From positions 6,034,687-6,098,686 of the forward strand of contig OZ316895.1 in NCBI GenBank assembly GCA_973895155.1: a DNA stretch of 64,000 nucleotides. The letters are read 5' to 3'. The notes under the pieces were generated by a model. That model was not told the DNA's origin. It did no database searches and saw only the letters and a list, made by a program, of their open reading frames with translations. Each line of letters begins with the position of its first letter. The stretch's first letter is position 1. Below are positions 1 through 64,000 of the stretch, piece after piece. The stretch is from Marsupella aquatica. Its lineage: Eukaryota; Plantae; Marchantiophyta. The translations under genes were made by a program, and so were the position numbers.

Positions 1-23
1 TCTTTCCTGAAATACTGTGGCCT

Positions 24-515
24 TTGTTGAGGAAATTGTATCATGCCTTCAATCTTCAACACTACCTATTTATCAATCAACCAAAGTGGTCTATGATCAA
101 TGTTTTATCGGATAGGGATCAACAGGCTGCCATTTATGCGCTGTTGTCGGAGAGGTGGGGTAGTATGGTATGGGTTCCCACTGTTTTCCATATAGTCTTG
201 GATGTTACATCGGACAAAATTCCCTGGGATATCAAGAATGAAGTGCAACAATTGCCACCAATTGAGGAATTGACGGAGGAGGCGATCGAGGACCTTATAA
301 AGACATTAATTGGGGATCAGTATACAGGACCCTATAGAGACAATCATCTGGCATTTGTTTCGGAAATTCTGAGGACTAGAGACCTCACGACTAAGTTCTG
401 GAATAGAAAGCCTCTGGATTTTTGCAATCGCGATATGAAATATGACCCGTCAGGGTCTAGATTTACTTGCTCAAATGAATTCTGTGGGGAGGAGGGTCAT
501 GAGATTTGGGTCTAG
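24..515 (+). CDS. Partial ORF of unknown function, possibly the 3' end of a TE-borne gene
   Basis: 163-codon open frame running in from the window edge and ending in CxxxxC...H. No family recognised. Confidence 0.3.
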   Translation: MLRKLYHAFNLQHYLFINQPKWSMINVLSDRDQQAAIYALLSERWGSMVWVPTVFHIVLDVTSDKIPWDIKNEVQQLPPIEELTEEAIEDLIKTLIGDQYTGPYRDNHLAFVSEILRTRDLTTKFWNRKPLDFCNRDMKYDPSGSRFTCSNEFCGEEGHEIWV

Positions 516-2053
516 ATTATCTCGACCCTACACCAAACACTGATTATTAGTTAGGGGTGTATATTTGCAGAAAAGTGTGAAGCTTACCATAACATCCATT
601 TGGGTCTAAATGTTCTCGACCCTCTACTAAAGAAATAGGGTTTTACTTATAGATACATACTCATAGAAAGGTTAGTCTATTCGGGTCTTAACCCTGTACA
701 AAAAGAATAGTAAGTTAAAGATATACATTCAACAACGGGTTAGAATTATCTGGACCCTCCATTTGGGTCGAGATGATCAGCATATAGATTTTTACATAGT
801 AATTGATATGCATTCAACAACTGGTCAGAACCATCTCGACCCTGTAAAAGTAGGGTTATAATTTTATAACACATCACTTGTTTTCCCGGAGTTCCGTGTT
901 CATGACCCTTGGTTAGAGTGTGTCATTTTTAATGTTATCATTTGAATTTATGGTATTGTCAAACTAATATTGTCTTATTCTATATTTTTATCTGTTTATC
1001 TGTTTATATTTTAATTAATAATATTTATAATTATAACTTAGTTATTTAATAATTTGAGCATTACAATTGTAAATTTAGACTTTGAAAAGTGTACATTTGC
1101 CCACTAAAATGTATGTTTTTGGGGACAATGTTATAGAATTTTGGGGTGTAAAATAATAGATTTGAACGTCAACTTCTAGACTAGAGAAATTCCAGTTTTA
1201 ATGAATAGGGTGATAACTAATATTGTGAACCAAAGCCAGTTCTCCTTGCATTCTTGTTGAAGCATGTAGCCAAAAAGACTACGTTGAGTTGGATAAGGGT
1301 TGCATACAGGGTTGGATACTTCCTATTCTTAATGTGACATGCATCTAAGCTAGTTACATAATCATACTTAGGTTGAGTATAGTTAAGTGACTTCTCTGCT
1401 TGTTGGATGCACAATTAGGCCTTCCGTTAGAGTGTATTTCCGGTTCATCTCTCTTTCTCTGGTTTTTGTCTTTACCCTCACTTTCAATTATGCTTTAATT
1501 AGAAGTTACTCTCTAGAGGCTTCACTCTAGACAACATGCTTTCAACGTAGCTTTCCATCACATATTAGTAGCAGAAGGTCACGAGAAGCACAAGACAATG
1601 TGCATCAATTTACAAGCTGTGATAATATGAGCCTCACCCTTAGTTGACTCTAGTACAATGTACTCTAAAGCTAGGGGCAATTGTCTTGTGACTCCTGGAA
1701 GGCCTTCTGGTCATGGTGCTCATGGCTGAAGCTCCAATAGCAGACAGCTTCCAAACTTTCTGGGCAGGTCTACTTGAGTGCTGGCCAATGAACCAGGTAA
1801 CCATACACTAGTGAGTTAGACTACAGACTTTGGTCTATTGTTCAAGGCAAGGTTCAAAGCTCTTGCTTGACAATGACACACTTGTTTGCATGGTGCTCAA
1901 TTCAGTTGATAAAAATGGCGCACAAGATTACTATGATTGGTCATGGCAGTTTCAAATTGACAATCTGCAATCTGAAAAACCCTACGTACTTCCCAACGTA
2001 CATACAAAAGATTTCAACAACAAACTCTATTGTGTCATAAGATTCATATAAAG

Positions 2054-2085
2054 AACACAATGACGGACCAAACGAGAAGTGTGAC
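2054..2085 (+). repeat. Left terminal inverted repeat
   Basis: Inverted match to 12523-12554 with 2 mismatches, preceded by AAAG. Confidence 0.9.
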
Positions 2086-3148
2086 CACCCTTCTCGTTTT
2101 GCCCGATCGCAAAATCGCGGCTAAGTAAAGAAATCTCCAGTACAAAATGCCCATGAGTGAGAATATTGTTTGTTTTGGAGTCTTGAAAGTGAAGAGCGAT
2201 ACGCGGATCGCTCTTTGCATTGCGCAACCAAACAGTTAAAAAAAATCCACTTGAGACGGTAAACTGCATAAACTGCGCGGTTGACTATGAAACTTAACCC
2301 ATGGTTAATTCTAACTCAACTGTGGTTAACGGAAACTAACCATGGTTAATGGCCAAAACTATATATATGAGTGCCCGGCCGTTCATTTCTCTTTTGGACA
2401 AACACATACCACTTGGTGCTCCCTGATCATTGTTTACCAAGCTGCAAAACTAACCATACAAACCTACATTCGAGTATCAATCGCACGTTTGATACGAGTA
2501 TCGAAGGTTGCATTTGATCCTTATTTTGAACTTGAAATAGGAAAATCGATACCGGTATCGCCTTCTCTATTCCGGTTAGACTTCTTGAGAGGTGTTTTTC
2601 TTTTGCTAGGCCATTTGCGAATGCCCTCGATGATACGCATATCGCAAATTGGATTGCGGACCCAACTTTTGTGTTAGTGGGAAACTTCTGACACCGATAG
2701 CGCCAAACCAATTGAAGATTCACACAGGAAGCTTAGTCTTTTTGCGAGAAGGTACGGGTACCATACTAGGTTTTGATTTTATTTCCATTATAGCGGCCAT
2801 TTGCTAACATTGATCGGTGGTTTCTTAAACAGCTTGTAGAGGCACGAGAAGCATCCGTCACTTTGAAGGTATGGTTACCATAGGATCAATGTCGAGCAAA
2901 CTTATTGGCAAGCCGTATTCATAGGTTGTGTAAGTTCTAGAACATGTATATTTATGAAACCAAGTTATGTAGCCATATGATTTCCAGCTTCAATATGTTT
3001 ACATGTTTGTGGTAAATTCTAGGGTTTGGAGAGAGCGAGACGATACCAGTATCACGGTTGTCATTCGGAAGGCCTACTCCAAAGAGACTGGTATCATAGA
3101 TATCATTAAGTATATTAATCGATTGCACCTACCCTCTAATCCGTAACA

Positions 3149-6100
3149 ATGGCGCCCAGTCAGAGGAGTGGTTCTCAAGATGATGAGAGTTTGATGAGTA
3201 GCCTCTGCTCTTCAATCTGGCAGAATGAGGAGATTTGTGATGAGCAGAAATTCCTGAAGAAGAACTGGCATGTGCGCGACGCTATCAGAATGTTTCCTGA
3301 TAAGGAAATTGACAAACCTTTTTTTTGGGTTCAAATCAAGAAGTCTAAGAAGGTTACCCTTTCATTCGGTCCGGTTGTAGCGTTTGCAGTTTGTGACTAC
3401 GTGAAGGGAAGAGGGAAAGATAAAGAAGCCAAGCAGGCTTTAAATTTCTTGACTATGACGAGGACGAAGCCGTTCACTTCTATTATTCTCGGTGTGGATT
3501 ATTTTGACTTGAAGGCGATGGAAGCACACCCAGAGGATGCAGTTTTCAAGGAGTTGACAGATATTTTCTCTTGCGATTTAAAATTGACCCCTGAATGGTT
3601 TGAGAAATATGTTGTAGATGTGACGAAGTACTGCTGCCACAAGTTCAGGCAGAATACAAGAAGATTTTTGGACAGGATTTCAAAAGACACTAAAATTGAA
3701 AGTCAAGAGAAAGACTGCAGAGGTAAGTGGGAGCTTGACAACACAGGATCAGGTTGACAAAGATCGTGAGGGAGGATCAACCGGTGGAACAAAAGTAGGA
3801 AGTAAAAGTAGAACAGGTGGTCAGCGAAAAGAGACTAGCCAAGGACCGAGTGATGAAGCGGTGAGTGGAGGTGCATCAGGGAGCCACCCGAGAAGGAAGC
3901 GATCCGGTTCTCGTTTGAGTAAAGATGATGACACCATTGGGGAAGTGGAAACCAAAAATTTGAGTGACGTCCAAAAAGGGAGAGACACCACCGCCGCATC
4001 CGAGGGAGCTTTAGAAGTTGAAATGTTTCGACAAGACATTGTAAGTAATGTTTAATCGTTGAATAGTCCAAAGAAAGTGGTTTGATGATTATTTTGGATT
4101 TCAGTACCAATTGCAACATCCGTGAGCTTGTGTTACCTCTTTTGAACATGCGTTATGCGTGACTTTTCAGACAATCAGGTCACTTGTGTTTTGCTATGAA
4201 ATTTATGATACCGGTATCGGTTGAAACATCCCCATTATTGTTTATAAAGCTTTTGTTCCTCTCATGCTTGGAAACCTCATCCTAAGATGTTTTCTATGTA
4301 GGATGGAGACGATCTTACCGCACTTGAAAAGTATGAGACTGATGCCCTGCGCGCAGATCTTTTTGAGTTGATGACGAGTCGTAGAGTACTACGAACTACT
4401 ATTATTTTAAGTGTGAAAAATCTCATTCTTGATGAAGGATCTGATGAATCTACCCTCATCCGCCCGGTGGATCGTTTACATGTGGAGAATATCAAATCTC
4501 TTTTGATCCAAAATCCAACAAATTTTAGCGCACCGTTTGTTCTTCATGTGGACCCAAGTGATTGCCCAACAGTCAAGGATTGGGACCAGTCTAAGTATAT
4601 GAACTGGAAGTATAGAGTGATTGGCGGGAATCATGGTGCCCGGGCGAAGAATGAGTTGTTTGAACAATATGGGAAAAAGATCTTTAGAGAAGTTGAAGCA
4701 TGGGTTTACGCTGGCCTCTCAAAACCTGAGTTTCGAAAATTGGGTTGGCAGCATAACATAGACCAGGAGTACAGGAAGACAATGACAAATACTGATAAAC
4801 TCAGGGCCTGTCATAATTTGTATTTGGAGTTCATGCAAACGAAGAAAAAGGATCTTCGATTTTCTTGTTGCAAGGAGTGTGGCCTTGTGTACAATCCGAA
4901 GGATAGAGAGAGTGTTTCAAAATATGATCCAATGTTTCAAATTGCATTTCGGCACGGAGAAATATGGGATCTTACAGATACAATTTTGACAATGTGGTCA
5001 AAGTTTGAGGTTCTTGGACAGGTGAAGGCGAAGTCTCCTGTAAAGCCTGCTCCTCCCAAGGGCAAAGGGAAATCAAGAGCGAGAGCAAAACCTGTATCCC
5101 AAAAGTTGCACAAACTAGGAGGGGATATCAACTTCTTTCCATTCAGAGCACTTCAAGGTCTTGCAAATGAGGAGCAGCAAAAGCGGTTATTGAGGAGGGT
5201 ATTATCCAAAACTATAAGTCTTGATCAGATGCACCGTGAAGGAGAGCTCTTGAAAAAGCTCTTCAAGATAAGGAAATTGTTTCTCCAAATATCCGGTCAG
5301 CCAGATTGGGCTACATGTCGATTGTTATTTCCTGAAGAAACTCAGGTTTCAGTTCTGACAACGTGGACGGAGAAGTTGAGCGACCAGGTAAAGGAGTTTT
5401 TCATTACTTATATTGTTTTATATAGCTTGAAAGAGAGGAGCGATACCTGTATCTGCTTCTCCATTGAATTATTTGTTATTTTCTTTCATTGTGGGTTCTA
5501 GAGTGGAACCCAATACGGATGTCATTTTTTTTAGATTGAAAAAGGAGATACTGGTATCTACTTCTCCATTGTGGGGTCCTGATTGAATCCCACTACCGGT
5601 ATCATTTTTTGGAGTTTGAAAGAGAGTAGTGATACTGGTATCTGCTTCTTCATTGACTTTTGTGAAGCCTTGCAGCTCAAAGCATACTCCAAAAGGAAAG
5701 TGATACATGTGGAGGAGACCGAGGTTCAGCCGGCAAAGCAGATCAAACTCCCGGCTAAAGACATTCCACATTATTTCCGGAATTTTGTACTTGGAGCGAT
5801 TGAGAAATACAACTGGCAACAGAACATCGCGTCTGTTGAGATTGCTTCAACAGATTACGCCTGGAAGAACGCTGATGGGGATTCTTTCCCTTATTCATTG
5901 CATCTTGGAGATGTTCATCGTTTGGAGGGGTTCTTGAAACCCCAAAATTATACTCTCGCTGTTGCTGATGTACCATATGGTTTTAATGCCCCTGGGTCTG
6001 AGTTTGATGAAGTTCCTTTTTCAGAACAGGATGTCGTCGAGATGGTCACCTCTTTTTCCAAGGTGCCATATTGCCCAAGCTGGAATATGGCAAAAGACAA

Positions 6101-6693
6101 ATATTCATCAACATCCATCTGGCCCAAGATTAGCTTGGGCCTTTGAGAATTGGACCATTGGGTACTACTCGGAGGAAGGAATTCAAAAAAAAGATATGTA
6201 CAATTTTGAGCCAACGGATTCGAGGGTTAACATCATCAGTATCCCTTGTGTCACAACAAAAGCCCTAACACCACTGGGGTTTATTGTTAACCCTTATCAG
6301 AAGCCAGTTGGAGTGTCTGATTGGTTTGTGAATTATTTTAGCAACAAGGGAGATTGGGTGGCAGACTTGTGCTGCGGGACAGGGGCAACTTTGGTTGCGG
6401 CCCTTTTGAATTCTCGCAACGGATGCGCGGTGGATAAGAGCTCTACTCAAATTGAGTATGTCAAAAGTCAAATCATGACTTTGGACTCTGCTTGGAGTCT
6501 ATTTGACAAAGCCTCAATTGTCGGAGATGGAGAAAGCTCTAAGGAGGTTCAACCTCCCATTGGCGATGAGCTAGGTTCAATTGGAACGGATGCTTATGTA
6601 AACGAGTCGCCAAGGGAAGATGAAACTGAAAATGAAGAGCAGCTTCCGCAGATGCCCAACGATGAGGATCTTAATGAAATGTTGTTAGATTAG
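3149..6693 (+). pseudogene. Transposon-borne ParB/Srx-like domain + beta-class N6A/N4C DNA methyltransferase fusion; 3 predicted exons (3149-4040, 4302-5387, 5676-6693), 2 frameshifts
   Basis: Phase-0 GT-AG introns 4041-4301 and 5388-5675 join the ORFs in frame. The ParB-like signature reads IRPVDRLHVENIK...PFVLHVD...YRVIGGNHGARA...AWVY...HN. MTase motifs appear in beta order: LHLGD, catalytic ADVPYG (DVPYG at 5967-5981), IWQK, NPYQKP, then SAM-binding VADLCCGTGATLVAA..RNGCAVD. Frameshifts occur near 3692-3695 and near 6063. Confidence 0.8.
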
Positions 6694-7804
6694 TTAAATA
6701 AAACATTATGTAATATGCCACTCTTAGTTGTCATTATTAGAGCTACATGGGATTTGTACTTAGTAAATATTAAATCTGATACCAGTATCTGGAATATCAT
6801 ATGTAGCTTTATATCAGTATGTACACTTTCCAGATGATAAATACTACTTGCAATACCAGTATTGGAAATCATATTCCAAACGGAGAAGGAATCAAATAGA
6901 ACCCAATTAAACTGCACTTTGGATGTCTATTCTAAACTGATGTGGGACTGTTTTCTATCGAGTGAAATAGTGCGACACTTTCTATGCAACTCAAACTTCA
7001 GTAGTCCATCAAGAAAATTCAGGGTGATTACTAAATGTGAACTTGTGTAAATTGTCTAGACAACTTCTGTGCAATGGATCATTATATCCAAAGCACGGAG
7101 GTTGTCAAGACAGTCTACATGAGTTATGTTCACATTTTTACAAGAGGGCAGTTGGTTTGTTAGTCAACAACCATCAAACTGATGTGTGCAAGGCACAAAA
7201 CAACAAAAAATACAATGGAAACTATAAAATTGATGATGTTTGTACCTCAGATGTTTTTAAACGTCTGAGGTAACTTCATCATCGATGCTATTCAGAGTAT
7301 CATTATGCGATGCAATACTATGAATATGACCCCATTTTGGGTTTGCTCTAAACAGCTCCGAAAGCATACCTTCTCGAGATTGCAAATGCAATATCTAGTC
7401 CATTAATATTCGTGAACTCGATCTTGCATTCAATCTCACGAAGGCAAGCTTTCGGAATGAAGTAACCACATTTAGTGGCTTGAAGGTGGCTTGTTTGTCA
7501 TTTGGTAAGTTATTGTTTCTGTACACGGTTTATATGGCAATCGGTACACAACAAAGCAAGGAGCGATACTGGTATCGTATCTGGTTTTTGTAGTCATCTT
7601 TTTACATGTGTGAGAGATACTAATTTTGCTCGATGGAAATTTATTTTCACTATAAGGTATTGGTACACATTCGACACTGATACGTTTTGGTACACATTCG
7701 ACACTAAAATACATTACCATTCAACAATATGTCCAAAAAAAAGCCGCTTCTTTATAATAAAATACTATTTACGATACCAATATCAATAACCACATTTGTT
7801 ACAA

Positions 7805-10800
7805 CTACAAAATTTCTTCAAGCTGTACATCTAGCATGGCTGCCTGAATAATTCTTCGTGTTTTTGCTGGCAAGGTGTTGTTTGCATTCAAAGAAAAATT
7901 GTAGGCATAAATTGCAGTTTCAGAAAGGCAGATCTCTCCATGCAGAGCTTTGTTTGATGATGCTTCCTTCTCAGGATAATATTTTCCTTCAATTGCTGAC
8001 AGCTCCTCAGAATCCATCGTGTACCATGATACCAATATTGTCAGGCACTTCATCAACCTTGGTCAGTATTTTGGTAACCTTTGCCATCCAAAAAGGCCTC
8101 CCATTTTGATCTGCATGGGCTGCAACACAAGTCATTGAATATTTGTTATTTACTTCAAGAATCTCCTACCTCGGAAATCCTCTTCCGAGCTCCACAGTAC
8201 ATGGCCTTCTCTGGACCTGCAATTTTCTCAATGAGATCAGGTTCAATTGTAGGCGCCCTCCCATCCATCAGGGTCTCTCGATGCTTGTTTGATTTTGGCC
8301 AGACCCAATCAAACATCCACTGTGCTGGCTTGAGGTGATTTTGGATGACATCTTCCTGTTTGTCAAAGAAATTCAGCCACCACAACTTATCCTTGTCGTC
8401 AAAATAATTGAATCCCTCCTCAATCGCTTTCCAATATTTCTCCAATGTTTCTCTTTCTACTTCACCAGTAGCATCTGCTCCGTCCCCTCCATTGGTGCTT
8501 TTCAACGCCATTTGAGGTGCAACCCAGAATGTGGTTGTTGGGATGTAATTCACAAACTCCATGGGATCACCCCAACTTGGGGTTGTTGAAATGTGTTTGG
8601 CATGAAACAAAACTTTTGGAATTCCATTTTCCCCAATCACACGTTTATTTGGAATTGCTTTTGAAAACTGATCTGATGAAGTGGTTGCAAAACATGCCCG
8701 GTTGCCCCAGTCCTGTTGGGTTGATCTTTATCGCTCACAAACTTCCAAAAATCCGCTGTTTCTTCTACAAATATTATCTCAGATTTGGGATTGTACGAAC
8801 CCTGTATAATGTCAACAAGAGTATCCACTCGGAAAGCTTTGCGTTTGTTCAGTTTTGAGGAAAATTTGCTGAACATTTGGTCTATCTGATCATGTGTGTG
8901 GCCAACCAGCAGAAATCCAACCTTGATCTTCTGGAAAACCCCCAACTCTACAAGCATATTTAAGTAAGCAAACAAGAATTTATTCTTGTTCTCCCGAGCA
9001 GTGTTATCCAACTGTAAATATAGCACCGGAGGTAGCACTCCCTCCCAAGTATTCAAAATATTTTGAATAACATGGATTGTAAGGTTAGAGTCATTGTGAA
9101 TATTAGGGTAATTGACATATACCTTGGCCTTCAACTGACCATTGAATATCAAACTGCCCACCACATATAGAGATAAAATATTTCTCATCCATGTTTTTTG
9201 GACATCTGGTGAAGTGCGGTAACTCCGTCTTCATTTGGTCCATCCCATCAATACATATCCGCAAGTACTTTTCTGGGTGCTTGTAACATTTATTCCGGTG
9301 CTTTGCTAATTTCTCCCGCTCGACTCCTTGTGCTGTGCGATGCTTTTTCAACAACATAGCATACTTACCTGAGAAATATCAAATCGGTAACAAAGTTATT
9401 ATAAAAACATTATTGCAACACTAGACTGCTGGTCTATTGGCATTTTGAGGTGTGTGGCAAAAACCATCTTCCAATGCCAAGACCTATAAATTTATAGGTT
9501 TTGGTATTCTAAGCTCAACAACACATCCAATTCCAATCAATATGGATAAAACAAAAACTTACTTTTCTCTGATTCGAGCGTAGCTTTGTCACAGAGAGCT
9601 TTGAATTCTGTGCATGGACCGCAAGTCGAAAAACAACTTCTTTTTGGAATACAAACTCGAGGAAAATGTTGCTTCCATGTCCGACAGAACCAAGAATATG
9701 TAACCCCTTGTTCTTGGCGCAACAGAGTTTCAGTTCGGAAGGCATCAAAGACTTCAGCTTTCGTCCAATTGTCAGGCAAATGAAAAATTTCCTTATTGGG
9801 AAGTCTTTCAACGTTACTCCTAAAAAAATCATTTAACCACTCTATTAAAGTAAGATGAGTGGAGGATTTTTCTCTACAAAATACATTGTTCTCGATACGA
9901 GAGAACATATTTTGGGTTATCCTTTGAAGGCGATTATTTCCAATTGAAAATAATTTCTTAAAACCTTCTCGACAAAAAGAGTTTCCAGACACACTGTACC
10001 CGCATGACCCACTCTGGTTATTCCTAACGCATCCTCTTAGAAGTATATTCTTCTCTCCACGGGTCAGGCCAAAATAATAGGTACGCTCTTTCGTTACTTC
10101 AAGTAAACCGAAAGTCCTCAAACACATATTGTCACAACATGGATACTTGAACACTTCTTTCATTTTTCTCCTCTTTAAATTCTCACTTGTAACAATGTCT
10201 TTCTTGGCTATCCTATCCCTATGTTTCTTACTAGGGACTTTCAGTTTCACCCTATCCTGAAATTCCCTTGTTGAATCATCGCTTCCATGGTCTTCACAAA
10301 CCTCTTCGATGACGTCCTCATTGTCAGTGTTTGGCTCACTGAAAAGGTGGCTATAGCTACTCTGTGGCTCATCGCCTCCATCATCAGCTTCTAAACATTC
10401 TAACACAACTTGTGCAATTACTTCGGACTCTCTATCGTGTACAGAGGCATCTTCCAGACTTTCTTCATCACCAGAATCATCAAAAGATTCAGAACATACA
10501 ATTGGAGTTCTGGGTTCTCTAAACTTGACTTGAACTATTGCATTACGAGAAATACCTACCCTAGGTAACCCATACCTTCTAACTGGAAATCTTGAAATAG
10601 TACCCGTCTGAATTGGCGTTGTCTGTGGACTATTCTCTTTAGGACCATTATCCTCATTTGGACAAGATTCAAAAAGTCTATGCATACACTTTCCTCGAAG
10701 CATTCAAGATTGAGTGGAGATAGGACTTTGGAGTCCCATGAAAGCCACCCTATCAGTGGATGTCCGCCCCAACACTGGCAATGCTCAAGGCAATACGCGT

Positions 10801-11237
10801 ATCGTCTTTGGTATTCGCGACTCCGTTGGCTCTCGAAAAATCCTCCTTTGCACCTGAGAGCTAGTGCTCACTGAATTTCTCGGATCCAATCCTGACGCCG
10901 ATACCTGTATCGTTCTTCGGATTCCTTCTCCATATCCGGGAATATATGGATGGTTTATAACAGCGTCGAGCTCCCAAACCTAGTATTGTAAGTTTCTCTA
11001 TTCCTGGTCGAAGAACACTCAGTAGACGTTGTTTATCTGGCTTACTAGGGGAGACATATAATAAGACCCTATCTCTGGCGCAGAACCACCGTTTGAGTCT
11101 GAACCGGAATCCAAGAGTTCGGGTATGACACGCTGGGACGGGGAAAACTTCTTCAAGATATGAGAAGGTAGAAATCTTGTTTGAACATTAGGAGATGACT
11201 CCACAGAACTCTCTTGGGAATCAGATGTACGAGACAT
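7805..11237 (-). pseudogene. Transposase, Sola-like/DUF7869-type DDD family, frameshifted
   Basis: Segments 9537-10703 (Cys-rich CCDNMC, CREGFKKLF, FSTCGPC), 9103-9357 (ICIDGMDQMKTELPH), 8637-9188 (LYLQLDNTARENKN...FLLVGHTHDQIDQMFS), 8155-8640 and 7805-8056. Predicted intron 9369-9562. Frameshifts near 9185, 8640, 8160 and 8030. The 5' start is uncertain (ATG 11237 is a candidate). Confidence 0.85.
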
Positions 11238-11402
11238 GATGAATCAAAAACTCTATGGCAGTTCACATTCGTCTCTTGAACCTAGTGTTGCAAAGCTTGT
11301 CTCATGAACTTAGGGAAGAGAGATAGGGAGCAGAGAGATCTAGACAGCGGAAATGACTCCCGACCTCTAATGGAATGAAGTCCGATAACTTGAGCGTCCG
11401 CG

Positions 11403-11450
11403 CTTTTATAGTCACTGTGGCGGAAGATTTACGTGGCAATTTTTGATTGG
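11403..11450 (-). promoter_or_regulatory. Candidate TATA box (CTATAAAAG) and CCAAT box for the transposase
   Basis: Minus-strand CTATAAAAG at 11403-11411 and CCAAT at 11446-11450, upstream of ATG 11237. Motif match only. Confidence 0.35.
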
Positions 11451-11573
11451 CTCCCGCTAAGTGGCAAAATAGTCTAGAGTCGGGCCCCCATAATTGGTCC
11501 CTGTATCTGAGTTTGGAATTGATGTTTGAATTTGAGCAACATTTAAATTAAGGTGGTCAAAAAGGTGAATGGC

Positions 11574-11990
11574 AATACCAGTATCGCTGTTTGCATTGGA
11601 GTCATTTAAATGTGATCCTGGAGGACGACAAATACCGGTATTGTTATGTTTATTGGATTGGCATTAAAGGTTGTCGGGAGAAAAAGCTATACCGGTATCG
11701 CGGTCTGTATTGGAGTGGTGTTTACAGGTGGTCAAGGAGGAAGAGAGATACCGGTATCGTGGTCTGTATTGGAGTGGTGTTTACAGGTGGTCAAGAAGGA
11801 AGAGAGATACCGGTATCGCGGTCTATATTGGAGTGGTGTTTACAGGTGGTCAAGGAGGAAGAGCGATACCAGTATCGCGGTCTGTATTGGAGTGGTGTTT
11901 ATAGGTGGTCAAGGAGGAAGAGCGATACCAGTATCACGGACTGTATTTGAGTGAGGATTACAGGTGAACCGGGAGGAAGAGCATCACCAG
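11574..11990 (+). repeat. Subterminal tandem array, 59-bp unit (about 4.5 near-identical units plus degenerate ones), each containing GATACCRGTATC
   Basis: Palindrome cores at 11688, 11747, 11806, 11865 and 11924 give a period of 59. Degenerate units at 11574 and 11631. Confidence 0.95.
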
Positions 11991-12522
11991 TTCGCTAGAG
12001 GAAGGACTAAGAAATGAGTCCGGAACAATTACAAATGGACATTGCCATTTGTATTCTTGTTTCAACGTTGACAATGAAATTTTGCAAACTACGTGGTGAA
12101 CTACGAGGTAACTTCAGCTGACTGTGTGGTGAACTTTGATGTAAAAAAATATTAGAATGTGGTAAATATTTCAAAACCTTCGTTTTATGAAAGAAACGGC
12201 AAACAAAGTTGAATGGAATTCGAGGAGCGATACCGGTATCGGAGTAGTTTTGTTTTCTTGATCTGTTTTCCTTGTAACCAAAAGTTCTATTTTCAAAATC
12301 TAACCAAAATGGAAATATTTCTGGGTTCTATTGTCGCAATGAAAATGTTTGAAGTTAGTGAGGATATTGAAATTCACAATTTGGGATGAAGCCATCATTC
12401 CTCGCGAAGTTGGGAACGATATGAAGTAGTCGGTTTTGCATGATTTTGCAAGAAATGTGTCGCGCACATTGTGAAAATCGGCGAAAATTGATCAAAATTG
12501 AAAACACCCTTCTCCATTAGGC

Positions 12523-12554
12523 GTCACACTTCTTGTTTGGTCCGTCACTGTGTT
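12523..12554 (-). repeat. Right terminal inverted repeat
   Basis: Inverted match to 2054-2085, followed by AAAG. Confidence 0.9.
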
Positions 12555-13180
12555 AAAGTTATTGTGGCATTGGTGGAAGTGGCAGCACACTCCGTCGCTT
12601 GTGTACAAAATGTATCATTTTCCGTGATATACTGTTGTGGTAAAATTAGATAACTGAGCTATAAAACATGCAATCATCTTTTTATCAACATGTGCCCACA
12701 AATAGTACATGATGGTTTACTCTGTCTAGGTTACATCAATGTCGAAGAGATGAGAATTCACTAAATACGAGACTAAATAATATGAACTAACACCATACAT
12801 CTGCTACTCTATGATTTGTGTCAGAGAACCCTTACACAAAGCATCTCATAGAGTGCATATTCCCGTGCATATTATTTAGTGAACTCTCGGCAACTAGCTA
12901 CTCTATGAGTTGATTCTCTTCTCTCTCTCCAATCTTCAAGTCTTGAAGACTCTCTAGTGTGAGCACGATAAAGTGCTCCTCCAGGTTACAGGCTCTCTTC
13001 ACTAAGTAGTCTAACTCCAGCACCCGTTAACCGTGGTTAAGCTGTGCTAATTGAGTAAACCTCACCAGGCACTAGAGTTCAGTCCCACCATATAGATATC
13101 TCTGGCCTTGCAGCTTTGACCTTTTGAATGACTCACTTTGTTCCACTCTACTGGCCATATATGCTACAAAAGTGTTGTTG

Positions 13181-13467
13181 CTCGGGGGGTTAACTTAGTG
13201 TATATTTTGGGGTATCATGTGCGATCCTAGCCTAATATAAACACACCTATTTTATAATGGGAATATTCTAAAAACATTCTTTATTTTCAATATTAATGAC
13301 CTATTTTACTTTATAAAAGATATATATTAGAGAATATTCTATAAATATTGGTCTATAATACCTTCTTTTGCTTCCTACGCTTTTTAAAAATTTAGCTAAT
13401 TTCTATGAAAAATACCTATTTTGGATCGCACGTGGTTCCTAAGATTTTTGATAGTCAACCCCCCGAG
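13181..13467. mobile_element. MITE, 287 bp, 15-bp TIRs, 8-bp TSD
   Basis: CTCGGGGGGTTAACT (13181-13195) pairs with AGTCAACCCCCCGAG (13453-13467), 1 mismatch. TGTTGTTG is duplicated at 13173-13180 and 13468-13475. The interior is AT-rich and non-coding. Confidence 0.8.
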
Positions 13468-16400
13468 TGTTGTTGATGTTCATCTTCTTACTCTTCATCT
13501 TCAAATTTGAGCTACCAGTGTTTTGGTTACTCAGTTGCATAAGTATTCTCTAGTAAGTACTGCCTTTGTCATCATTGTCATCAGGTGTACACGTTTTGAA
13601 CTTGATCTGACAATCTTTCAAAATTTGCTAAAATGAATACATTGCTCTACAGTCAAATGTAGTGTATTTGGATATGGCTTGACTAGTGAGTCTATCATTG
13701 TAGGCACCAAACAATTTAGGTACCAATCAAACTTGTCAAAGCTATTGAACTCTCGGGGTCCTCACTTCTTTTCTTCCAACCCATCATGCACGAATAAATA
13801 CAAAGCTTTTTTATTGGGTTTAGTGAAAGACTTTTAAACTTTTGTTGAAGAACATTAGGGTTGTTTTAATCCAGTTTTGAGAATTATAAGAATCATAGGG
13901 TTTTTAAAAATCAGATTTAAGAATATTCCAAGAATGTTCTATTAAGTTAGGGGTAAAACAAAAAAACTTTATTGACATAAGTTTTAGGGTGTTTATTGAG
14001 TGTTTATTCCCCCAAAACTTTGCGTGTGATATGGGACACCCCTTGGATTGAGGCCGTTGAGATTGAACTGCTCACTGAGCTTGATTCAATCAGCCTGTGC
14101 TGCCAATGTAATAAAGGAAGATATGCCATCTCACCACAATGTGTTTACAATAATGTCAACCATGAAGCTTTTACATGGACTTTGAGATCACAGTTTAAAG
14201 CTCCAAAGAGCCCCCCGGGAGAGTCCAAATGAATTCTACCTTCTTCAGGACTCTTGCCATCCAGCATCCTAGGGGTTCTCAACATTCCTGCAAGCCCTTT
14301 GATGTTAATATATAAATTCCTGCCTTCATGCCCACTCTTGATTGGGAATATCAACCTCCCAGACATTGCCTAGCTATGGTCCACAGATATATGCATGTAC
14401 AAGAGTTGTCCTCTATTCTTGACATTCTGCCTCTAGAAGTACTAGATACACATTGGGGGAGTGGAAACACTCATGATCGTGCCATGCAGAGCCCATGCCC
14501 TCGCCTCATGCGCAAAGCATGCACATCAAAACAACCTTGTGTAAAGAGCCAACTGAAGGTTGTGTCAAAGATTTGTAGCATGTCAATGTTTTGTAGGTTG
14601 ATTGAGCTGCAGCTTAGCAATTAAGTGCGCATTGTGCATGAAATATTCCAGATTTCACCTAACTTATGATATTTGTGTACATACACATTTTGATTTTGAG
14701 GGGCAGGAAGTTGTATCACACCTCTAACTATTTGAAAACATTGTGGGTAATGTACACAACTTGGATTCTAATTGCCACCGACACCATTTCTTGCTGGGCC
14801 TGCATGAAATGGCTATTTCAAAACTAGCTGTGCTTGCAGTCAACTGCGTTTGCCAATCCAATAAATTGGACACTCAACATGTGAGTGGTAGATGATCCAG
14901 GGTCCTACAACTGAATTCTTCCGTGATTTCTTTTGTGTGTTATAAAGATGCTCAATGTAAGGGCTTCTGACACAAATTGGTACCATGGGTGGGCCCCACA
15001 GGTCCATTCGGGGAGAAATGGCATATTTTGGTCCAAGAGAGAGGATGGCCCCAAAGATGTCTCTCCAGGAGGTCCGTTACTTATACTTATCAATAAAAGG
15101 TTGTTGAAGAGGAAATTTTATTACTGATAGGTCCCTACTATTATATATTTTACGTAGAGCATAAGCAGGATATCTGGAAATAAGACCCCAAACTCAAAGA
15201 CCCCAATATAGGGAAAAAACAAAGGAAAAAGCATGGAAGACCAAAGTCAGAGCCCAAAAAGCCAAAAAGCCCAAGAGCCAAAAAGCTCAAGAGTCCAAAC
15301 TGCAAAAGAATTACAACCCTGGCCACCTAGTCTGACAAGCCTAGTACAGCCCTTACTCTTCTGGTCTGCCCAATTTGCTCGTTTAGAACTTTATAACAGT
15401 CATATGGACCCATTTAATACTTTACACTACTCAACCTGCCATTATTTCACACTACTCAACATTTCATTATAATTGGCTGCAAAGTTCAACCTGAATTGAT
15501 GGGTCCCGGTCCCGGTAAGTGCACATCAAAATCTGACATATATGGTGTATGACATCACTCCATACCACTATAAATCTAATTATTTTATTTAAATCAATGA
15601 GTGTACACCATATAATAACACATTTTGATGTATGATTATTGGTGAGGCCCTAAAATAGCCTCAGAACAGACTGTAGAACCTATGTGTTTGAAACTATATT
15701 ATTATATTGTCAACATTGTATTGTTTAGTTTATTGTGACCACATAACTTTGGTCACAGACCTGGTTTTATTAGATTTTAATTAAGAATCTGCACACAAGG
15801 GAAACCGCCTGGCCAGATAAACATGCCGTTGTTGTCTAGTGAGTGCTACTACCAATGTAGTTCATGTCTCTTGGGAATGTTTTTCTATCGGACTCTACAA
15901 TTTTGAAGGGCCTAGATAACTTTGTGACGACTGTACAATATTGCAATAAGATAAGATATGTTGTAACTGGAGTCTGAGCTTATTTCTTATCGCTCTCGAA
16001 ATCTGGGGATCCTATCTGTAACAAGTGTCTGACCAGTGGCGTATCGAAGCACATTTATTTAATGTGAAAGGCACAATCCTTGGACAGTCCTAGCTCATAA
16101 CCCATACTGTACCGCGCAACTCCTGAGTACCCTTGGGACTGTAGCTTGTCGTATTTTTTCGAAATATTAGCACTCCATATGAGTCATCGATCTTTGAAAC
16201 AGACGATTTAGATTTGCTCACAGGAGAGATCAGAACTTCAAAATAAGCGGAAAATAAGTTTACTGCGGTCATGTCAAGTTCCTCAATTTGCTTTGTTCTT
16301 GCCCAAGGAGAAAACAGAAAATGTGATTAGAGGCCTGTAATTTACCATTTTTATTGGTCTATGGCCCAAGCTGGGTGCGGAGGACGGTGAAGAAGAAAGC

Positions 16401-19400
16401 TACAGTAGGACGGTGAATGGAGAAAGATAGAACGGAAAGAAAGGAGAGTTGTGGGAAAAGAGAACCAATACTCGTGTACCCAATTAGCAAAGACACAGTT
16501 CATCGTGCATCTCTCCACACGCAGAGAGCGTTTGGAGGAGTGGACCATGTCATCTGTAGCACTTGACCCCGCACGGTAGTCGAAGTGTTGAGTCGCATGC
16601 ATGCGTTCGACAGCCGAACAATGTACAGGCAGACTTTTTTGAGAGGAAGGCTCATCGAGGAAATCACTTGTAGCCGATCGCTCTGAGGCTGCTATAAAGA
16701 CCTGACCAGTTGTCTCTCAACGCAATCAAGTGATTGCAAAGGTTCCTGAACGGGGTTTGAAGAATCCTTGCTGACCAATTGGTGTCACGGCAAGAGAGCC
16801 ATGATCAGGGCACTCGTGGTCGTAGAGAGTTAGTTTGCGTCGATGAGTTCGTCTTCGTGTTAGCTGCGGGCATAGATCTAAGATGTCATTCCGTGGACGT
16901 GGGTTCGTGGCGGAGAGGTTTCCGGTGAACGTCTCCTGAACTCTCTGGTTTTAGGCACGGCGTAGAAGCTCTCTTGTCGACCTTTACATTTTCGAATTTG
17001 GCACCTTGAAAATGGGTAGGAATCTGTCACAACGCTTGGTAGTTTCCTCGATCTGTCGGACCCAGCCTTGGCATGTGATGAGCTCGTGATAAAGACCTTT
17101 AAAGTCTGCTGTGCACACGAGGTCCATCCTATCAAGCCTTCAGTTGTGCAGGCTCAGTGTTGGATGGAGACTCTCAACCCAGGAGACCGTGACAATATGT
17201 CCCACGTCTCCACTTGGGTCATTGATTGCGAACATTGGCATGCTTCTTTGTAGCTAGTGGAGAGCCTGCCCTCCAAGGTTAGATGGGATTCACTTTACCT
17301 CACAGGTTAACAGAGATTTTGGAGAGTAAGTTATGTGTTTTTTTTTTCCTCTCAACTCTCTTAAGAGAGTGAAACAGTAGCAAGGTGTAAATATGCTCAT
17401 GTGTCTTCAGGTTCATTGCTGATTTTTTGCAGCATTTTGGAGCTAGAAGTTTTAAGTTTTCCTGTTCACTGTCGATGTTTTGCAGCATTTAGAGGTTAAA
17501 GTTTGGAGTCTTGTGATCCGTCTGACGGGATAGATCGTGAATTGAATCACGTCTATTTGCACTGCTTAGGACCTATCATTACTTTACAACGGTTTGCGGT
17601 TATTTTCCGTTCAGAGTCACTTTAGCCATTCCATCTATCTTCGATTCCCTGGAAGTCAGAAACACCCAGTTCGATAGAATTGGGAAGAAATGAATACGTT
17701 TGTTCTCAGAAACGGACGAACTGAAGTGACACAGCTCTGTACAAGTTGAAATACAGACTAGGTTTCTTACCAGAAAATTCGGTAGCTTGGAACACCAACA
17801 CCATCTCGTTGCAAAAATCTTTTTGTAGGGCCAAGCCCGGGTGATCCTTGGAGTGCTATGTTGCGTATGCTTTGGAAAACTTGTTACTGCCATTTTGAAG
17901 TCCATCTATGCCTATCTTGGTCACAGTGAACCGTTCCCAGGCGGTCACAACTATGCGGCCAAACCTAGTCGAGCATTATAAGTTTACAGTCCCTCCACTT
18001 AATACAGAAGACTTCTGTTTTTAGGGCTTGTGCAGAAATTGGACTTCCTCGTCCACCCGTTTGGGTTCTGGATTGGATTGGCATTATGATTATTTCTTTA
18101 CACGCAGAACCTGGCTCACCTGGCTACAATAGTTACCCTGGTTATAGAAGTTACACTGTTGCAGAATGCAGAAGTTATACTGTTGCAATGCAATCTGTCT
18201 GCATCTGCACCTGCACCAGGTCTTGTCGTGTGTCGACCTTGTGGTTTTGGTGCTAGATGAGATCCAGTGCAGGTGTGGTTGCAGATACATGTCATTGTAG
18301 CTTTCGGTGGGCGTTCTGATTGTACCTAGAAGAAATGGACCTAGTGGAACACGCATCACAACGCCGTTGGCTCAGGTTTGCCATTGCCTCACGCTTAGTT
18401 TGTCCTCGGAGCCCAGCAGTTTACTCTTGGATGCGTGGAATTGAGGGTGCACTAGTTCAATTATTCAGACAATGCACGGCATCGCTCATGTTGGGGTAAT
18501 TCGTGTGGGATGAGGCAATTCGAAAGGGTGCTAGTGGACGGTCGTGTAGATGATCCAAGAGTGCAGCGAAGCTTCACCCACAAGACATGTCCTGTAATCA
18601 GTCGAGACAAACGGGATTCGACCCGTGGTAATGGCGCAGTTGAGGAAATGTTTGCAGCTGGAATTAAGCTGGTAGACTTGCAACTAGTTTGATGCTTTGA
18701 TGCCAGTAGTTTCGAAATTGGCGCTCGTGAGCGCAAGTGTTACTTAGGTCAATTCTTTCAAGAGCAATCTCCATTATGAACAGCGAGGCGAATGATCTGT
18801 TCGTCTTCTAGTATCTGTTCGTCTTCTAGTATTCGTGCTCTCGTTTTAGTATCTTTGGAACCGGGTACGTTCTAGGTACGTTTTACTGCAACAAAGTTTC
18901 CATGTTCTCTTTTCAGTCCGGCATATGAGGTATGCAGTGATAATAAGTCTGGACGGACCAGTTGACATTTGCTGCATAAGAATACATGTCTCCTCCTTGT
19001 ATCAAATGTCATGATCAATTTGAGTTCACCGTCTATCACCATTCCTTGTGACAGGTTATTGTTGGTGGTTGATTTATTACGTTCTTGTCCGGCCTTCTTA
19101 ATTCCGTCTTCAAGATCACTTTCGAATTCGTCGATACTTCAGCCCCGTTTTCGCCGTTGAGGGCAAGTTAGCGGATGTTCTCCCTTAGCTACGTCAATTT
19201 GGTAATTAAAACATCACTTATTCTTTTCTTGAGAATATTTAGCATGTGCCTTCTGGATGTGTGCATTCGGTTAATTAGTAGAAACTGAGCTACATTTAAG
19301 TTATACTTCGTGGACGGATGAGATTACCGCGATTTGTTTTTGTTCGTTAGCTCACAAATTTGGATCTGTTCTGAAGTAGTTTCTTCATGTTGAGCAGGAA

Positions 19401-21969
19401 TGCTACTTGAGGCCTCCAGGATCCAGCTTGTCCTCTCACAGAATTATTTCGAGAACACTTTTCAGTTGCGTGACGAACGTGAAATCCATTGCCAAGCACT
19501 GAAGCGTTTACGTGCGTTCTGAAAGGATAGGCATGGCGAGGGAACATTAGCACGAAATAATCTTTGCGCTCAGCTCTTATTACTCAGGACGTAGTCAGTG
19601 TTCTAGCCTAGCCTGTGTGACCTGGTGTGTTCGCGGGGAAGCGCCATTGTGTATGTAATTTGTGGAAGCGGAATGTATACAACGTTTTTCAAAGTGGGCT
19701 TACTGTTTTTGTCATGTAAATGTTGCGTTGTTGGTCGCATTTGGGCGCTCCGAATTGAAGTTTATACGTGCAGTGACCTTACGTTGTATTCAGTAACGGT
19801 AATCGTTGCCAGAACTTGCATCTGAGGCGAGCAGAAACGTCGCATTCTCTGAGACTTTCCGTAATAAAATTAACAACCTCAGGATTAGATTGGTCGTACA
19901 TAAGAGTTAACATTTCCTAGTCTTATACTTAAAGAGCATGATCACATGTGACCACGATGATCATTTCCCTTCCCTACTCGTCTCTTAAGAGGCACCCATG
20001 CGTGGGACTACGAATCTGAACCCGGATTAGTCGAGCCCGGATCGTTGTCAAGATAGTAATGAAAACCAAATTACTTGAAAAGGGAGAAGGGCTGTCCAGC
20101 GAGAATTTGAAAAGGGCACTCGGTGACCATGAATGAAAAACCTTTTCTGCTGGTACAACCTTGATACTCGTATCGAACTTTTGAGATACAATTGTTTCTT
20201 TGTCTTGAACCCGATCTCTTGTGTCTTCACTGCTTTTCTATCCACAGAGCCCATGAGTTTCCAATGCGTGCTAGGTTCCCGTGCTACACAGCAGTCGTGG
20301 ATATAGTCGCTTTTAGTTACCTCCCACCAGCTCATCTGCTTTCCCCCGCAAACAGCCGGAGCCGCATGCAATACTGTTATGAAATTGTGATTTGTCCACA
20401 GGAACAGTCGAGTCGGTGGAAGCATGGAACTACTTAATAGTATTCATTGAGAATCAAAAGAAAACGGCTTGGAATTTGGAATTTGGAAAAGAATGTTCCT
20501 CTTATAACAACATGCAACTGTAGATTACTACTTTCACAACGCCGCCAACGTGACCCCTCCATTTGCTTTGATTCGGTGCCGGGTGATGGTTATATTCGGT
20601 GCCGGGTGATGGTTATCGGCTATCGAAGCTTTACATAGTTTAGATGGGAACCACTTTGCCGGCTCCAACGAAGAGAAATTCCGGTCTTGCGGTCGCGTAC
20701 TATTCCTTCGGAGCCAGCATTTCCTCTCCCCAGAAAAAAGAGGAAGCAAAGGATTGGGAAACACACATTCATTCTGGCTACTGTTCTCATTTCGGACGAA
20801 GTCGTGGCATTTCGCCCGGAGAAATTTCAAGGTGGAGCTTGCGCTCTGATCATGGAGATGGTGTCTCGTGGTCTCAGCATGGGTCGCGATCAAAATTCTA
20901 CACCAGAGATACTTCCGAAAAAGAATATGCACACATGTCCTCCCACATGGCCAGGGTTGGCGTGAGTATGGGCCGCGATCAAATTCTGTACTGGAGTCCT
21001 TCACAAGAATATGTACACATGCCCTCGCACATGGTCAGGGTTTAGCTGGCACATATCAAAATCAATACTTGGATACACTCTCTGAAAATAAATTCAAGGT
21101 TGTGTGAAGTCATTTCTAATAAGGAGATTTTATTTTTTATGATAACTTTTCTTTTCAATATCATGCTTAGTTAGAACTTAAAGGAGGTATGTGCTTGATC
21201 AACCTCCAAAATGAAACTTGTTACATGATAGACCCCCTGAGGTCTATGAACGCCCCAGATCTGAGATTGAAAGGTCCATCAACGGTCCAGATTGGGGAAA
21301 AGTATCGAGGGGGTTGATTAAGCAAACTTTTTCCAGAAAGGGGTCTACTAGACATATCCCTTGAACTTAAAGCCCTCATGGACACACACACATTTGGAAA
21401 AAAGCCCGGATGGACCACACACAACCGAGATAGACACAATCCGAACTTCATTTTTTGCTCGTGTAACATGCTTTTTGATTGTAATCCCAAAGTGACCTGT
21501 AAGGAGGTATGTGACCAGGACCAGTCGATATTAGGTTGATTCTTCCGGTAGTCCGTCCACTTTTCCTCCTGCAAGGATGCGGTGACCTTCTAACTCAACC
21601 ATATGGTCTAAAACAAGGTTTCCTTCCGTTAATGAAAGACTGTAATCTGTTTGATAGGTTTAATTGGAGATTCTTCTTACAGTGTCACATGGTTGTGTCC
21701 ATCTTGGTCGTCCCAACAAACTTGTGTCCATGAGGACCGGGATGAGGACTTTAAGTTCTGATTGGTTATCTCTTTAATTTACTTTTTCAATGAGTCAGCT
21801 AATTCTGAATAGCCACAAGAGTCTAATTGCACCAAGATTATCACAGTGAAAATTTTAACGATTTCCATCTCCCTTTGACTCATACAACCCCATACAAGTC
21901 CTGTAGGGCAGGTTCTGGCTTGTGTGCATGATCTGGGGCGTAGTGCATCCGGATTCTCACCTCCCTATG

Positions 21970-22473
21970 TCTAAAGTGCCCTCCTCCATCCTCACAGGGC
22001 ACTCCCAGCCCAATGCCCTTCTCCGAGGGTGATGGAACTACCAGATTTCTCAGTGTGAAGATCTCAGGCCCTTATGATCTTATGTGGTTAACCATAGTGA
22101 AATCACTACTCTAAACCACTATGGAAAAATGACATTGTAAAAATAACCTAGGAATGATGGCAAGTCATGATAATTTAAAAAAAATTATCAAGTCTGTAAT
22201 AAAACCCAATTTCTAAAATTGAATCTAAAGTGCCCTCCTCTGTCCTCACTGGGCACTCCCAGCCCAATGCCCTTCTCAGAGGGTGATGGGTACTACCAGA
22301 TTTCTCAATGTGATGATCTCAGGGCCTTATGATCTTATGTGGTTAACCAAAGTGAAATCACTACTCTACACCACTATGGAAAAATGACACTGTAAAAAAT
22401 TAACCTAGGAATGATGGCAAGTCATGATAATTTGAAAGAAAAGTCTCGCTGTAATAAAACCCAATTTCTAAAA
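21970..22473. repeat. Tandem duplication, about 254-bp unit x2
   Basis: TCTAAAGTGCCCTCCTC starts at 21970 and 22224, with near-identical downstream sequence. Confidence 0.9.
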
Positions 22474-23324
22474 CTGTAGTGACGTGGACTAGGGTATTCT
22501 TACTTGACAGTACCTTATGAGATCCAACTTTAGTATGGATTCTTACACTCAAATCCAAACCTTAAAATTAGGGAACACAATCATGAGGAGAAATTAAAAC
22601 ATAAAGTGCCCAGATTGTTTAGAATCATTTCTTTCTCTCACTCACTAGAAGACAAAAATCTCTCTCAAGTAGTATAAATCCCTTGAATTCGCTAAAGTGA
22701 TGCGATGCACAATATTGAAATCTCAAATTAGTTGAAAAGGAGAGCTCTAGGATAGCAAAGATAGGAAGTTTAAGAGAAGTGCCAAGATAAAATTCAGAAT
22801 TTAAGTATAGGAAGATATAGGTGTATTGGAGCTCAAATAACACTAATTATGGAACATACTAACATAGCACAAAAATCAATGATTCCTATTAAAACACAAA
22901 GTAGAATGTTTTATGAATGATTGATTCATGTGAGTCTAATGGTTTATTTGGACTCTCTCAATTTAATGTATTTTTTGTCTGTACTATTGTCCAAAAATTC
23001 AACCAATTTCATACCCTTTTCAACTCACAATTGTCACACCTAAATAGTGTGACTACTCTTACAAACAAGATTCATGGTTTCATGCAACATTTTGGGTATC
23101 AATAACCACTCCATAAAAAATGTGAAACTGATCACCATAATCAATGTTACTGGTAACACTAATTGAATCACACAGTTACTGTTGCTGCAGTTAGCGTTAC
23201 TAAGACTAATTCTATCAAGAGGAATTCAAATTTTCCTGAGCTACACAATTAGTGTTAGTAACATGAACTAAGGGAAACAGTGTGGTGTACAATGTCTAGT
23301 TATAGACTAGTTTTCTTTTCTCGG

Positions 23325-25644
23325 GTGATAATTAGTTACAAGAGATTCCATCTTTGTCAATGAAAAGTCTACAGTAGTCATTTTGGCGGAAAAATAGTAG
23401 GTATTTTTGTCTTCGAGTAACCTTTTTCTCTCCTATGGTTTTTTTTGTCTTCAGTTAGTCACTTTCCCACCTAGCCTCAGTCCCCCATTGGCCAGAATTC
23501 CCACAACAGCCAGAATTTTGATGGCTATGTTTAAATCTAGTAAACTAGGTAATCAATGCTTTTTCTAATTAAAAAAGGTAAAGCACGTTTTTAACGGGTT
23601 CTCCTCCTTCACACACTGAGGGAGTGAGGGTGGTGACTGTGACAATCGCCATTCGACACCCCTGGCGAAAAGGAAAAGAAATCCTGTACAGTTACCCTTA
23701 CATAATTGGTCACCTTCCTAGTGCGACAGGATTTAGTGGAGCTCATAGGATTTATTAGGATAAGCTGAATGTAGGGTGGAGGGACTATGCTATCCGTGAT
23801 TGACACTTCATTGGCCTCGCTTCGCTGACATCAGCCTGTCCACTGCCAAGATTTCCTGGCACTCCCCCATCACGTGGGTATGTTATACTGCCCAATAGCA
23901 TTGCTGCAAAGAAGCTTGTCAGTGGCTTATGTCCCGTGGACTGATTCACGTTTGGGTCCCTCCAACCATCCAACCAACAGCCATTCTGCTGCCAGGTGTC
24001 TTTGAGACGCTACCCCAGCTTGTCAGCCACCTTCAGGGCGAGCATGAGATTCTAAAACACTCAGATGTGTGAGTGAACTAATTAAGGGCCATCTTTCATA
24101 TGAGGGTCCTTAAATTATCGACCCTTTAAGTGATTTGGTGGCACATGGTTACTCTTGGAGCCTTTCCTGTCTCACCCTCACCCTCCTTGTGTGCCAGTCC
24201 TCGGCAACAATTCAATTTTTTCAAAGGCAAATAAGACCTAAATTTAAATATTAATCCTTTATTGACCGAACCAAGATAGCACTAAGATAATAGTAAGTCC
24301 ATCTGTTGTCAGTATTTAACAAGTACATCAAGTAATACCTCCCAGAAACATTCGAAAATATTGGAAGCATCATTGGCTTTTCTTAAAATCGGTTTTCTCT
24401 GAAATATGAAGGCTAAGCATATTGTATCCATCACGTGATATCCCAATGTCTCAAAGTCTCAAAGTCTTTCGCTAAAATTATATTGACGGAATGCTCCACA
24501 ACAAGAATGTCCCACAACACTGGGGATTTGGACAGCCTGTCCTTTCGGTGGTAATTCTCATGTTGTTAGGGAATTGATGTGGCGATAAACTCAAGGGTCT
24601 AGGAGTGAGAAATAAACAGGACCTAAGATTTACTCATAAATATTACTAAAATTATGGAAAGTCATTACAGAACTGCTAGATCTTCATTCTTCAAGGACTT
24701 GGAGAATCCAACTGCAGCGATTTTCCCCCTGATTTCCTTTGCATCATTAGTCAGACACTTTTGCCGACTAGAATGTCAAGTGATAGACCGGTTTTCTTTT
24801 TAGTGGAAAGCTTTGCCAACTAGAATGTCAAGTGATAGACCGGTTTTCTTTTTAGTGGAAAGCTTTTGCCAACTAGAATGTCAAGTGATAGACTAGTTTG
24901 CTTTTGAGTGGTGATAATTAGCTACAGTAGATTCCATCTCACCTGAAAAGTCTTGTCACTTTGATTGAAAAGTCATAGGTATTTCTGTCTTCCAGTAGCC
25001 TTTTTCTCACCTAAGGTTTTTCTGTCTTCCATTAGTCAGTTCCCACCTAGCTCCAGTCCCTCATTGGCCAGAATTCCCCTGCCCACCTAGCTTCAGTCCC
25101 CCATTGGCCAGAATTCCCCCTCCAGCCAGAATTTGATGGCTACGTTTAAATCTAGTGAACCTAAATAAAGAATGGTTTTTCAATTAAAAAAAAAAGGTAA
25201 AGATTGCTTGTAACGGCTTCTCCTTCACACAAAGTAACATTCGCCATTGGACACCCTGGCGAAAAGGAAAAGAAAAGCTCTAGACCTAGGCTCACATAAT
25301 TGGTGACCTGGCTAGTGCGACAGGATTTAGGGGAGCTCATAGGATTTATTAGGATAAGCTTTATGTAGGGTGGAGAGACTATACGATCCGTGATTGGTCT
25401 TCATTGCCCTCACTTCGCTGACATCAGCCTGTCCGCTGCCAAGATTTCCTGGCACCACCCCATCACGTGGGCAAGCTATTCTCCGCCTGTGCGCTGCCAA
25501 GATTTCCTGCCACACCTATCACGTGGGCATGCTATTCTCGCCAATACCATAGTTCCAAATTTCCAATGGAGGTGGCTCTACTCCCCTGGACAGATTCACA
25601 TCTGGGTCCCTCCAACGATAATAAAAACTAATGCTGCCAGGTGT
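23325..25644. repeat. Two diverged direct copies of a ~700-bp repeat (about 23325-23999 and 24911-25644), with a ~53-bp tandem array at about 24761-24900
   Basis: Shared blocks include GTGATAATTAG, CCCATTGGCCAGAATTCCC, ACACCCTGGCGAAAAGGAAAAGAAA, CTTCGCTGACATCAGCCTGTCC and TGCTGCCAGGTGT. Confidence 0.8.
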
Positions 25645-25884
25645 ATATTAAACTTGTGTCACACCTTATGAAGCACTGAAGGTCTGAAGCAGTATAGGGC
25701 AGTCTCTCGCATGTAGACCGTCCTGGAAAAACGGCCCTTTAGAAAATTGGTTATTGGTGACAGGCTCTGAATGAGACAGACTTGCCCCCTCCTGAGACAG
25801 TCCTATGCGGCAGTCCTATGGCAGTAGCAGAGGACTTTGGAGGGCAAGGGGAGTAAACTTTCCAGTCCTTCACCTCCAGACCGT

Positions 25885-26640
25885 TTATATTTGAATAAGA
25901 AAGATAAGATAATAGAAACCAGTTTCCATAGCAAACCTTTTATATTTGAATAAGAAAGATAAGATAATAGAAACTACTTTCCATAGCAAATTTTTTATGT
26001 TTGAATAAGAAAGATAAGATAATAAAAACCAGTTTCCATAGCAAACTTTTTATATTTGAATAAGAAAGATAAGATAATAAAGACCAGTTTCCTTAGCAAA
26101 CCGATACCATTGAGCAGCGCGATACGGCAGAGAGACCAGGATACTATGGCAACAGATTACATGCCTTTGTGCTAGCAGATTCTGTGGAGATTTGCTCACA
26201 CTTTTGCCAGACAACTTCAGTAGTATTAAGGGATGACTTTCTGAAGACCTTGCACATGCAAGACAACCATCTTGCAAGTGGGAGGTCCTCAAAAGACCTG
26301 TCCCTAAAGTAACTTATGGCAATGTATGAGTGAATGAGACTTTCATGAGAAAGATAAGATAATAGAAACCAGTTTCCATAGCAAACCTGTACAATTGAGC
26401 AGCGGGATACGGATACGGCAAAGAGACCAGGATACTGCAGCAACAGGTTACATGCCTTTGTGCTAGCAGATTCTGTGGAGATTTGCTCAGCACTTTTGCC
26501 AGACAATTCCTTAGTAGGAAGGATTGATTTTCTGAAGACCTTGCACATGCAAGACAACCATCTCGCAAGTGGGAGGTCCTCAAAAGAACAATCCCTAAAA
26601 TAACTTATGGCAATGTATGAGTGAATGAGACTTTTCATGT
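25885..26640. repeat. About 54-bp tandem array (x4) running into a ~290-bp tandem duplication
   Basis: TTTGAATAAGAAAGATAAGATAAT...CAGTTTCC..AGCAAA is repeated; about 26065-26345 resembles 26348-26638. Confidence 0.85.
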
Positions 26641-27055
26641 CTCACCCCTCGTGAGGCTGGCTTGATCAGGAACATTTAAAGAGATGCAGGGGCAAAGCCC
26701 AACAACTTTTTGGCCTTTCACTTCCCTACTATAGCATTTTGAAACAAAACAAAATAATAAAACTTTACAGATTTTGGTTTATTAACTCAGCTGCCTGTGA
26801 AACAAGGCCCTCTGAAATCAAAGTGGAAACAACTACCAAGAACAGGCAAAGCCTTCGGCTCTTCAGCCCTTACACCACTGCGCGCAGCGCGCAGATTCTG
26901 TAGAGAAAGGCAATCTGCTTTTTTCCGACAATAGAGGACCTAATGGTTGTAAAAGAGAGGACCCTTCACATGCAAGACTGCCCTTAATGTTTAGAGCCAA
27001 CTTGCATGTAGGTGGCCCTCTATTTTGCTGCCTCAAAATACCTGATGTCATGATA

Positions 27056-27367
27056 TCATTCAGTGAGACTTTCATGCCCTCGTCTGGGCCCTGATAAGGC
27101 AGGCCTGCCTAGTATACTTATGTGGAGATCATTCAGTGAGACTTTCATGCCCTTCTAGGCAGGCCTGACTACATCTCATGTGGAGATCATTCACTGAGAC
27201 TTTCATGCCCTCCTAAGGCGGGCCTGACTACATCTCATGTTGGAGAGCCAAGGGCAAAGGCTGAAACTTTCCTGCCCTCCTTAGGCAGGCCTGACTACAT
27301 CTCATGTGGACATCATTCAGTAGAGACTTTCATGCCCTCCTAAGGCAGGCCTGACGACATCTCATGT
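27056..27367. repeat. Tandem array of ~58-70-bp units (about 5 copies)
   Basis: Recurrent CATTCAGTGAGACTTTCATGCCC...AGGCAGGCCTGACTACATCTCATGT. Confidence 0.85.
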
Positions 27368-30300
27368 TCCGGACTGCCTTGAGACATTTGCACACATCAC
27401 ACTTTTCCCCAAAAGTGCAGCAAGTGCAATTGGGAAAATTCTTGAGGGCTGCCCACAAGCAAGTTGGCCCTTAAGTATTTTTCTTTATGCCAGCGTGGCA
27501 AATGAATTTCATCCCTTAGAAAAGATTATTCTTACAGAAATGCTAAAAATCTTCTTTAAATAATTATGTTGAATTATACCATTACATAGAAACTTAGATT
27601 TAAAGATAACCATTTCTGACTGCACCATCTACCTAAATTAGTATCATGATTTTTTTTCACTCTCCCTGTCTAAATAGTCTCACACACTATATAGGCTGTG
27701 ACTATAAAGCTCAAAAACTAAAATAGATAGATTCATTGTTAGTCTCCTATGGATTAATAAAATTTGTATCAAGAATGCCTGCCAGAATTGAGGACAAAAT
27801 GAGGTGAGTGGAATTTGGCAAACTTTGGCCATCAGAAAAACATACGTATTCGCCAGTAATAGAGGGTCTCAAATTTGGATTGTGGATATACTGGAGAACA
27901 AAAGTGTGGGCTAGGCTCTGTGGGGTAACTGCACATCAAAATATGATATATAGTGAATACAACATTCCTCCATACCATGATAAATCTCATTAAGTTTTTT
28001 AAATCAATGAGTGCAGGCCATATATGACCTACAGGGCTCTCTGAGAGATGCACATGACTGGCCATAACCCAGACTGCCATGACTCTCTGAGGGATGCAAA
28101 TTTTTGGCCATAGGTCCCAGACTGAACCCAGACTGGCATGAGACTGCCCGCGAGTCATATTTGAGACCCCCCTAATGATGGAGGGCCTGTGCAAGACTGA
28201 GCAATTCATCATCACAGGTATGACTGAGGGATATATCGTTTCTTACACGGAAAGGCCACAGCAGGCGAGCGTCCTCCACCAACAGTGGCCATTCCGTTAA
28301 TAATGGCATGCCTGGAGCATTTTAAACATTCACTGAACTGAAGAAAAAAGACATGGGCACTTCGCAAGGGAGCCCACTTGTGTCCAAGTTGATGAGCAGT
28401 GGAGGCCCTGAAGCTTCTGTACCATACACAGACGAGTTTTTTGTGGCAAGATGGCTGTGTTCGAATGCAACGATGCCGATTGGTGCAGATGGGCAGAACA
28501 TCAGCTGCTTCATTGGCCTGAGCACTTCTGAAGTACCTAATAAGTCGGTGTGACTGCCAGATAGAATAAATGCACGGTCAACACCTGCCTCCCCTAAAAA
28601 AAAAACATTTCTCCCGGTTCTGTCGATGCTGATGAGTCATGGGAGATGTTGCAGGAGAAAAGGATTATTTTACACCAGCTCAGCAGCTCCACTTCTCCAC
28701 CGGTATATACAGTGGAGCATGAAAGTTTCCACACTGTCCTGTACTCTCGCCTGTACGTTACACACTAATAACTAAATCTCCTGTAATGCACGTCGAGATG
28801 GCACATCCTGGAGGATTGAAACTGCCAAATCTCCAGGCATGAGCTTACCGAATTGTCATAAGTTGACTTGCCAACTCCAATGGGGAGGCTTCAATCATGC
28901 ATGCCACAAACGCGCTCTACCTAATTGAAAAAACGACGAAAATGCTTTTTTTTAGTTTGTCTTCACCTCGTGTTGTCGTTGATTTGTCTCCACAGCGATG
29001 CTGTCTGTCTATTTTCCATTGATGCGAATCGGACACTCAGCAAACCCGGGAATTACAGTCACGGCCGGGCTCGTGTTAACTCCACAGACGGTTGTCGACC
29101 AAACAGCTGGAGTTTTGGAGGGAGCCTGCGGAGATTCGATCAATCACGCCAGCGGAAAGCCACCACGTAATCCTCCGAACAAATAGTTTCGACAATTGGG
29201 ATTTCTTCTATCGACGGACACGTTACAGATCAGCAGACTGGTGCTCGAGAATCGAGTGCAGGTCGGTGTGGAGTCCGGAAAACTGGAACTCTGGAACTCT
29301 GGAGTCTGTTGGAACTAAATTACTGTTGTCGTGCTTGTGGTGTTTGTTCGATAGTGCGGCATGATTGAATAATTGAACCGCAGCGCAAGTCAGCGACGCA
29401 AACCGAGGCGTACGTGCCTGGTCGGTGCCTACAAAGGTCGGCCTGGAAGCAGCCAATAGGGGGCGCCAAGTGCAGCGGCCCACGTGACGGGCCTTGTGAT
29501 CAGATGGTGGCCGAGGTGATATGGTAATATTATGGTTTGCAGGCATAGCCAGTTGTAAGGATGTGAGTGATCTTACTGGCCAAAGAAATGAAATCAGGTG
29601 ACTGGCTCTCTCATTTAGAATCTTCAATACACATTCTGCAATTTGATTACTAAGAATCAAATGAATTCAATCCAATCATGTGTCAAGCGTGAGTAGCTAT
29701 AATTATTCATTAGACTTCTCCTAAATGAAATGACTTACTGAGGTTGCAATCGACCAAACTCACTCGCTCCAGTGTTATTGTCCAAACTCAATGGCTCCGG
29801 TGTTATTAAACAAGATTATTGATGCAATCTAATTGTGAAAATACTTACTGAGAACTGATCAACAGGTGGTCGAAAAACCACAAACTCAAGCGTGTGTCAA
29901 ATTTGGCCAGATCTGTAGAGACGTCGAGTTCTGATTGCTTCTCCTGCGAAATTCTTGCCTATTCAACATGCACTGAGGTCGTAAAGAGGGAGATGGGTTT
30001 CTCAAATCAAATATTTTGAAAGCTAATAATGTTGGAGGAAAAACAGAAAGGGAAGGGAGCCAAGGCAATCCCATGATTGTGTTTCTGATTTATGTTGTTG
30101 TTGAAGGAAGAGATGCTACTAAGAAATGATATGATCGTAGGAAATGTGAAACACGTTTGCTCCAAAATCGTGTCAAGCCTTTGGTACTGCAATCTAGTCA
30201 GGTGGAACTGTAGAGGTGATCCAAATCTGCCTGTGGAAACTCCTCCAGAGGAACTGCTCACCTCAATCAAGCTAAAACCCATCAGCTCAATTTCAAGGAA

Positions 30301-31289
30301 AAAAAAAGAGAAAAAAATTCAAGGAAAAACCATCAGCTCAATCAAGCTAAAATCCATAAGAGACATTGAGAATTGGAGCAACTCAGTGAAATGTCCACTC
30401 ATGTGTGAACTCTGGATCATGATCATGATCATGATCATGGAAACAGTCGCAAGTTAAGTTGAGCCTCTGTTCTCTCCGCTGGCTGTAGTTGATATATTGC
30501 CTTGCTTTCGGATGAAAGAGCGTACAATGAAACACAGATTCGTGAACTGTGATTCGCATGCGGATTCCTTTACGACAACAAGACAAGTAGTCATTTGAGA
30601 GGATTCACATTTAAATATTTTGGAAAACTTTTTCTATGAACGCATTTATATTTTGTACAATAGTGAGGTCTACTGTTTCGGTATAAGATTTATTTAACAA
30701 GAATTCTTTTGCACAATCTCGATTGCCAAGTTTTATGTAAGTTCCGAACCTTTACAACATCGTTGCTGTTAATTAACCATAATTCGTCTGAAACTTGAAT
30801 ATGATAGATGAATGTTGGGAAAAACTTTGAACATGCGTGTACACAAATGATTGATTGCATCGGTGTCGGAGCTTCTCGTGGTCGGTGCCAGCATTCGGTG
30901 ACAGCACGTTTTGGAGCTAGCTGTCACTCCCTGGAATACTTAGAATCGCCAATGGAGTTGAGATAAAAAGGAATCCTGGCCGTTTTTCTGGAACTGACAT
31001 TGGGTTTAACGAACAGTTTGACATCAAGCTCGTCGTTAGTCTTGTTTGAATTATCCTTGCTAATGTCCACTCCATGCAGGTACGGGTTTCGTTGCACGCA
31101 TCTCGTTGCTACAAGGGTGCTGTTTCAGTTTTTCAGCACTACTGTCTATTGAGTGATCACAAGTATTTGAGAACAGCTTGTATGTTGTGCATTGGATTAT
31201 TTTAGCCATTAAAGGGAATCAATATAATGGTCACAAACTATTACATATTGACAGTATTGGATTCATAGGTTCATTGATTTTTCTTTTGT

Positions 31290-31373
31290 TTGATTTGATT
31301 TGATTTGATTTGATTTGATTTGATTTGATTTTCTTCTCTCTTTTTTTCTTTTTTTTCTTTTTTTTCTTTTTTT
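31290..31373. repeat. (TTTGA)n microsatellite followed by a polypyrimidine tract
   Basis: Direct inspection. Confidence 0.9.
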
Positions 31374-34300
31374 CATCGCACTTTGTTTGGCCCTCTTTTG
31401 TAAATTGGTCTATTTACTCAACTCGAAACTTGTCGTTGAATTGTAATATTAGAGCGCATAGCAAGGGAGAAGAATTCAGACCAACAAATGATCTGATTAT
31501 TTTGCCGAACAGTTTCCAACGGGCTTTCTACCAGTACGTCCAGCTAGATTTAGACCATCGGCTGCCTGGCGCTGTAATGTTCCTGCACTTTGTGTGAATT
31601 CAGGGCCGAGATGAAGCATGTAATTCAAACTCAGGTAATGCTCTGTAAAAGCTTGAACGCCAATTGAAAGGGCTTTTGGGACCTTCGATGTTTTTGTGAT
31701 CTCATGGGGTTCTTTCCCATAGTATTGGGTCCCCAAATACAGCTTCACGGCAAGCTGCTCAATTCTGCTCCAGGACCTTTCATCCAGGCAGGCCGGGTCT
31801 GGATAGTGTGGACAGTACTCATAAATGTTGGAGCTATCAGTTGAGTTAAAGCAATTATAATTTTCAATCATTACATCTTGCAGTCTATCTAAGCGCAAAC
31901 ACCTACTTTCTCCTTTTGAGCAAGTGTATTATTTAAAAGCTCTTGAAGGTATCTACTACAATAAATTTGTGAGATGGGCGTATTAAATTTGTGGCGTGTG
32001 GAAGGAGTCGGGTTTGTTACAGCATTTCTTGGCAGAAACAATAACAACGACAAATTAAAGTACAAGAGCTGCAAACCTACCGTTCGAGACAAAAGGAACG
32101 AAAGCACAAGAACTGCTAGTTCTAATGCGCTTTAGCAATTCTCTAATCGTGATCTTTCCGTTAAAGACTTTCGCCGACTCTGGCTGTCGTATCACAATTA
32201 TCTCATCCTTTGATTGACAGGCTCGCTTTTGACATAGACTTGACTATGTCAATGGTCTCGAAATGGAACCTCAAAAGTTTTCGTGGCCCAGACGTTTCCT
32301 TTATGTTTATTAAGGACTATTTCGCTAAGCGGATTCTGCCTTCCCAATCAGAGAATTTATAGAGTAGTTCTTACGCTTATGCCTTGGGATCTGAACGTTA
32401 AGCAGAAACTCATTCAATAATTTGACCCCTTTTGCTCATGCGGGTCTAGATGGTCTGGATTGTACTCTCATTGCAATACCTTTGTTTTACTCCAGCCGAT
32501 GAGTCAAGTTACATCAATTACTTGTAATCATTACATCTTGCATCTATCATGGCCGATGCACAAACACCTACTGTACTTCTTTCTCTTTTGGATCAATACT
32601 ATATTTTACACAGTTACACAAGTGTTGTTTTAAACAATGATAACAACTACGTAATATAACCAAAGCACTGCCGCAAATTTGGTGTCTTGTAGTGTCAGCT
32701 TGAGGTCACACATCAAACTTCATCTTTCCATCAACAGATCAACGACCACAAGACACTCTATATTCAAACACACGTAAATCCAGTTCCCTTTCCATTCAAG
32801 TCATCTAGGAAAATTTAGTGGGAAGACTCTGGTTCCCTTACCCATATTGTCTACGATAAGTTGGTGCTTAGGTACACAAGCAGATAAGTGCACTTTAACC
32901 CAAAAGTATCAAGATCTGACTAGTGAGGCCATGTTACAAATGTAAACATGTATATGAGAATGACAAGTAGACTTATTATATAATTTCAGGCAGATACTAA
33001 ATGAACGAGTACTTGAGCATGCACCCAGTCAACCTGGCATTCTACGCAGATTCGAGATTTTGGATGTAAACTTGTAAAAAGCCTAGGAAGGCAGCTTGAT
33101 GAAGATATTTTGACTGTTTGAAACGTCTTCCAATTATGAATCTAGATTCGGACATCCTCAAGAGGGCGTATCTTCTCTTCAGTTCTGGTTTTCCAAGGGA
33201 AGCGAGATTTCTGTCTGTAATAGTCAAGAGCCAATACATACATTCCGTTTGTTCAGTAGCTTATCAGTTTGTGGGTCAATCATATCTCTTTTGCGTATTC
33301 CTGTTTTAGCTGATTTTAATCTACAGTAGTCCAGATTCGTTTGAAATCGCTCGTCAAATCTCGTGGCTCAAGGAGTTCTGTATGGAATTCAGGTTCTAGA
33401 GAGTGCATCCTGCATTCTCTCTTGACTGAAATATCTTTTTATGGAAGATCTGCAGATATCTATGCTGTCACGTCCCCATTTCTTAGATCATGTCTCGAAA
33501 TAAACTGAACAGCTAGGATTTCAGAAAGAAATAAACACAGTGGGAGCTGTGATCTGTAATCAGTCTTCGATTCCACAGAGCAGTTCCGTTGCGCACCGAG
33601 ATAGACCAAGTCCTGATAGCTTGAGAAGAGTCCCATGTGTAGTGGGGCTGTGCCAATGGCACCTTACGGTTGCTGAAACGATGAACTTCGTCTAGTTTCA
33701 CCAGCACTCACAGCCGAGCATATTTCGCAGAATGCCCGGCAGAGTGCTTGTGAGCCATTCATACAAATTTTTTATCCTCTCGTCAGGCTTGTTCGCAGCA
33801 GCTGAATTACCAGCTCTATCACATGTGCAGCTGTTATTTTTTGAATGCCTTTCAGAGGAACATTTTCTTGCAAACTGCGAGACCCTAAACTTGTCAAACA
33901 CACAAACCTGGTAGAGTGAGAAGAGCGCCATCTGATGTGAGCCCGTTCAGTGGCACGGTTTTAGATGGCTAGCACTTTTGTAATAGTGATATCTGACGTG
34001 GAGGGTCGGCCATTCATAGCAGATTTTCGTCATTTCGCCACCCATGGCCCCAGCATATGAACTGCTAGCCATCACCTATGCAGCAGCCCCTCTTTTCGTG
34101 CGTTTTACAAGACTTTTCTTGCAGATTATAGTTTGGACATGAAAGTTTTCAGTGCATGGGAAGAGTCCCAGGAGTATGCTACCATGTTCAACGGCACTAT
34201 TGCTGGCGAAATCCATTTTATGATGTCTTGCCCAGGAAAGGATGAATAACTAGATGTATGAAGACCTAGGGGACACTGTTGGGACAAAGTTGAACACCGA

Positions 34301-34644
34301 TTCCGTCAGAGATTTCCGTTGTACAACTATTCCTTCAGAGCCCTCAGTCACAAATAGGGCCAAAAGGACGAGAAGCCACAGGTATATCGCACACCTTACT
34401 CCAACAGTCTTTACCATTTCGATGCTGCAAGTGGACATTTTCAGTAGAACAAAAAGGACTAAGCATTACGATAGAGAAGCTCAATGAAGAATATACAATC
34501 CTTCAGAAAGGCGTTCTAAAGAAACCTTGCAGGATTGGTATGGCACAATTCGGAGTGGATCTCCAAACATTCACATTTCTATGTCCAGTTGAGAGTTGCA
34601 GAATTTGGGCTATGGTCACATTGTAAGAAACCGTCATCAAGCTT

Positions 34645-36490
34645 TCACTTCTTGTCCGTTTGACCTGTTGAGCACAAGTTGACATAAGAGTGATTGATTT
34701 CCGATTACAGCACTGTATTCTAAGAATTAAACAGTGACCCTACATTATCAAGCCACCTACTCTGTGATCACAATGAGATTATTCGATTTGAGCCTCTAGT
34801 CCAAAACGGAAAAAGTTAAATCCTGGGTAACAAGGATCTAGTGTTGCTCGGAGCACCGGATATAGATTGCAAGATTATGATGAGATCCAAGCAATTTGAA
34901 ATTCGCAAGTCCACAAATACATATATAAAGCAAATTGGGACTTTGTAACCAAACTATCTTTTCGTAGTCTCAACTCAATATGCAGCTCTTCCGACGACAC
35001 GGTCAACGAAAATTGTTTACCGTAAGTGAACGCAGCTCGCATCTAAACGCATTATGATTCATGGAGGCCAGTCAGTGGACTCTGTGCTGGACCAGCTAGA
35101 ATACACCATGATCCTGGACCGAACTATGAAGCCGTCCAGGACAAATTTCTTGCTGTTTGTAAAGTTTTCGTACCCTATCCTGACTTGTTCCAGCATACAG
35201 ATTCAAGCCAATTGCACAGCGGGGGATAGAGAGGCTCACCAATTTTGCCGAGGCCGTTACACGTCCTACAGACGATTTGGGCCTGATCTTTCCTTGCGGC
35301 ATTGGCTCTCAGTGCTCCGGCACCTGTTCCCCGCACAAATCCTGCTCCACCGCACTCTGGGCACCTGACCATATGCAGAGAAGCACTCGATCAGAAAATC
35401 GAGAATTATGGTGCTTTTAACCCTTGCAGTATTGTTGAAGAAGCGGATGACAAGATGCGGAGTTCATCGGAGTGACATTTCGGTTTCCCGGGCCCTCCCT
35501 ACCTTGCAGCATAGGCTTTCAAGCTGTTCCTCAGAATATGGCCTCCACTACCTTCCGTAATCTAGTTGGATCAATCTCTTGAAAAATGAGTACCGTCAAC
35601 ATCATTCCCATAAAACCCGTATCTGATCGCCAATTTCAGATAGCATTTTCCGTCAGCATTTCATGTTTACGTTATTATCTCATTCTCGCTCTTCACAACA
35701 ACAATAACAACAATCTCATTTTCGATCTTTCTTCCCTAAAAACAGATTCAATTTTCTTGTCCTGAAGCTGGGCTAGTTACGGGTACAGCAACTCATACAT
35801 TTACGCCTCATAAATGTAATTGCCTCGATTCCTCTATTGTCAATCAAGGTGCACGTTTTAATTCAAGATTGACAGTTGGAAAGTGGGTGATAGATGTTCC
35901 CCTCAGCTCCTATCACAATCATTACCCCACTTGAATTGTAACCACAAAATGCAGCTGGAATCGAGAAGACATACGAAGTGTTGCATAGACACAATTCAGG
36001 CATATCGTGCTCTGTTCTTTACAGTCCGAGGCGCCATCCAAATCAACCCAATCCAATCCAATCCAGTATAAAATCTCGGACACATGTCACGAGGTTACTA
36101 GAAAACTATCACTACTAACCAAATCAACCTCCATAGTTGTCCTCGTGAAAGCAAATCAGAGCCAAAAGTTGCGACTTACGTGTCTTTCCGAGAGAAGACA
36201 AACGGCAATGCAGTACCAAGGAGCGCAATGGCGACCGCCCCAGCAATCAGATAAGTGTTACCAGCCTCCGAAACATCACCCACAGCACACACCACTCGGG
36301 ATTTCCTTACTCCGACTCGTTCCCTAACAACCTGCTTCAAACTCAGGAAGCTCATCCTCCCTCCCATGGCTCCCCCGCATTTCCCTCCTCGGCAATTCAG
36401 GCCCCCATCGAAGCTACGAATCGTCGACGAGCTCTTGGTGACGCTCGAGGCCAGCACAACTTGCATTTGGGGGAGAGTAATGGACGCCAT
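34645..36490 (-). CDS. FIP: FIP-like (FtsH5-interacting protein) DnaJ-type zinc-finger thylakoid membrane protein; exons 36490-36180, 35364-35240, 34664-34645
   Basis: Transit peptide, then AVGDVSEAGNTYLIAGAVAIALLGTALPFVFSRKDT|CPECGGAGFVR...LRANAARKDQAQIVCRTCNGLGKI|GQTDKK*. Two CxxCxGxG motifs and canonical GT-AG junctions. It matches my recollection of Arabidopsis At5g02160. Confidence 0.85.
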
Positions 36491-38095
36491 TGTGAGCTCC
36501 TTCGTGACTGAATTCCTTTCTACCACCTACAGAACCAGAGAGTGCGAATCCAAGAGACCCGTCAAACTAGACAGCACAGGAGACACAGAGCAGAGCAATT
36601 CTGTACTACACTCCTTGAATTGCAAACGGTTCTTGCTCTCAATTTAGTGGGTGATGGGCAATGCCAGCTCCATGGATTGTATCGGCATATTGAGAGCTGG
36701 GCGACATGATGACTGTGGGTGAAGCTGCAGATGATGATAATGATGGCCTTCGCAGATTTGGCAACTTGTGGAATAGTTATGGTGCTGATTTGGATTGCTC
36801 CCCCGGGCCACGTCGTCGAGGACATGTGGGCGATTCATGGGCTTCCAACAGGATGTTGTGAGATAAGATAGTGGATAAGGAGCTCGAGCTTTTTCCGGTC
36901 TGCTCTCCATTTTGTTGAGTCAGACAGGTTTTGCCTTTAATTTTGCCTATTAGGCCAAGGTGGTCAATAGGAGGTCTCAAAACCTCATAATTTGATGGAC
37001 CTTCACTTAGTAGTGCTTCATAATTTGATGGACCTTATGGACCTTCACTTAGTAGTGCCCTTTTGGCCGTGGTGGTCAATACTGGGTCTCAAACCCTCAA
37101 AATTTCATGCTAGGTAATTTTGTAGTTAATGTTATGGAGAGAAGACTGGTCACATTTATGCATGTAGAGGCTAGTAACAAATAAAATAAGTTTACGGAAC
37201 CCTGTGAAATAGCTATAGCCATTTATTTATGGCCAAAAGCCATCATCCACAACTTTGAAGGTTTTAGATGCCCAGTTAGATGTCACCTTGGATGGGAGAA
37301 GATGCTAAGAAATGTCACTTATCTAATTTTCTTAGACTAATTTGTGACCCTAGATTGAAGGACAACTTTCAGATTCTGGCTAATGGGACCTGTGGCTACA
37401 TGGGAAAGTGGCTAATTGACTACAAAAAGCCTTAAGTTACAATTTTTTGGAAAGTTGCAAGGACCATTTGTGAGGTGGAATTTGTCAAATTTCAGTCATT
37501 GAAAGAATGCTGACTCATGCACTTAGCAAGTAAAGAACCTAAGTTGAAGTCACTGACATAGATAGTCTCTTGATGAAGAACGTTTTGATTTTTAAATGCT
37601 TGTAGTGGTCATTTTACCATCTAAACAGCATAATATGTAATTATGCTCTTTCTTTCTTGTGGTCTGTTTACCAAATGTCATTATCATGGGAAATGGATTA
37701 AAGTACCACTGTGTACATTTCCATTCCCAGTCTCTCTCCCCCTCACAGCTCGCACACTCTTTGAAATCTAGTTGCGGGACTGCCTTGCGTACTCCCGACA
37801 GAATCCAACTGCCTAGTCATAGCTCTTATGATCAATGACAATTTCACTCAGCATTACTTACTGTTAACAATATTGGGCGATGCAGGGCACTGGGCTAATA
37901 TTTACTTAAAAATGGGGTTTTCTTGTCTTGTAAACCAGTTGCGAGGCTTGCTCATATGCACTTTCCCTTAACAAAGAAATAATGAATGGAAGCATAGGGT
38001 TCCTTCCCCGCCAGTGCATGGCTCAGTCACTTAGGCTTGGTTTCCTGTGCCCAACCCTAACCAAAAAAAAACCAAAAAAATGATATTGAGGCAGC

Positions 38096-38238
38096 ATATT
38101 GTTTGCCTTGGGAAGTAGACTGAATAGATCCTTTACTTGTATTGGGTGGACACAATGTGGTACCTAATATTGTTTGCCTTGGGAAGTAGACTGAATAGAT
38201 CCTTTACTTGTATTGGGTGGACACAATGTGGTACCTAA
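38096..38238. repeat. Perfect ~71-bp tandem duplication
   Basis: ATATTGTTTGCCTTGGGAAG...GTGGTACCTAA occurs twice in tandem. Confidence 0.9.
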
Positions 38239-40030
38239 ACCTCTGCCCTGTCAAGCCTCTTTGTCTTCTTGGCACAAGGGTAACGGACATTTAAAGTAAT
38301 TGACTTTTGGGCATTGTGATTGGTCTTCTGCTCTGTTCATCATTTGCATGAAATGAAAGAGATTATTTGTAGTATTATTAAAGTTTTCCACAAAGTCCAG
38401 CGTCACAGGCGAGTGGCCTGCAGTCATGTCTGAAATTGAAGTTGAGACTTAGTTTACTCTCCTGGCAGTATACACAAGGGTGAGCCTGAACTCCTTTTGT
38501 CTGCCGGAGAGAAGTCACAAATCGCAAGTCAGTTTATTTACACTCCTTGCAAGGTACACAGGAGTGAGACTGAACTCGTTTCTTCTTCTGCTCGGAAGTC
38601 AGAACTAGTAAGTCAATGTATTTACTGTCACAGGGGTGAGACTGGACTCTATGTCTGTGCTTGGGAAAGTCTCAAATCGGAAGTCAAATTACTCTCCTGG
38701 CAGTGTACATTGGCGAGACTAGAGGCTGTCATGATTCAACCCCAAGGTGAAACGCATTTACCCTGCTGGCAATGTACACAGGGGTCAGACTAGAGGCTGA
38801 ACTCGCTTTTCCTGCTAGGGAGGTCACTAACTTCGAGTCAATTTTAGTGCGGCTGAATGGACCTCAATTTTTGGGAAACTTTACAGGAACTGACCTTTGG
38901 CCTGAAATATTCACCCCTCCTAGAGTTCACCGAAAACTGTATTGTGCCAGGGGATTTCTCATTGTAGTCACTTTAATGAAAGCGGTCTAACTTTCTGTGG
39001 ACATTTGAATGGGACAGAAAGCATTTGCCAACCCCTGAAAGATTCAAAGCTACAGAGAGATTGTGACTTTGCGCCTAGAATCGCTATTATAAACTAGGGA
39101 AACAAGATTGGACAAATGGAAAACTCACCAAAATTTCAATGTGAAGGTTCAAAAATTCAAAAATAGGAACTCAAAACTCAGTCTCTCCTCTTCCGAATCT
39201 GTGGACTCAGCTTGTTCATACTATACCCCATCGAGAATATAACGGGGAATATCATCGAAAGATCGAGCCATTCGTCAGAGCAGATGCCTCAAACAAATTC
39301 CTCCACATCGCTTAATCTGCTGAGAAGAAGATGACAAAACATAACCTCGCTAATAAAGATTTAACGGTATTACTCTATTTAGCAGATTACTTTGTAAGAG
39401 TCTATATCATAATTAGTCCTCCTCCATTAACAGCTTCAAATCGTTTCAATTACGGAGTATATTCTTGCAGACGGGTAGTTGGACTGCTGCGACCAGATTT
39501 GTAAATTGTAGTAAGATCATTTGCACGAATTTACATGGACTGGCACAATTCCCCACAACAAGAAAGGCACAGAGAACTATTTTCTCACTCGAGTTCAATA
39601 TCCCTTCATTCTCGTAGCTCCTCCATCCTCGCCATCTCCATTCGAAGAGAATTTTGCGAGGACCAACCCACATGAACCAGTGACCCCACTGATTTTGAGA
39701 TATCCATAGGTGTCAATTTGCACCTTTAATCCTTGGTGGAAGAAACAGAATCTGACAGCTGAATTTGTCATTGAAGCCCAAACGCGACCTTCACTAGGTC
39801 CACATGAGAGAATAAGTAACTCTCTCTTCCTCTTGATGCAAATGTCGTCAGGTTTCCATTTGAAATTTTGTTGCAAGGTTTGAAGCAGGGTATACCTGAC
39901 CCAGAAAAAAGTGATGATGACAGCAAGGGAGAGCCATTTGGGAGAACCGAGCCGGTGCCCGTTTTGACTGCTAGCAGCATTGTCCATGACGTGGAAAGAG
40001 CATCCTAGATTCAGAGATCATGGGAGAAGC

Positions 40031-41863
40031 TTAGCCCGCCAGAGGATTTGCATGCATAGTCACCCGATTCAAGCGGATTTCGGCAAGAGGCTTGTCCCCA
40101 GCACCAACTGGAGTCTGCAACAAAGAATATATCACATATGTCATTTGTCAGATTCCTGTAGAGCTTCACATCAATTTTTAGGCAAGCAACAAATGAAAAC
40201 TTCTCTCAAGGTTAGGCCCAATTCACCTATTGAAGATTATCATAACCATCACACTCTCTCTAAACGGTTGTGATTCAAAACGCCCATCCAATCACCTTCA
40301 CTTGAGAACATAACTACTGACCTTCTCCATGACATCGAGAACTTCAAATCCATGGATGACTCGTCCAAATACAGTGTACAGGCCGTTTAAATGTGGTTGC
40401 TTAGCATACGTGATAAAGAACTGGCTACCATTGGTGTTTGGTCCGCTGTTGGCCATGGACAAGATTCCTCTGGCATTATGCTGCAATAAAATCACCAGCA
40501 ATTCAGAACCCAGGATTCAGAAACATCCAGACGTCAATTGCCGAGACTTGTACAATATTTGGAGGAGGCAAATTCTTAGAATTATGATCTGCTGTCCTGA
40601 ACTTAAGAGAATCCTCTAAGTTTGCAAGACTAGCTAAGATCCTTCAGATTAGAACACAGAGATATGGATACGAGAATATCAATTTGTAAACTCTGCAGGC
40701 TACATCTAGGTGTCTGGATTTTGTTTTCCACCTATTTGAAACATTCATTGACACAGAGTCAGTCGAGTTTAACAGGTAACACTCGGAGGTCGAGGCAATA
40801 ATAATCTAATACGTTGGTACTTCCAAAAGTGGTCAACAACTGTCTTCGACTTCCTTTGGTCATTGATACAAAGAACCACCAAAAACACAGTAGTTCACGC
40901 TGTTTCTATCCTATCCTACGAAAGAGACTGTCAGATGACGGTATCGTTACTTACTTTCAATGATTCACGGACTTCGTCACTGAATTTGCGGCCCCATATG
41001 CTCGTGCCTCCGCGCCCGGTTCCAGTAGGATCTCCACCCTGGATCATAAAACTCTTGATGTTGCGGTGAAAGATCGTCCCATCATAGTATGCGCTTGCAC
41101 AGAGAGCCAAGAAGTTCTGCACAATCCCAGATCTTCAGTCAAAATCACACATGGCAAAAACTAAATTTGAAAAGTCAAGACCTAGCGAGCCGCATTACGC
41201 CATAGCACCTGAAGTTAAAAAACTACCACACCAAGAAAGGGTGTAGAGATTTGTAGAACGAGCTTCAACGTCCACCAACAGAGACAGCGTGAACGAACTA
41301 CTATTCAATTCCAGAGGCCCCACCGGGGCCTGAGAACAGAGACCCCCGTTTTATGAGCCCATTACAAACTAAACCCTAAACCCGAAAATGCAAGAGATTC
41401 CCATCTCTCTTACGAGTAGTGTCGATGAACATTACAAGGAGTATTAAACTTCACAAGCTCCGAAACTGCGGAGAAAATAGAAGATGCCTCTTAAAAATCC
41501 CTAGAGATACGTGTCCGAAACACACAAGGAGAATCTGCATTTCATGAAATTCAAAGAGGCACCGATACTGATGTATACGAGAACTGGAGCAGTGCAAAGG
41601 CTTTTCTGGACCGAGATCTGAGGACGAAGAAAGCAGAAAAAAAACCTAAGAAAGATCACAGGAGGGAAAGGGAGAGAATTAGTAACCTCTGAAGCCTTCG
41701 GGACCTCGTCACAGAAGATCTCGCATTTTATATCACCTAAGTTCGTGTGCAGAGTGACAGACTGCCAACAAACAAAGCAGCCCGGCTCAATGACGAAGCA
41801 AAACCAAATGATCAACCTCGCAACAGCTGCTCTTGCTATCAATTTCTGTCTCACCGTATCCAT
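40031..41863 (-). CDS. CYP18-1: Peptidyl-prolyl cis-trans isomerase, cyclophilin CYP18-1/PPIL3 type; exons 41863-41855, 41761-41687, 41116-40955, 40480-40322, 40114-40031
   Basis: [25 protein letters not shown]|[37 protein letters not shown]...|[25 protein letters not shown]...|[27 protein letters not shown]. All junctions are GT-AG. The first micro-exon is the least certain. Confidence 0.93.
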
Positions 41864-44114
41864 TGACGACGAAAACTTGATGTGAATCGTCCTGATCACC
41901 ACACTACTACTATAAACCCTAAACACTATTGCTAATACACAACGGACTCACGAATCTCACACAGAGCAAACTGTATTGGCTACATGTATTCGTCGGTAAA
42001 GGTAAAGCCTCTACCGACACGTTCAGAAACTCTTCAATATCTGCAAGTTTCGCAAGAAAGAGAAAATCACAAGAAAACTCTACAGAAACCATTCAGAAAT
42101 CTCTTCAAAATGTGCGCGTTAGCGAGAAAGAGAAGTCAGAAGATACATGAGGAATACAAAAGAGCGGCATTGTCGGCAATGAGCGGAGAGCAAACCATAG
42201 CATCAGAGGCGCTCCAAGCCGGGACACCGTCGAAACTCCCGAAATCGTCGATCCAAAAGATGGCACAGGTCTTCGCTAGCTCATCTGCCAGCAACTTCTC
42301 AGATGAACTTCTCAGATGTCGTTGGCAAAGACGTTTTGGTGGGCAGCTCGATTCAGTCTCCTTCACGATAATTACAAACTACAAAAGGGTCACAATGGAA
42401 CGTAATATGAAGATAAGGTGTGGTATGGGGTTACTAGCAACAGAAACTGAAGAAAACGTGATAGTAAAACCTCATTGTAATGGGCAGGACGGTTTTCTGA
42501 TCTTCTTTTGGAGAAGGGTTGAACCCTACACCAGATCTGCTTTATACTAAGTAATCCCTGTCAGGAAGCTTTATACTAAGTAATTCCTGAAAGAAGAAAG
42601 GTTTTTTACTAGGTGCCATCATTTTCATAACCATGTGCCCCTAAAGTCTTGCCAGGTAATCTTTTTCCAGACAGATATTACTTATGATAACGACTAGGGT
42701 TCTAGTCCGAAACCTGTTTCCACAAAGCTCAGAAAAATTTCCCGGCTGCCGCCGCTCAGCATTTCCTTACTTTCTGGTCACAGGGTTACAGACTAGTAAC
42801 CCAGACCAAACCGTCATTACCCTATACTTGATTTCTGGGCATAAAATAGTTACTTCTGGGCAATAGATTATGGAATAACAGGCGCCTTTTAAAATGCAAG
42901 GTTACATGCTGGTATGCTGTGAGTATTGAGGTCGGCAGATACAAGTAGTCTTGTCAAAGCTACGAGAATTTCCGTAGGACGCAACTTTGGTCACAATGGA
43001 GAATTGCAGACTAGGTAATCTCCAGTAGAAGGTGAATGGAGTCTATTCCATCAGCCTCAAACCTTATGGATGGTCTTACCCTTAAGTCTCCAAATATGGT
43101 CTGAAATTTTTTCCCTTAAGCCAGGATGATACTAAAGTGGGTCACTAAAATAAATATTTATAAAAATTTGATATTGCTTTGACTGCCGACTGCAAAAATA
43201 TCTTTGAATGCTAATGAAAATTGAGACAGTAAAGAAATTTGGGGTCGTACAGTTGAGCTTTAGTTGAGCTACTATTGTGGGTTGCTCAAATGCCTATGTG
43301 GAGTGTGTAATTGTAGCCCAACTAAGCAAAAACTTTCAACCCAATTTTTCCTCTCTCCTTGTCCAACCTAAACCTTCTGCCCATTTCTTTCTCGTCGTTG
43401 AGGAAACCAGCAAGGACATACACAAGAAACTAGCAAGCACACATCACACCAACAACATGGATACGTGGTTCACCTATCTTTAATAATTGTCAAGGTTGCG
43501 CCCACATAAAAGAGCTTTACCAAGCTTTGGCCACCATAGCCACACCAAACCTCCAAGTATTATTTCCAAGATTGCTAGTTTAGCTCCTCCTAGGTTGCTC
43601 TCCAACAAACTAGTATCATGAGTCTCACCAAGAAGTTCTCCCTTGCTCATCCATGTATGCTAGCCATGTGTAATCTTGTCTAACCACCATTAGGGCCCTA
43701 ATGCTGATTAGACTAAGAGAGGTTACCCCAAGACTAAGATCCAGTTAACCCTAACACTTTTGTTCGGAAATCTTGACTTACTTTCATCTTTGTAGTTTCA
43801 TTTCAATCTCTTTCATCTGATTGGTTTGACTAGGTCATTAGAAAGATTTGGGAAAGTAAGTAGGTCCCCACGTTAGGTAGCAACTTTCAAAATCTCAGCC
43901 CAAACAAGCTTAAGATAGCAAAAGTATGGTTAAAAAACTCTTTTGATGTGTCTTTGGATTCTAACTACCCCAGTTTCTTAGAAACAACATCAATTAAACC
44001 CAAAAAGAAAAACTGACTAACATAAAGTATTGTTTAAAGGGCACATCATCAGCAATAATCATATTTCAACATTTGATCTCATTTGTCAATTGAAGACATC
44101 CAACCACATGCATC

Positions 44115-44750
44115 TTTTTTTGCCTCGAAAACACTCATTGAAATTCATCCAAAAAGCCAGCATACAACAAGGGTGGCCCACAAAAGGGGGTTGGCACCTA
44201 GGGGGACCAAAGGTCACAGAGTCAAAGGAACCGGAGAGGCCGGCACCTAGGAGCCAAACAAGAAATTTAACTACTGCAGAAGGGGTGACACAGCCCCAAA
44301 GACCGGCCAGTGGAGAGGTGCGGGCGGGGCACCTAAGAGTGGGTCCGTGATAAAGCAAATATGATCTAGCCTGCAGTGTAGCTCCACTCCTGAAACACAC
44401 ACTAAATCATGGAGGGCGAGGGCGCACCGGGGGTACTTGTAGTATATCCGCATGGATTTCCCACAGCCCCACCCAAGATCCGTAGTTGAAAGTCATGTAA
44501 GAGATGGCGTCACCTAAAGAGGTTTTACTGGCCCGAATCTTAAATTGTTGTTTGGCCCAGTCTCGTCTAATGTAAATCCCCAGGCGGTGCCAGGATTTCC
44601 GGATGATCTCTCTGTCACAAGATCGAGCATGCTCAATGAAGTGTGTACTCCTGTCTTTCCAAATGATCCATGAGACAATGGCCCGGAGGGTATGCCAAAG
44701 TTTCAGTGGTGCGTCCCAAGCATCGGGGATGGGGGCGTCCACCAAGATCT
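44115..44750 (-). mobile_element. 5'-truncated LINE (non-LTR retrotransposon) fragment
   Basis: ORF 44407-44781 has the LINE ORF2 C-terminal pattern W..LRAIVSWIIWKDR...F. A short A-tail reads as T7 at 44115-44121 on +. Candidate TSD TGCATCTT at 44109-44116 and 44751-44758. Confidence 0.65.
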
Positions 44751-45949
44751 TGCATCTTGTCTTGTGAGAGTTGTGCACCATTGTCCACAGTCCTCTTTGT
44801 TAGTGCATTTCATGATTGGGAGATTTGTTTCAAGAGAGGATATTAAATCTTAAGCTTATAAATCATCATAAGAGACTTGCTCAAATAGAGGATCACATTA
44901 AGTCATCATTTTACACATTTCATGGGAGATTGGTCAACTAGAGGGAATATCTGTACCCTGGCACATTTTGTCTGTACAACGGATTAGATGTCTATCATTA
45001 TTCTATCAATTTCTATCACATTAGAATATCTATGTGGTAGTTCACTTGAGTAGAGATTCATAGATCTTGGGTTCAACTATTGTGGCTGATTGTTCCCTTT
45101 CTGTGGGGTTTCACAGATTCCCCCTTTAAAGGAAAAGAAAAAGAATATCTATTTTAGCACATTTTTCTTTTAGTGCGGGTGTTGAGTTTATGTACTAGGT
45201 AGTCCATTAATACATTTTTCCCTAGGTTTCCATTGGTCCCATTTTTTTGTTGTACCCCTTTTCTTGCTCTGGAAAGGCAAAGAAAGTTACATTAGTTTTT
45301 AGGAGGTTTGCAGTAGTAGTGACAACACGGTTCACCCATTGCAGAAGCAGCTACTTGGTTGACACCATTAGGGTGTCTTAATATTTGTGCTTCTTGTTCA
45401 TAGTCTGGGCTATTGATCGCAAAAAAATGTGGCCAAAACTACAGTGGGGACATGATTTGCATGCATAATTTGTGTCAGGAAGCAAGCAAGGTTACCAATG
45501 TGTAACCTTTTCTACTAGGTGCCACCATTTCACTAATAGCCTAGAAAATGATGTAACCTTTTCTACTAAGTGTCACCATTTCCATAACGCTCTGTCCAAG
45601 TAATCTTTTTCCGGGCAGGTATTACATATGATATTAATGACGGCTTGGGCTAGGTTACTCTAGCTGTTCCCTCAAAGCTATCAATCGTCCATGTATTTTT
45701 TCTTCGAGTCTCTTTGGGGTTCTTCGAACGCAATCTTTTGATGCCTGGCATGAATAATGGATATTACATATAAGCAGACATTAAGATACACCGGAAATCA
45801 TGTTCTATGGCTAGTGCAGAAATTTGGAATCATTCTGACCAACGCTGTTGATGAGATTCGACCAATTTCCAAGAGTAAGAAGTTCACAAATCTAAACATA
45901 GCATTAAGTAAAGACAAGAAAGACAACTATACACTGACTCCGAACGGAG

Positions 45950-47450
45950 AAGTTGGAGGTTATCGGGCCAACAAGAAGCTCAGGCTCTATAGTCACTCCC
46001 GGACGATGAGGTCGCTATCCTGAAGCCCTTGCACACCACCTTGTCTGACTATATGAGACATCCTGTCCTGAACCCGGTCCTGAAGGAATGGAAAAACCTG
46101 TTAGGCACGGAGTTAGCCGTGAATTGATAAAGGTAGAACTGAAATGAAATGATCGTAGACACTGTCTAACCTCGTTGTCAGCTAAGGCGTAGAGAAGAAA
46201 TGCATGCTTCATTGTGTCGAAGTGATCCATTTTGGGAATCAAGAGGCTCAAGTAACGGCTTCAATATATCCTCCGTCGTGTACAATTCCTGCCTGGTTGT
46301 GGGTATTCTGCACCGACTAAAACGTTCGAACGTGTTCACCAGCTTTTCAGCTGATTCATAGTATTAGAAATTAAAATGTATGCAGATAACACGAGACTAC
46401 TCGAACTTTCATCTGGATTTTCACTCCGTCAGACCTGAGCAATCCGACCCAGATATGCCGCCATGTCCCAAGATGCGGATTAGGAGCTTCCAGCATCTTA
46501 ATAGAGGTCTCCGCACCACGTTGCACAATGTGAACCGACAAAGATACAATGCGTCTTCAGCCCACGATTGACATGTAGTTGGAACAGAAACAACACAGCA
46601 CTGCGTATTGAATGCCGGAGTTCTTTCAAAAGAGTCTCACCAACCGTGCATTCAGGATCAGTTGTCGCGAATTGTCCTAAGGAGAGCTTGCCTCTCTTTG
46701 GCTTTCTTGACAACGCCGGGGACAATGCGAGCTACGGACAACCACAGCCACTAAGGATTATAACGCAATTCACTTCCAGAAGCCATAAATGTTGAGTTAA
46801 ATCTTACCAGATGAATGCAAAACAGATGAAAATAACTCGCAACGGAGTTTAACTGCAGTAGTGAATCCCGAACGGGTCCACAAATGAAGGAAAAAGAATA
46901 ACACCTTAAGATACCACTGACAGGTTGCAAAGCACCCGCATTCAGTACTTCGTTCTTTATGTTCACCGCAGAATGTACTAGGTTCCCAATAACTCCAACC
47001 TGGCACATGAACAGAAACAGAGGCCCAAACAAGTAGCACAGATAAGCAAAAGCATGATCTGTTTCGTGCCTTCTGAAGAGGTTCCGTTATTCACTATGTC
47101 TGTGTGCGAACGTTTCGTGCCTTCTGAACGTGATCCGTTATTCAATGTCAATACATTCACTACGATCTGTGTGCGAGCGTTTCGTGCCTTCTGAACGTGA
47201 TCCGTTATTCGATGTCAATACACTCACTACGATCTGTGTGCGAACGATGGCGAAGAATTACTAGCACTTACTCATTTCTATTCCTTACAGAGCGACCTCG
47301 CACTGAAATTTCCGAGACTTGTGACCATCCGCTGCAGGAGTTGTTCGGCTCCGGATTTCGAATGTTCCTTGTGTCCGCAATAGGGCCCTTGGAAGCATTC
47401 CTCACCAGTTGGAGGCTTCCAACCTAGTCCTAGGAAAAGCGAATCGGATG
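45950..47450 (-). pseudogene. ARIA/ABAP1-like armadillo-repeat gene remnant, copy 1
   Basis: Exon remnants VGVIGNLVHSAVNIKNEVLNAGALQPV, LGQFATTDPEC, HIVQRGA and AFLLYALADNE. Introns are retained and the frame is broken repeatedly. Confidence 0.75.
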
Positions 47451-47557
47451 TATATATACTGGCGGACTGAAAGAAGTCTCGCCAGTGAACGTACAGCAAC
47501 TCCTTGCGCTGACAGCGCTACGACCTCAATTGATGAAAAGTTCTTAGAAATTGTGTA

Positions 47558-47867
47558 CTCTCGAAGCTAGATTCTATTCACTTCATAGAGTTAATTGGGG
47601 AGACGGAGACAATGAGTCTCCAGACCAGATTGGTTACTGTTCAGGTTCGTTAGATACGCATGCATCATGGTACCACATCGTTCGACGTAGTCACACGCTC
47701 CACAAAGGGTGGAACGCCATTGAGAGAACTACGTCGAAGGATGTCGTACCATGATGCATGTGTATCTAACGAGCCTGAAGTAAAACATCTGGTAGGTCCA
47801 GATGGATACTCATTGTCTCGGTCTCCCCAATTAATTCTATAAAGTGAATAGAATCTAGCTTCGAGAG
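47558..47867. repeat. Long inverted repeat (fold-back) with ~135-bp arms
   Basis: CTCTCGAAGCTAGATTCTATTCACTT...GACGTAGT pairs with ACTACGTC...AAGTGAATAGAATCTAGCTTCGAGAG. Confidence 0.9.
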
Positions 47868-48509
47868 GGTATTGTAATTTGTGTCGTCTTTTCTCGAAGA
47901 GCTCCTGTCATATAGATCAAGGACTTCGGGTGTGAAATTACACTAATGCATTAGATGCCAATGCTCTTCGAGAAAATGACGACACAAAATTACAATAATG
48001 CATTAATTAGATACCAAAGATCTTCGCTGCAGGCCCGTCTGCCAAACCGTCAAACGTCATATTCTCCGATCCTGAGTACTGAACATTACTACTGTTCCAA
48101 AATTGACGAAGCTTAAAATTGCAAATCGAGCATCAGAACCAGATCGAGCAACTGTACAGGAATAGACATTCAATCCAGACAAGATCAAGATTAGAATGCT
48201 GATGAAATAAAAGCCTCTCTCCAGTTCAAGTCTGGTCCGTCTCCAGCCTCTCACAAAAGCACAAACTCGGAACATATGTATGTCCTCAGACTCGGCTAGT
48301 CGGCAGCGCGTGGCCAAACGGAGTACATCCTGGCCACCAAAGCTGCGGAACAGGACGAAGAAACACTTGAAGTGTCTGGAAAATAGAAAATAGAAACAAT
48401 TATCCTACACGCTCCTGCAAGTGACGGCGTTTCACCTGCTGATACATCTCATAAAATAGAAACATTTACTGAGCCGGCTGAAATGTACTGCTGAGAGTTT
48501 CTATTTTAT

Positions 48510-49160
48510 GACGGAGAACTTGGAGGTAATCGGGCCAACAAGAAACTTAGGCTCCATGGTTCACACCTGGACGATGAGGTTGCCATCCTGAAGCCGTTGC
48601 ACACCACCGAATCTGACTATAATATAGACACGTTGCATGTCCTGAAGGAATGGAAATACCTGTTAGCCATTGATGCCATAAAAATAGAAATGAAATGATC
48701 GTAAGTCATTATCTAAACTCGTTCTCAGCTGCGGCGTAGGGAGCAAATGCTTCATTGTGTTGAAGTGATCCATTTTTTAAATCAAGAAGCTCAAGTAACG
48801 GCTCTAATCCTCCAGCGTGACTGTACAATTCCTCCCTGGTTGTGGGTATTCTGCACCGCCTAAAACGGTCGAACGTGTTCTTCAGCTCTTCAGCTGATTC
48901 ATGGGGGTCCATACCAGGAAACTTAGAAATTAAGATGCAGTATCCAGATAACTCGGCAGATAAAAGGAGACTAGTACTCGAACTTTCATCTGGAGTTCCA
49001 CTCCGTCAGACCTAAGCAAGCCGACTCAGAGTAAATGCCGCCATCTTCCGAAGCCGCGGATCAGGAGCTTCCAGCATCTTAATAGAGGTCGCACCGCACC
49101 ACATTGCACGATGTGAACCTACAAAGATACAATGCGTCTTCAGCCCACAATGGACGTGTA
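48510..49160 (-). pseudogene. ARIA/ABAP1-like armadillo-repeat gene remnant, copy 2
   Basis: GGLEPLLELLDLKNGSLQHNEAF resembles ARIA GGLxPLLxLLDSKNGSLQHNAAFALY. The DNA is a diverged duplicate of about 45945-46580. Confidence 0.75.
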
Positions 49161-49251
49161 GTGAGATCGACGAATTACATCGACAACATCATTTAGCCAA
49201 AGTTCGCTGAATCTATGGGCGTGTCGGTTTGGTTCATTGTGTTGGTGGTGC

Positions 49252-49467
49252 TGACAACGGAGAAGTGCAATCAGACAGTACCTCAAGGTGATAGCCATCA
49301 TCCTTAATCTGCTAGTATTCCCCCTGATGATACTCCAGCTGATTTTTTTCCAGGGATATCAGTGGGTAATCCCTGGAAAAGAATTAGCTCGATAACTACA
49401 GGGGGAACGGTTAATTTAGGACTCTCATCGATCTTGAGCTACTGTCTGATTGCACTTCCCGTTGTCA
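49252..49467. repeat. Imperfect ~215-nt fold-back, pre-miRNA-like
   Basis: TGACAACGGAGAAGTGCAATCAGACAGTA pairs with TACTGTCTGATTGCACTTCCCGTTGTCA. Inner stem TTTTCCAGGGAT/ATCCCTGGAAAA. Confidence 0.75.
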
Positions 49468-50689
49468 CATATCTGAGATTGAGGCTGCTTCTTAGTACAA
49501 GTGCTAAACTGAATGCACATACTCACAGGTAACTACAGCATGGGCAGAATTGAACTATGAGCAACTGAGATAGAAAACATACCTTGCTTTCCATGATGCT
49601 TTCATATTCTATTCAAGTCAGTGCTCCATCTAAGTCTTCGTATTCTTTGTTGAAATGAGACCTCCAATTATTCACTCCTGGCTTGTCTCTCTTGGATCTT
49701 CTCCAATCCGTTGCATCCTTGAAGAAAACATTTAGAGGACACTCAATAGTATTCACAAGTTAAGTACGTTTAGGGATTGCTCTTAGAATAAAAACATTTC
49801 GTCTTCTCCCAACTGCTGATTGATATCGTCCAGAGTGTGTGTGAAGTACGCGATTTGCTTATCCATAGGCACGGTCGTGATCTACAGGCCGGACAAAAGT
49901 CAATTCTTGAACCAACCTTTTCTGCTGATCGAAAACGCGGCCGGACCTCGAGGGACGGGCCGTCTAACCGATTGTTGTTGACGGGCATCTTGTTCGAAAG
50001 AGAGCTCTAAAACTAAATGCAGCAGTGCACAGGAAAATCCTCGAATCATAACCGAGACGGACTGCATGCAAGAGCCAGTTTTCCGACGAGCTTACAAAAT
50101 TCGTCCCAGTGTACGTCATCGAGAAAGCCAGCCGCTCCTGACGCTTAGTTCAGTCCATGAAAAATAATGGAACCGTTTGTTTGTGGATCAAGACAGGCAG
50201 GAAGATAGGGGACCTGGAAAATATCACCTGCATGAGACCAAACAAAGAGCATGGATCAGACATCTCAAAAGCTTGCTTAAACAGAAATTCGTGAGCAAAT
50301 TCCGACTAAAACTTACGAGTGTCGCAGCGTTGACACTTACATACGATGTCCAACACGGTTCGCCCATTGCAGACGCGGCCACTTGGTCCGAGTGGGAAAT
50401 CGATGCCGTTGCGGAGGATATTGCCCCTCGACAGCGCGCGACTGAACGAAGTGTTCTTTCCATGGTATGTCACTCCTGCCAGCTAGATTGTGACAAAACG
50501 TCGTGAATCGTAAAGTCGTGTGAAATGGTGAATTTAAATGGTGAACCTTAGCCATTCATATTCCATTCTCACAGAAGATTGTTAGTTATAAACATTGATG
50601 TCTGAGAACTAATCTCATGTTGAGCTTCTCAAGGTAAGAGTAGCTGAAGTCTATCAAGTAGATTTTCTAGGAAGGAAGAGTATAACGAC

Positions 50690-53430
50690 CAATCAAGGAT
50701 CATTTAAATACCAGCCTAAAGTATGCAGGTCGTGGTTTTAGTTCTTCTTGTTTCCTAAAATGCTCTATTTTCAATAAGTGTTTGAAAAGATAACCGGAGC
50801 AAATAATGAATGGAAATTCTAGAACCATAACCGAGACGGACTACATGCAAGAGGCACCTACATGCGACCAGATAAAAAGCATGGATAGGTCTGAAACGCT
50901 TGCTTAAAAAGAAATTCGCGAACAAATTCCGACAAAAGCGTGCAAGAGTGGCAGCATTCAAATTTACATATGATGGCCAACACGGTTCGCCGATTGCAGA
51001 GGTGGCCACTTCGTCCGAGAGCGAAGTCGATGCCGTTTGTAGAGGATATTCGCCTTCGCTAGGGACTGAATGAAGTTATTGCTTCCCGTGTCTATCAGAG
51101 AGTCCCCGAATGCAAATATTGCTTGCGGAAAGTTTGGTGCAGTCGTGGATCGAGACGCCTGATGTCACCTATCTTAACAGGGCATAGACGCACATGCATT
51201 TCACCAGCAGACGTCAATACATATATGACCACTGAACGCAGATGTTAGACCACAACTGAGTTCAACTAACCAAATATGTAGGCGATCGGATAAAATTGAG
51301 TGAAAAGGAGTGACAGCCCGTAATGATTAGACGCCAGAAAAGGCGATAAAGGGTTTTACGTGAAGACTTGTATAATGCACGAACCAAAGATCATGTACAC
51401 CAGACCGCTCGCTCTTCGTTGCCCTTCTGCCAAACCGTCAAACGTCATTTTCTCCTGAGTACTGAACATTACTACTGTTCCAAAGTTGACGAACCTTAAA
51501 ATTGCAAATGGAGCATCAGAACCAGATCGATCGAGCAACTGTACAGGAATCGACATTCAACCCCCGACAAGATCAAAATCAGAATGGTTTGTGTTTTCAG
51601 CGTTGGAGCGTACAGGCCGCAAACTTTCTGCCTGTCAACGGCGGCAGTTTGCTCAAACCGAAAAGTATATGTGTTTTGGGATACCACCCGACATATATTT
51701 TTTGATTTGAGAAAACCGCCGCCGTTGACTAGCACGAACTTTGCGGCTTGTACGCTCTAACGCTCTCGATATGTGACTACTACTGGTCCGACGATATCGA
51801 AACGTAGATTTCGACCGACACCGTTTTTGTACGTATAGATCATGGAGTTCGGGTATGACGTTAAGAGACAACTTACAGAAAGAAACGAAATTACATAAGG
51901 GCATTAGATCGCAATGTTCTTACAGCAAGACACGAAGTTCTCCAGCTGATACGTGTCCAAGGATGTTTTTGGGAAGACTAGCGACTTTAGGCCTACCATC
52001 TTGAGCTAGTGTCTGACTGCACTTCCCCTTTGTCATCGATCTGCGGTTTAGGCTGCATTGTAGATCATTTGACCAACCTAGGATCATTTAAATACCAGCC
52101 TAAAGTATGCAGATCGTGGTTTCAGTTCTTCATGTTTCAATAGGTGTTCGAAAAGATAACCGGAGCAATCCATGAGTGTAAATTCTAGAACCATAACCGA
52201 GATGGACTACATGCAAGAGGCACCTACATGCGACCAGATAAAAAGCATGGATCGTAGATCTGAAAAGCTTGCTTGAAAAGAAATTCGCGAACAAATTCCG
52301 ACAAAGCGTGCAAGAGTGGCAGCATTCAAATTTACATATGATGGCCAACACGGTTCGCCGATCGATTGCAGAGGCGGCCACTTCGTCCGAGAGGGAAGTC
52401 GATGCCATTTGTAGAGGATATTCGCCTTCGCTAGGGACTGAATGAAGTTGTTGCTTCCCGTGTCTATTAGAGAGTGTCCCCGAATGAACATATTGCTTGC
52501 GGAAAGTTTGGTGCAGTCGTGGAGACGCCTGATATCATCTATCTTAACAGGGCATAGACGCACATACATTTCATCAGCAGACGTCAATACATATATGACC
52601 ACTGAACGCAGATGTTAGACCACAACTGAGTTCAACTATCAAATATGTAGGCGATCCGATAAAATTGAGTGAAAAAGAGTGACAGGCTCGTAATGATTAG
52701 ACGCCAGAAAAAGCGATGAAGGTTTTACGTGAAGACTTACAATGCACGAACCAAAGATCTTGTACATTAGACCGCTCGCTCTTCGCTGACCGTCTGCCAA
52801 ACCGTCAAACGTCATTTTCTCTGAGTACTGAACATTACCACTGTTCCAAAGTTCACGAACCTTGAAATTGCAAATGGGGCATCAGAACCAGATCGATCGA
52901 GCAACTGTACAGGAATCGACATTCAATCGCAGACAAGACCAATATCAGCATGGTTTGTGTTTTCAGTGTTGGAGCGTACAGGCCGCAAATTTTGTGTTAG
53001 TAAACGGTGGCGGTTTGCTCAAATCGAAAAGTATGTGTTTTGGGATACCACCCGACATATATTTTTTGATTTGAGAAAACCGCCGCCGTTGACTGGCAAA
53101 ACATTTGCGGCCTGTACGCTCCAACGCTCTCGTATATGTGACTACTACTGGTCCGACGATATCGAAACGTAGATCTCGTACATGTGACTACTACTGGTCC
53201 GACGATATCGAAACGTAGATCTCGTACATGTGACTACTACTGGTCCGACGATATCGAAACGTAGATTTCGACCGACACCGTTTTTGTACGTATAGATCAT
53301 GGAGTTCGGGTATGACGTTAAGAGACAACTTACAGAAAGAAACGAAATTACATAAGGGCATTAGATCGCAATGTTCTTACAGAAAGACACGAAATTATAT
53401 AAGGGCATTAGATCGCAATGTTCTTCAGAT
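50690..53430. repeat. Tandem segmental duplication, ~1.38-kb unit x2, with a 46-bp triplication at about 53135-53270
   Basis: GGATCATTTAAATACCAGCC occurs at 50697 and 52081, with collinear high identity through about 51920 and 53380. Confidence 0.9.
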
Positions 53431-55542
53431 TCCACTGGCGTTCCATTGAAGGATTATCCGCAAATTTACAGATTCAAGAGAAGTTCGTTGAAAAATCAGG
53501 ACTCTCAATCCTTTGAAAACGCGGCGCGGCGGGCTCTCGAGGCCCGGGGCAATCCAATCGGGTTTTTGTTGACGGGTATCTTGTTCGAAAGAGAGCTCTA
53601 AAACTAAATGCAGCAGTGAGAAGAGTACAGATGTGTCAGTTTTGACAAAGCTGATATGGCCTAGCTCGGGATCCCGAGCTACGCCATATCTCTCTGACGA
53701 AACTCACACATGTATACCGAAGTCCATTGCACAAACTTACTCTGGGCATGATTGCGATCTACACACATCATTTTGCCTCCAACACAATAATCGATAGCTA
53801 CAGTAGATGAAAGGTGAGGTCTGAGGTTTAATCAGGACCTTAAGACACTCTCGACCTAGGCTCATATATATATTGGTGACTCCCTCGCTAATTTGTATAT
53901 AACTACTCTAACCGTGATCTTGTACCCCATAAGTGTAATTTACTCTTCAAAAACCTGTTATGCACTTATGAGTAAGTGTAATTTGATGGAGTTGTGCACT
54001 AACTGATAAGTGTCCATGTCTAAATTTCAAGAGTTGCACTCACAAAATTGTCATTCAGCAAAAGTGTTTTGGCCTATTTGCACTTGGAAAATGTGCAACA
54101 AAGTGCAAAGTCTGTAATAAGAAACCTAGGAGCTGGACACCTTGCAATGACAGGTTTTGCACTTATGGATTTTGCACTTGGAGAGAGATGACTTTAGCTT
54201 CCTATGGTTAGCGTTCCTGACTGTGGTATGCCTTTTTAATTGTGTATGCTTAATAGCATTTGGACAGGCTTTTTACTAACCTATCCCCCCAAGTGACCAT
54301 AATTATAAACCTGTCCCCCAAACTATTTTAATTTCTAAGTATACCCTTTTTGTATATGTGTTAACAGTAACTCATATACTTAACCCAAGGTCCGTCCCTA
54401 TTGGTCGCATGACACTTTGGTCTTTTAATAACCTATTTCCCAAACTGACCATAATTATCTACTTGTCCCCCAAATTATTTTAATTCCTATTTAGACCCCC
54501 TTTTTCATACATGGGTTAACTTTAACTCATATACTTAACCCAAGGTCATTCCCTATTGGACTGGGAGCCCTTTTTAAAATGGGATGCTGGGAAGGAAATA
54601 GGGGTGTGATGGGAAGGAAGAGATGGCTGTGTTGCCGAGCCTGCCTTTGTGGGTTTGGCGGGGCAGGGAGGAAGCTGGGGTTGTGCCTGTCCTATCACAA
54701 TGCTAGGGAGTTTGTCCGGCTCTCCCTTATTTGTCATGACGGGAAGGAGTCAGCTTGGGTTAGAGGAGAACAAGCTGGGGTTCAGTGTGGTCAATGGGGC
54801 CTTGCCATGTGTCCTGACCATATTCAGACTCATTAATTTCTTAAATCTGAGAAAATGAAAATGTTTTACCACCAGTGTGGAAATGGATGGAGAAGTGGTA
54901 GAATGCTTGGAACCCCATATTGGATGGGTTATTGCTGGAAATGGATGGAGACGTGGTAGAATGCAAAGAATCACATTTTGGGTGCATTCCTGAGGGACAG
55001 AAAATTATAAAACCAAGTTACCCGGATGGACCTGACTTATAGTGTGAACCCCTACCCACATTGACCATGACACCCCTTTCATCCTAACTCACTGAAACTC
55101 TATTTGCTTCCATACATTTTTACCAGAAAATTCCTCCCTTGCATTTCTCCCTAGCAACCACCAAACCAGCTGTTCTTGGGGTCATTAGAAGAGGCTTAGA
55201 AAGATCTTTCCTACAAGCTCATGATAGCCGACTTTAATTAAAATGCTAAATATTTCTACTGAGTACACTCTCCCTCAATGTACAGTCTTCTCACTTCCAA
55301 AGTTTCTTACCAGCAAAAATTTTGCCATTCGATGTTTCCCATGATGTTGTCAAATTGGCTGTTCTTGGCTTATTAGGCCTGGCGTAGAATGAGCTTTCCC
55401 ACAAGTCTACCCTCGCCAACTTTCAAAAAGAATTGAGAAAGCTACAAATGTCAAAAAACATCTGTCTCGTTTTCATAGGTGCCACTCGCTGGTGTAATAT
55501 GTATCATTTGAACAGTAGACAGGGTATCATTGGGGTCCATGC

Positions 55543-55709
55543 AGGTTGCAAGTCTATTCAAGCATTTTTTCCAGGCCCTGAGGTGCATCCTGGCTTCATT
55601 TCTTTTGCGGATTGTTGAATAATGGAGGTTGCAAGTCTATTCAAGCATTTTTTCCAGGCCCTGAGGTGCATCCTGGCTTCATTTCTTTTGCGGATTGTTG
55701 AATAATGGA
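55543..55709. repeat. Perfect 83-bp tandem duplication
   Basis: AGGTTGCAAGTCTATTCAAGC...GAATAATGG occurs twice in tandem. Confidence 0.9.
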
Positions 55710-55977
55710 GAGCTCTCTGAGTTCTTCTAACTACACATCAACAATAATGGATATCACAGGACAATCGCAGCTAGGAAAACCCAATCGTCACTGGTTTTCA
55801 TCTTCCAAATAATCGACCAACAAAGTAATGTTCAAAGGCATTTGTACTATCCATCGGACAAACAGCAGCTTTATTACCCCAACTTGTGGAAGACAGAAGG
55901 GACGAGAAAAATACTTTGAAAATCGCTTACAAGCAGCATAAGCAAACGAACCCCTCCGAAAACAACTGTCGGTTGAT

Positions 55978-58900
55978 TTATCGGAGAAGCCCTAAGAACT
56001 TGAGGATAAAGGTATAAACAAATGCTTTTTCCTGAAGCTTATCGAATCTGCAATTATAAGAGAACACCGAATAGCAACTAAGCAATCAGTGCTCAAATTC
56101 AACAGAATAAGTCCCCCGTTCCCCAACCCTGAATACTTTAAACAGCCCAAACAGAAATTGATATCAGTGGGCAAAAAGAATAGTAGTTTAGAAAAACTTC
56201 ACAGGCACAGACCTGCCCGACTTGGAGAAATGGCCAGCACCCATATCACACTTGAAAAGCAGAACATTCTTATCCGTCTTCTTCTCTCGTAACAATGCTG
56301 TGAACTTTGCAGGTTCCCAGTACGCCACTCTTGGATCTGTTCACAAAATCTAGAACTGAGATCTCTAGGGATGCTATTTTTTCTTAAAACCAATTCGTCT
56401 AAAGCTCAAAATATGCTCAATGTACTCTGACAAAGACCTGAATCAGCTCAAAATAAGGGAAAGGAGATCTTGAACCCACCATGGAGACCACCAGTGATTA
56501 ACGTATGTGGATATTGCTGTGCTTTAACCTTGAAAACAACAATCAGTCCAAAGGAATCAATGATCAGCTCAAACTGTAGGATGGTAGGAGTCGTGCGAAA
56601 TTTTGCGATAGTAGTGGTGTGGGGTACTAGAAGCGGTAGAAACTAATTACGGATGGAATGAAACAGACTTGCAAAGATATTTCACCTAAACTCAGGTGAA
56701 ATAAGCTGAGCAATGCGCTTAGCAAGAAAGCAAATTGATGTTTGCATAGTCACTCACGTTGTCCACAGGGGAGTAAGAACGCATGTACTTATAGAACTCC
56801 TCCTTAGCGGGATTACCCCATTCCTGCGTTGAGGAAAGCCAACGATTATCAATGATGCGTGGAAGAACCCATTTTCCAACCCACTTCGTGATGGAATGTT
56901 AACATATGAGCTACAGACAGCGTTTACACCACCATAACTACAAAAAACACCATCCACGCTGCAACGATCATCGATACCAGACGTCTGAAAACGTGATCCG
57001 GAGTTCCAATCTTGAAAGAGTTTTCCAACAAAGCCTGCTCTTCAATATCTTTCCGAATTAGTTCCTATTACTTGATCTTGATTCGGAGTTCCAATCTTGA
57101 AAGAGTTTTCTGACAAAGCCTGCTCTTCATTATCTTTTCACCGATTTCATGCTACCTGATCTCGATCCGGAGTTCCAATCTCGAAGAGTTTTCCAACAAA
57201 GCCTGTTCTTCCTTATTTCCTTCAATTATCTCATATTACTTGAAAAACTATCAGTTGCAAATAGAGCATGTGAGCTTCAATCCCTACTTCACTTGTAGCA
57301 TTAAATGACCATACCTCCCATTCCGCGGTTGTTAAAGGAATGGACGCATCCAGCATTGTTGCCACTACATCAACAAATGCCACCTCAGCAACAGCTGCAG
57401 TGAAAATATCTGGGCGCATTGTCATGACGGCACCAATGAGAAGCCCTCCTGCACTCCGTCCATTTATACAAATCCTGTTCTTCGCCCCAAATTTGTTGTC
57501 TATCAAATACTCCGCGGAGTCGATAAAATCAGTAAAAGTATTCCTCTTGAAAAGGAGTTTGCCATTCTCATACCACTTCCGCCCCATTTCCCCTCCACCT
57601 CGAATGTGGGCAATTGCAAAAACTATCCCTCTGTCCAATAAAGATAGCCTATTTGAGTCGAACTCGGGATCAATGCAGATCTGTGAAGAAAGCACGGTAT
57701 TAAAACTTGTACGCTAAACTTCGTTGTAAATGAAAGACAGCAAATAACGTCAAGATCACTGCAATCTGGTACAGTTTAAGGGCTCCTTACCTCATAAGAA
57801 CCATAGCCGTACAACATCAATGGATCAGTCCCATCTAACTTTACCAGATCTTTCCTGTATACGATGGAAATAGGAATGAGGGTTCCATCCTTCGCTGTTG
57901 CCCATTTCCTGGCAGTCTCATAGTTATGTCTGTCGAAATCTCCAAGGACCTGTGTAATAAAATCTCTTAAGTGTCATGCGACATCTATACTAACGGAGCA
58001 AAAATTATAGAGTAGGAAGCTTTTAACAAGTTTCTACAAAGCCTTAGCAGTGTCGGAATTTCAGTTACTGTCCTTCGCGTACATACGATTCAGAATGACA
58101 AAACTATTTGCTACTAAGTCTTGCACAGTAACTCCATTACTGATCAGGTCATCACTTAGACCCCAGGAACATGAGACACTTCCTTAACGCCGAACGTCCT
58201 TTTAGATCTATAGTGGTATTACTAATGGCGAAATAATGTCCCCCTGTTTTTGTCCAGGTAGAAAACAAATGACAGCTCTAGTGACAAAAGGATAGAAACC
58301 CACCGGATGGATCTTCTTCAAAACTGCCTCCCCTGTATTCATGTCGTAGTCATAGATTGACGAAGGTGTGCTCAATGAACTGTAATTATAGCGAAAAATA
58401 GGTGAGTTGTATTGACTCTGTGTCTGCCATACGCTGTAAGCTGGTTCTGGAAATTGAACTTTTTCGCCGTTACCAAGACTGGTTATTGGCTCACCAATTG
58501 AAGGAAGCTTGTATATGGTCAATGTCACCAGTCCATTCTCCCGCTCCTCAACTATCAAATGGTCAGTAGAGGTCCCGATGGACTGCAACTTCACACTACA
58601 TGGCAAACGAAATGTTAGAAACCAGTCGATCTATAACAAACCATCACAATTTTCTACAATAATGATTATGATGGTAGAGTCAGATAGAGTCAATGATCCA
58701 AAGAAAAGCCTCAGGGGCATAAAGCTGCCGTTAGCTGAAATACTATAAGCTACACACCTTGGCCTATGAGGAAGTAGGGTAGTTGTGGCCGAAGGGTTGT
58801 CCACAGGTGCTACAAGTAGTTCAGAGTTATAGAACTCGTCACTTCTTTTAGTGATGAAGAAGTGATCTCCCCTATGAGCAGCCGCAAAGTCAACACCTTC

Positions 58901-60755
58901 CACTCTCTGGGTCAAGGGCTTAAGCTCTCCGTCCGGGTTTTTCTTGTCCAGAAAAAGGACAAATTGAGTGACTTTGCTGCCAGAATACACCATGAAGTAC
59001 ATGTCACTGTCTGTCGATGATATCTCCAACCAGTGCTCGACGTCTTTCTCATGGTAAAGCAGCTTATCTTCAGACTGTTCTGACCCTACTTTGTGAAGCC
59101 ATACCTGCACAGCCACATAAGAGTGAGATCCAACAAAATATCCTAGGAGATGGGAATGACATCTAGTCGACACTTGACCCAACCCAAACTCCAGAGAAAT
59201 GAATTTGCAAACAAGAATTCCAATTCTACAAACCTTAAATGGCCGCAGAGTTTCATCTTGAGTGACGTAGTATAAAGTGTTGTTGTCGCCCCATTCTACG
59301 TTTTCAGTAGTTCCAATAACTGGACTCCCAACATCTTGTTTGGTTTCTATGTTGACGACGCGATTAGTGTAGATTTCATTTCCTGTGAAATCTTCCGACA
59401 CTGAAAAGAACTTGTGGTCTGGACTAACCTAAAGTAAGAAATTTACAGCCAATAAGAATCCAATAAGAATCCAAACGAATCACGTTGCAGCTAAACAAAA
59501 ATCAAAGTTTCACACAGGACAATCATGAAGTACGACGACAGCACATCAAAATCAAAGAAGGCGATATCAAAAGCGTAATGTCTAGCACACACTGTCGCAT
59601 TGACACTTACCTTCAAGGCTCCAACCATGTAAAATTCATGCTGCGCAGCCACGGCATTTTCATCCAGAAGAATCTCCTCCTCCTGAGCTCCGGCAGTCTC
59701 CATCACTTCCCCCACAGTCCCAGGTCCCTCGCCACCAAGAATTGGACGCCGACAGAAAACTGGATACTGCTTTCCAGTCACATCCTTACAGTAGTAAAAG
59801 TAGGGACCCTTCCTCAACGGCACCGATCTATCATCTTCTTTGATTCTCGCTCGCATTTCTTTGTACAAGTTTGTTTGAAACTCTTTAGTGTCTGCACAGA
59901 CCAGGTACTTCTTAGTCCGTGTCGTCACTTAAAATTTCCTCGCCTGGTAAGAGAATCCGCAAAACTAAAGAGAATTTTCCGCTGATAGGGGGAAACTATA
60001 ATACACAGCCCTAATCAATTTCAACAGATTGTGTGCATCCTGATCATGCTTGACGTTTCTCATTTTAGCCCATTGCAGCTCCAGTGGGAAAAGCATCCGC
60101 AAGGTGACGGAGCATTGTTTTCCGGGTAGGCCAATTCAAAAAAACCAGCCAACTGAACTTTAACATCTCGTGTGCTTCACTACTCTGCTCAACATTTTCC
60201 CCTTTGCCACATTAGAAGCTCGAGTAGTGAGAATGGGCATTCACAATCCGGACCTGCCATGACAGCTTCAGTGTACTCATTCTCGGCTTTCAGGTAAGCC
60301 AAAACCTCCGGATCCTTCCGACTATCATCACGCAGCCAGTAGTAATCATCCTCCTTCACATCTCCAAAATGCTCCGACGTGTGAGGCTTCTTCGTCACCT
60401 GCGGCGGCTCCAAGTCGCCGACGCCCACTGCCATGGCGCTCACCGCTCGGCAACTACTCCTGCTCGCTCTCCCGAAATCACCTAATTCCTCCGAAAGAAA
60501 TTTCACACTCAAGGCTTTGGAATTGTTGTTAGACAGCTTCGGCAGCAGCCAAGAACTCGTGTTGAGGCTCAGAAATGTAGGCCCCCTTGTTGGCGATGTC
60601 CGTGAAAGCAGCTGGGAAGGAACAGCAACCGTGCTATGAAATCGAGGCACTCGAATCCCACATGGCTCGCTACAGAGTGCGGACATGCGCCTGCTCAGAA
60701 ATCCCGAGTGCTGTAGAAGTAAACTTCTCTGCAGGACGTCTTGGAAGTGCTGCAT
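55978..60755 (-). CDS. Oligopeptidase B (protease 2, prolyl oligopeptidase family S9A) with an N-terminal organellar transit peptide; multi-exon
   Basis: DDYYWLRDDSRKDPEVLAYLKAENEY, beta-propeller exons, HIRGGGEMGRKWYENGK, catalytic Ser in GRSAGG, EWGNP...SYSPVDN (56823-56758), catalytic Asp in DPRVAYWEPAKF, catalytic His in GAGHFSKSGR, and terminal exon FDKLQEKAF...LLR* with stop at 55978-55980. Confidence 0.93.
56995..57212. repeat. Intronic tandem repeat, ~85-bp unit x3
   Basis: CGGAGTTCCAATCT..AAGAGTTTTC..ACAAAGCCTG occurs three times within an oligopeptidase B intron. Confidence 0.85.
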
Positions 60756-63700
60756 TGGCGGTCTTTCTCTGCTCGAGGTGGAGGACTGCTGTAGCTCGAG
60801 GTGAGCGGGAAATCGATGAACTCCTCACATCTCACTGCCCAACATCGCCCAAAGCTTCAGATTCAGATTTTCCACAGTGACGAAGCCTCTATATGCATTG
60901 GCACTGCCAGACTAAGCCTCTATATGCATTGGCACTGCCAGAATGATGGATGGGCAAGCGAAAACTTGAATTTGGTTTGGTGCTCTAAATCCTCTAGTGA
61001 CCACCTTCTGGATCATTGGAATGGCAAGAGTTTTGAGATCATATATAGATAGAGTGACTATTGGTTTCTGTTTTAGTTTACTGAGTGGCATTAACTTGAC
61101 TCCATTAACGTGACTAACTTGACTTAGGGTTTGGACCACCTTGTGGATCATTGGAGTGACAAGAGTTTTGAGATCATATTTATAGTGTATTGGTTTATGT
61201 TTTGGTGGACGAAATCGCATTAACTTGACTAACTTGACGTAGATTTAACATGCAGTTTTTCACGGCGCATTAAATCTATGTTGCCCATACAACCAGAACA
61301 TAAACCAAGACACATCTCGTTCAAATCATGTGGTTTTTAGATCATAAATATAGTGTATTGGTTTATGTTTTGGTGTACGGAATGCATTAACTTGATGTAG
61401 ATTTAACACGTAGTAGAGTTCTCCATTGTGTTGCACTAGAGTGGGGCCTAACTATCTTTGGTGGTTTTTTAGGGAAGGGCTCCAAGGCAAAGAGCTAGGA
61501 GGGTATGATGGACACAAATGAATGTATTTGTTTTTACACTTGTGTTCCAAAGATGGAGAAATTAGCTCGGTGACACCCCGCGCTGCAAAAACCAGGTTGG
61601 TGCGGTGCACTTATGGGCTACTTTCTTGGTGGGTCACGATGTCCTTGTGCACTGCGGGCAGTGCTTATAGCCAGCAGTAACAGCATGGTGAGGCGCTCTT
61701 ATGGCCTACCTTCTTGGTGGTATATGAGATTCTTGTGCCGTGCGGGCAGTGCTTATAACCAACAGTGAGTTAGTTAGAAGAGGGAGAGGCCCAAATTGTA
61801 GGAAAGCCTACGTCAATACACTACTGACATTGTTCTACACTATGCAAAACTTAAGTGACACTCACATGTATACACACATAATGTTATGTATGCAAGAGTC
61901 CACAACAATCTTGTGAGATACAAAATGTCATCATGATGTAGTATCAATTGAGCCAACCCCACCCTCTAGCCATGTGGGACTCTCATCATACCATAACAAC
62001 ATGATTGCACAAGACTCTACTAGTGCCAAAGGCTCAACTTGGAAGAATAAAGACTAAATTCTCATTCTCCAAGGTATAACCCCCTTCCTTCATTGACACA
62101 AGACATGATGACCTGGGTGCACACATCACCCCTACTAGGTGACAAGCTACAAAAGGTCACCCTCCCCAACTCGTACATAACAAAGTAATGTAACAAAGTT
62201 GCACCCAATACACACGGGGTGATAGGATCCACAATTGTTGTAGATATATAAAATTTTGGCCTAGGTGAGACCACTCAAGTCATAAACAAGCATGATATCA
62301 GAATAGATTGTATATGCTCTTAACTAGACTCTTAACAACATGGTTGGAATCAAATATTAAATAAATTTACCCCCAATCTATCATTGGGGGGTTTAAAAGA
62401 ACTCAGAGGTTAATACTCTTTTTCTCTAATTTTGAGATGCAATCAAATCCATCCAAATGTGGGAATAGACCAGATATCACTATACATTTGGTAGCACAAT
62501 CTAGCAAAACCATTACCTATCCTAGTCACCTGCTAGTGGGTCCCTCTTTTTGCTGATTACACCATGTTACTTATCAAAAAATTTAGACCACCTCTGAGGT
62601 GGTCTAAAGATTGGACCGTTACATGCATTTATCTTCACTACACCTGACATATTTTGTCTCAGATTTTGGCTCAAGCATTTTAAGTGTAGTGTAGGCAATG
62701 GACTTCATATTGCAAGGGGTGAATATTGACTATTTGTGTCCCTGAGTTCTTGTAAGCCCCCCATTTAGCACAACATAAATGTTTCTGTTTTGTGCGGTGG
62801 AAATTAACTGGGGTTAGCTGTTTTGCATTCAATGGATGTAATCACACCCAGTTCCTTGATCGAAGGGTCTGGGTCTCTGGCCATCAAGGTGACTTTGATC
62901 ACCCTTGGGTCAGTTGATAGAGCATTGGATCTGGTGGTCCCATCCTCAGTACGTGGAGCCTCTGTCCAGGGCCAACCTATTCGTGCACACAGCCTCTGCC
63001 TTTGACATCTTAAGGGCAACCAGAGCTGTCTGATTGCAGGAATGGGTGCAGTGATCAAGCCACTGGATGTGAAGGAGCTAACCCAGGTTACATTTTTTTC
63101 TCCACAAATGACAACAGTGGCACTATGATAAATAAAAATATTAGTGGTAAGGTATATATTATGGCAACAAAGAGTGGCAGCCTAGAAAATAGCAAAAACT
63201 TGGATTTTGTATGATAAATAAGTCCAATGTGGGCACATGCCCTTGGTATGGGAAAGCAATCCAATGTGTGGGAGCATGCAAGACAGTCACAAAGTACATT
63301 GAATGCACTTGCCTTTTTATGCGCATTTACCACAAAGCAACAAGGACCCCTTCTTGCAAAAGGAACTTGCTAGGACCCCTGGTCCATTGCACCCCTTATG
63401 TCACCCCCAAATCCTGGTTTATGGAGGCGTTACAGTATTCATTTTACACAGGGCAAAGTGACAACTCAAGACGGGAGGAGTGAGTGACCCTTTGCAATGG
63501 TGCCCTTCAGAATACTTGGGGCTTCCTTCAAACTTGGGACACACTTCAGATTACTCTAGACTAACTTGCAGCCTGCCGTGAGGAATGGAAGCGATAGTGG
63601 CTTGGTTGCCTGTGCAACACCTTTCTAGTATGAATAAGTCTAAACCAAAATCTAAGGAATTTCCCAAGGATCCAAGTATTGTAGAGTGTAAGTTGGAAAT

Positions 63701-64000
63701 GTGATGAAAATAATCACATTGATAATAGTGGCAATCATAGTCAAGGTAGCATAGCTATGTATGATTATGATGAAGGATCTGCACTATTCACTACTGTATT
63801 TCCTGGAGGAGGGACTATGTTGAATATTACATTTTGCTTAGTACTCATTTCATATGTGTCCATCTAGACAGATTTTATAGTTCTTAGGAGCTGAAGTGGG
63901 GCAATGTCTTGATAGCCAAGGGAGTTATTAACCCTGTCTAAAACAGGACAGTATTTTACGCTGTTTTAAAATTTGGTCAATCAGAAAGAATTGAAATAAA

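Follow-up and report, generated by a model that had tools for sequence, protein, structure and literature searches.

Structure of the element

The window (the whole 64,000-nt stretch of Marsupella aquatica DNA that was analysed) contains a 10,501-nt element with two convergent genes, a DUF7869 transposase and a spliced gene predicted to fuse a ParB-like domain to an amino-methyltransferase, together with many copies of a short palindrome (Table 1). A preliminary description had proposed this gene arrangement, and profile matches on the minus strand (PF25273, E 9e-48) and plus strand (N6_N4_Mtase, PF01555, E 2e-7) agree with it. The 32-nt terminal inverted repeats (TIRs) are 94% complementary, and an empty site is represented by one contig from a related run (X5) that joins position 2048 to 12554, a skip of 10,505 nt, equal to the element plus the 4 nt of the proposed AAAG target site duplication (TSD); this is a single diverged contig of depth 4.16 with 121 nt on its short side. 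A 5-bp TSD (TAAAG) is also compatible with this joint, but the 4-bp TSD is preferred because the longer one leaves asymmetric ends. Furthermore, contigs leave the element at 2054 into unlike flanks in runs X5 (12 contigs) and X6 (22 contigs). TIRs, a TSD, an empty site, several insertion sites and a DDE/D transposase are the features of a cut-and-paste TIR DNA transposon, and the window copy is a broken member of a multi-copy plant transposon of this type. Both of its genes are disrupted by frameshifts or a deletion. For instance, exon 1 of the ParB-methyltransferase gene has two 1-nt deletions, near 3618 and 3681, and exon 3 is broken at 6065-6077, where the window has 11 letters versus 97 in other copies; contigs from other element copies contain letters that restore the frame. 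Positions 1-15000 of the window gave no match to Rfam families.

Table 1. Features of the element, in window coordinates
Feature	Position	Strand	Details
Left TSD	2050..2053	.	AAAG; sequence and empty-site joint
Whole element	2054-12554		10,501 nt; 32-bp TIRs, AAAG TSD, empty site
Left TIR	2054..2085	+	32 bp, starts AACAC; TIR comparison, loose contig ends at 2054
Subterminal motif	2086-2095; 12505-12514		CACCCTTCTC; first occurrence beside left TIR
Six palindromes upstream of ParB-methyltransferase gene	2198..3095		2198, 2491, 2548, 2632, 3042, 3084
Exon 1	3149..4040	+	N-terminal domain of no known family, low-complexity linker
Intron 1 (putative)	4041..4301	+	GT-AG
Palindrome in intron 1	4207
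Exon 2	4302..5387	+	ParB-fold N-domain and helix-turn-helix region; open, 362 aa
GGNH motif in exon 2	4623-4634
Intron 2 (putative)	5388..5675	+	GT-AG; 80-bp tandem duplication
Palindromes in intron 2	5442, 5547, 5631
Exon 3	5676..6693	+	Beta-class amino-methyltransferase
Motifs in exon 3	5967-5978; 6364-6384		Motif IV DVPY (first position); PYQKP; SAM motif DLCCGTG (second position)
Tail-to-tail intergenic region	6694..7804		Three palindromes: 6778, 7565, 7773
DUF7869 DDD transposase gene, broken	7805..11237	-	ATG at 11237
Transposase introns (putative)	9562-9369; 8169-8120	-
Transposase putative catalytic D	9238-9249; 9006-9008; 8880-8882		DGMD; QLDN; GHTHDQID
Palindromes in transposase 5' coding part	10792, 10900
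Seven palindromes upstream of transposase	11574..12240		Five inside tandem array
Tandem array	11677-11995		59 bp x 5.4; holds five palindromes
Right TIR	12523..12554	-
Right TSD	12555..12558	.	AAAG; sequence and empty-site joint

The transposase

Three aspartates are conserved in the alignment of DUF7869 transposases, and a PDB sequence search with this alignment gave no meaningful match. Sola DNA transposons generate a 4-bp TSD (PMC10741241), as does the element, and the two are also alike in their (here putative) DDD transposase, TIRs, large size and occurrence in non-flowering plants, as far as the available portions of the Sola sources extend. By eye, YLQLDNTARENKN parallels states 83-94 (lysDncagqNkn) of the Sola1 profile in the supplement of PMC5751038; in this unscored comparison the preceding stretch, gRgsneias in the profile and HNDSNLTIH in the element, is unmatched, and the portion of the Sola2 profile compared showed no likeness. 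Unlike the element, Sola is not credited with a methylase gene in the parts of PMC10741241 and PMC5751038 available.

The ParB-like domain

The ParB-like part found no Pfam ParB match in an HMM search, yet the identity first proposed for it is upheld by its predicted fold. An AF2 model of the ParB exon built from a 94-row alignment has a pLDDT of 91.8 (the single-sequence fold, pLDDT 37, was unusable), and all 12 Foldseek matches shown at E<=0.001 belong to ParB or Noc, led by 6sdk (E 7.7e-6). VIA gave Z scores of 10.9-8.6 against ParB, Noc, PadC and KorB over a model range reaching residue 316-327, DNA-binding helices included. The ParB N-domain fold is present in the model (7bm8, Z 10.6, rmsd 2.3, 97 residues) and is followed by a helix-turn-helix, the structural alignments covering model residues about 31-327; Spo0J (4umk) aligned to residues 161-318 with a Z of 5.9, weak taken alone. 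A PDB sequence search with the ParB-exon alignment gave no meaningful match. Relatives of exon 2 were found among longer proteins by full HMMER and not by a word-indexed search; none were found in phage records or viral contigs, nor in prokaryote genomes with a search sensitive to close relatives only. Exon 1 is 34% identical to its counterparts at two related loci (L001 and L003).

Loading and spreading in the manner of a ParB CTPase, as the preliminary description envisaged, is weakened by the residues at the putative nucleotide pocket. In Caulobacter crescentus ParB, CTP is bound by R60, R103, R104 and N136, with E102 and E135 (PMC8367383). In a register set by motif rather than by superposition (hhalign of family alignment A1 to SopB yielded no alignment), the family keeps R54 in 43 of 52 rows and N152 in 75 of 78, and has histidine at positions 111 (70 of 78) and 151 (62 of 78). 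Position 112 is mostly S, G, N or T, with R outside its six commonest letters. The family motif thus reads G-N-H-[S/G/N/T] where ParB has G-x-R-R (GSRRR in SopB), and H-N where ParB has E-N, so that the CTP-binding residues of ParB clamps are not all retained in this register. Because the ParB CTP arginines appear replaced, CTP-driven spreading is doubtful, and a CTP clamp is unlikely.

The methyltransferase domain

The beta class of amino-methyltransferases is defined by motif order, with motif IV before the SAM-binding motif I (PMC10406627), and the element's enzyme is assigned to it because DVPY precedes DLCCGTG. The DxP[YH] and SAM motifs are intact at four related loci (L001, L002, L008 and L009). 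Judged by substitutions between the pairs L001/L002 and L008/L009, the ParB and methylase domains are both under purifying selection (pS 0.67-0.84 versus pN 0.10-0.14). An aspartate at motif IV leans toward 6mA but is not decisive (PMC8885841), and the predicted mark is probably 6mA rather than 4mC. The nearest relatives come from phages, whose enzymes share 22-31% identity with it (phrog_67, E 2e-14), and the best NCBIfam model is CcrM, far under its cut-off. Of the 46 longer matches scanned, only 9 exceeded the PF01555 cut-off, and the L001 methylase matched solved beta methylases in the PDB at E 0.14-0.26 at best, below chance antibody matches. In animal members, motif IV reads DMPQ, DMPK or DVPN, or the methylase is absent.

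The palindrome array

Allowing one mismatch, GATAC-NN-GTATC occurs 22 times in the element versus 0.2 times in shuffles. The palindrome had been described as confined to the element; this stands but for one outside site, at 20163, around which no element homology was found; the 53,499 nt of the window beyond the element would be expected to hold 1.4. Coding sequence makes up 59% of the element, yet 20 of the 22 sites are non-coding (P 1.6e-6, or P 3.7e-5 with the tandem array counted as one). Clusters lie upstream of both genes, and the outermost sites lie 144 bp from one end and 314 bp from the other. A single motif match occurs in each of two viral contigs; neither contig encodes a related protein, and these matches are regarded as chance.

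Conservation of the architecture in relatives

The preliminary description had allowed that the methylase gene was a chance capture, but the three-part architecture is real, and the gene recurs beside the transposase in three other settings. On the metagenome contig L002 the two genes are tail-to-tail as in the window, and the corresponding intergenic region has two palindromes. In Riccia sorocarpa, R1sor_010796 lies between the DUF7869 genes 010795 and 010797, and R1sor_019129 adjoins 019130; in Chara braunii, CBR_g31112, as annotated without a methylase domain, adjoins CBR_g31111. Pairing in these two genomes was read from adjacent locus tags only. It involves at least two of eight methylase-family loci and at least three of 50 DUF7869 tags listed in Riccia, and at least one of nine loci and one of two tags among the genes listed in Chara.

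The expectation that relatives carry palindromes held at five of 13 related loci, each with its own array, and failed at eight (seven AT-rich Ginkgo-like loci and one distant one), which had no repeated dyad above shuffles on contigs of 1.1-4.6 kb, largely coding. Only one of the 13 extends to the transposase. The array-less loci, together with Riccia, where most DUF7869 genes listed have no listed methylase neighbour, count against a universal three-part system. Where present, the palindrome differs by family: L002 has GAGAC-NN-GTCTC, L001 and L003 mix this half-site with that of the window, and L008 and L009 have CATG-ATAT-CATG and CATG-CTAG-CATG at homologous intron and upstream positions (in the unbiased dyad test L009 ties its shuffles). 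In L001 and L002, the position equivalent to intron 2 also bears sites. The palindrome is altered in concert within each family, and sister families can have different palindromes with ParB domains 81% identical (L008/L009; L001/L002 versus the window). The motif groups coincide with two clades of a quick ParB-domain tree (SH-aLRT 100 and 98); because motif and protein changes both follow the tree, co-evolution is unproven.

A proposed self-marking transposon

A DNA-binding domain fused to a methylase, and 22 palindromes of a kind that varies by family, suggest that the element likely writes its own mark on its own DNA. We therefore lean toward a reading in which the fusion protein encoded by the second gene binds its own family's palindromes and methylates its own element copies. 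ParB proteins bind short palindromic parS sites (PMC10547168), and from the model the helix-turn-helix of the ParB-like domain, acting as a dimer, is quite probably the palindrome binder. Bound there, the domain would tether the methylase to the element, and tethering alone, at about 20 dispersed sites, would cover 10.5 kb without spreading. From its conserved motifs the methylase is, on balance, expected to be active in cis, writing a methyl mark foreign to the host, with 6mA likelier than 4mC. The mark would likely keep copies expressed or mobile; that it counters host silencing as VANC does, with different parts, is a tentative analogy. The window copy shows no sign of protection from 5mC because its CpG observed/expected ratio is no higher than that of the distal window (0.69 versus 0.67) and because CA/TG site centres outnumber CG (10 versus 6 of 22).

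The alternative that survives best, though unlikely, is a replication timer, in which the palindromes are bound and methylated, and passage of the fork leaves hemimethylated sites that permit the transposase to be expressed or the element to excise. By moving just after replication, a cut-and-paste element raises its copy number; Dam gates transposition of IS10 and IS50, and hemimethylation acts likewise for maize Ac. Every site is palindromic with symmetric adenines, and those upstream of both genes and near the ends are suitably placed, but many others are intronic or in the 3' intergenic region, distant from ends and promoters. The timer and the preferred reading share all binding steps and differ in purpose alone.

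Less probable still is a regulator of the KorB kind, in which the domain represses or organises the element from dispersed palindromes (autoregulation, end pairing) and methylation is secondary or directed elsewhere. KorB has a dozen palindromic operators spread over RK2, the model matches its fold (8qa9, Z 9.3, 200 residues, rmsd 4.8), and animal members retain the ParB part with the methylase degenerate or missing; in the plant families, however, strong purifying selection preserves both the catalytic and the SAM motifs. Scarcely more credible is that the palindromes are sites for the transposase and that the methylase gene has long been a passenger serving some unrelated role, such as methylating the whole genome to the element's advantage. 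Several superfamilies have transposases that bind repeated subterminal motifs, and eight loci carry the gene without palindromes. Marchantia DN4MT1 methylates genome-wide (bioRxiv 2021.02.12.428880). However, sites concentrate in the introns of the methylase gene (window, L001, L002, L008 and L009), kilobases from the ends, a separate motif adjoins the TIRs, and the element itself encodes a palindrome-binding fold. A restriction-modification-like selfish module, its ParB/Srx-fold pocket acting as a nuclease or toxin and methylation shielding the element, would accord with the conserved R54, H111, H151 and N152, where two histidines replace ParB's arginine and glutamate, and with ParB-fold nucleases annotated among viral fold matches, but is very improbable given that broken copies such as the window's persist with all sites intact.

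Relationship to known systems

The nearest parallel to the self-marking reading is VANDAL, a DNA transposon with an accessory gene, VANC, whose short motifs lie in introns, intergenic and terminal regions, partly as tandem repeats, and differ by family (PMC5735166). Unlike VANDAL, on the portion of that source available, the element has a DUF7869 rather than a Mutator transposase, palindromic motifs, and a ParB-fold methyltransferase outside the VANC family, which would add a mark where VANC removes 5mC. With ParB/parS, Noc/NBS and KorB/OB it shares the N-domain and helix-turn-helix fold and dispersed palindromes on the same replicon; unlike them, its protein is eukaryotic, encoded by an intron-containing gene, fused to a methylase and without a ParA. 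The methylase itself is closest to the phage beta class.

Prokaryotic-type beta-class amino-methylases are also found in eukaryotes as Marchantia DN4MT1, from a liverwort, and bdelloid N4CMT (bioRxiv 2021.02.12.428880, PMC8885841). These are host genes with SPPY and no ParB domain ('ParB' occurs 0 times in either text), whereas the plant members that were examined have DxP[YH] and the gene inside the transposon has DxPY. N4CMT silences transposons (PMC8885841). The clades in the accessible part of PMC4738411, which deals with ParB-terminase-locus methylases, include haptophyte FHA fusions and chlorophyte-type Dam with ParB-HTH, and, unlike the element, are not transposon-borne streptophyte genes. 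Literature searches for a transposon combining a transposase, a ParB-methylase and a palindrome array found no description. As a lead only, the top language-model look-alikes of exon 2 are fungal DUF3723 proteins (score 0.96), though exon 2 has no Pfam DUF3723 match by HMM. DUF3723 is an auxiliary gene of Starships.

With some reserve, the element may represent an ancient eukaryotic transposon lineage, extending from charophyte algae into land plants, with relatives also in marine invertebrates, that recruited ParB/parS-type addressing and an adenine methylase, giving family-private palindrome-protein pairs and a private 6mA (or 4mC) epigenome used against silencing or for timing jumps. If so, transposons would have a second way to manage their own chromatin, one that is enzymatic and independent of VANC; eukaryotes would have their first parS-like system, and plant genomes a source of amino-methylation that has gone unrecognised. 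It is an open question in the field whether plant DNA truly contains 6mA and 4mC and what writes them, and here the element names a candidate writer, likely sites and relevant genomes (Riccia, Chara, ferns and Ginkgo). Furthermore, the sister families offer natural material for specificity swaps and may also supply several orthogonal, site-directed methylases.

Boundaries, copies and transposase

The 10,501-nt element is bounded as the preliminary description proposed, with inverted repeats enclosed by AAAG on either flank, and contigs from public sequencing runs agree with these ends. It was found in six of the eight runs listed, from four studies, with an RNA origin on record for none of them, and contigs cover all 30 bins of the element in runs X1, X2 and X5 and 24 of 30 in X6. 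One X5 contig joins 2048 to 12554, skipping 10,505 nt, or the 10,501-nt element plus 4; this single, diverged empty-site contig could represent either an empty allele at the orthologous locus or a paralogous repeat. Because contigs leave the element at 2054 for unlike flanks (12 in X5, 22 in X6), many insertion sites are indicated, and an X5 contig that skips 2353-11465 is likely an internally deleted derivative. Contig depth in X1 is 174 over the methylase, 192 over the intergenic region and 175 over the transposase, and 19 for the contig of this insertion's left junction; depth is no copy number, and the similar values hint at most that the two genes move as a pair.

Features of the element and its surroundings (window positions)
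Feature	Position	Strand	Remarks
Terminal inverted repeats	2054-2085 and 12523-12554		32 nt each, 94% complementary
Target-site duplication	directly outside both inverted repeats		AAAG
ParB-methyltransferase gene, exons 1-3	3149-4040, 4302-5387, 5676-6693	plus	GT-AG introns, inferred from homology
DUF7869 transposase gene	ATG 11237, stop 7805	minus	DUF7869 match, E 9e-48
Imperfect hairpins	7224-7291 and 7357-7456		tail-to-tail intergenic region
Short frames near the hairpins	7028-7273		resemble decayed coding sequence
AT-rich, high-depth repeat	1033-1215		left of the element
Very high-copy short element	13181-13467		inverted ends CGGGGGGTT..ACT
Prolyl oligopeptidase family gene	57231-60824	minus	intron-containing host gene; Peptidase_S9 and S9_N

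The minus-strand gene does encode a DDD transposase, as judged by its DUF7869 match and by three conserved aspartates within DGMDQ, QLDN..ENKN and GHTH..ID. The 124 longer homologues at E<=1e-10 belong to genomes of liverworts, ferns, charophytes and marine invertebrates; in this copy the frame carries several frameshifts and stops. The combination of a DDD enzyme and a 4-bp target-site duplication is consistent with Sola (PMC10741241). Around the second D the sequence resembles the Sola1 HMM given in the supplement of PMC5751038, the stretch preceding this region is unlike that HMM, and the portion of the Sola2 HMM compared from that supplement has no likeness to the transposase, which is here called Sola-like, without firmer placement.

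A ParB-like fold joined to a methyltransferase

Exon 2 has no Pfam ParB match, and its assignment as ParB-like is upheld by fold. HMMER gave 156 relatives, and a fold predicted from 94 of the relatives (pLDDT 91.8) has as its Foldseek matches at E<=0.001 ParB and Noc, the best at E 7.7e-6; in VIA this model gives Z of about 9-11 against ParB, Noc, PadC and KorB, spanning the N-domain and the DNA-binding helices. CTP binding by ParB of C. crescentus needs R60, R103, R104 and N136, and hydrolysis needs E135 (PMC8367383). When pocket positions are placed by an inferred motif register, the family keeps R54 in 43 of 52 rows and N152 in 75 of 78; position 111 is H in 70 of 78 rows, position 112 is mostly S, G, N or T, and position 151 is H in 62 of 78. 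SopB has GSRRR at the register of positions 111-112. In this register the family pocket is conserved, yet its form differs from that of a ParB CTPase. The protein had been proposed to load at the palindromes and spread, as ParB CTPases do; the ParB fold stands, the CTPase residues at 111 and 112 appear replaced, and load-and-spread is the weakest step of that earlier reading because the pocket appears to depart from the CTPase form.

In exon 3, DVPY stands before DLCCGTG, and since this motif order defines the beta-class amino-methyltransferases (PMC10406627), the product belongs by motif to that class, as originally suggested. Its nearest methylase relatives are phage enzymes at 22-31% identity, and the PF01555 cut-off is passed by 9 of the 46 longer relatives scanned. 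The family's named members belong to Chara, Riccia, Adiantum, Ginkgo, Holothuria, Ptychodera, Haliotis and Actinia, and in the ParB-domain tree the gene falls among streptophyte sequences, which makes a plant host likely. In this copy exon 1 has lost single nucleotides at two places and 6065-6077 shows a net loss of 86 nt, so that the frame is broken; X1, X2 and X5 contigs, unphased and so not necessarily from one intact copy, carry letters of frame-restoring lengths.

Several observations concern the wider family. Language-model look-alikes of exon 2 are fungal DUF3723 clusters (score 0.96), which suggests that DUF3723 is also ParB-like; a literature search found no paper joining the terms DUF3723 and ParB. 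The deep-branching ENA/JGI members P0106, P0107, P0150 and P0083, the first two with a canonical DPPY motif, may help to root the family and trace a prokaryotic or viral source. Echinoderm/hemichordate-type members (P0053, P0097, P0151, P0072) keep the SAM motif region and have DMPQ, DMPK or DVPN at motif IV. Four Haliotis species share a ParB-like protein without a methylase (P0068, P0152-P0154; one 90% cluster), with a weak Tudor-like match at its end, possibly a domesticated gene in abalone.

Palindrome arrays

The element holds 22 GATAC-NN-GTATC sites against 0.2 expected, 20 of them non-coding (P 1.6e-6, or 3.7e-5 with a 59-bp array counted once). The palindrome had been reported only inside the element; one site lies in the other 53.5 kb of the window, at chance level (1.4 expected). 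The motif beside the inverted repeats differs from the palindrome.

Among 13 related loci on contigs encoding ParB-methylase relatives, some have arrays of their own: L001 has 17 GAGAC-NN-GTCTC sites, many of which carry a GATAC half-site, and L002 has 8; L003 has 3 mixed sites, L008 has 6 CATG-ATAT-CATG sites and L009 has 3 CATG-CTAG-CATG sites. These motifs were picked once the sequences had been inspected. An unbiased dyad test puts L001, L002, L003 and L008 above all 20 shuffles and L009 level with its shuffles; the remaining 8 of the 13 loci are not above shuffles. The ParB exons of L008 and L009 are 81% identical with synonymous sites saturated, and their differing motifs occupy the same intron and upstream positions. 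Because all sites of a family change together yet stay put while neutral DNA turns over, this concerted change looks like that of a selected protein-binding site. The GA[G/T]AC and CATG motif groups match two clades of the ParB-domain tree, and since they follow these clades the motif-protein link is phylogenetic, which falls short of demonstrating co-evolution.

The seven AT-rich loci (L004-L007, L010-L012), nearest Ginkgo Gb_37443, have extra introns, DIPH at motif IV, several diverged copies and no palindrome array; CpG o/e is 0.37 in L005. They may be decayed, domesticated or too short for an array.

Linkage and selection

The convergent arrangement of the two genes recurs in L002, a metagenome contig whose ParB exon is 52% identical and whose methylase gene is tail-to-tail with a DUF7869 transposase end; it is the one locus of 13 in which the transposase is reached, on contigs of 1.1-5.0 kb. 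In Riccia, R1sor_010796 sits between the DUF7869 genes 010795 and 010797, and further adjacent locus tags are R1sor_019129/019130 and, in Chara, CBR_g31112/g31111, contig sizes matching within each adjacent pair. An 8,915 bp contig, presumably one and the same, is the source of both a ParB-methylase and a DUF7869 protein from JGI. Adjacency involves at least 2 of 8 methylase-family loci and at least 3 of 50 listed DUF7869 tags in Riccia; among the Chara matches listed the corresponding figures are 1 of 9 and 1 of 2. On this distribution the pair is judged to be old; the low counts argue against obligate linkage, and many DUF7869 families probably lack the methylase gene.

Because pN (0.10-0.14) is far below pS (0.67-0.84) for both domains in the L001/L002 and L008/L009 pairs, the ParB-like and methylase domains are both, by these comparisons, under purifying selection; closer AT-rich pairs give dN/dS of 0.34 and 0.55. 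L008 also has a 234-aa open frame (2-703, minus), divergent from the ParB-methylase gene and containing two palindrome sites, which had no match in the transposase set and may represent the low-complexity beginning of a transposase lying head-to-head with that gene.

Possible mechanism and purpose

Bacterial relatives of the ParB fold bind short palindromes (PMC10547168). Because such a fold is encoded, and family-specific palindromes cluster in and around its gene while another motif adjoins the inverted repeats, the ParB-like domain would bind the element's own palindromes and, once bound, tether the methylase in cis, a mechanism that is plausible as a proposal from sequence and fold. D at motif IV leans toward 6mA (PMC8885841), and the mark would accordingly lean to 6mA here. 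VANC motifs of Arabidopsis VANDAL transposons match these palindromes in distribution and in family specificity (PMC5735166), and a link between 6mA and the transcription of transposons has been described (PMC4738411); on both grounds anti-silencing of element copies is tentatively favoured as what the mark may serve. That it instead sets replication timing is less likely, and KorB-like regulation by the ParB-like domain is less likely again. CpG o/e (0.69 in the element, 0.67 in the distal window) and CA/TG at 10 of 22 palindrome site centres give no support for 5mC protection in this dead copy.

Relation to known systems and neighbouring features

The design is similar to that of VANC; the element's protein lies outside the VANC family. 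Known neighbours include phage ParB-locus methylases, inactive methylases carried by DIRS (PMC4738411), and the host 4mC writers DN4MT1 (bioRxiv 2021.02.12.428880) and N4CMT. Full-text searches of the openly available literature yielded no description of a ParB-methylase gene within a DNA transposon, and a full-text search found no paper mentioning DUF7869. The three-part architecture, already unfamiliar to the preliminary description, is real and conserved, and apparently undescribed.

Outside the element, many contigs exit both ends of the short high-copy element into unlike flanks, and it is likely a MITE. One contig joins 1213, in the AT-rich repeat, to 13270; the two regions have no blastn match to each other. 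The prolyl oligopeptidase gene has an N-terminal extension resembling a targeting peptide.

Follow-up and report, generated by a model that had tools for sequence, protein, structure and literature searches.

A 12-bp palindrome, GATACNNGTATC, is repeated 22 to 25 times in the non-coding DNA of a DNA transposon of Marsupella aquatica, where it forms the core of a ∼38-bp site. In related copies elsewhere, a slightly different word occupies the corresponding positions, and the palindrome is therefore likely to be an address label read by the ParB-like methylase that the element itself encodes. The transposon lies in a 64-kb window (the whole stretch of DNA that we analyzed) and holds a DUF7869 transposase gene and, convergent with it, a gene for a fusion of a ParB-fold protein with a DNA methyltransferase (MTase).

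The palindrome is repeated in the non-coding DNA of the element

The element spans 10,501 bp (2054 to 12554), is bounded by terminal inverted repeats (TIRs) of 32 bp, and is flanked by a target site duplication (TSD) of 4 bp, AAAG (Table 1). Contigs of other copies stop exactly at its ends. At the left end, 2054, 24 X1 and 12 X5 contigs with differing flanks break off, as do 5 X5 contigs at its right end, 12554. The named relatives of the element come from streptophytes and marine animals.

By motif scan, we detected 16 exact matches to GATACNNGTATC in the window, compared to 0.04 expected from dinucleotide shuffles of the window (0 of 100 shuffles reached 16). Fifteen of these are in the element, with starts at 2491, 2548, 3042, 4207, 5442, 5547, 5631, 6778, 7565, 10900, 11747, 11806, 11865, 11924, and 12229; a preliminary description had listed the same 15 and had judged their number to be far above chance, and both statements hold. 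Its further claim that no copy lies outside the TIRs does not, as one exact match starts at 20163, a bare core without the flanking boxes of the element's sites. With up to one mismatch allowed, 23 sites were found against 1.2 expected, 22 of them within 2198 to 12240, the comparison for restriction to the element being the remaining 53.5 kb of the same window. Among the near-matches noted earlier, those at 3084, 7773, 11574, and 11688 have one mismatch and those at 5592 (given as 5593), 6852, and 11631 have two; three more one-mismatch sites, at 2198, 2632, and 10792, had not been listed. When the element was shuffled with its dinucleotides preserved, more than two copies of any palindrome of this form appeared in 0 of 150 shuffles.

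All 22 sites with at most one mismatch are in non-coding DNA, which by our gene model makes up 4,381 of the 10,501 bp (42%), so the proposed avoidance of exons is confirmed. Each non-coding segment of both genes contains sites, be it intron, untranslated region (UTR), intergenic, or subterminal DNA. The sites extend as far as ∼5 kb from either end and are thus more widely spread than classical subterminal transposase sites, as had been suggested. The clusters at the two ends do resemble transposase sites. The array 5′ of the transposase gene (repeat family D1) has a period of 59, 5.4 copies, and 89% matches. It is retained in an internal-deletion derivative (joint 2306 to 11610), which is equally compatible with a cis role in transposition.

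Table 1. Features of the element and its palindromic sites, in window coordinates
Feature	Position	Strand	Basis or remark
Left TSD AAAG	2050..2053	.	Read from sequence; same 4 bases after right TIR
Left TIR AACACAATGACGG...	2054..2085	+	Inverted-repeat pair, 32 nt, 94% complementary
Left subterminal site cluster: 2198 (1 mismatch), 2491, 2548, 2632 (1 mismatch)	2198..2643	.	Motif scan
3 TGGTTA repeats at 249, 270, and 290 nt inward of the left terminus; oriented, candidate subterminal sites (transposase?)	2302..2348	+	
2 sites directly 5′ of ParB-like/MTase start codon: 3042 exact, 3084 hybrid GAGAC..GTATC	3042..3095	.	
ParB-like/N6_N4 DNA methyltransferase gene	3149..6693	+	PF01555, fold match, exons colinear with L001 to L003
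Site in intron 1 (likely 4041-4301; GT/AG read from sequence)	4207..4218	.	Exact match
4 sites in intron 2 (5388-5675): 5442, 5547, 5592 (2 mismatches), 5631	5442..5642	.	Within 80-bp tandem repeat
2 sites 3′ of MTase stop codon: 6778 exact, 6852 (2 mismatches)	6778..6863	.	
2 sites 3′ of transposase stop codon: 7565 exact, 7773 (1 mismatch)	7565..7784	.	
DUF7869 (Sola1-like) transposase gene	7805..11237	-	PF25273, ORFs, homologues
2 sites in first intron of transposase gene: 10792 (1 mismatch), 10900 exact	10792..10911	.	
59-bp tandem array 5′ of transposase gene; 7 sites: 11574, 11631, 11688, 11747, 11806, 11865, 11924	11574..11995	.	
Right subterminal site CGATACCGGTATCG	12229..12240	.	Exact match
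2 TGGTTA repeats (TAACCA on +), 275 and 249 nt from right terminus	12275..12306	-	
Right TIR	12523..12554	-	Inverted-repeat pair
Right TSD AAAG	12555..12558	.	Read from sequence

The palindrome is the core of a bipartite site

The 12-mer is the center of a ∼38-bp bipartite site, AAT-N9-GATAC-NN-GTATC-N9-ATT. Of the 36 half-sites that are not in the tandem array, 22 have the AAT box at a distance of 9 nt from the core, against a background of 2.7% (p ∼6e-26). Two of the relatives described below have the box as well, in 14/14, 13/14, and 14/14 half-sites (L001) and in 12/12, 12/12, and 10/12 (L003), and the 9-nt spacing between core and box is constant in the window, L001, and L003.

Sites also differ between copies of the element. 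The site at 2632 reads CGATACGCGTATCG in other copies as a result of two substitutions, 2631 T>C and 2639 A>G, and a divergent copy has an exact GATACCGGTATC in place of the site at 5592. One divergent copy of intron 2 was available for comparison, and the 40 core bases, 12% of the stretch, hold 5 of its 18 substitutions; relative to the window, this copy has gained one site and has two or three broken. This single comparison gave no sign of purifying selection per site.

Related elements carry their own variants of the site

Four relatives from metagenomes (L001, L002, L003, and L005) are colinear with the ParB-like/MTase gene exon by exon, and L003 and L002 continue into the convergent transposase. 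Their DNA resembles that of the window only in the exons; introns and UTRs are unalignable. At the same places, they carry their own variants of a 14-bp frame, CGAGAC..GTCTCG, the hybrid CGAGAC..GTATCG, and CGATCCAAACATCG, and all of these variant motifs flank the exons or lie between them. GAGACNNGTCTC occurs 7 times in L001 (0.01 expected) and 5 to 6 times in L003, the hybrid CGAGACGGGTATCG 3 times in L005, and CGATCYAAACATCGG 19 times in L002 at up to one mismatch (0 expected). The hybrid half-sites of L005 are awkward for a simple homodimer of one specificity. Two more distant loci (L009 and L011; 28 to 30% identity, with PF01555 downstream) have palindromes of their own, CATGATATCATG and CATGCTAGCATG. 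The window's motif was not found in 13 of the 14 relative loci, and the window shows no enrichment of the L001 motif. In an AT-rich clade (L006 to L008, L010, and L012 to L014; 33 to 39% identity), none of the seven loci, the 4.6-kb L007 included, has a repeated palindrome.

A shared architecture with lineage-specific bases fits a co-evolving, sequence-specific protein. To this extent the earlier proposal of a palindrome bound by a dimeric helix-turn-helix (HTH) protein stands, but at ∼38 bp, outer AAT boxes included, the bipartite site exceeds the proposed 12 to 14 bp.

We also considered that the palindromes act as nucleic acid, forming DNA cruciforms, or RNA hairpins in intronic and UTR sequence that feed small-RNA pathways, or that they are tiny foldback insertions that multiplied within the element with no dedicated protein. 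In L001, L003, and L011, the palindromes do reach 32 to 38 bp, and DNA hairpins of -10.8 to -18.5 kcal/mol are predicted for them; since the sequences are palindromic, transcripts of either convergent gene would form such structures. In the window, however, complementarity hardly extends past the core (3.3 of 9 arm positions match versus 2.25 by chance; predicted DNA hairpins of -2.7 to -5.2 kcal/mol), and the boxes and their spacing are nonetheless kept. Moreover, the L002 sites are not true palindromes, an Rfam search gave no match at E ≤0.1, and the 53.5 kb outside the element hold only one bare core. We regard this explanation as very improbable; since the boxes are kept and the hairpin potential is not, the data favor a protein site over a nucleic-acid structure.

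Another explanation, which we consider distinctly unlikely, is a composite site read by two element proteins or domains at once, coupling marking and transposition: one module (for example, the methyltransferase, the N-terminal domain encoded by exon 1, or the transposase) would read the AAT box and the ParB-like HTH the inner palindrome. This agrees with an inner core that varies between lineages next to an outer box that is kept, with the fixed 9-nt spacing, and with L002, where the outer box is present on one side only, beside an asymmetric core. On the other hand, this division of labor is purely inferred, and Pfam recognized no family in exon 1.

The accessory protein combines a methyltransferase with a predicted ParB-type fold

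The ParB-like/MTase gene has three exons (3149 to ∼4040, 4302 to 5387, and 5676 to 6693). In the window the gene is no longer intact: frameshifts lie near 3618 and 3681, and 86 bp are deleted at 6065-6077. Other copies carry an additional T, an additional A, and 97 nt replacing 11. The MTase domain matches PF01555 (E 2.1e-7), in line with the methyltransferase fusion reported earlier. The fusion is conserved, PF01555 being hit in 7 of the 31 long homologues and in 8 of the 42 members of the alignment. Its motif IV, ADVPYGF in the window, is kept as AD[VI]PYGF in L001 to L003, L009, and L011; motif I is DLCCGTG in the window and L001 to L003 and DLCAGSG in L011, while the L009 contig ends short of it. 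The fused enzyme is a beta-class methyltransferase whose catalytic motifs are kept across lineages.

Pfam does not see the ParB-type fold and HTH that the preliminary description had attributed to this gene: ParBc has no match in the window's protein even at E 10, and ParBc (PF02195) is absent among the 25 families shown for 42 relatives, one of which has HTH_ParB at E 0.032. The attribution is upheld by the predicted structure. In a Foldseek search with the AlphaFold2 model (pLDDT 88), all 11 matches at E ≤0.001 were ParB or Noc (best 6sdk_A, E 2.1e-5). With VIA-align, the N-terminal domain superposed on 7bm8_A over 98 residues (Z 10.9, rmsd 2.2 Å), and the N-terminal plus DNA-binding domains aligned with 6t1f_B over 186 of 190 residues (Z 9.0) and with KorB 8qa9_B over 200 of 209 (Z 8.8). 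The accessory protein is therefore predicted to have a ParB/Noc/KorB-type fold, an N-terminal domain followed by an HTH domain.

The transposase (PF25273, E 9.2e-48; 124 homologues) is encoded in several exons. In the window this gene is damaged as well, with two or more frameshifts (near 9180 and 8700) and 8 nt missing at 8159; other copies have these 8 nt and an additional T at 8643.

Discussion

The transposase is the other candidate reader. The palindromes could be subterminal and internal DUF7869 transposase sites, comparable to those of En/Spm, Ac, or P elements, that aid assembly of the transposition complex, and the ParB-like/MTase would then act elsewhere or without sequence specificity; we think this reading unlikely, though not remote. 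Sites do cluster near both termini, within ∼600 bp on the left and ∼1 kb on the right, the 7-copy array included, the motif is the sole 9-mer common to both subterminal regions apart from the TIR, and the deletion derivative keeps the right-hand array. A co-evolving transposase would account for the lineage-specific variants equally well, and co-variation cannot separate MTase from transposase as the binder because both travel together. However, over half of the sites are in the introns and 3′ regions of the two genes, at distances of 1 to 5 kb from either terminus, the arrays of the relatives stay tightly around the ParB-like/MTase exons, and the accessory protein's fold is that of proteins that bind palindromes of similar size. 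In addition, the palindrome is not oriented to the ends, whereas TGGTTA is found at mirror-image distances from both termini in the same orientation from terminus inward. TGGTTA is a plausible separate transposase site, and the palindrome therefore need not serve the transposase.

We consider it an even chance that the sites form an array that serves, and co-evolves with, the ParB-like MTase of the same element. The protein would land on the site as a dimer, its HTH, rather than the transposase, reading the inner palindrome with one half-site per subunit, as ParB does on parS. The tethered methyltransferase is predicted to methylate the element's DNA, and may write N6-methyladenine (or N4-methylcytosine) on and around the sites. 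Precedents for such a model are VANC on VANDAL21, TnpA on En/Spm, and KorB on its operators.

Bacterial ParB, Noc, and KorB are dimers that bind 13- to 16-bp palindromes, and KorB has about a dozen sites over its mobile replicon, in and away from promoters. In ParB-parS, Noc-NBS, and the KorB operators of plasmid RK2, the reader likewise has a ParB/Srx N-terminal domain and then an HTH domain (structures 6t1f, 7ol9, and 8qa8/8qa9), an order that is predicted here. By contrast, the gene here is eukaryotic and contains introns, a methyltransferase takes the place of the missing C-terminal ParB dimerization domain, and outer boxes are added to the site. The arginines that bind CTP have not been kept: GGNHGARA occupies the stretch corresponding to the CTP-binding motif, GERRxRA. 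The likeness to parS does not extend to a partition system, a reading that we rejected because no ParA partner gene was seen among the element's ORFs or Pfam matches.

TnpA binds 12-bp motifs that are subterminal only, in both orientations near both ends of En/Spm, and also regulates the element; unlike the protein here, it is transposase-derived and has no enzymatic domain. What it shares with our proposal is that the element encodes a DNA-binding protein, distinct from its catalytic transposase, for a repeated motif (bioRxiv 10.64898/2026.08.24.746577).

VANC21 of VANDAL21, an Arabidopsis Mutator-like element, binds a lineage-specific 9-mer, YAGTATTAY, which lies in the introns, between the genes, and in the non-coding termini of the transposon that encodes it (PMC5735166). 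There too an accessory protein is paired with a short motif (binding being proposed here) that is concentrated in the element's own non-coding DNA, rare elsewhere, and often in tandem repeats, by which it spread; motif types differ between subfamilies by single bases (PMC5735166). VANC21 differs in being an unrelated protein (DUF1985/DUF287) that has no methyltransferase and causes 5mC loss, its motif is non-palindromic and in one orientation, and its binding was shown by ChIP-seq and EMSA, whereas the site here is known from sequence (PMC5735166).

Closer in gene content is Sola1-1_Ec32 of Ectocarpus, described in passages of PMC12477816 as a DNA transposon with a 4-bp TSD, termini starting AAC, and opposite strands for its transposase and its ParB-like plus N4C/N6A methyltransferase gene, all as here. 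It is larger (21.5 kb with 282-bp TIRs, versus 10.5 kb with 32-bp TIRs), and its authors suggest that the ParB-like/methyltransferase may bind and modify its own transposon; the passages on it report no binding motif, and a search of the paper's supplements for the window's motif found none (PMC12477816). PAG3, a ParB-like accessory protein on red-algal Plavaka DNA transposons, is likewise proposed to bind and modify its own element, which has tandem inverted-repeat arrays beside the accessory gene, but it carries a 2OG oxygenase instead of a methyltransferase and accompanies a transposase of the EnSpm/Plavaka superfamily (bioRxiv 10.1101/2025.02.11.637652, in part). In those parts of the preprint, the arrays are gene-adjacent, with no description of dispersal through all introns and UTRs and no report of lineage-specific variants of one frame (bioRxiv 10.1101/2025.02.11.637652).

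Similar ideas were thus already published for algal transposons in 2025. New here are the ∼38-bp bipartite site, the non-coding location of all element sites with at most one mismatch, the lineage variants at the same places, and the match of the predicted structure to ParB/Noc/KorB. The label may serve self-marking or self-regulation of the transposon, as anti-silencing or as control of expression or transposition, and co-evolution of protein and site would let each lineage address itself only.

A repeated palindrome with outer AAT boxes

Exact matches to the palindrome GATACNNGTATC were found 16 times in the window, against 0.04 expected from shuffled sequence. When one mismatch was allowed, the count rose to 23 (1.2 expected), and 22 of these matches lie at 2198-12240, within the transposon; with up to two mismatches, 30 matches were found in the element and 18 outside it. 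A preliminary description of this DNA had listed 15 exact copies and a set of near-matches in the element, and none elsewhere. All 15 copies were recovered and the near-matches are real, to which one-mismatch sites at 2198, 2632 and 10792 can be added. The claimed absence outside the element did not hold, as one exact copy, GATACTCGTATC, is located at 20163-20174. It lacks AAT boxes (see below) and neighbouring copies, and it is probably a chance occurrence, about 0.04 being expected per window.

We further characterized the site by folding 25 copies into 50 half-sites. The GATAC arm is preceded by (G)C, and an AAT box stands 9 nt further out, its three bases (A, A, T) being found in 42, 39 and 34 of the half-sites. 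Outside the tandem array, AAT occupied the box position in 22 of 36 half-sites, compared to a background of 2.7% (p ~6e-26). Box spacing and core together give a unit of ~38 bp, AAT-N9-GATAC-NN-GTATC-N9-ATT. The palindrome had been proposed to span 12 to 14 bp; its core is as described, but its extent must be revised, since the unit with the outer boxes reaches ~38 bp. As for the two central bases, they look as if they were simply unread. Decay of a CpG was considered as the origin of this spacer and proved only partly tenable: a CpG is restored in other copies of the element at 2631/2639 and 11936, but GC, CT and GA spacers are also present, and the spacers of the related locus L001 (see below) are free. 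A second palindrome, AACCATGGTT at 2338, occurs as a single copy in the window and has no family.

The palindromes could also act as nucleic acid structures or through small RNAs, a role that we regard as very improbable. Hairpins are predicted at the window sites, with energies of -2.7 to -5.2 kcal/mol; the arms beyond the core are barely complementary in the window lineage (3.3 of 9 positions match), and an Rfam search of the whole element at E <= 0.1 returned no match.

Location of the sites within the element

Non-coding DNA makes up 4,381 bases of the 10,501-bp element and holds all 22 of the sites that have no more than one mismatch; 11 of these sites are over 1 kb away from both ends. 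En/Spm-type confinement to the subterminal few hundred bases was thus not found for these sites.

Features of the window, with the number of palindromic sites (at most one mismatch) in each region of the element
Feature	Position	Strand	Sites	Remarks
Terminal inverted repeats	2054-2085 / 12523-12554			32 nt, 94% complementary
ParB-like/MTase gene	3149-6693	+		three exons; exon 2 at 4302-5387
Transposase gene	7805-11237	-		multi-exon; ORF 8637-9230 matches PF25273/DUF7869, E 9.2e-48
Left subterminal region			4	
Upstream of MTase gene			2	
MTase intron 1			1	
MTase intron 2			3	plus one two-mismatch site; in 80-bp repeat
3' region of MTase gene			1	plus two-mismatch site at 6852
3' region of transposase gene			2	
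Transposase first intron			2	
59-bp array upstream of transposase			6	plus two-mismatch site at 11631
Right subterminal region			1	
Unrelated tandem/dispersed repeats	21970-22473, 24758-24911, 25880-26639, 27088-27368, 50263-53429			
Prolyl oligopeptidase exons	58631-60824	-		PF02897, E 5.5e-32 and 1.2e-12

The palindrome does cluster at both ends of the element, it is the only 9-mer common to both subterminal regions apart from the terminal inverted repeats (TIRs), and the right-hand array is retained in an internal-deletion derivative, represented by one contig that joins 2306 to 11610. These three observations speak for binding of the palindromes by the transposase, an explanation that we consider somewhat unlikely. 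A different word, TGGTTA, occurs near the left terminus at distances of 249, 270 and 290 nt (window 2302-2348) and near the right terminus at 249 and 275 nt (window 12275-12306), in identical orientation at both ends when read from the terminus inward; its frequency across the window is 3.4e-4 per base per strand. TGGTTA is a candidate subterminal site of the transposase, separate from the palindrome.

Copies of the element

The element has termini of the form AACAC...GTGTT, and AAAG on both flanks indicates a 4-bp target-site duplication (TSD). Together with the 32-bp TIRs, this agrees with the Sola1 pattern of a 4-bp TSD plus TIRs. We compared copies by use of contigs from four public sequencing runs of two organisms. 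Contigs with differing flanks break off exactly at 2054, 24 of them in run X1 and 12 in run X5, and 5 contigs in X5 break off exactly at 12554. These exact, shared break points mark the ends of a multi-copy family. The window copy is degraded: in place of the 97 nt of other copies it retains 11 nt at 6065-6077, so that 86 bp of the methyltransferase exon are deleted between MTase motif IV and motif I, and relative to other copies it lacks single bases at 3618, 3681 and 8643 and 8 nt at 8159. The frame breaks in the window ORFs are due to these losses. Within the family, one divergent intron-2 contig was available for comparison, whereas run X6, of organism C, yielded no contig over this intron. 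The divergent contig gave no sign of per-site constraint; 5 of its 18 substitutions fall in the 40 core bases, site 5592 is gained, and two or three sites are broken.

We note that the left flank (1500-2053) is highly repeated, with a summed contig depth of 1,326 in X1 versus ~250 inside the element, and the element is probably nested in another repeat. Elsewhere, the window holds tandem arrays unrelated to the finding (255, 52, 55, 291 and 60 bp), a 1.37-kb direct duplication with 46-47-bp arrays and 74-102-nt inverted repeats, and a prolyl oligopeptidase gene, which is an ordinary host gene.

Related elements carry other words in the same frame

A profile search of metagenomes with a 7-sequence alignment of the ParB-like protein returned 14 loci (L001-L014). 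Four of them, L001, L002, L003 and L005 (51-55% identity), are colinear exon by exon with the ParB-like/MTase gene of the window, and in L003 and L002 the contigs reach the convergent transposase gene. These four are members of the same element family. BLASTN similarity between the window and these relatives is confined to exons, and their introns, upstream and 3' regions carry arrays of another word in the same 14-bp frame.

Words repeated in the element and in its closest relatives
Locus	Word	Copies
Window	CGATAC NN GTATCG	
L001	CGAGAC NN GTCTCG	7 (0.01 expected)
L003	CGAGAC NN GTCTCG	5-6
L005	hybrid CGAGAC GG GTATCG	3 (at 948, 2054, 2129)
L002	CGATCC AA ACATCG	19 with at most one mismatch, both strands (0 expected)

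Nearly every half-site of L001 and L003 has the AAT box, which in L002 stands on one side only. The words are mutually exclusive, as that of the window occurs once in the 14 loci and that of L001 is at chance level in the window. A hybrid GAGAC/GATAC site is also present in the window, at 3084; such hybrids could be intermediates between lineage words, or the base could be read loosely. Two more distant loci, L009 and L011 (28-30% identity, with PF01555 downstream), have palindromes of their own, CATGATATCATG and CATGCTAGCATG, located upstream of the gene and in an intron. Dinucleotide shuffles never reached the palindrome counts of the relatives (0 of 150 each), and ten 5-kb control pieces of the window gave counts of 3 or fewer. 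A repeated palindrome was found in none of the seven loci of an AT-rich clade (33-39% identity), the 4.6-kb L007 included, so that 6 of the 14 loci carry a repeated site overall. Minus-strand ORFs upstream of the gene in L009 are of low complexity, match no Pfam family and revealed no accompanying transposase. Exon 2 is interrupted by an in-frame stop in L001, and in L003 there are stops towards the end of the ParB-like part.

A predicted ParB-type fold fused to a methyltransferase

The putative introns of the element were defined by GT..AG boundaries and colinearity with relatives. The last exon (ORF 5938-6693) matches PF01555 (N6_N4_Mtase) with E 2.1e-7 and 31.6 bits against a cut-off of 26.7, and the same family was found in L001, L009 and L011. 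Catalytic motif IV, of the general form (D/N/S)PP(Y/F), reads ADVPYGF and stands before the SAM motif I, DLCCGTG, as expected of beta-class enzymes. The window shares motif IV with L001-L003, L009 and L011, and motif I with L001-L003 and, in the form DLCAGSG, with L011. The aspartate in ADVPYGF suggests that the target is adenine.

Exon 2 had no Pfam match even at E 10, ParBc (PF02195) included, and a PDB sequence search with the same E limit of 10 was also negative. Pfam rows for exon 1 and for the beginning of exon 3 were at chance level only, and a word-index search yielded no relatives of greater length for the ParB-like exon. A full HMMER search returned 156 relatives of exon 2, among them proteins of Chara, Riccia, Ginkgo, Adiantum, a sea cucumber, amphioxus and a sea anemone, and PF01555 is located at the end of 7 of 31 long relatives. 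When 42 relatives were searched at E up to 1, HTH_ParB was detected in one (E 0.032) and PF02195 was not among the matches listed, which comprise the first 25 of 40 families.

An AlphaFold2 model of exon 2 built on these 42 relatives reached a pLDDT of 88. All 11 Foldseek matches at E <= 0.001 were ParB or Noc proteins (E 2e-5 to 1.5e-4). By VIA-align, the N-terminal domain (model residues 31-158) aligned with 7bm8_A over 98 residues (Z 10.9, rmsd 2.2 A). The N-terminal domain plus HTH aligned with 6t1f_B, Caulobacter ParB on parS (186 of 190 residues, Z 9.0), and with KorB, 8qa9_B (200 of 209 residues, Z 8.8), and model residues 161-320 aligned with the Spo0J-parS structure 4umk_B (Z 5.7). 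The model thus predicts a ParB/Srx-fold N-terminal domain with an HTH domain directly after it. Because a structure match is obtained where a sequence-profile match is not, the label ParB is justified only at the level of the fold. In this sense the gene deserves the ParB-MTase name it was first given, by its predicted ParB-type fold with HTH and its PF01555 match.

The CTP-binding motif of ParB is GERRxRA; the corresponding stretch of exon 2 reads IGGNHGARAK, with both arginines missing, and GGNH[GS]A is conserved in relatives. A homodimer prediction for the ParB-like exon scored 0.31, compared to a mark of 0.32 and controls at 0.00. A profile search of viral contigs with the 7-sequence alignment found no relative. 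In the ESM Atlas, the ParB-like exon (4302-5390) is closest to clusters of fungal DUF3723 proteins (score 0.96), a family often carried as an accessory gene by fungal Starship elements; PF12520 was not among the matches listed for the 42 relatives (25 Pfam families).

The transposase has 124 relatives, all with the PF25273/DUF7869 domain, including unannotated proteins of ferns, the liverwort Riccia, Chara, sea urchins, amphioxus, a sponge and bivalves. In Riccia sorocarpa (R1sor_010795/010796) and Chara braunii (CBR_g31111/31112), a transposase-like protein and a ParB-like one have neighbouring locus tags and are recorded on contigs of equal length, from which we infer that the gene pair is old. 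Both families are also present in echinoderms, amphioxus and cnidarians.

Which protein reads the site

Since the two genes travel together, the reader cannot be told from co-variation of site and protein. We propose, with moderate confidence, that the sites form a co-evolving array of putative address sites for the ParB-like methyltransferase of the element. Several observations point to this protein. Its predicted fold is that of ParB proteins, dimers of which bind palindromes of 13-16 bp; in every lineage the sites are concentrated in and near its gene, and about half of them are far from the ends; and the distinct, oriented TGGTTA could serve as the transposase's own subterminal site. Finally, a conserved FQ[IL]AFR helix (near ...SKYDPMFQIAFR...) is preceded by P in the window and in L002 and L004, by H in L001 and L003, and by N in L009 and L011, and this residue parallels the GAT, GAG and CATG half-sites where the motif is known; with few independent lineages, this parallel is anecdotal. 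A site shared between the two readers, or one made of two modules, seems to us quite improbable.

The interpretation in the preliminary description, binding by a dimeric HTH protein as with parS at sites more widespread than ordinary subterminal transposase sites, is partly supported. The spread beyond the subterminal zone is borne out. A ParABS partition system is not indicated, as no ParA ATPase partner was found among the element ORFs and their Pfam matches, which comprise only the transposase and the ParB-like/MTase gene.

Relation to known systems and implications

To our knowledge, self-recognition by transposon proteins outside the ends has been proven in few cases, VANC and TnpA. Self-binding by ParB-like accessory proteins was proposed in 2025 for algal transposons, and self-recognition of this kind is proven for the unrelated VANC; the main new result here is that relatives carry different words in the same frame. 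Passages of PMC12477816 describe Sola1-1_Ec32 of Ectocarpus, which has a 4-bp TSD, termini AACCG...CGGTT (compare AACAC...GTGTT in our element) and a ParB-like plus MTase gene opposite the transposase; they suggest that such proteins bind and modify their own element, and they give no binding site for the Sola1-1_Ec32 protein. As presented in parts of a preprint, Plavaka elements of Bostrychia have tandem inverted repeats beside a ParB-like/oxygenase gene, and self-binding and modification by the ParB-like protein are likewise proposed there (bioRxiv 10.1101/2025.02.11.637652). ParB-HTH/Dam fusions in chlorophytes and chytrids are noted in passages of Iyer et al. (PMC4738411). In the literature covered, preprint supplements excluded, a repeated palindrome was not named for any ParB-like/MTase element.

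The experimentally tested analogue is VANC21 on VANDAL21, as described in passages of PMC5735166. Like the VANC motif, the word of our element is concentrated in its own non-coding DNA, is tandem-repeated and varies between related lineages. Unlike in VANC, DUF1985/DUF287 was not found by Pfam in the proteins of the element, and the fold is ParB-like.

A broader scenario, which we offer as speculative and unlikely in its full form, is that a widespread eukaryotic transposon lineage, present in streptophytes and marine animals, keeps a fusion of a bacterial ParB-type reader and an adenine methyltransferase as a private epigenetic writer. A 38-bp address recurring in all non-coding segments of the element would recruit the fusion, which would deposit 6mA there and might in this way permit escape from, or tuning of, host silencing. 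The address would change one base at a time (GATAC, hybrid GAGAC/GTATC, GAGAC, GATCC) in step with its reader, and through this joint drift each lineage would come to mark only itself.

With this finding the ParB-like/methyltransferase class has a definite candidate site that can be tested. The related elements are a natural series of site variants, with P, H or N before FQ[IL]AFR as a candidate specificity residue, and reader-writer pairs of this kind could become tools for sequence-directed DNA methylation. The questions touched are the self-marking of eukaryotic transposons by a bacterial-type reader-writer and the co-evolution of DNA-binding specificity and its targets. If the private-writer scenario is true, these elements would be a eukaryotic, transposon-borne counterpart of the evolution of parS/ParB specificity.

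Follow-up and report, generated by a model that had tools for sequence, protein, structure and literature searches.

The window, the 64-kb stretch of DNA that was analysed, carries a DNA transposon of 10,501 bp at positions 2054-12554 (+ strand), and the gene described here lies inside it. The terminal inverted repeats found by the repeat search are 32 nt long, 94% complementary and separated by 10,437 nt; the left repeat (2054-2085, + strand) begins with AACACAATGACGG, and the right repeat occupies 12523-12554 on the - strand. The target-site duplication AAAG is read directly at the left end (2050-2053) and on the reverse strand at the right end (12555-12558). Contigs of sequencing runs, aligned to the window, diverge exactly at these borders: 19, 7, 9, 20, 12 and 16 loose-end contigs do so before 2054 (runs X1-X6), and five contigs of other copies do so after 12554 (run X5). 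The element is therefore present in many copies with flanks that differ between them. The flanks of the other copies give an A/T-rich consensus of low agreement, the window copy having AAAG; no empty insertion site was seen among the sequencing-run contigs, and the 4-bp AAAG duplication is known from one copy. No further fragments of the transposon were found in the 64-kb window. A joint from 2306 to 11609/11610 in contigs of runs X2, X3 and X4 defines a 9.3-kb deletion derivative, and the contig depth in the end bins of the element is far above that of its interior.

The element is likely a cut-and-paste DNA transposon of the Sola1 superfamily, a likeness that consists of the 4-bp duplication and termini of the AAC...GTT form, the transposase being matched to PF25273 only. 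The available text of PMC3845634 gives 4-bp duplications for Sola1 elements and quotes an AWWT target preference for insect Sola1; the AAAG of the window copy does not fit that preference. The putative transposase gene (8155-10703, - strand) lies on the strand opposite to the accessory gene, inside the same inverted repeats, and is read as four ORF pieces (9537-10703, 9103-9378, 8637-9230 and 8155-8727). The piece at 8637-9230(-) matches DUF7869 (PF25273; Pfam, E = 9.2e-48), the remaining pieces have no Pfam match, and the DUF7869 piece, searched against PDB sequences, returned chance-level rows only. All protein atlas clusters that match the transposase are eukaryotic DUF7869. This gene is also damaged: relative to the window, there is one more T after 8643 in other copies, and eight more nucleotides after 8159. 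The same convergent arrangement of methylase and transposase is found at locus L002 of a relative (tblastn 39%, E = 2.6e-14).

The accessory gene runs on the + strand from a start ATG at 3149 to a stop codon at 6691-6693 and is composed of three exons. Exon 1 (3149-4040) encodes an N-terminal beta-rich domain (approximately 3233-3616) and a basic Gly/Ser-rich linker (3684-4040), and matches relatives L001, L003 and L005 at 34-36%. The model and fold matches of the N-terminal domain suggest a weak resemblance to SANTA/RFTS domains. Exon 2 (4302-5387) is intact with 362 codons, and its model and fold comparison indicate a ParB/Srx-fold domain (approximately 4392-4778), helical HTH-like parts (approximately 4779-5294) and a basic disordered loop. 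Exon 3 (5676-6693) holds the methyltransferase domain and an acidic tail. The exons are separated by two phase-0 GT-AG introns, as the sequence-only reading had described: intron 1 (4041-4301; GT at 4041-4042, AG at 4300-4301) and intron 2 (5388-5675; GT at 5388-5389, AG at 5674-5675). Both positions are conserved among relatives of 50-55% identity, and relatives also keep the order of the domains. The ORFs of relatives enter the exon after intron 1 via CAG just upstream of an acidic D/E-x-x-D-T-P-L, and at intron 2 the ORF of 10 relatives continues beyond this same boundary, with GTN as the next codon. Splicing and expression are predicted from this conservation alone; the contigs of eight sequencing runs, with no RNA run among them, contained no spliced joint.

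Three lesions damage the gene in the window copy, and one of them takes away part of the methylase core. In exon 1 the frame shifts twice, between the ORFs at 3140-3757 (frame 2) and 3624-4055 (frame 0), with frame 1 open over 3619-3681 and homologous to relatives there (57% in L005; also P0093). Both changes are 1-nt deletions: the other copies aligned to the window carry one more T after 3618 and one more A after 3681. In the methylase exon there is a single frame change, between the ORFs at 5583-6146 (frame 0) and 5938-6693 (frame 1). Here, other copies (contigs of runs X1, X2 and X5) have 97 letters between 6065 and 6077 in place of the 11 nt at 6066-6076 (+ strand), a net loss of 86 nt; the window copy therefore lacks approximately 29 residues of the methylase core, and its catalytic domain is incomplete. 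The missing stretch TTAPIWRF...KVCN, between motif IV and GIW-x-K, is kept in relatives. Inserting the differences of the other copies connects the reading frames of the gene. A mini-intron (3723-3752 or 6063-6133) was considered as the cause of the frame changes and was rejected because its lengths do not restore the frame and because other copies show plain indels. The sequence-only reading had the separate ORFs joining into one protein of approximately 1000 residues; the fusion holds in relatives, and the three frame breaks contradict it for the window copy, which is not an intact gene. The frame breaks, the terminal inverted repeats and the transposase gene went unmentioned in that reading.

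The AF2 model of exon 2 has a pLDDT of 89.4, and fold comparison assigns the ParB/Srx fold to it. The top 20 Foldseek matches are all ParB, Noc, KorB, PadC, pNOB8 ParB or Srx, with 7bnr_A as the best row (E = 8.6e-6) and a probability of 1.00 for ParB, Noc, KorB and PadC. The VIA fold comparison gave Z values from 11.6 to 7.0, including 7bnk_B (Z = 11.6) and 7bm8_A (Z = 11.2, r.m.s.d. of 2.2 over 98 residues). Fold alignments to KorB and pNOB8 ParB extend into the HTH region, to residues ~320-359. The relationship to ParB is detected by fold comparison only, without support from sequence searches. The ParBc profile PF02195 had no match on the window exon at E <= 1 and matched none of 64 family members at E <= 0.01, and no ParB turned up among PDB sequences, whether the query was the ParB-like exon or a profile of the 64 relatives. 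The HTH_ParB profile PF17762 stays below threshold on the L003 exon (20.0 bits versus a cut-off of 22.6), and the homodimer prediction for the ParB-like exon scored 0.28, the mark being 0.32.

YRVIGGNHGARA is located in the exon at 4302-5387. The region of the P-motif reads G108-G109-N110-H111-G112-A113-R114-A115 (GGNHGARA, residues 108-115 of exon 2); all 12 sequences compared keep G108 and H111. The ParB P-motif has the consensus GERRxRA with its arginines, two of which are replaced here by H and G, and sulfiredoxin has GGCH. By its letters, GGNHGARA looks closer to the sulfiredoxin motif than to that of ParB. Because the two arginines are H and G, clamp-like CTP switching by the ParB-like domain is doubtful. 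The altered patch, the ParB/Srx-like core, the basic linker and the acidic tail were all named in the sequence-only reading and bear up well.

Exon 3 is supported as a beta-class N6/N4 DNA methyltransferase domain by its Pfam match and motif order. N6_N4_Mtase (PF01555) scores 31.6 bits over 5938-6690 against a cut-off of 26.7; related loci L001-L003 score 31.5-33.8 bits, and Ginkgo P0023 scores 65.7 bits. In the window, as in L001-L003, the match covers no more than the final third of the profile. Motif IV (DVPY, 5967-5978) lies upstream of motif I (DLCCGTG, 6364-6384), which is the beta permutation already recognized before this analysis, and the order is the same in L001-L003. Thus, of the two Pfam domains expected from the sequence-only reading, N6_N4_Mtase was matched and ParBc was not, the ParB fold being found by structure only. 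M.RsrI matches the window methylase region with E = 2.6e-4; for an intact relative, the PDB sequence hits are weak and of mixed kind (M.RsrI, E = 0.13; N4CMT, E = 0.19). Canonical motif IV is (D/S)-P-P-(Y/F); the first proline is replaced in DVPY of the window and in D-[VIF]-P-[YH] of relatives, and the SPPY type (TSPPY in MpDN4MT1) is absent. The methylase exon is intact in relatives P0157, P0158, L001, L002 and L003.

A full scan of representatives gave 156 relatives of exon 2; a preceding shared-word search for longer relatives gave none. PF01555 follows the ParB-like part in 7 of 30 long relatives, and P0097 has a product of 690 residues on a contig of 2,576 nt and is therefore one open frame. 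The family is multi-copy in Ginkgo (five products), Chara (at least nine), Riccia (three) and Adiantum (three), and also occurs in a sea cucumber, an acorn worm, amphioxus, a sea anemone and an amoebozoan. In the tree of the ParB-like region, the Chara, the fern and Ginkgo, and the Riccia rows form separate supported clades. A search for prokaryotic relatives with ParBc, started from the Ginkgo methylase domain, returned nothing beyond Ginkgo paralogues and a handful of distant methylases, none of them with ParBc. NCBIfam yielded nothing useful. The literature search found no paper describing this ParB-methylase gene family in land plants.

Taken together, the best explanation is that the gene is the decayed accessory gene of a cut-and-paste transposon, 10.5 kb long and likely Sola1, with an inferred role in binding and methylating its own element; we assign this reading a probability of about 80%. 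The sequence-only reading had favoured a rare bacterial transfer followed by host co-option, in which a single ParB-methylase of bacterial or phage origin entered a plant, gained introns and now serves as a host epigenetic enzyme like N4CMT or DN4MT1. The introns are present, and the separate streptophyte clades fit long residence in that lineage. However, the gene is enclosed by the inverted repeats of a multi-copy element and has a transposase gene as its neighbour, the window copy is broken in three places, and the multi-copy relatives in streptophytes and invertebrates, together with the amoebozoan one, point to a transposon accessory gene and not to host co-option, whose probability we regard as nearly negligible. 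The result removes this tempting view, in which a plant had co-opted a rare bacterial methylase. It is very improbable that the frame breaks are assembly errors hiding an intact, functional gene in the window copy. Of the three lesions, two are 1-nt changes, one of them in a run of A (3678-3681) that is typical of long-read errors, and the run contigs drop rare variants, so that the window's own version cannot be checked there; however, the exchange of 97 nt for 11 nt is of another kind than such errors, and the transposase gene of the same copy differs too, by 1-nt (8643) and 8-nt (8159) gaps. A further reading, which we consider improbable, holds that the methylase-like domain is inactive or acts on RNA or protein and that the protein is solely a DNA-binding regulator of the element. 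The deviation of motif IV (DVPY here, DIPH in Ginkgo, DMPQ or DMPK in echinoderm-type rows, with the degenerate DMPQDW in Holothuria) and Pfam scores barely above the cut-off agree with it. Against this, the window clade keeps D-[VI]-P-Y-G-F of motif IV and DLCCGTGS/AT of motif I in relatives that are 50-60% identical and have long open frames, which argues for selection on the catalytic site.

The non-coding parts of the element carry 15 copies of the palindrome GATACnnGTATC (2491-12240), all outside the exons and transposase ORFs. They start at 2491, 2548, 3042, 4207, 5442, 5547, 5631, 6778, 7565, 10900, 11747, 11806, 11865, 11924 and 12229, so that intron 1 contains one copy (4207) and intron 2 contains three (5442, 5547 and 5631). 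The maximum in 200 shuffles was three, and the remaining 53.5 kb of the window holds a single copy, at 20163. At 11618-11981 the repeat search found a tandem array of five units with a 59-bp period and one palindrome in each. Other inverted repeats occupy like locations in related loci: GAGACnnGTCTC occurs seven times in L001 and five times in L002, CATGAnnTCATG five times in L006, CATGCTAGCATG three times in L007 and CCGAT-N6-ATCGG, a 5-N6-5 form, 15 times in L003. L001-L007, which are loci with other palindromes, do not contain the strict motif GATACYRGTATC, and palindromes of the 5-nn-5 form are not enriched in L005 or L003, L004 being a short locus. Each lineage of the element has its own palindrome.

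For intact copies, we propose that the ParB-like/HTH part would bind the element's own palindrome, probably as a dimer. The proposed target is spread over promoters, introns, UTRs and the subterminal array, and binding would bring the fused methylase onto the DNA of the element. From the D-x-P-Y motif, the mark would likely be N6-methyladenine, with N4-methylcytosine as the alternative. We can only speculate on its purpose, which may be to shield the element from host silencing or to time transposase expression or transposition. In its full form, this proposal gives each lineage a parS-like palindrome and its own ParB-HTH-methylase with a SANTA/RFTS-like chromatin module, which would place 6mA or 4mC solely on the element; site and reader would co-evolve, and host enzymes such as the liverwort sperm 4mC methylase could be tamed descendants. 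We offer this extended version tentatively, as one that may well prove wrong; if true, a eukaryotic transposon would be addressing an epigenetic mark to itself. A different account, possible and yet also on the doubtful side, is that the palindromes are transposase binding sites needed in cis and that the ParB-like methylase acts elsewhere, for instance on host DNA or replicating transposon DNA, or without them. DNA transposons commonly have subterminal repeats to which the transposase binds; here the 9.3-kb deletion derivative retains both ends and the 59-bp palindrome array, and the contig depth is high at the element ends. Retention of the array in the derivative is explained no worse by a cis site of the transposase than by a ParB site. 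However, the palindrome is also found far from the element ends, within both introns and in the intergenic stretch (6778 and 7565), and internal sites occur likewise in L001-L003, which is unusual for transposase sites. Moreover, the usual targets of the ParB/KorB family, the best structural match of exon 2, are palindromic repeats scattered over a replicon.

KorB, ParB and Noc bind such palindromic sites on their own replicons. KorB of plasmid RK2 and ParB/Noc (8qa9, 7bnk, 7bm8 and 7ng0) are the best structural matches of the window protein (Z = 9.3-11.6); the latter shows no detectable similarity to them in sequence, lacks GERRxRA and a ParA partner, and carries a fused methylase. The phage and prophage proteins in which a ParB-CTPase fold is fused to an N6_N4 methyltransferase combine the same two domains on mobile elements, according to the portion of PMC12704722 (PNAS 2025) available to us, and are the probable distant source of the core. 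Those proteins are prokaryotic, intron-free and detected by PF02195, whereas the window family is missed by that profile (0/64), does not have the two arginines of the P-motif and is extended by an N-terminal domain of eukaryote type and a linker. Since the standard ParB profile misses the family, profile-based surveys would not count it. Bdelloid N4CMT (PMC8885841) and MpDN4MT1a/b (10.1101/2021.02.12.428880) are likewise beta-class bacterial-type amino-methyltransferases in eukaryotic nuclear genomes; however, the accessible parts of both reports present them as host genes with a (T)SPPY motif and demonstrated 4mC activity, whereas the window gene is a transposon gene with D-x-P-Y. Retrotransposons with DNMT (PMC5890265) or Dam-type (10.64898/2026.05.21.726589) domains resemble the window element in carrying their own DNA methyltransferase and differ, as far as the available text of these sources goes, in being retrotransposons with C5 or alpha-class Dam domains. 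The latter source states that Dam-bearing LTR retrotransposons (DAM-LTRs) are absent from Streptophyta and Metazoa, where the ParB-methylase family occurs.

The accessory proteins of Plavaka transposons in the red alga Bostrychia also bear a methylase or ParB domain: in the accessible part of 10.1101/2025.02.11.637652, PAG2 has an N6-adenine methylase domain, PAG3 has a ParB N-terminal domain, and tandem inverted-repeat arrays adjoining PAG3 are proposed as binding sites. Unlike the window gene, they belong to another superfamily (Plavaka/CACTA-like), with ParB fused to a 2OG oxygenase and the methylase fused to SET, and not to each other. A ParB-like and methylase gene on a Sola1 transposon is already known from Ectocarpus (Genome Biol 2025, PMC12477816). 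In the sections of that paper available to us, Sola1-1_Ec32 carries, on the other strand from its transposase, a ParB-like and DNA methyltransferase gene, has termini AACCG..CGGTT, a 4-bp target-site duplication and a length of 21.5 kb, and its authors suggest that the accessory protein binds and modifies its own transposon. By description, the window element shares the 4-bp duplication, the termini beginning with AAC and the ParB-like-methylase accessory gene; Sola1-1_Ec32 differs in its brown-alga host and its length, and the same sections do not mention palindromes or introns. The window gene thus joins a recently recognized class of DNA transposons with their own ParB-like DNA binder and DNA methylase, and the family reaches beyond algae, with multiple copies in each of Chara, a liverwort, a fern and Ginkgo and with members in several invertebrates. 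The lineage-specific palindromes and the weak SANTA/RFTS resemblance of the N-terminal domain are additional here. Intact members could supply sequence-addressed eukaryotic writers of 6mA or 4mC, and the lineage-specific palindromes in the element's own introns provide a testable handle on the published idea of self-binding and self-marking.

The accessory gene at 3149–6693 (+) belongs to a 10.5 kb DNA transposon, likely Sola1, at 2054–12554, and this copy of the gene is dead. The sequence-only reading was right about the domains, but its biological reading, host co-option after bacterial transfer, does not hold for a broken gene inside a transposon. Much of the proposed gene structure is retained. 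The ATG at 3149 and the stop at 6691–6693 are read directly from the window sequence, the two introns are bounded by GT and AG at 4041/4301 and 5388/5675, each in phase 0, and YRVIGGNHGARA is located in the ParB-like middle exon (4302–5387). The DVPY motif (5967–5978) lies upstream of DLCCGTG (6364–6384) as described, and the basic linker and acidic tail are found within 3149–6693. The pieces had also been joined into one protein; however, stop-to-stop ORFs give no single open frame. In the first exon (3149–4040), the ORF at 3140–3757 is in frame 2 and that at 3624–4055 in frame 0, and in the methylase exon (5676–6693), the ORFs at 5583–6146 and 5938–6693 are in frames 0 and 1, respectively.

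We therefore consider the source of these frame changes. Neither break is repaired by any intron of plausible length. Contigs from eight public sequencing runs were aligned to window 1500–13100. Compared with these other copies, the window lacks a T after 3618 (present in part of the depth of runs X1–X3 and in all of X4, X5 and X6) and an A after 3681 (present in nearly all of the depth of X1–X4), and it has 11 letters between 6065 and 6077 where one contig each of X1, X2 and X5 has 97. The frames connect once these differences are put in. Frame 1 is open over 3619–3681, reading ...LLPQVQAEYKKIFGQDF, which is common to relatives (protein P0093; locus L005, 57%). Intact relatives (proteins P0157 and P0158, loci L001–L003) read SF-x-x-V-TTAPIWRF...KVCNAG-x-EAGIWEK at the point at which the window passes directly from SFSKV to AGIWQK; the window copy thus lacks some 29 residues of the methylase core. 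The two single-base differences could in principle be assembly errors, but the 97-for-11 replacement could not, and the frame breaks are lesions of the window copy.

The transposon is delimited by a 32 nt inverted repeat, 94% complementary, at 2054–2085 and 12523–12554, with AAAG immediately outside both ends. Exactly before 2054, contigs from six runs (7 to 20 per run) switch to unrelated sequence, and five X5 contigs diverge after 12554. ORF pieces of a transposase-type gene at 8155–10703 (−) match PF25273 (DUF7869; Pfam E 9.2e-48), and the nearest Atlas clusters of the protein are eukaryotic DUF7869 proteins. This gene is damaged too: compared with other copies, it lacks a T after 8643 and 8 letters after 8159. 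At 9103–9230 (−), two of the pieces overlap in different frames, and the X6 and X7 contigs stop at 9173; this is either a further lesion or a transposase intron. A joint from 2306 to 11609/11610 in X2, X3 and X4 marks a derivative with a 9.3 kb internal deletion; this non-autonomous form, about 1.2 kb long, retains both ends and the 59 bp tandem array with palindromes at 11618–11981. The contig depth at the element ends is many times the interior depth, so short derivatives are probably far commoner than full-length copies. The ends and conserved coding patches also occur at 85–95% likeness in runs labelled as three further organisms. No second element fragment was found elsewhere in the 64 kb window. 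Among window ORFs of at least 120 aa, just one host gene is clear, a prolyl oligopeptidase with Peptidase_S9_N and Peptidase_S9 exons at 57231–60824 (−).

The assignment of the C-terminal part to the amino-methyltransferases is supported by the Pfam N6_N4_Mtase profile (31.6 bits, cut-off 26.7), and this part shows weak similarity to M.RsrI (E 2.6e-4). The ParB/Srx fold proposed for the middle exon is supported by structure comparison but not by the Pfam ParBc profile, which matches neither the window exon nor any of 64 relatives; PDB sequence searches with the exon and with a profile of the 64 relatives likewise gave no ParB match. The model built from the 64 relatives is confident (pLDDT 89.4, pTM 0.73), and every one of the top 20 Foldseek matches is a ParB, Noc, KorB, PadC, pNOB8 ParB or sulfiredoxin, the best with an E of 8.6e-6. 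With VIA-align, the Z values are 11.6 for Myxococcus ParB and 11.2 for Caulobacter ParB (rmsd 2.2, 98 residues), and the alignment to KorB and pNOB8 ParB extends through the helical part of the exon. An HTH_ParB match in one relative stays below threshold (20.0 versus 22.6 bits). The strand-to-helix turn of ParB carries GERRxRA. At this position the accessory family has GGNHGARA, with G108 and H111 invariant across 12 sequences, and both phosphate-binding arginines of ParB are absent. Two echinoderm-type relatives, P0151 and P0097, retain GGCH at the P-motif, a form resembling that of sulfiredoxin. Motif IV of their methylase has degenerated (DMPQDW and DMPKEW), so some lineages of the family may have lost catalysis. 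As the product, 6mA rather than 4mC is suggested by a single feature, the D-x-P-Y motif.

The N-terminal 156 residues (3149–3616) gave a modest model from five sequences only (pLDDT 65.6, core about 75–85). DNMT1 RFTS (three entries) and DIM-2 take the first four Foldseek rows (E 0.085–0.18). In an unfiltered VIA search, the SANTA domain of M18BP1 ranks highest (Z 6.9, rmsd 2.8, 86 residues), followed by DNMT1 RFTS (Z 4.5 and 4.0) and MET1 (Z 3.5), with a floor near 3. These weak but consistent fold matches are a lead, not a finding, that the domain may resemble chromatin-targeting modules.

With the middle exon as the query, scanning all 1.84 billion representatives returns 156 proteins at E ≤ 1e-3. 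PF01555 follows the matched part in 7 of 30 long relatives and in 8 rows of the 64-row alignment. A plant origin of the window would fit its nearest named relatives. Named members come from streptophytes [Chara braunii, Riccia sorocarpa (3), Adiantum nelumboides (3) and Ginkgo (5 products)], animals (Holothuria, Ptychodera, Branchiostoma and Actinia) and an amoebozoan (a Trinity transcript of Clastostelium), and relatives also lie on seven metagenome contigs. Loci L001, L003 and L005 share the order of the window, namely N-terminal exon, intron, ParB-like exon, intron and methylase exon, the last being one exon of roughly 376 codons with an acidic tail. In ten relatives, the frame stays open beyond the ParB-like exon, reaching a GTN codon at the identical boundary, and the next exon is entered via CAG directly before [LF]-x-x-x-[SG]-KRK. 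Downstream of the gene in L002 is a convergent match to the C-terminus of the window transposase (39%, E 2.6e-14), and the ParB-like exons of L001 and L006 each contain one in-frame stop. A tree built from 32 ParB-like regions (one of 33 rows was dropped for fewer than 150 aligned residues) places the window in a well supported clade with Logan and metagenome rows. Separate supported clades are formed by Chara, by fern plus Ginkgo and by Riccia, and the rows from animals and the amoebozoan fall across the midpoint root; the backbone is weakly supported.

The palindrome GATACnnGTATC occurs 16 times in the window, 15 of them in the element, and 200 shufflings of the element gave at most three of any such palindrome; the stricter GATACYRGTATC is matched 12 times, with 0 expected. 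None of the element palindromes lies in an exon. They are located upstream of the accessory gene, in both its introns, behind it, between the genes, upstream of the transposase gene and within the 59 bp tandem array. The lone copy outside the element (20163–20174) reads GATACTCGTATC; blastn finds no further similarity to the element near it, so it may be a chance occurrence. The inverted repeats of relatives differ from those of the window, yet they occupy the same kinds of place: GAGACnnGTCTC in L001 (7 copies) and L002 (5), GAGACGGGTATC in L005 (3), CATGAnnTCATG in L006 (5) and CATGCTAGCATG in L007 (3). L003 (208–4845) has 15 copies of CCGAT-N6-ATCGG, all non-coding, in place of the 5-nn-5 palindrome; half-site spacing thus differs between lineages as well as sequence. 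Where the frames of relatives read into introns, the same motif appears as IPVS or DTGI. A palindrome that varies by lineage while keeping its inverted-repeat form suggests that the element encodes a dimeric reader, for which the ParB-like protein and the transposase are candidates; retention of the array in the deletion derivative fits both alike. We infer self-targeting, in which the ParB-like/HTH part of intact copies would bind the palindrome and the methylase would mark the element.

For the host methylase MpDN4MT1, the motif is TSPPY and no ParB domain is mentioned. A 2025 survey of the ParB-CTPase fold (PMC12704722) places N6_N4 methylase fusions mainly in phages and names sulfiredoxin as the main eukaryotic form; its query was PF02195, which misses the accessory-gene family. 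For retrotransposons that carry Dam-type methylases, which belong to another enzyme class than the window methylase, a 2026 preprint reports that DAM-LTRs are absent from streptophytes and animals. Our literature search found no description of the accessory-gene family in land plants. The target duplications of Sola1 elements are 4 bp long and, in insects, favour AWWT (PMC3845634), a preference that the AAAG of the window element does not fit. Among the Plavaka accessory genes of the Petroll preprint, PAG2 has a methylase and PAG3 a ParB domain; inverted-repeat arrays adjoin PAG3, and the preprint proposes self-binding. The window gene joins a kind of accessory gene first described in algae. 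The Ectocarpus transposon survey (PMC12477816), whose authors suggest that the accessory protein acts on its own transposon by binding and modifying it, and which cites Iyer et al. 2011 and Petroll et al. 2025, describes Sola1-1_Ec32 as a 21.5 kb element with AACCG..CGGTT termini and a 4 bp duplication, encoding on the strand opposite the transposase a 1,104-aa protein with ParB-like and 4mC/6mA methyltransferase domains.
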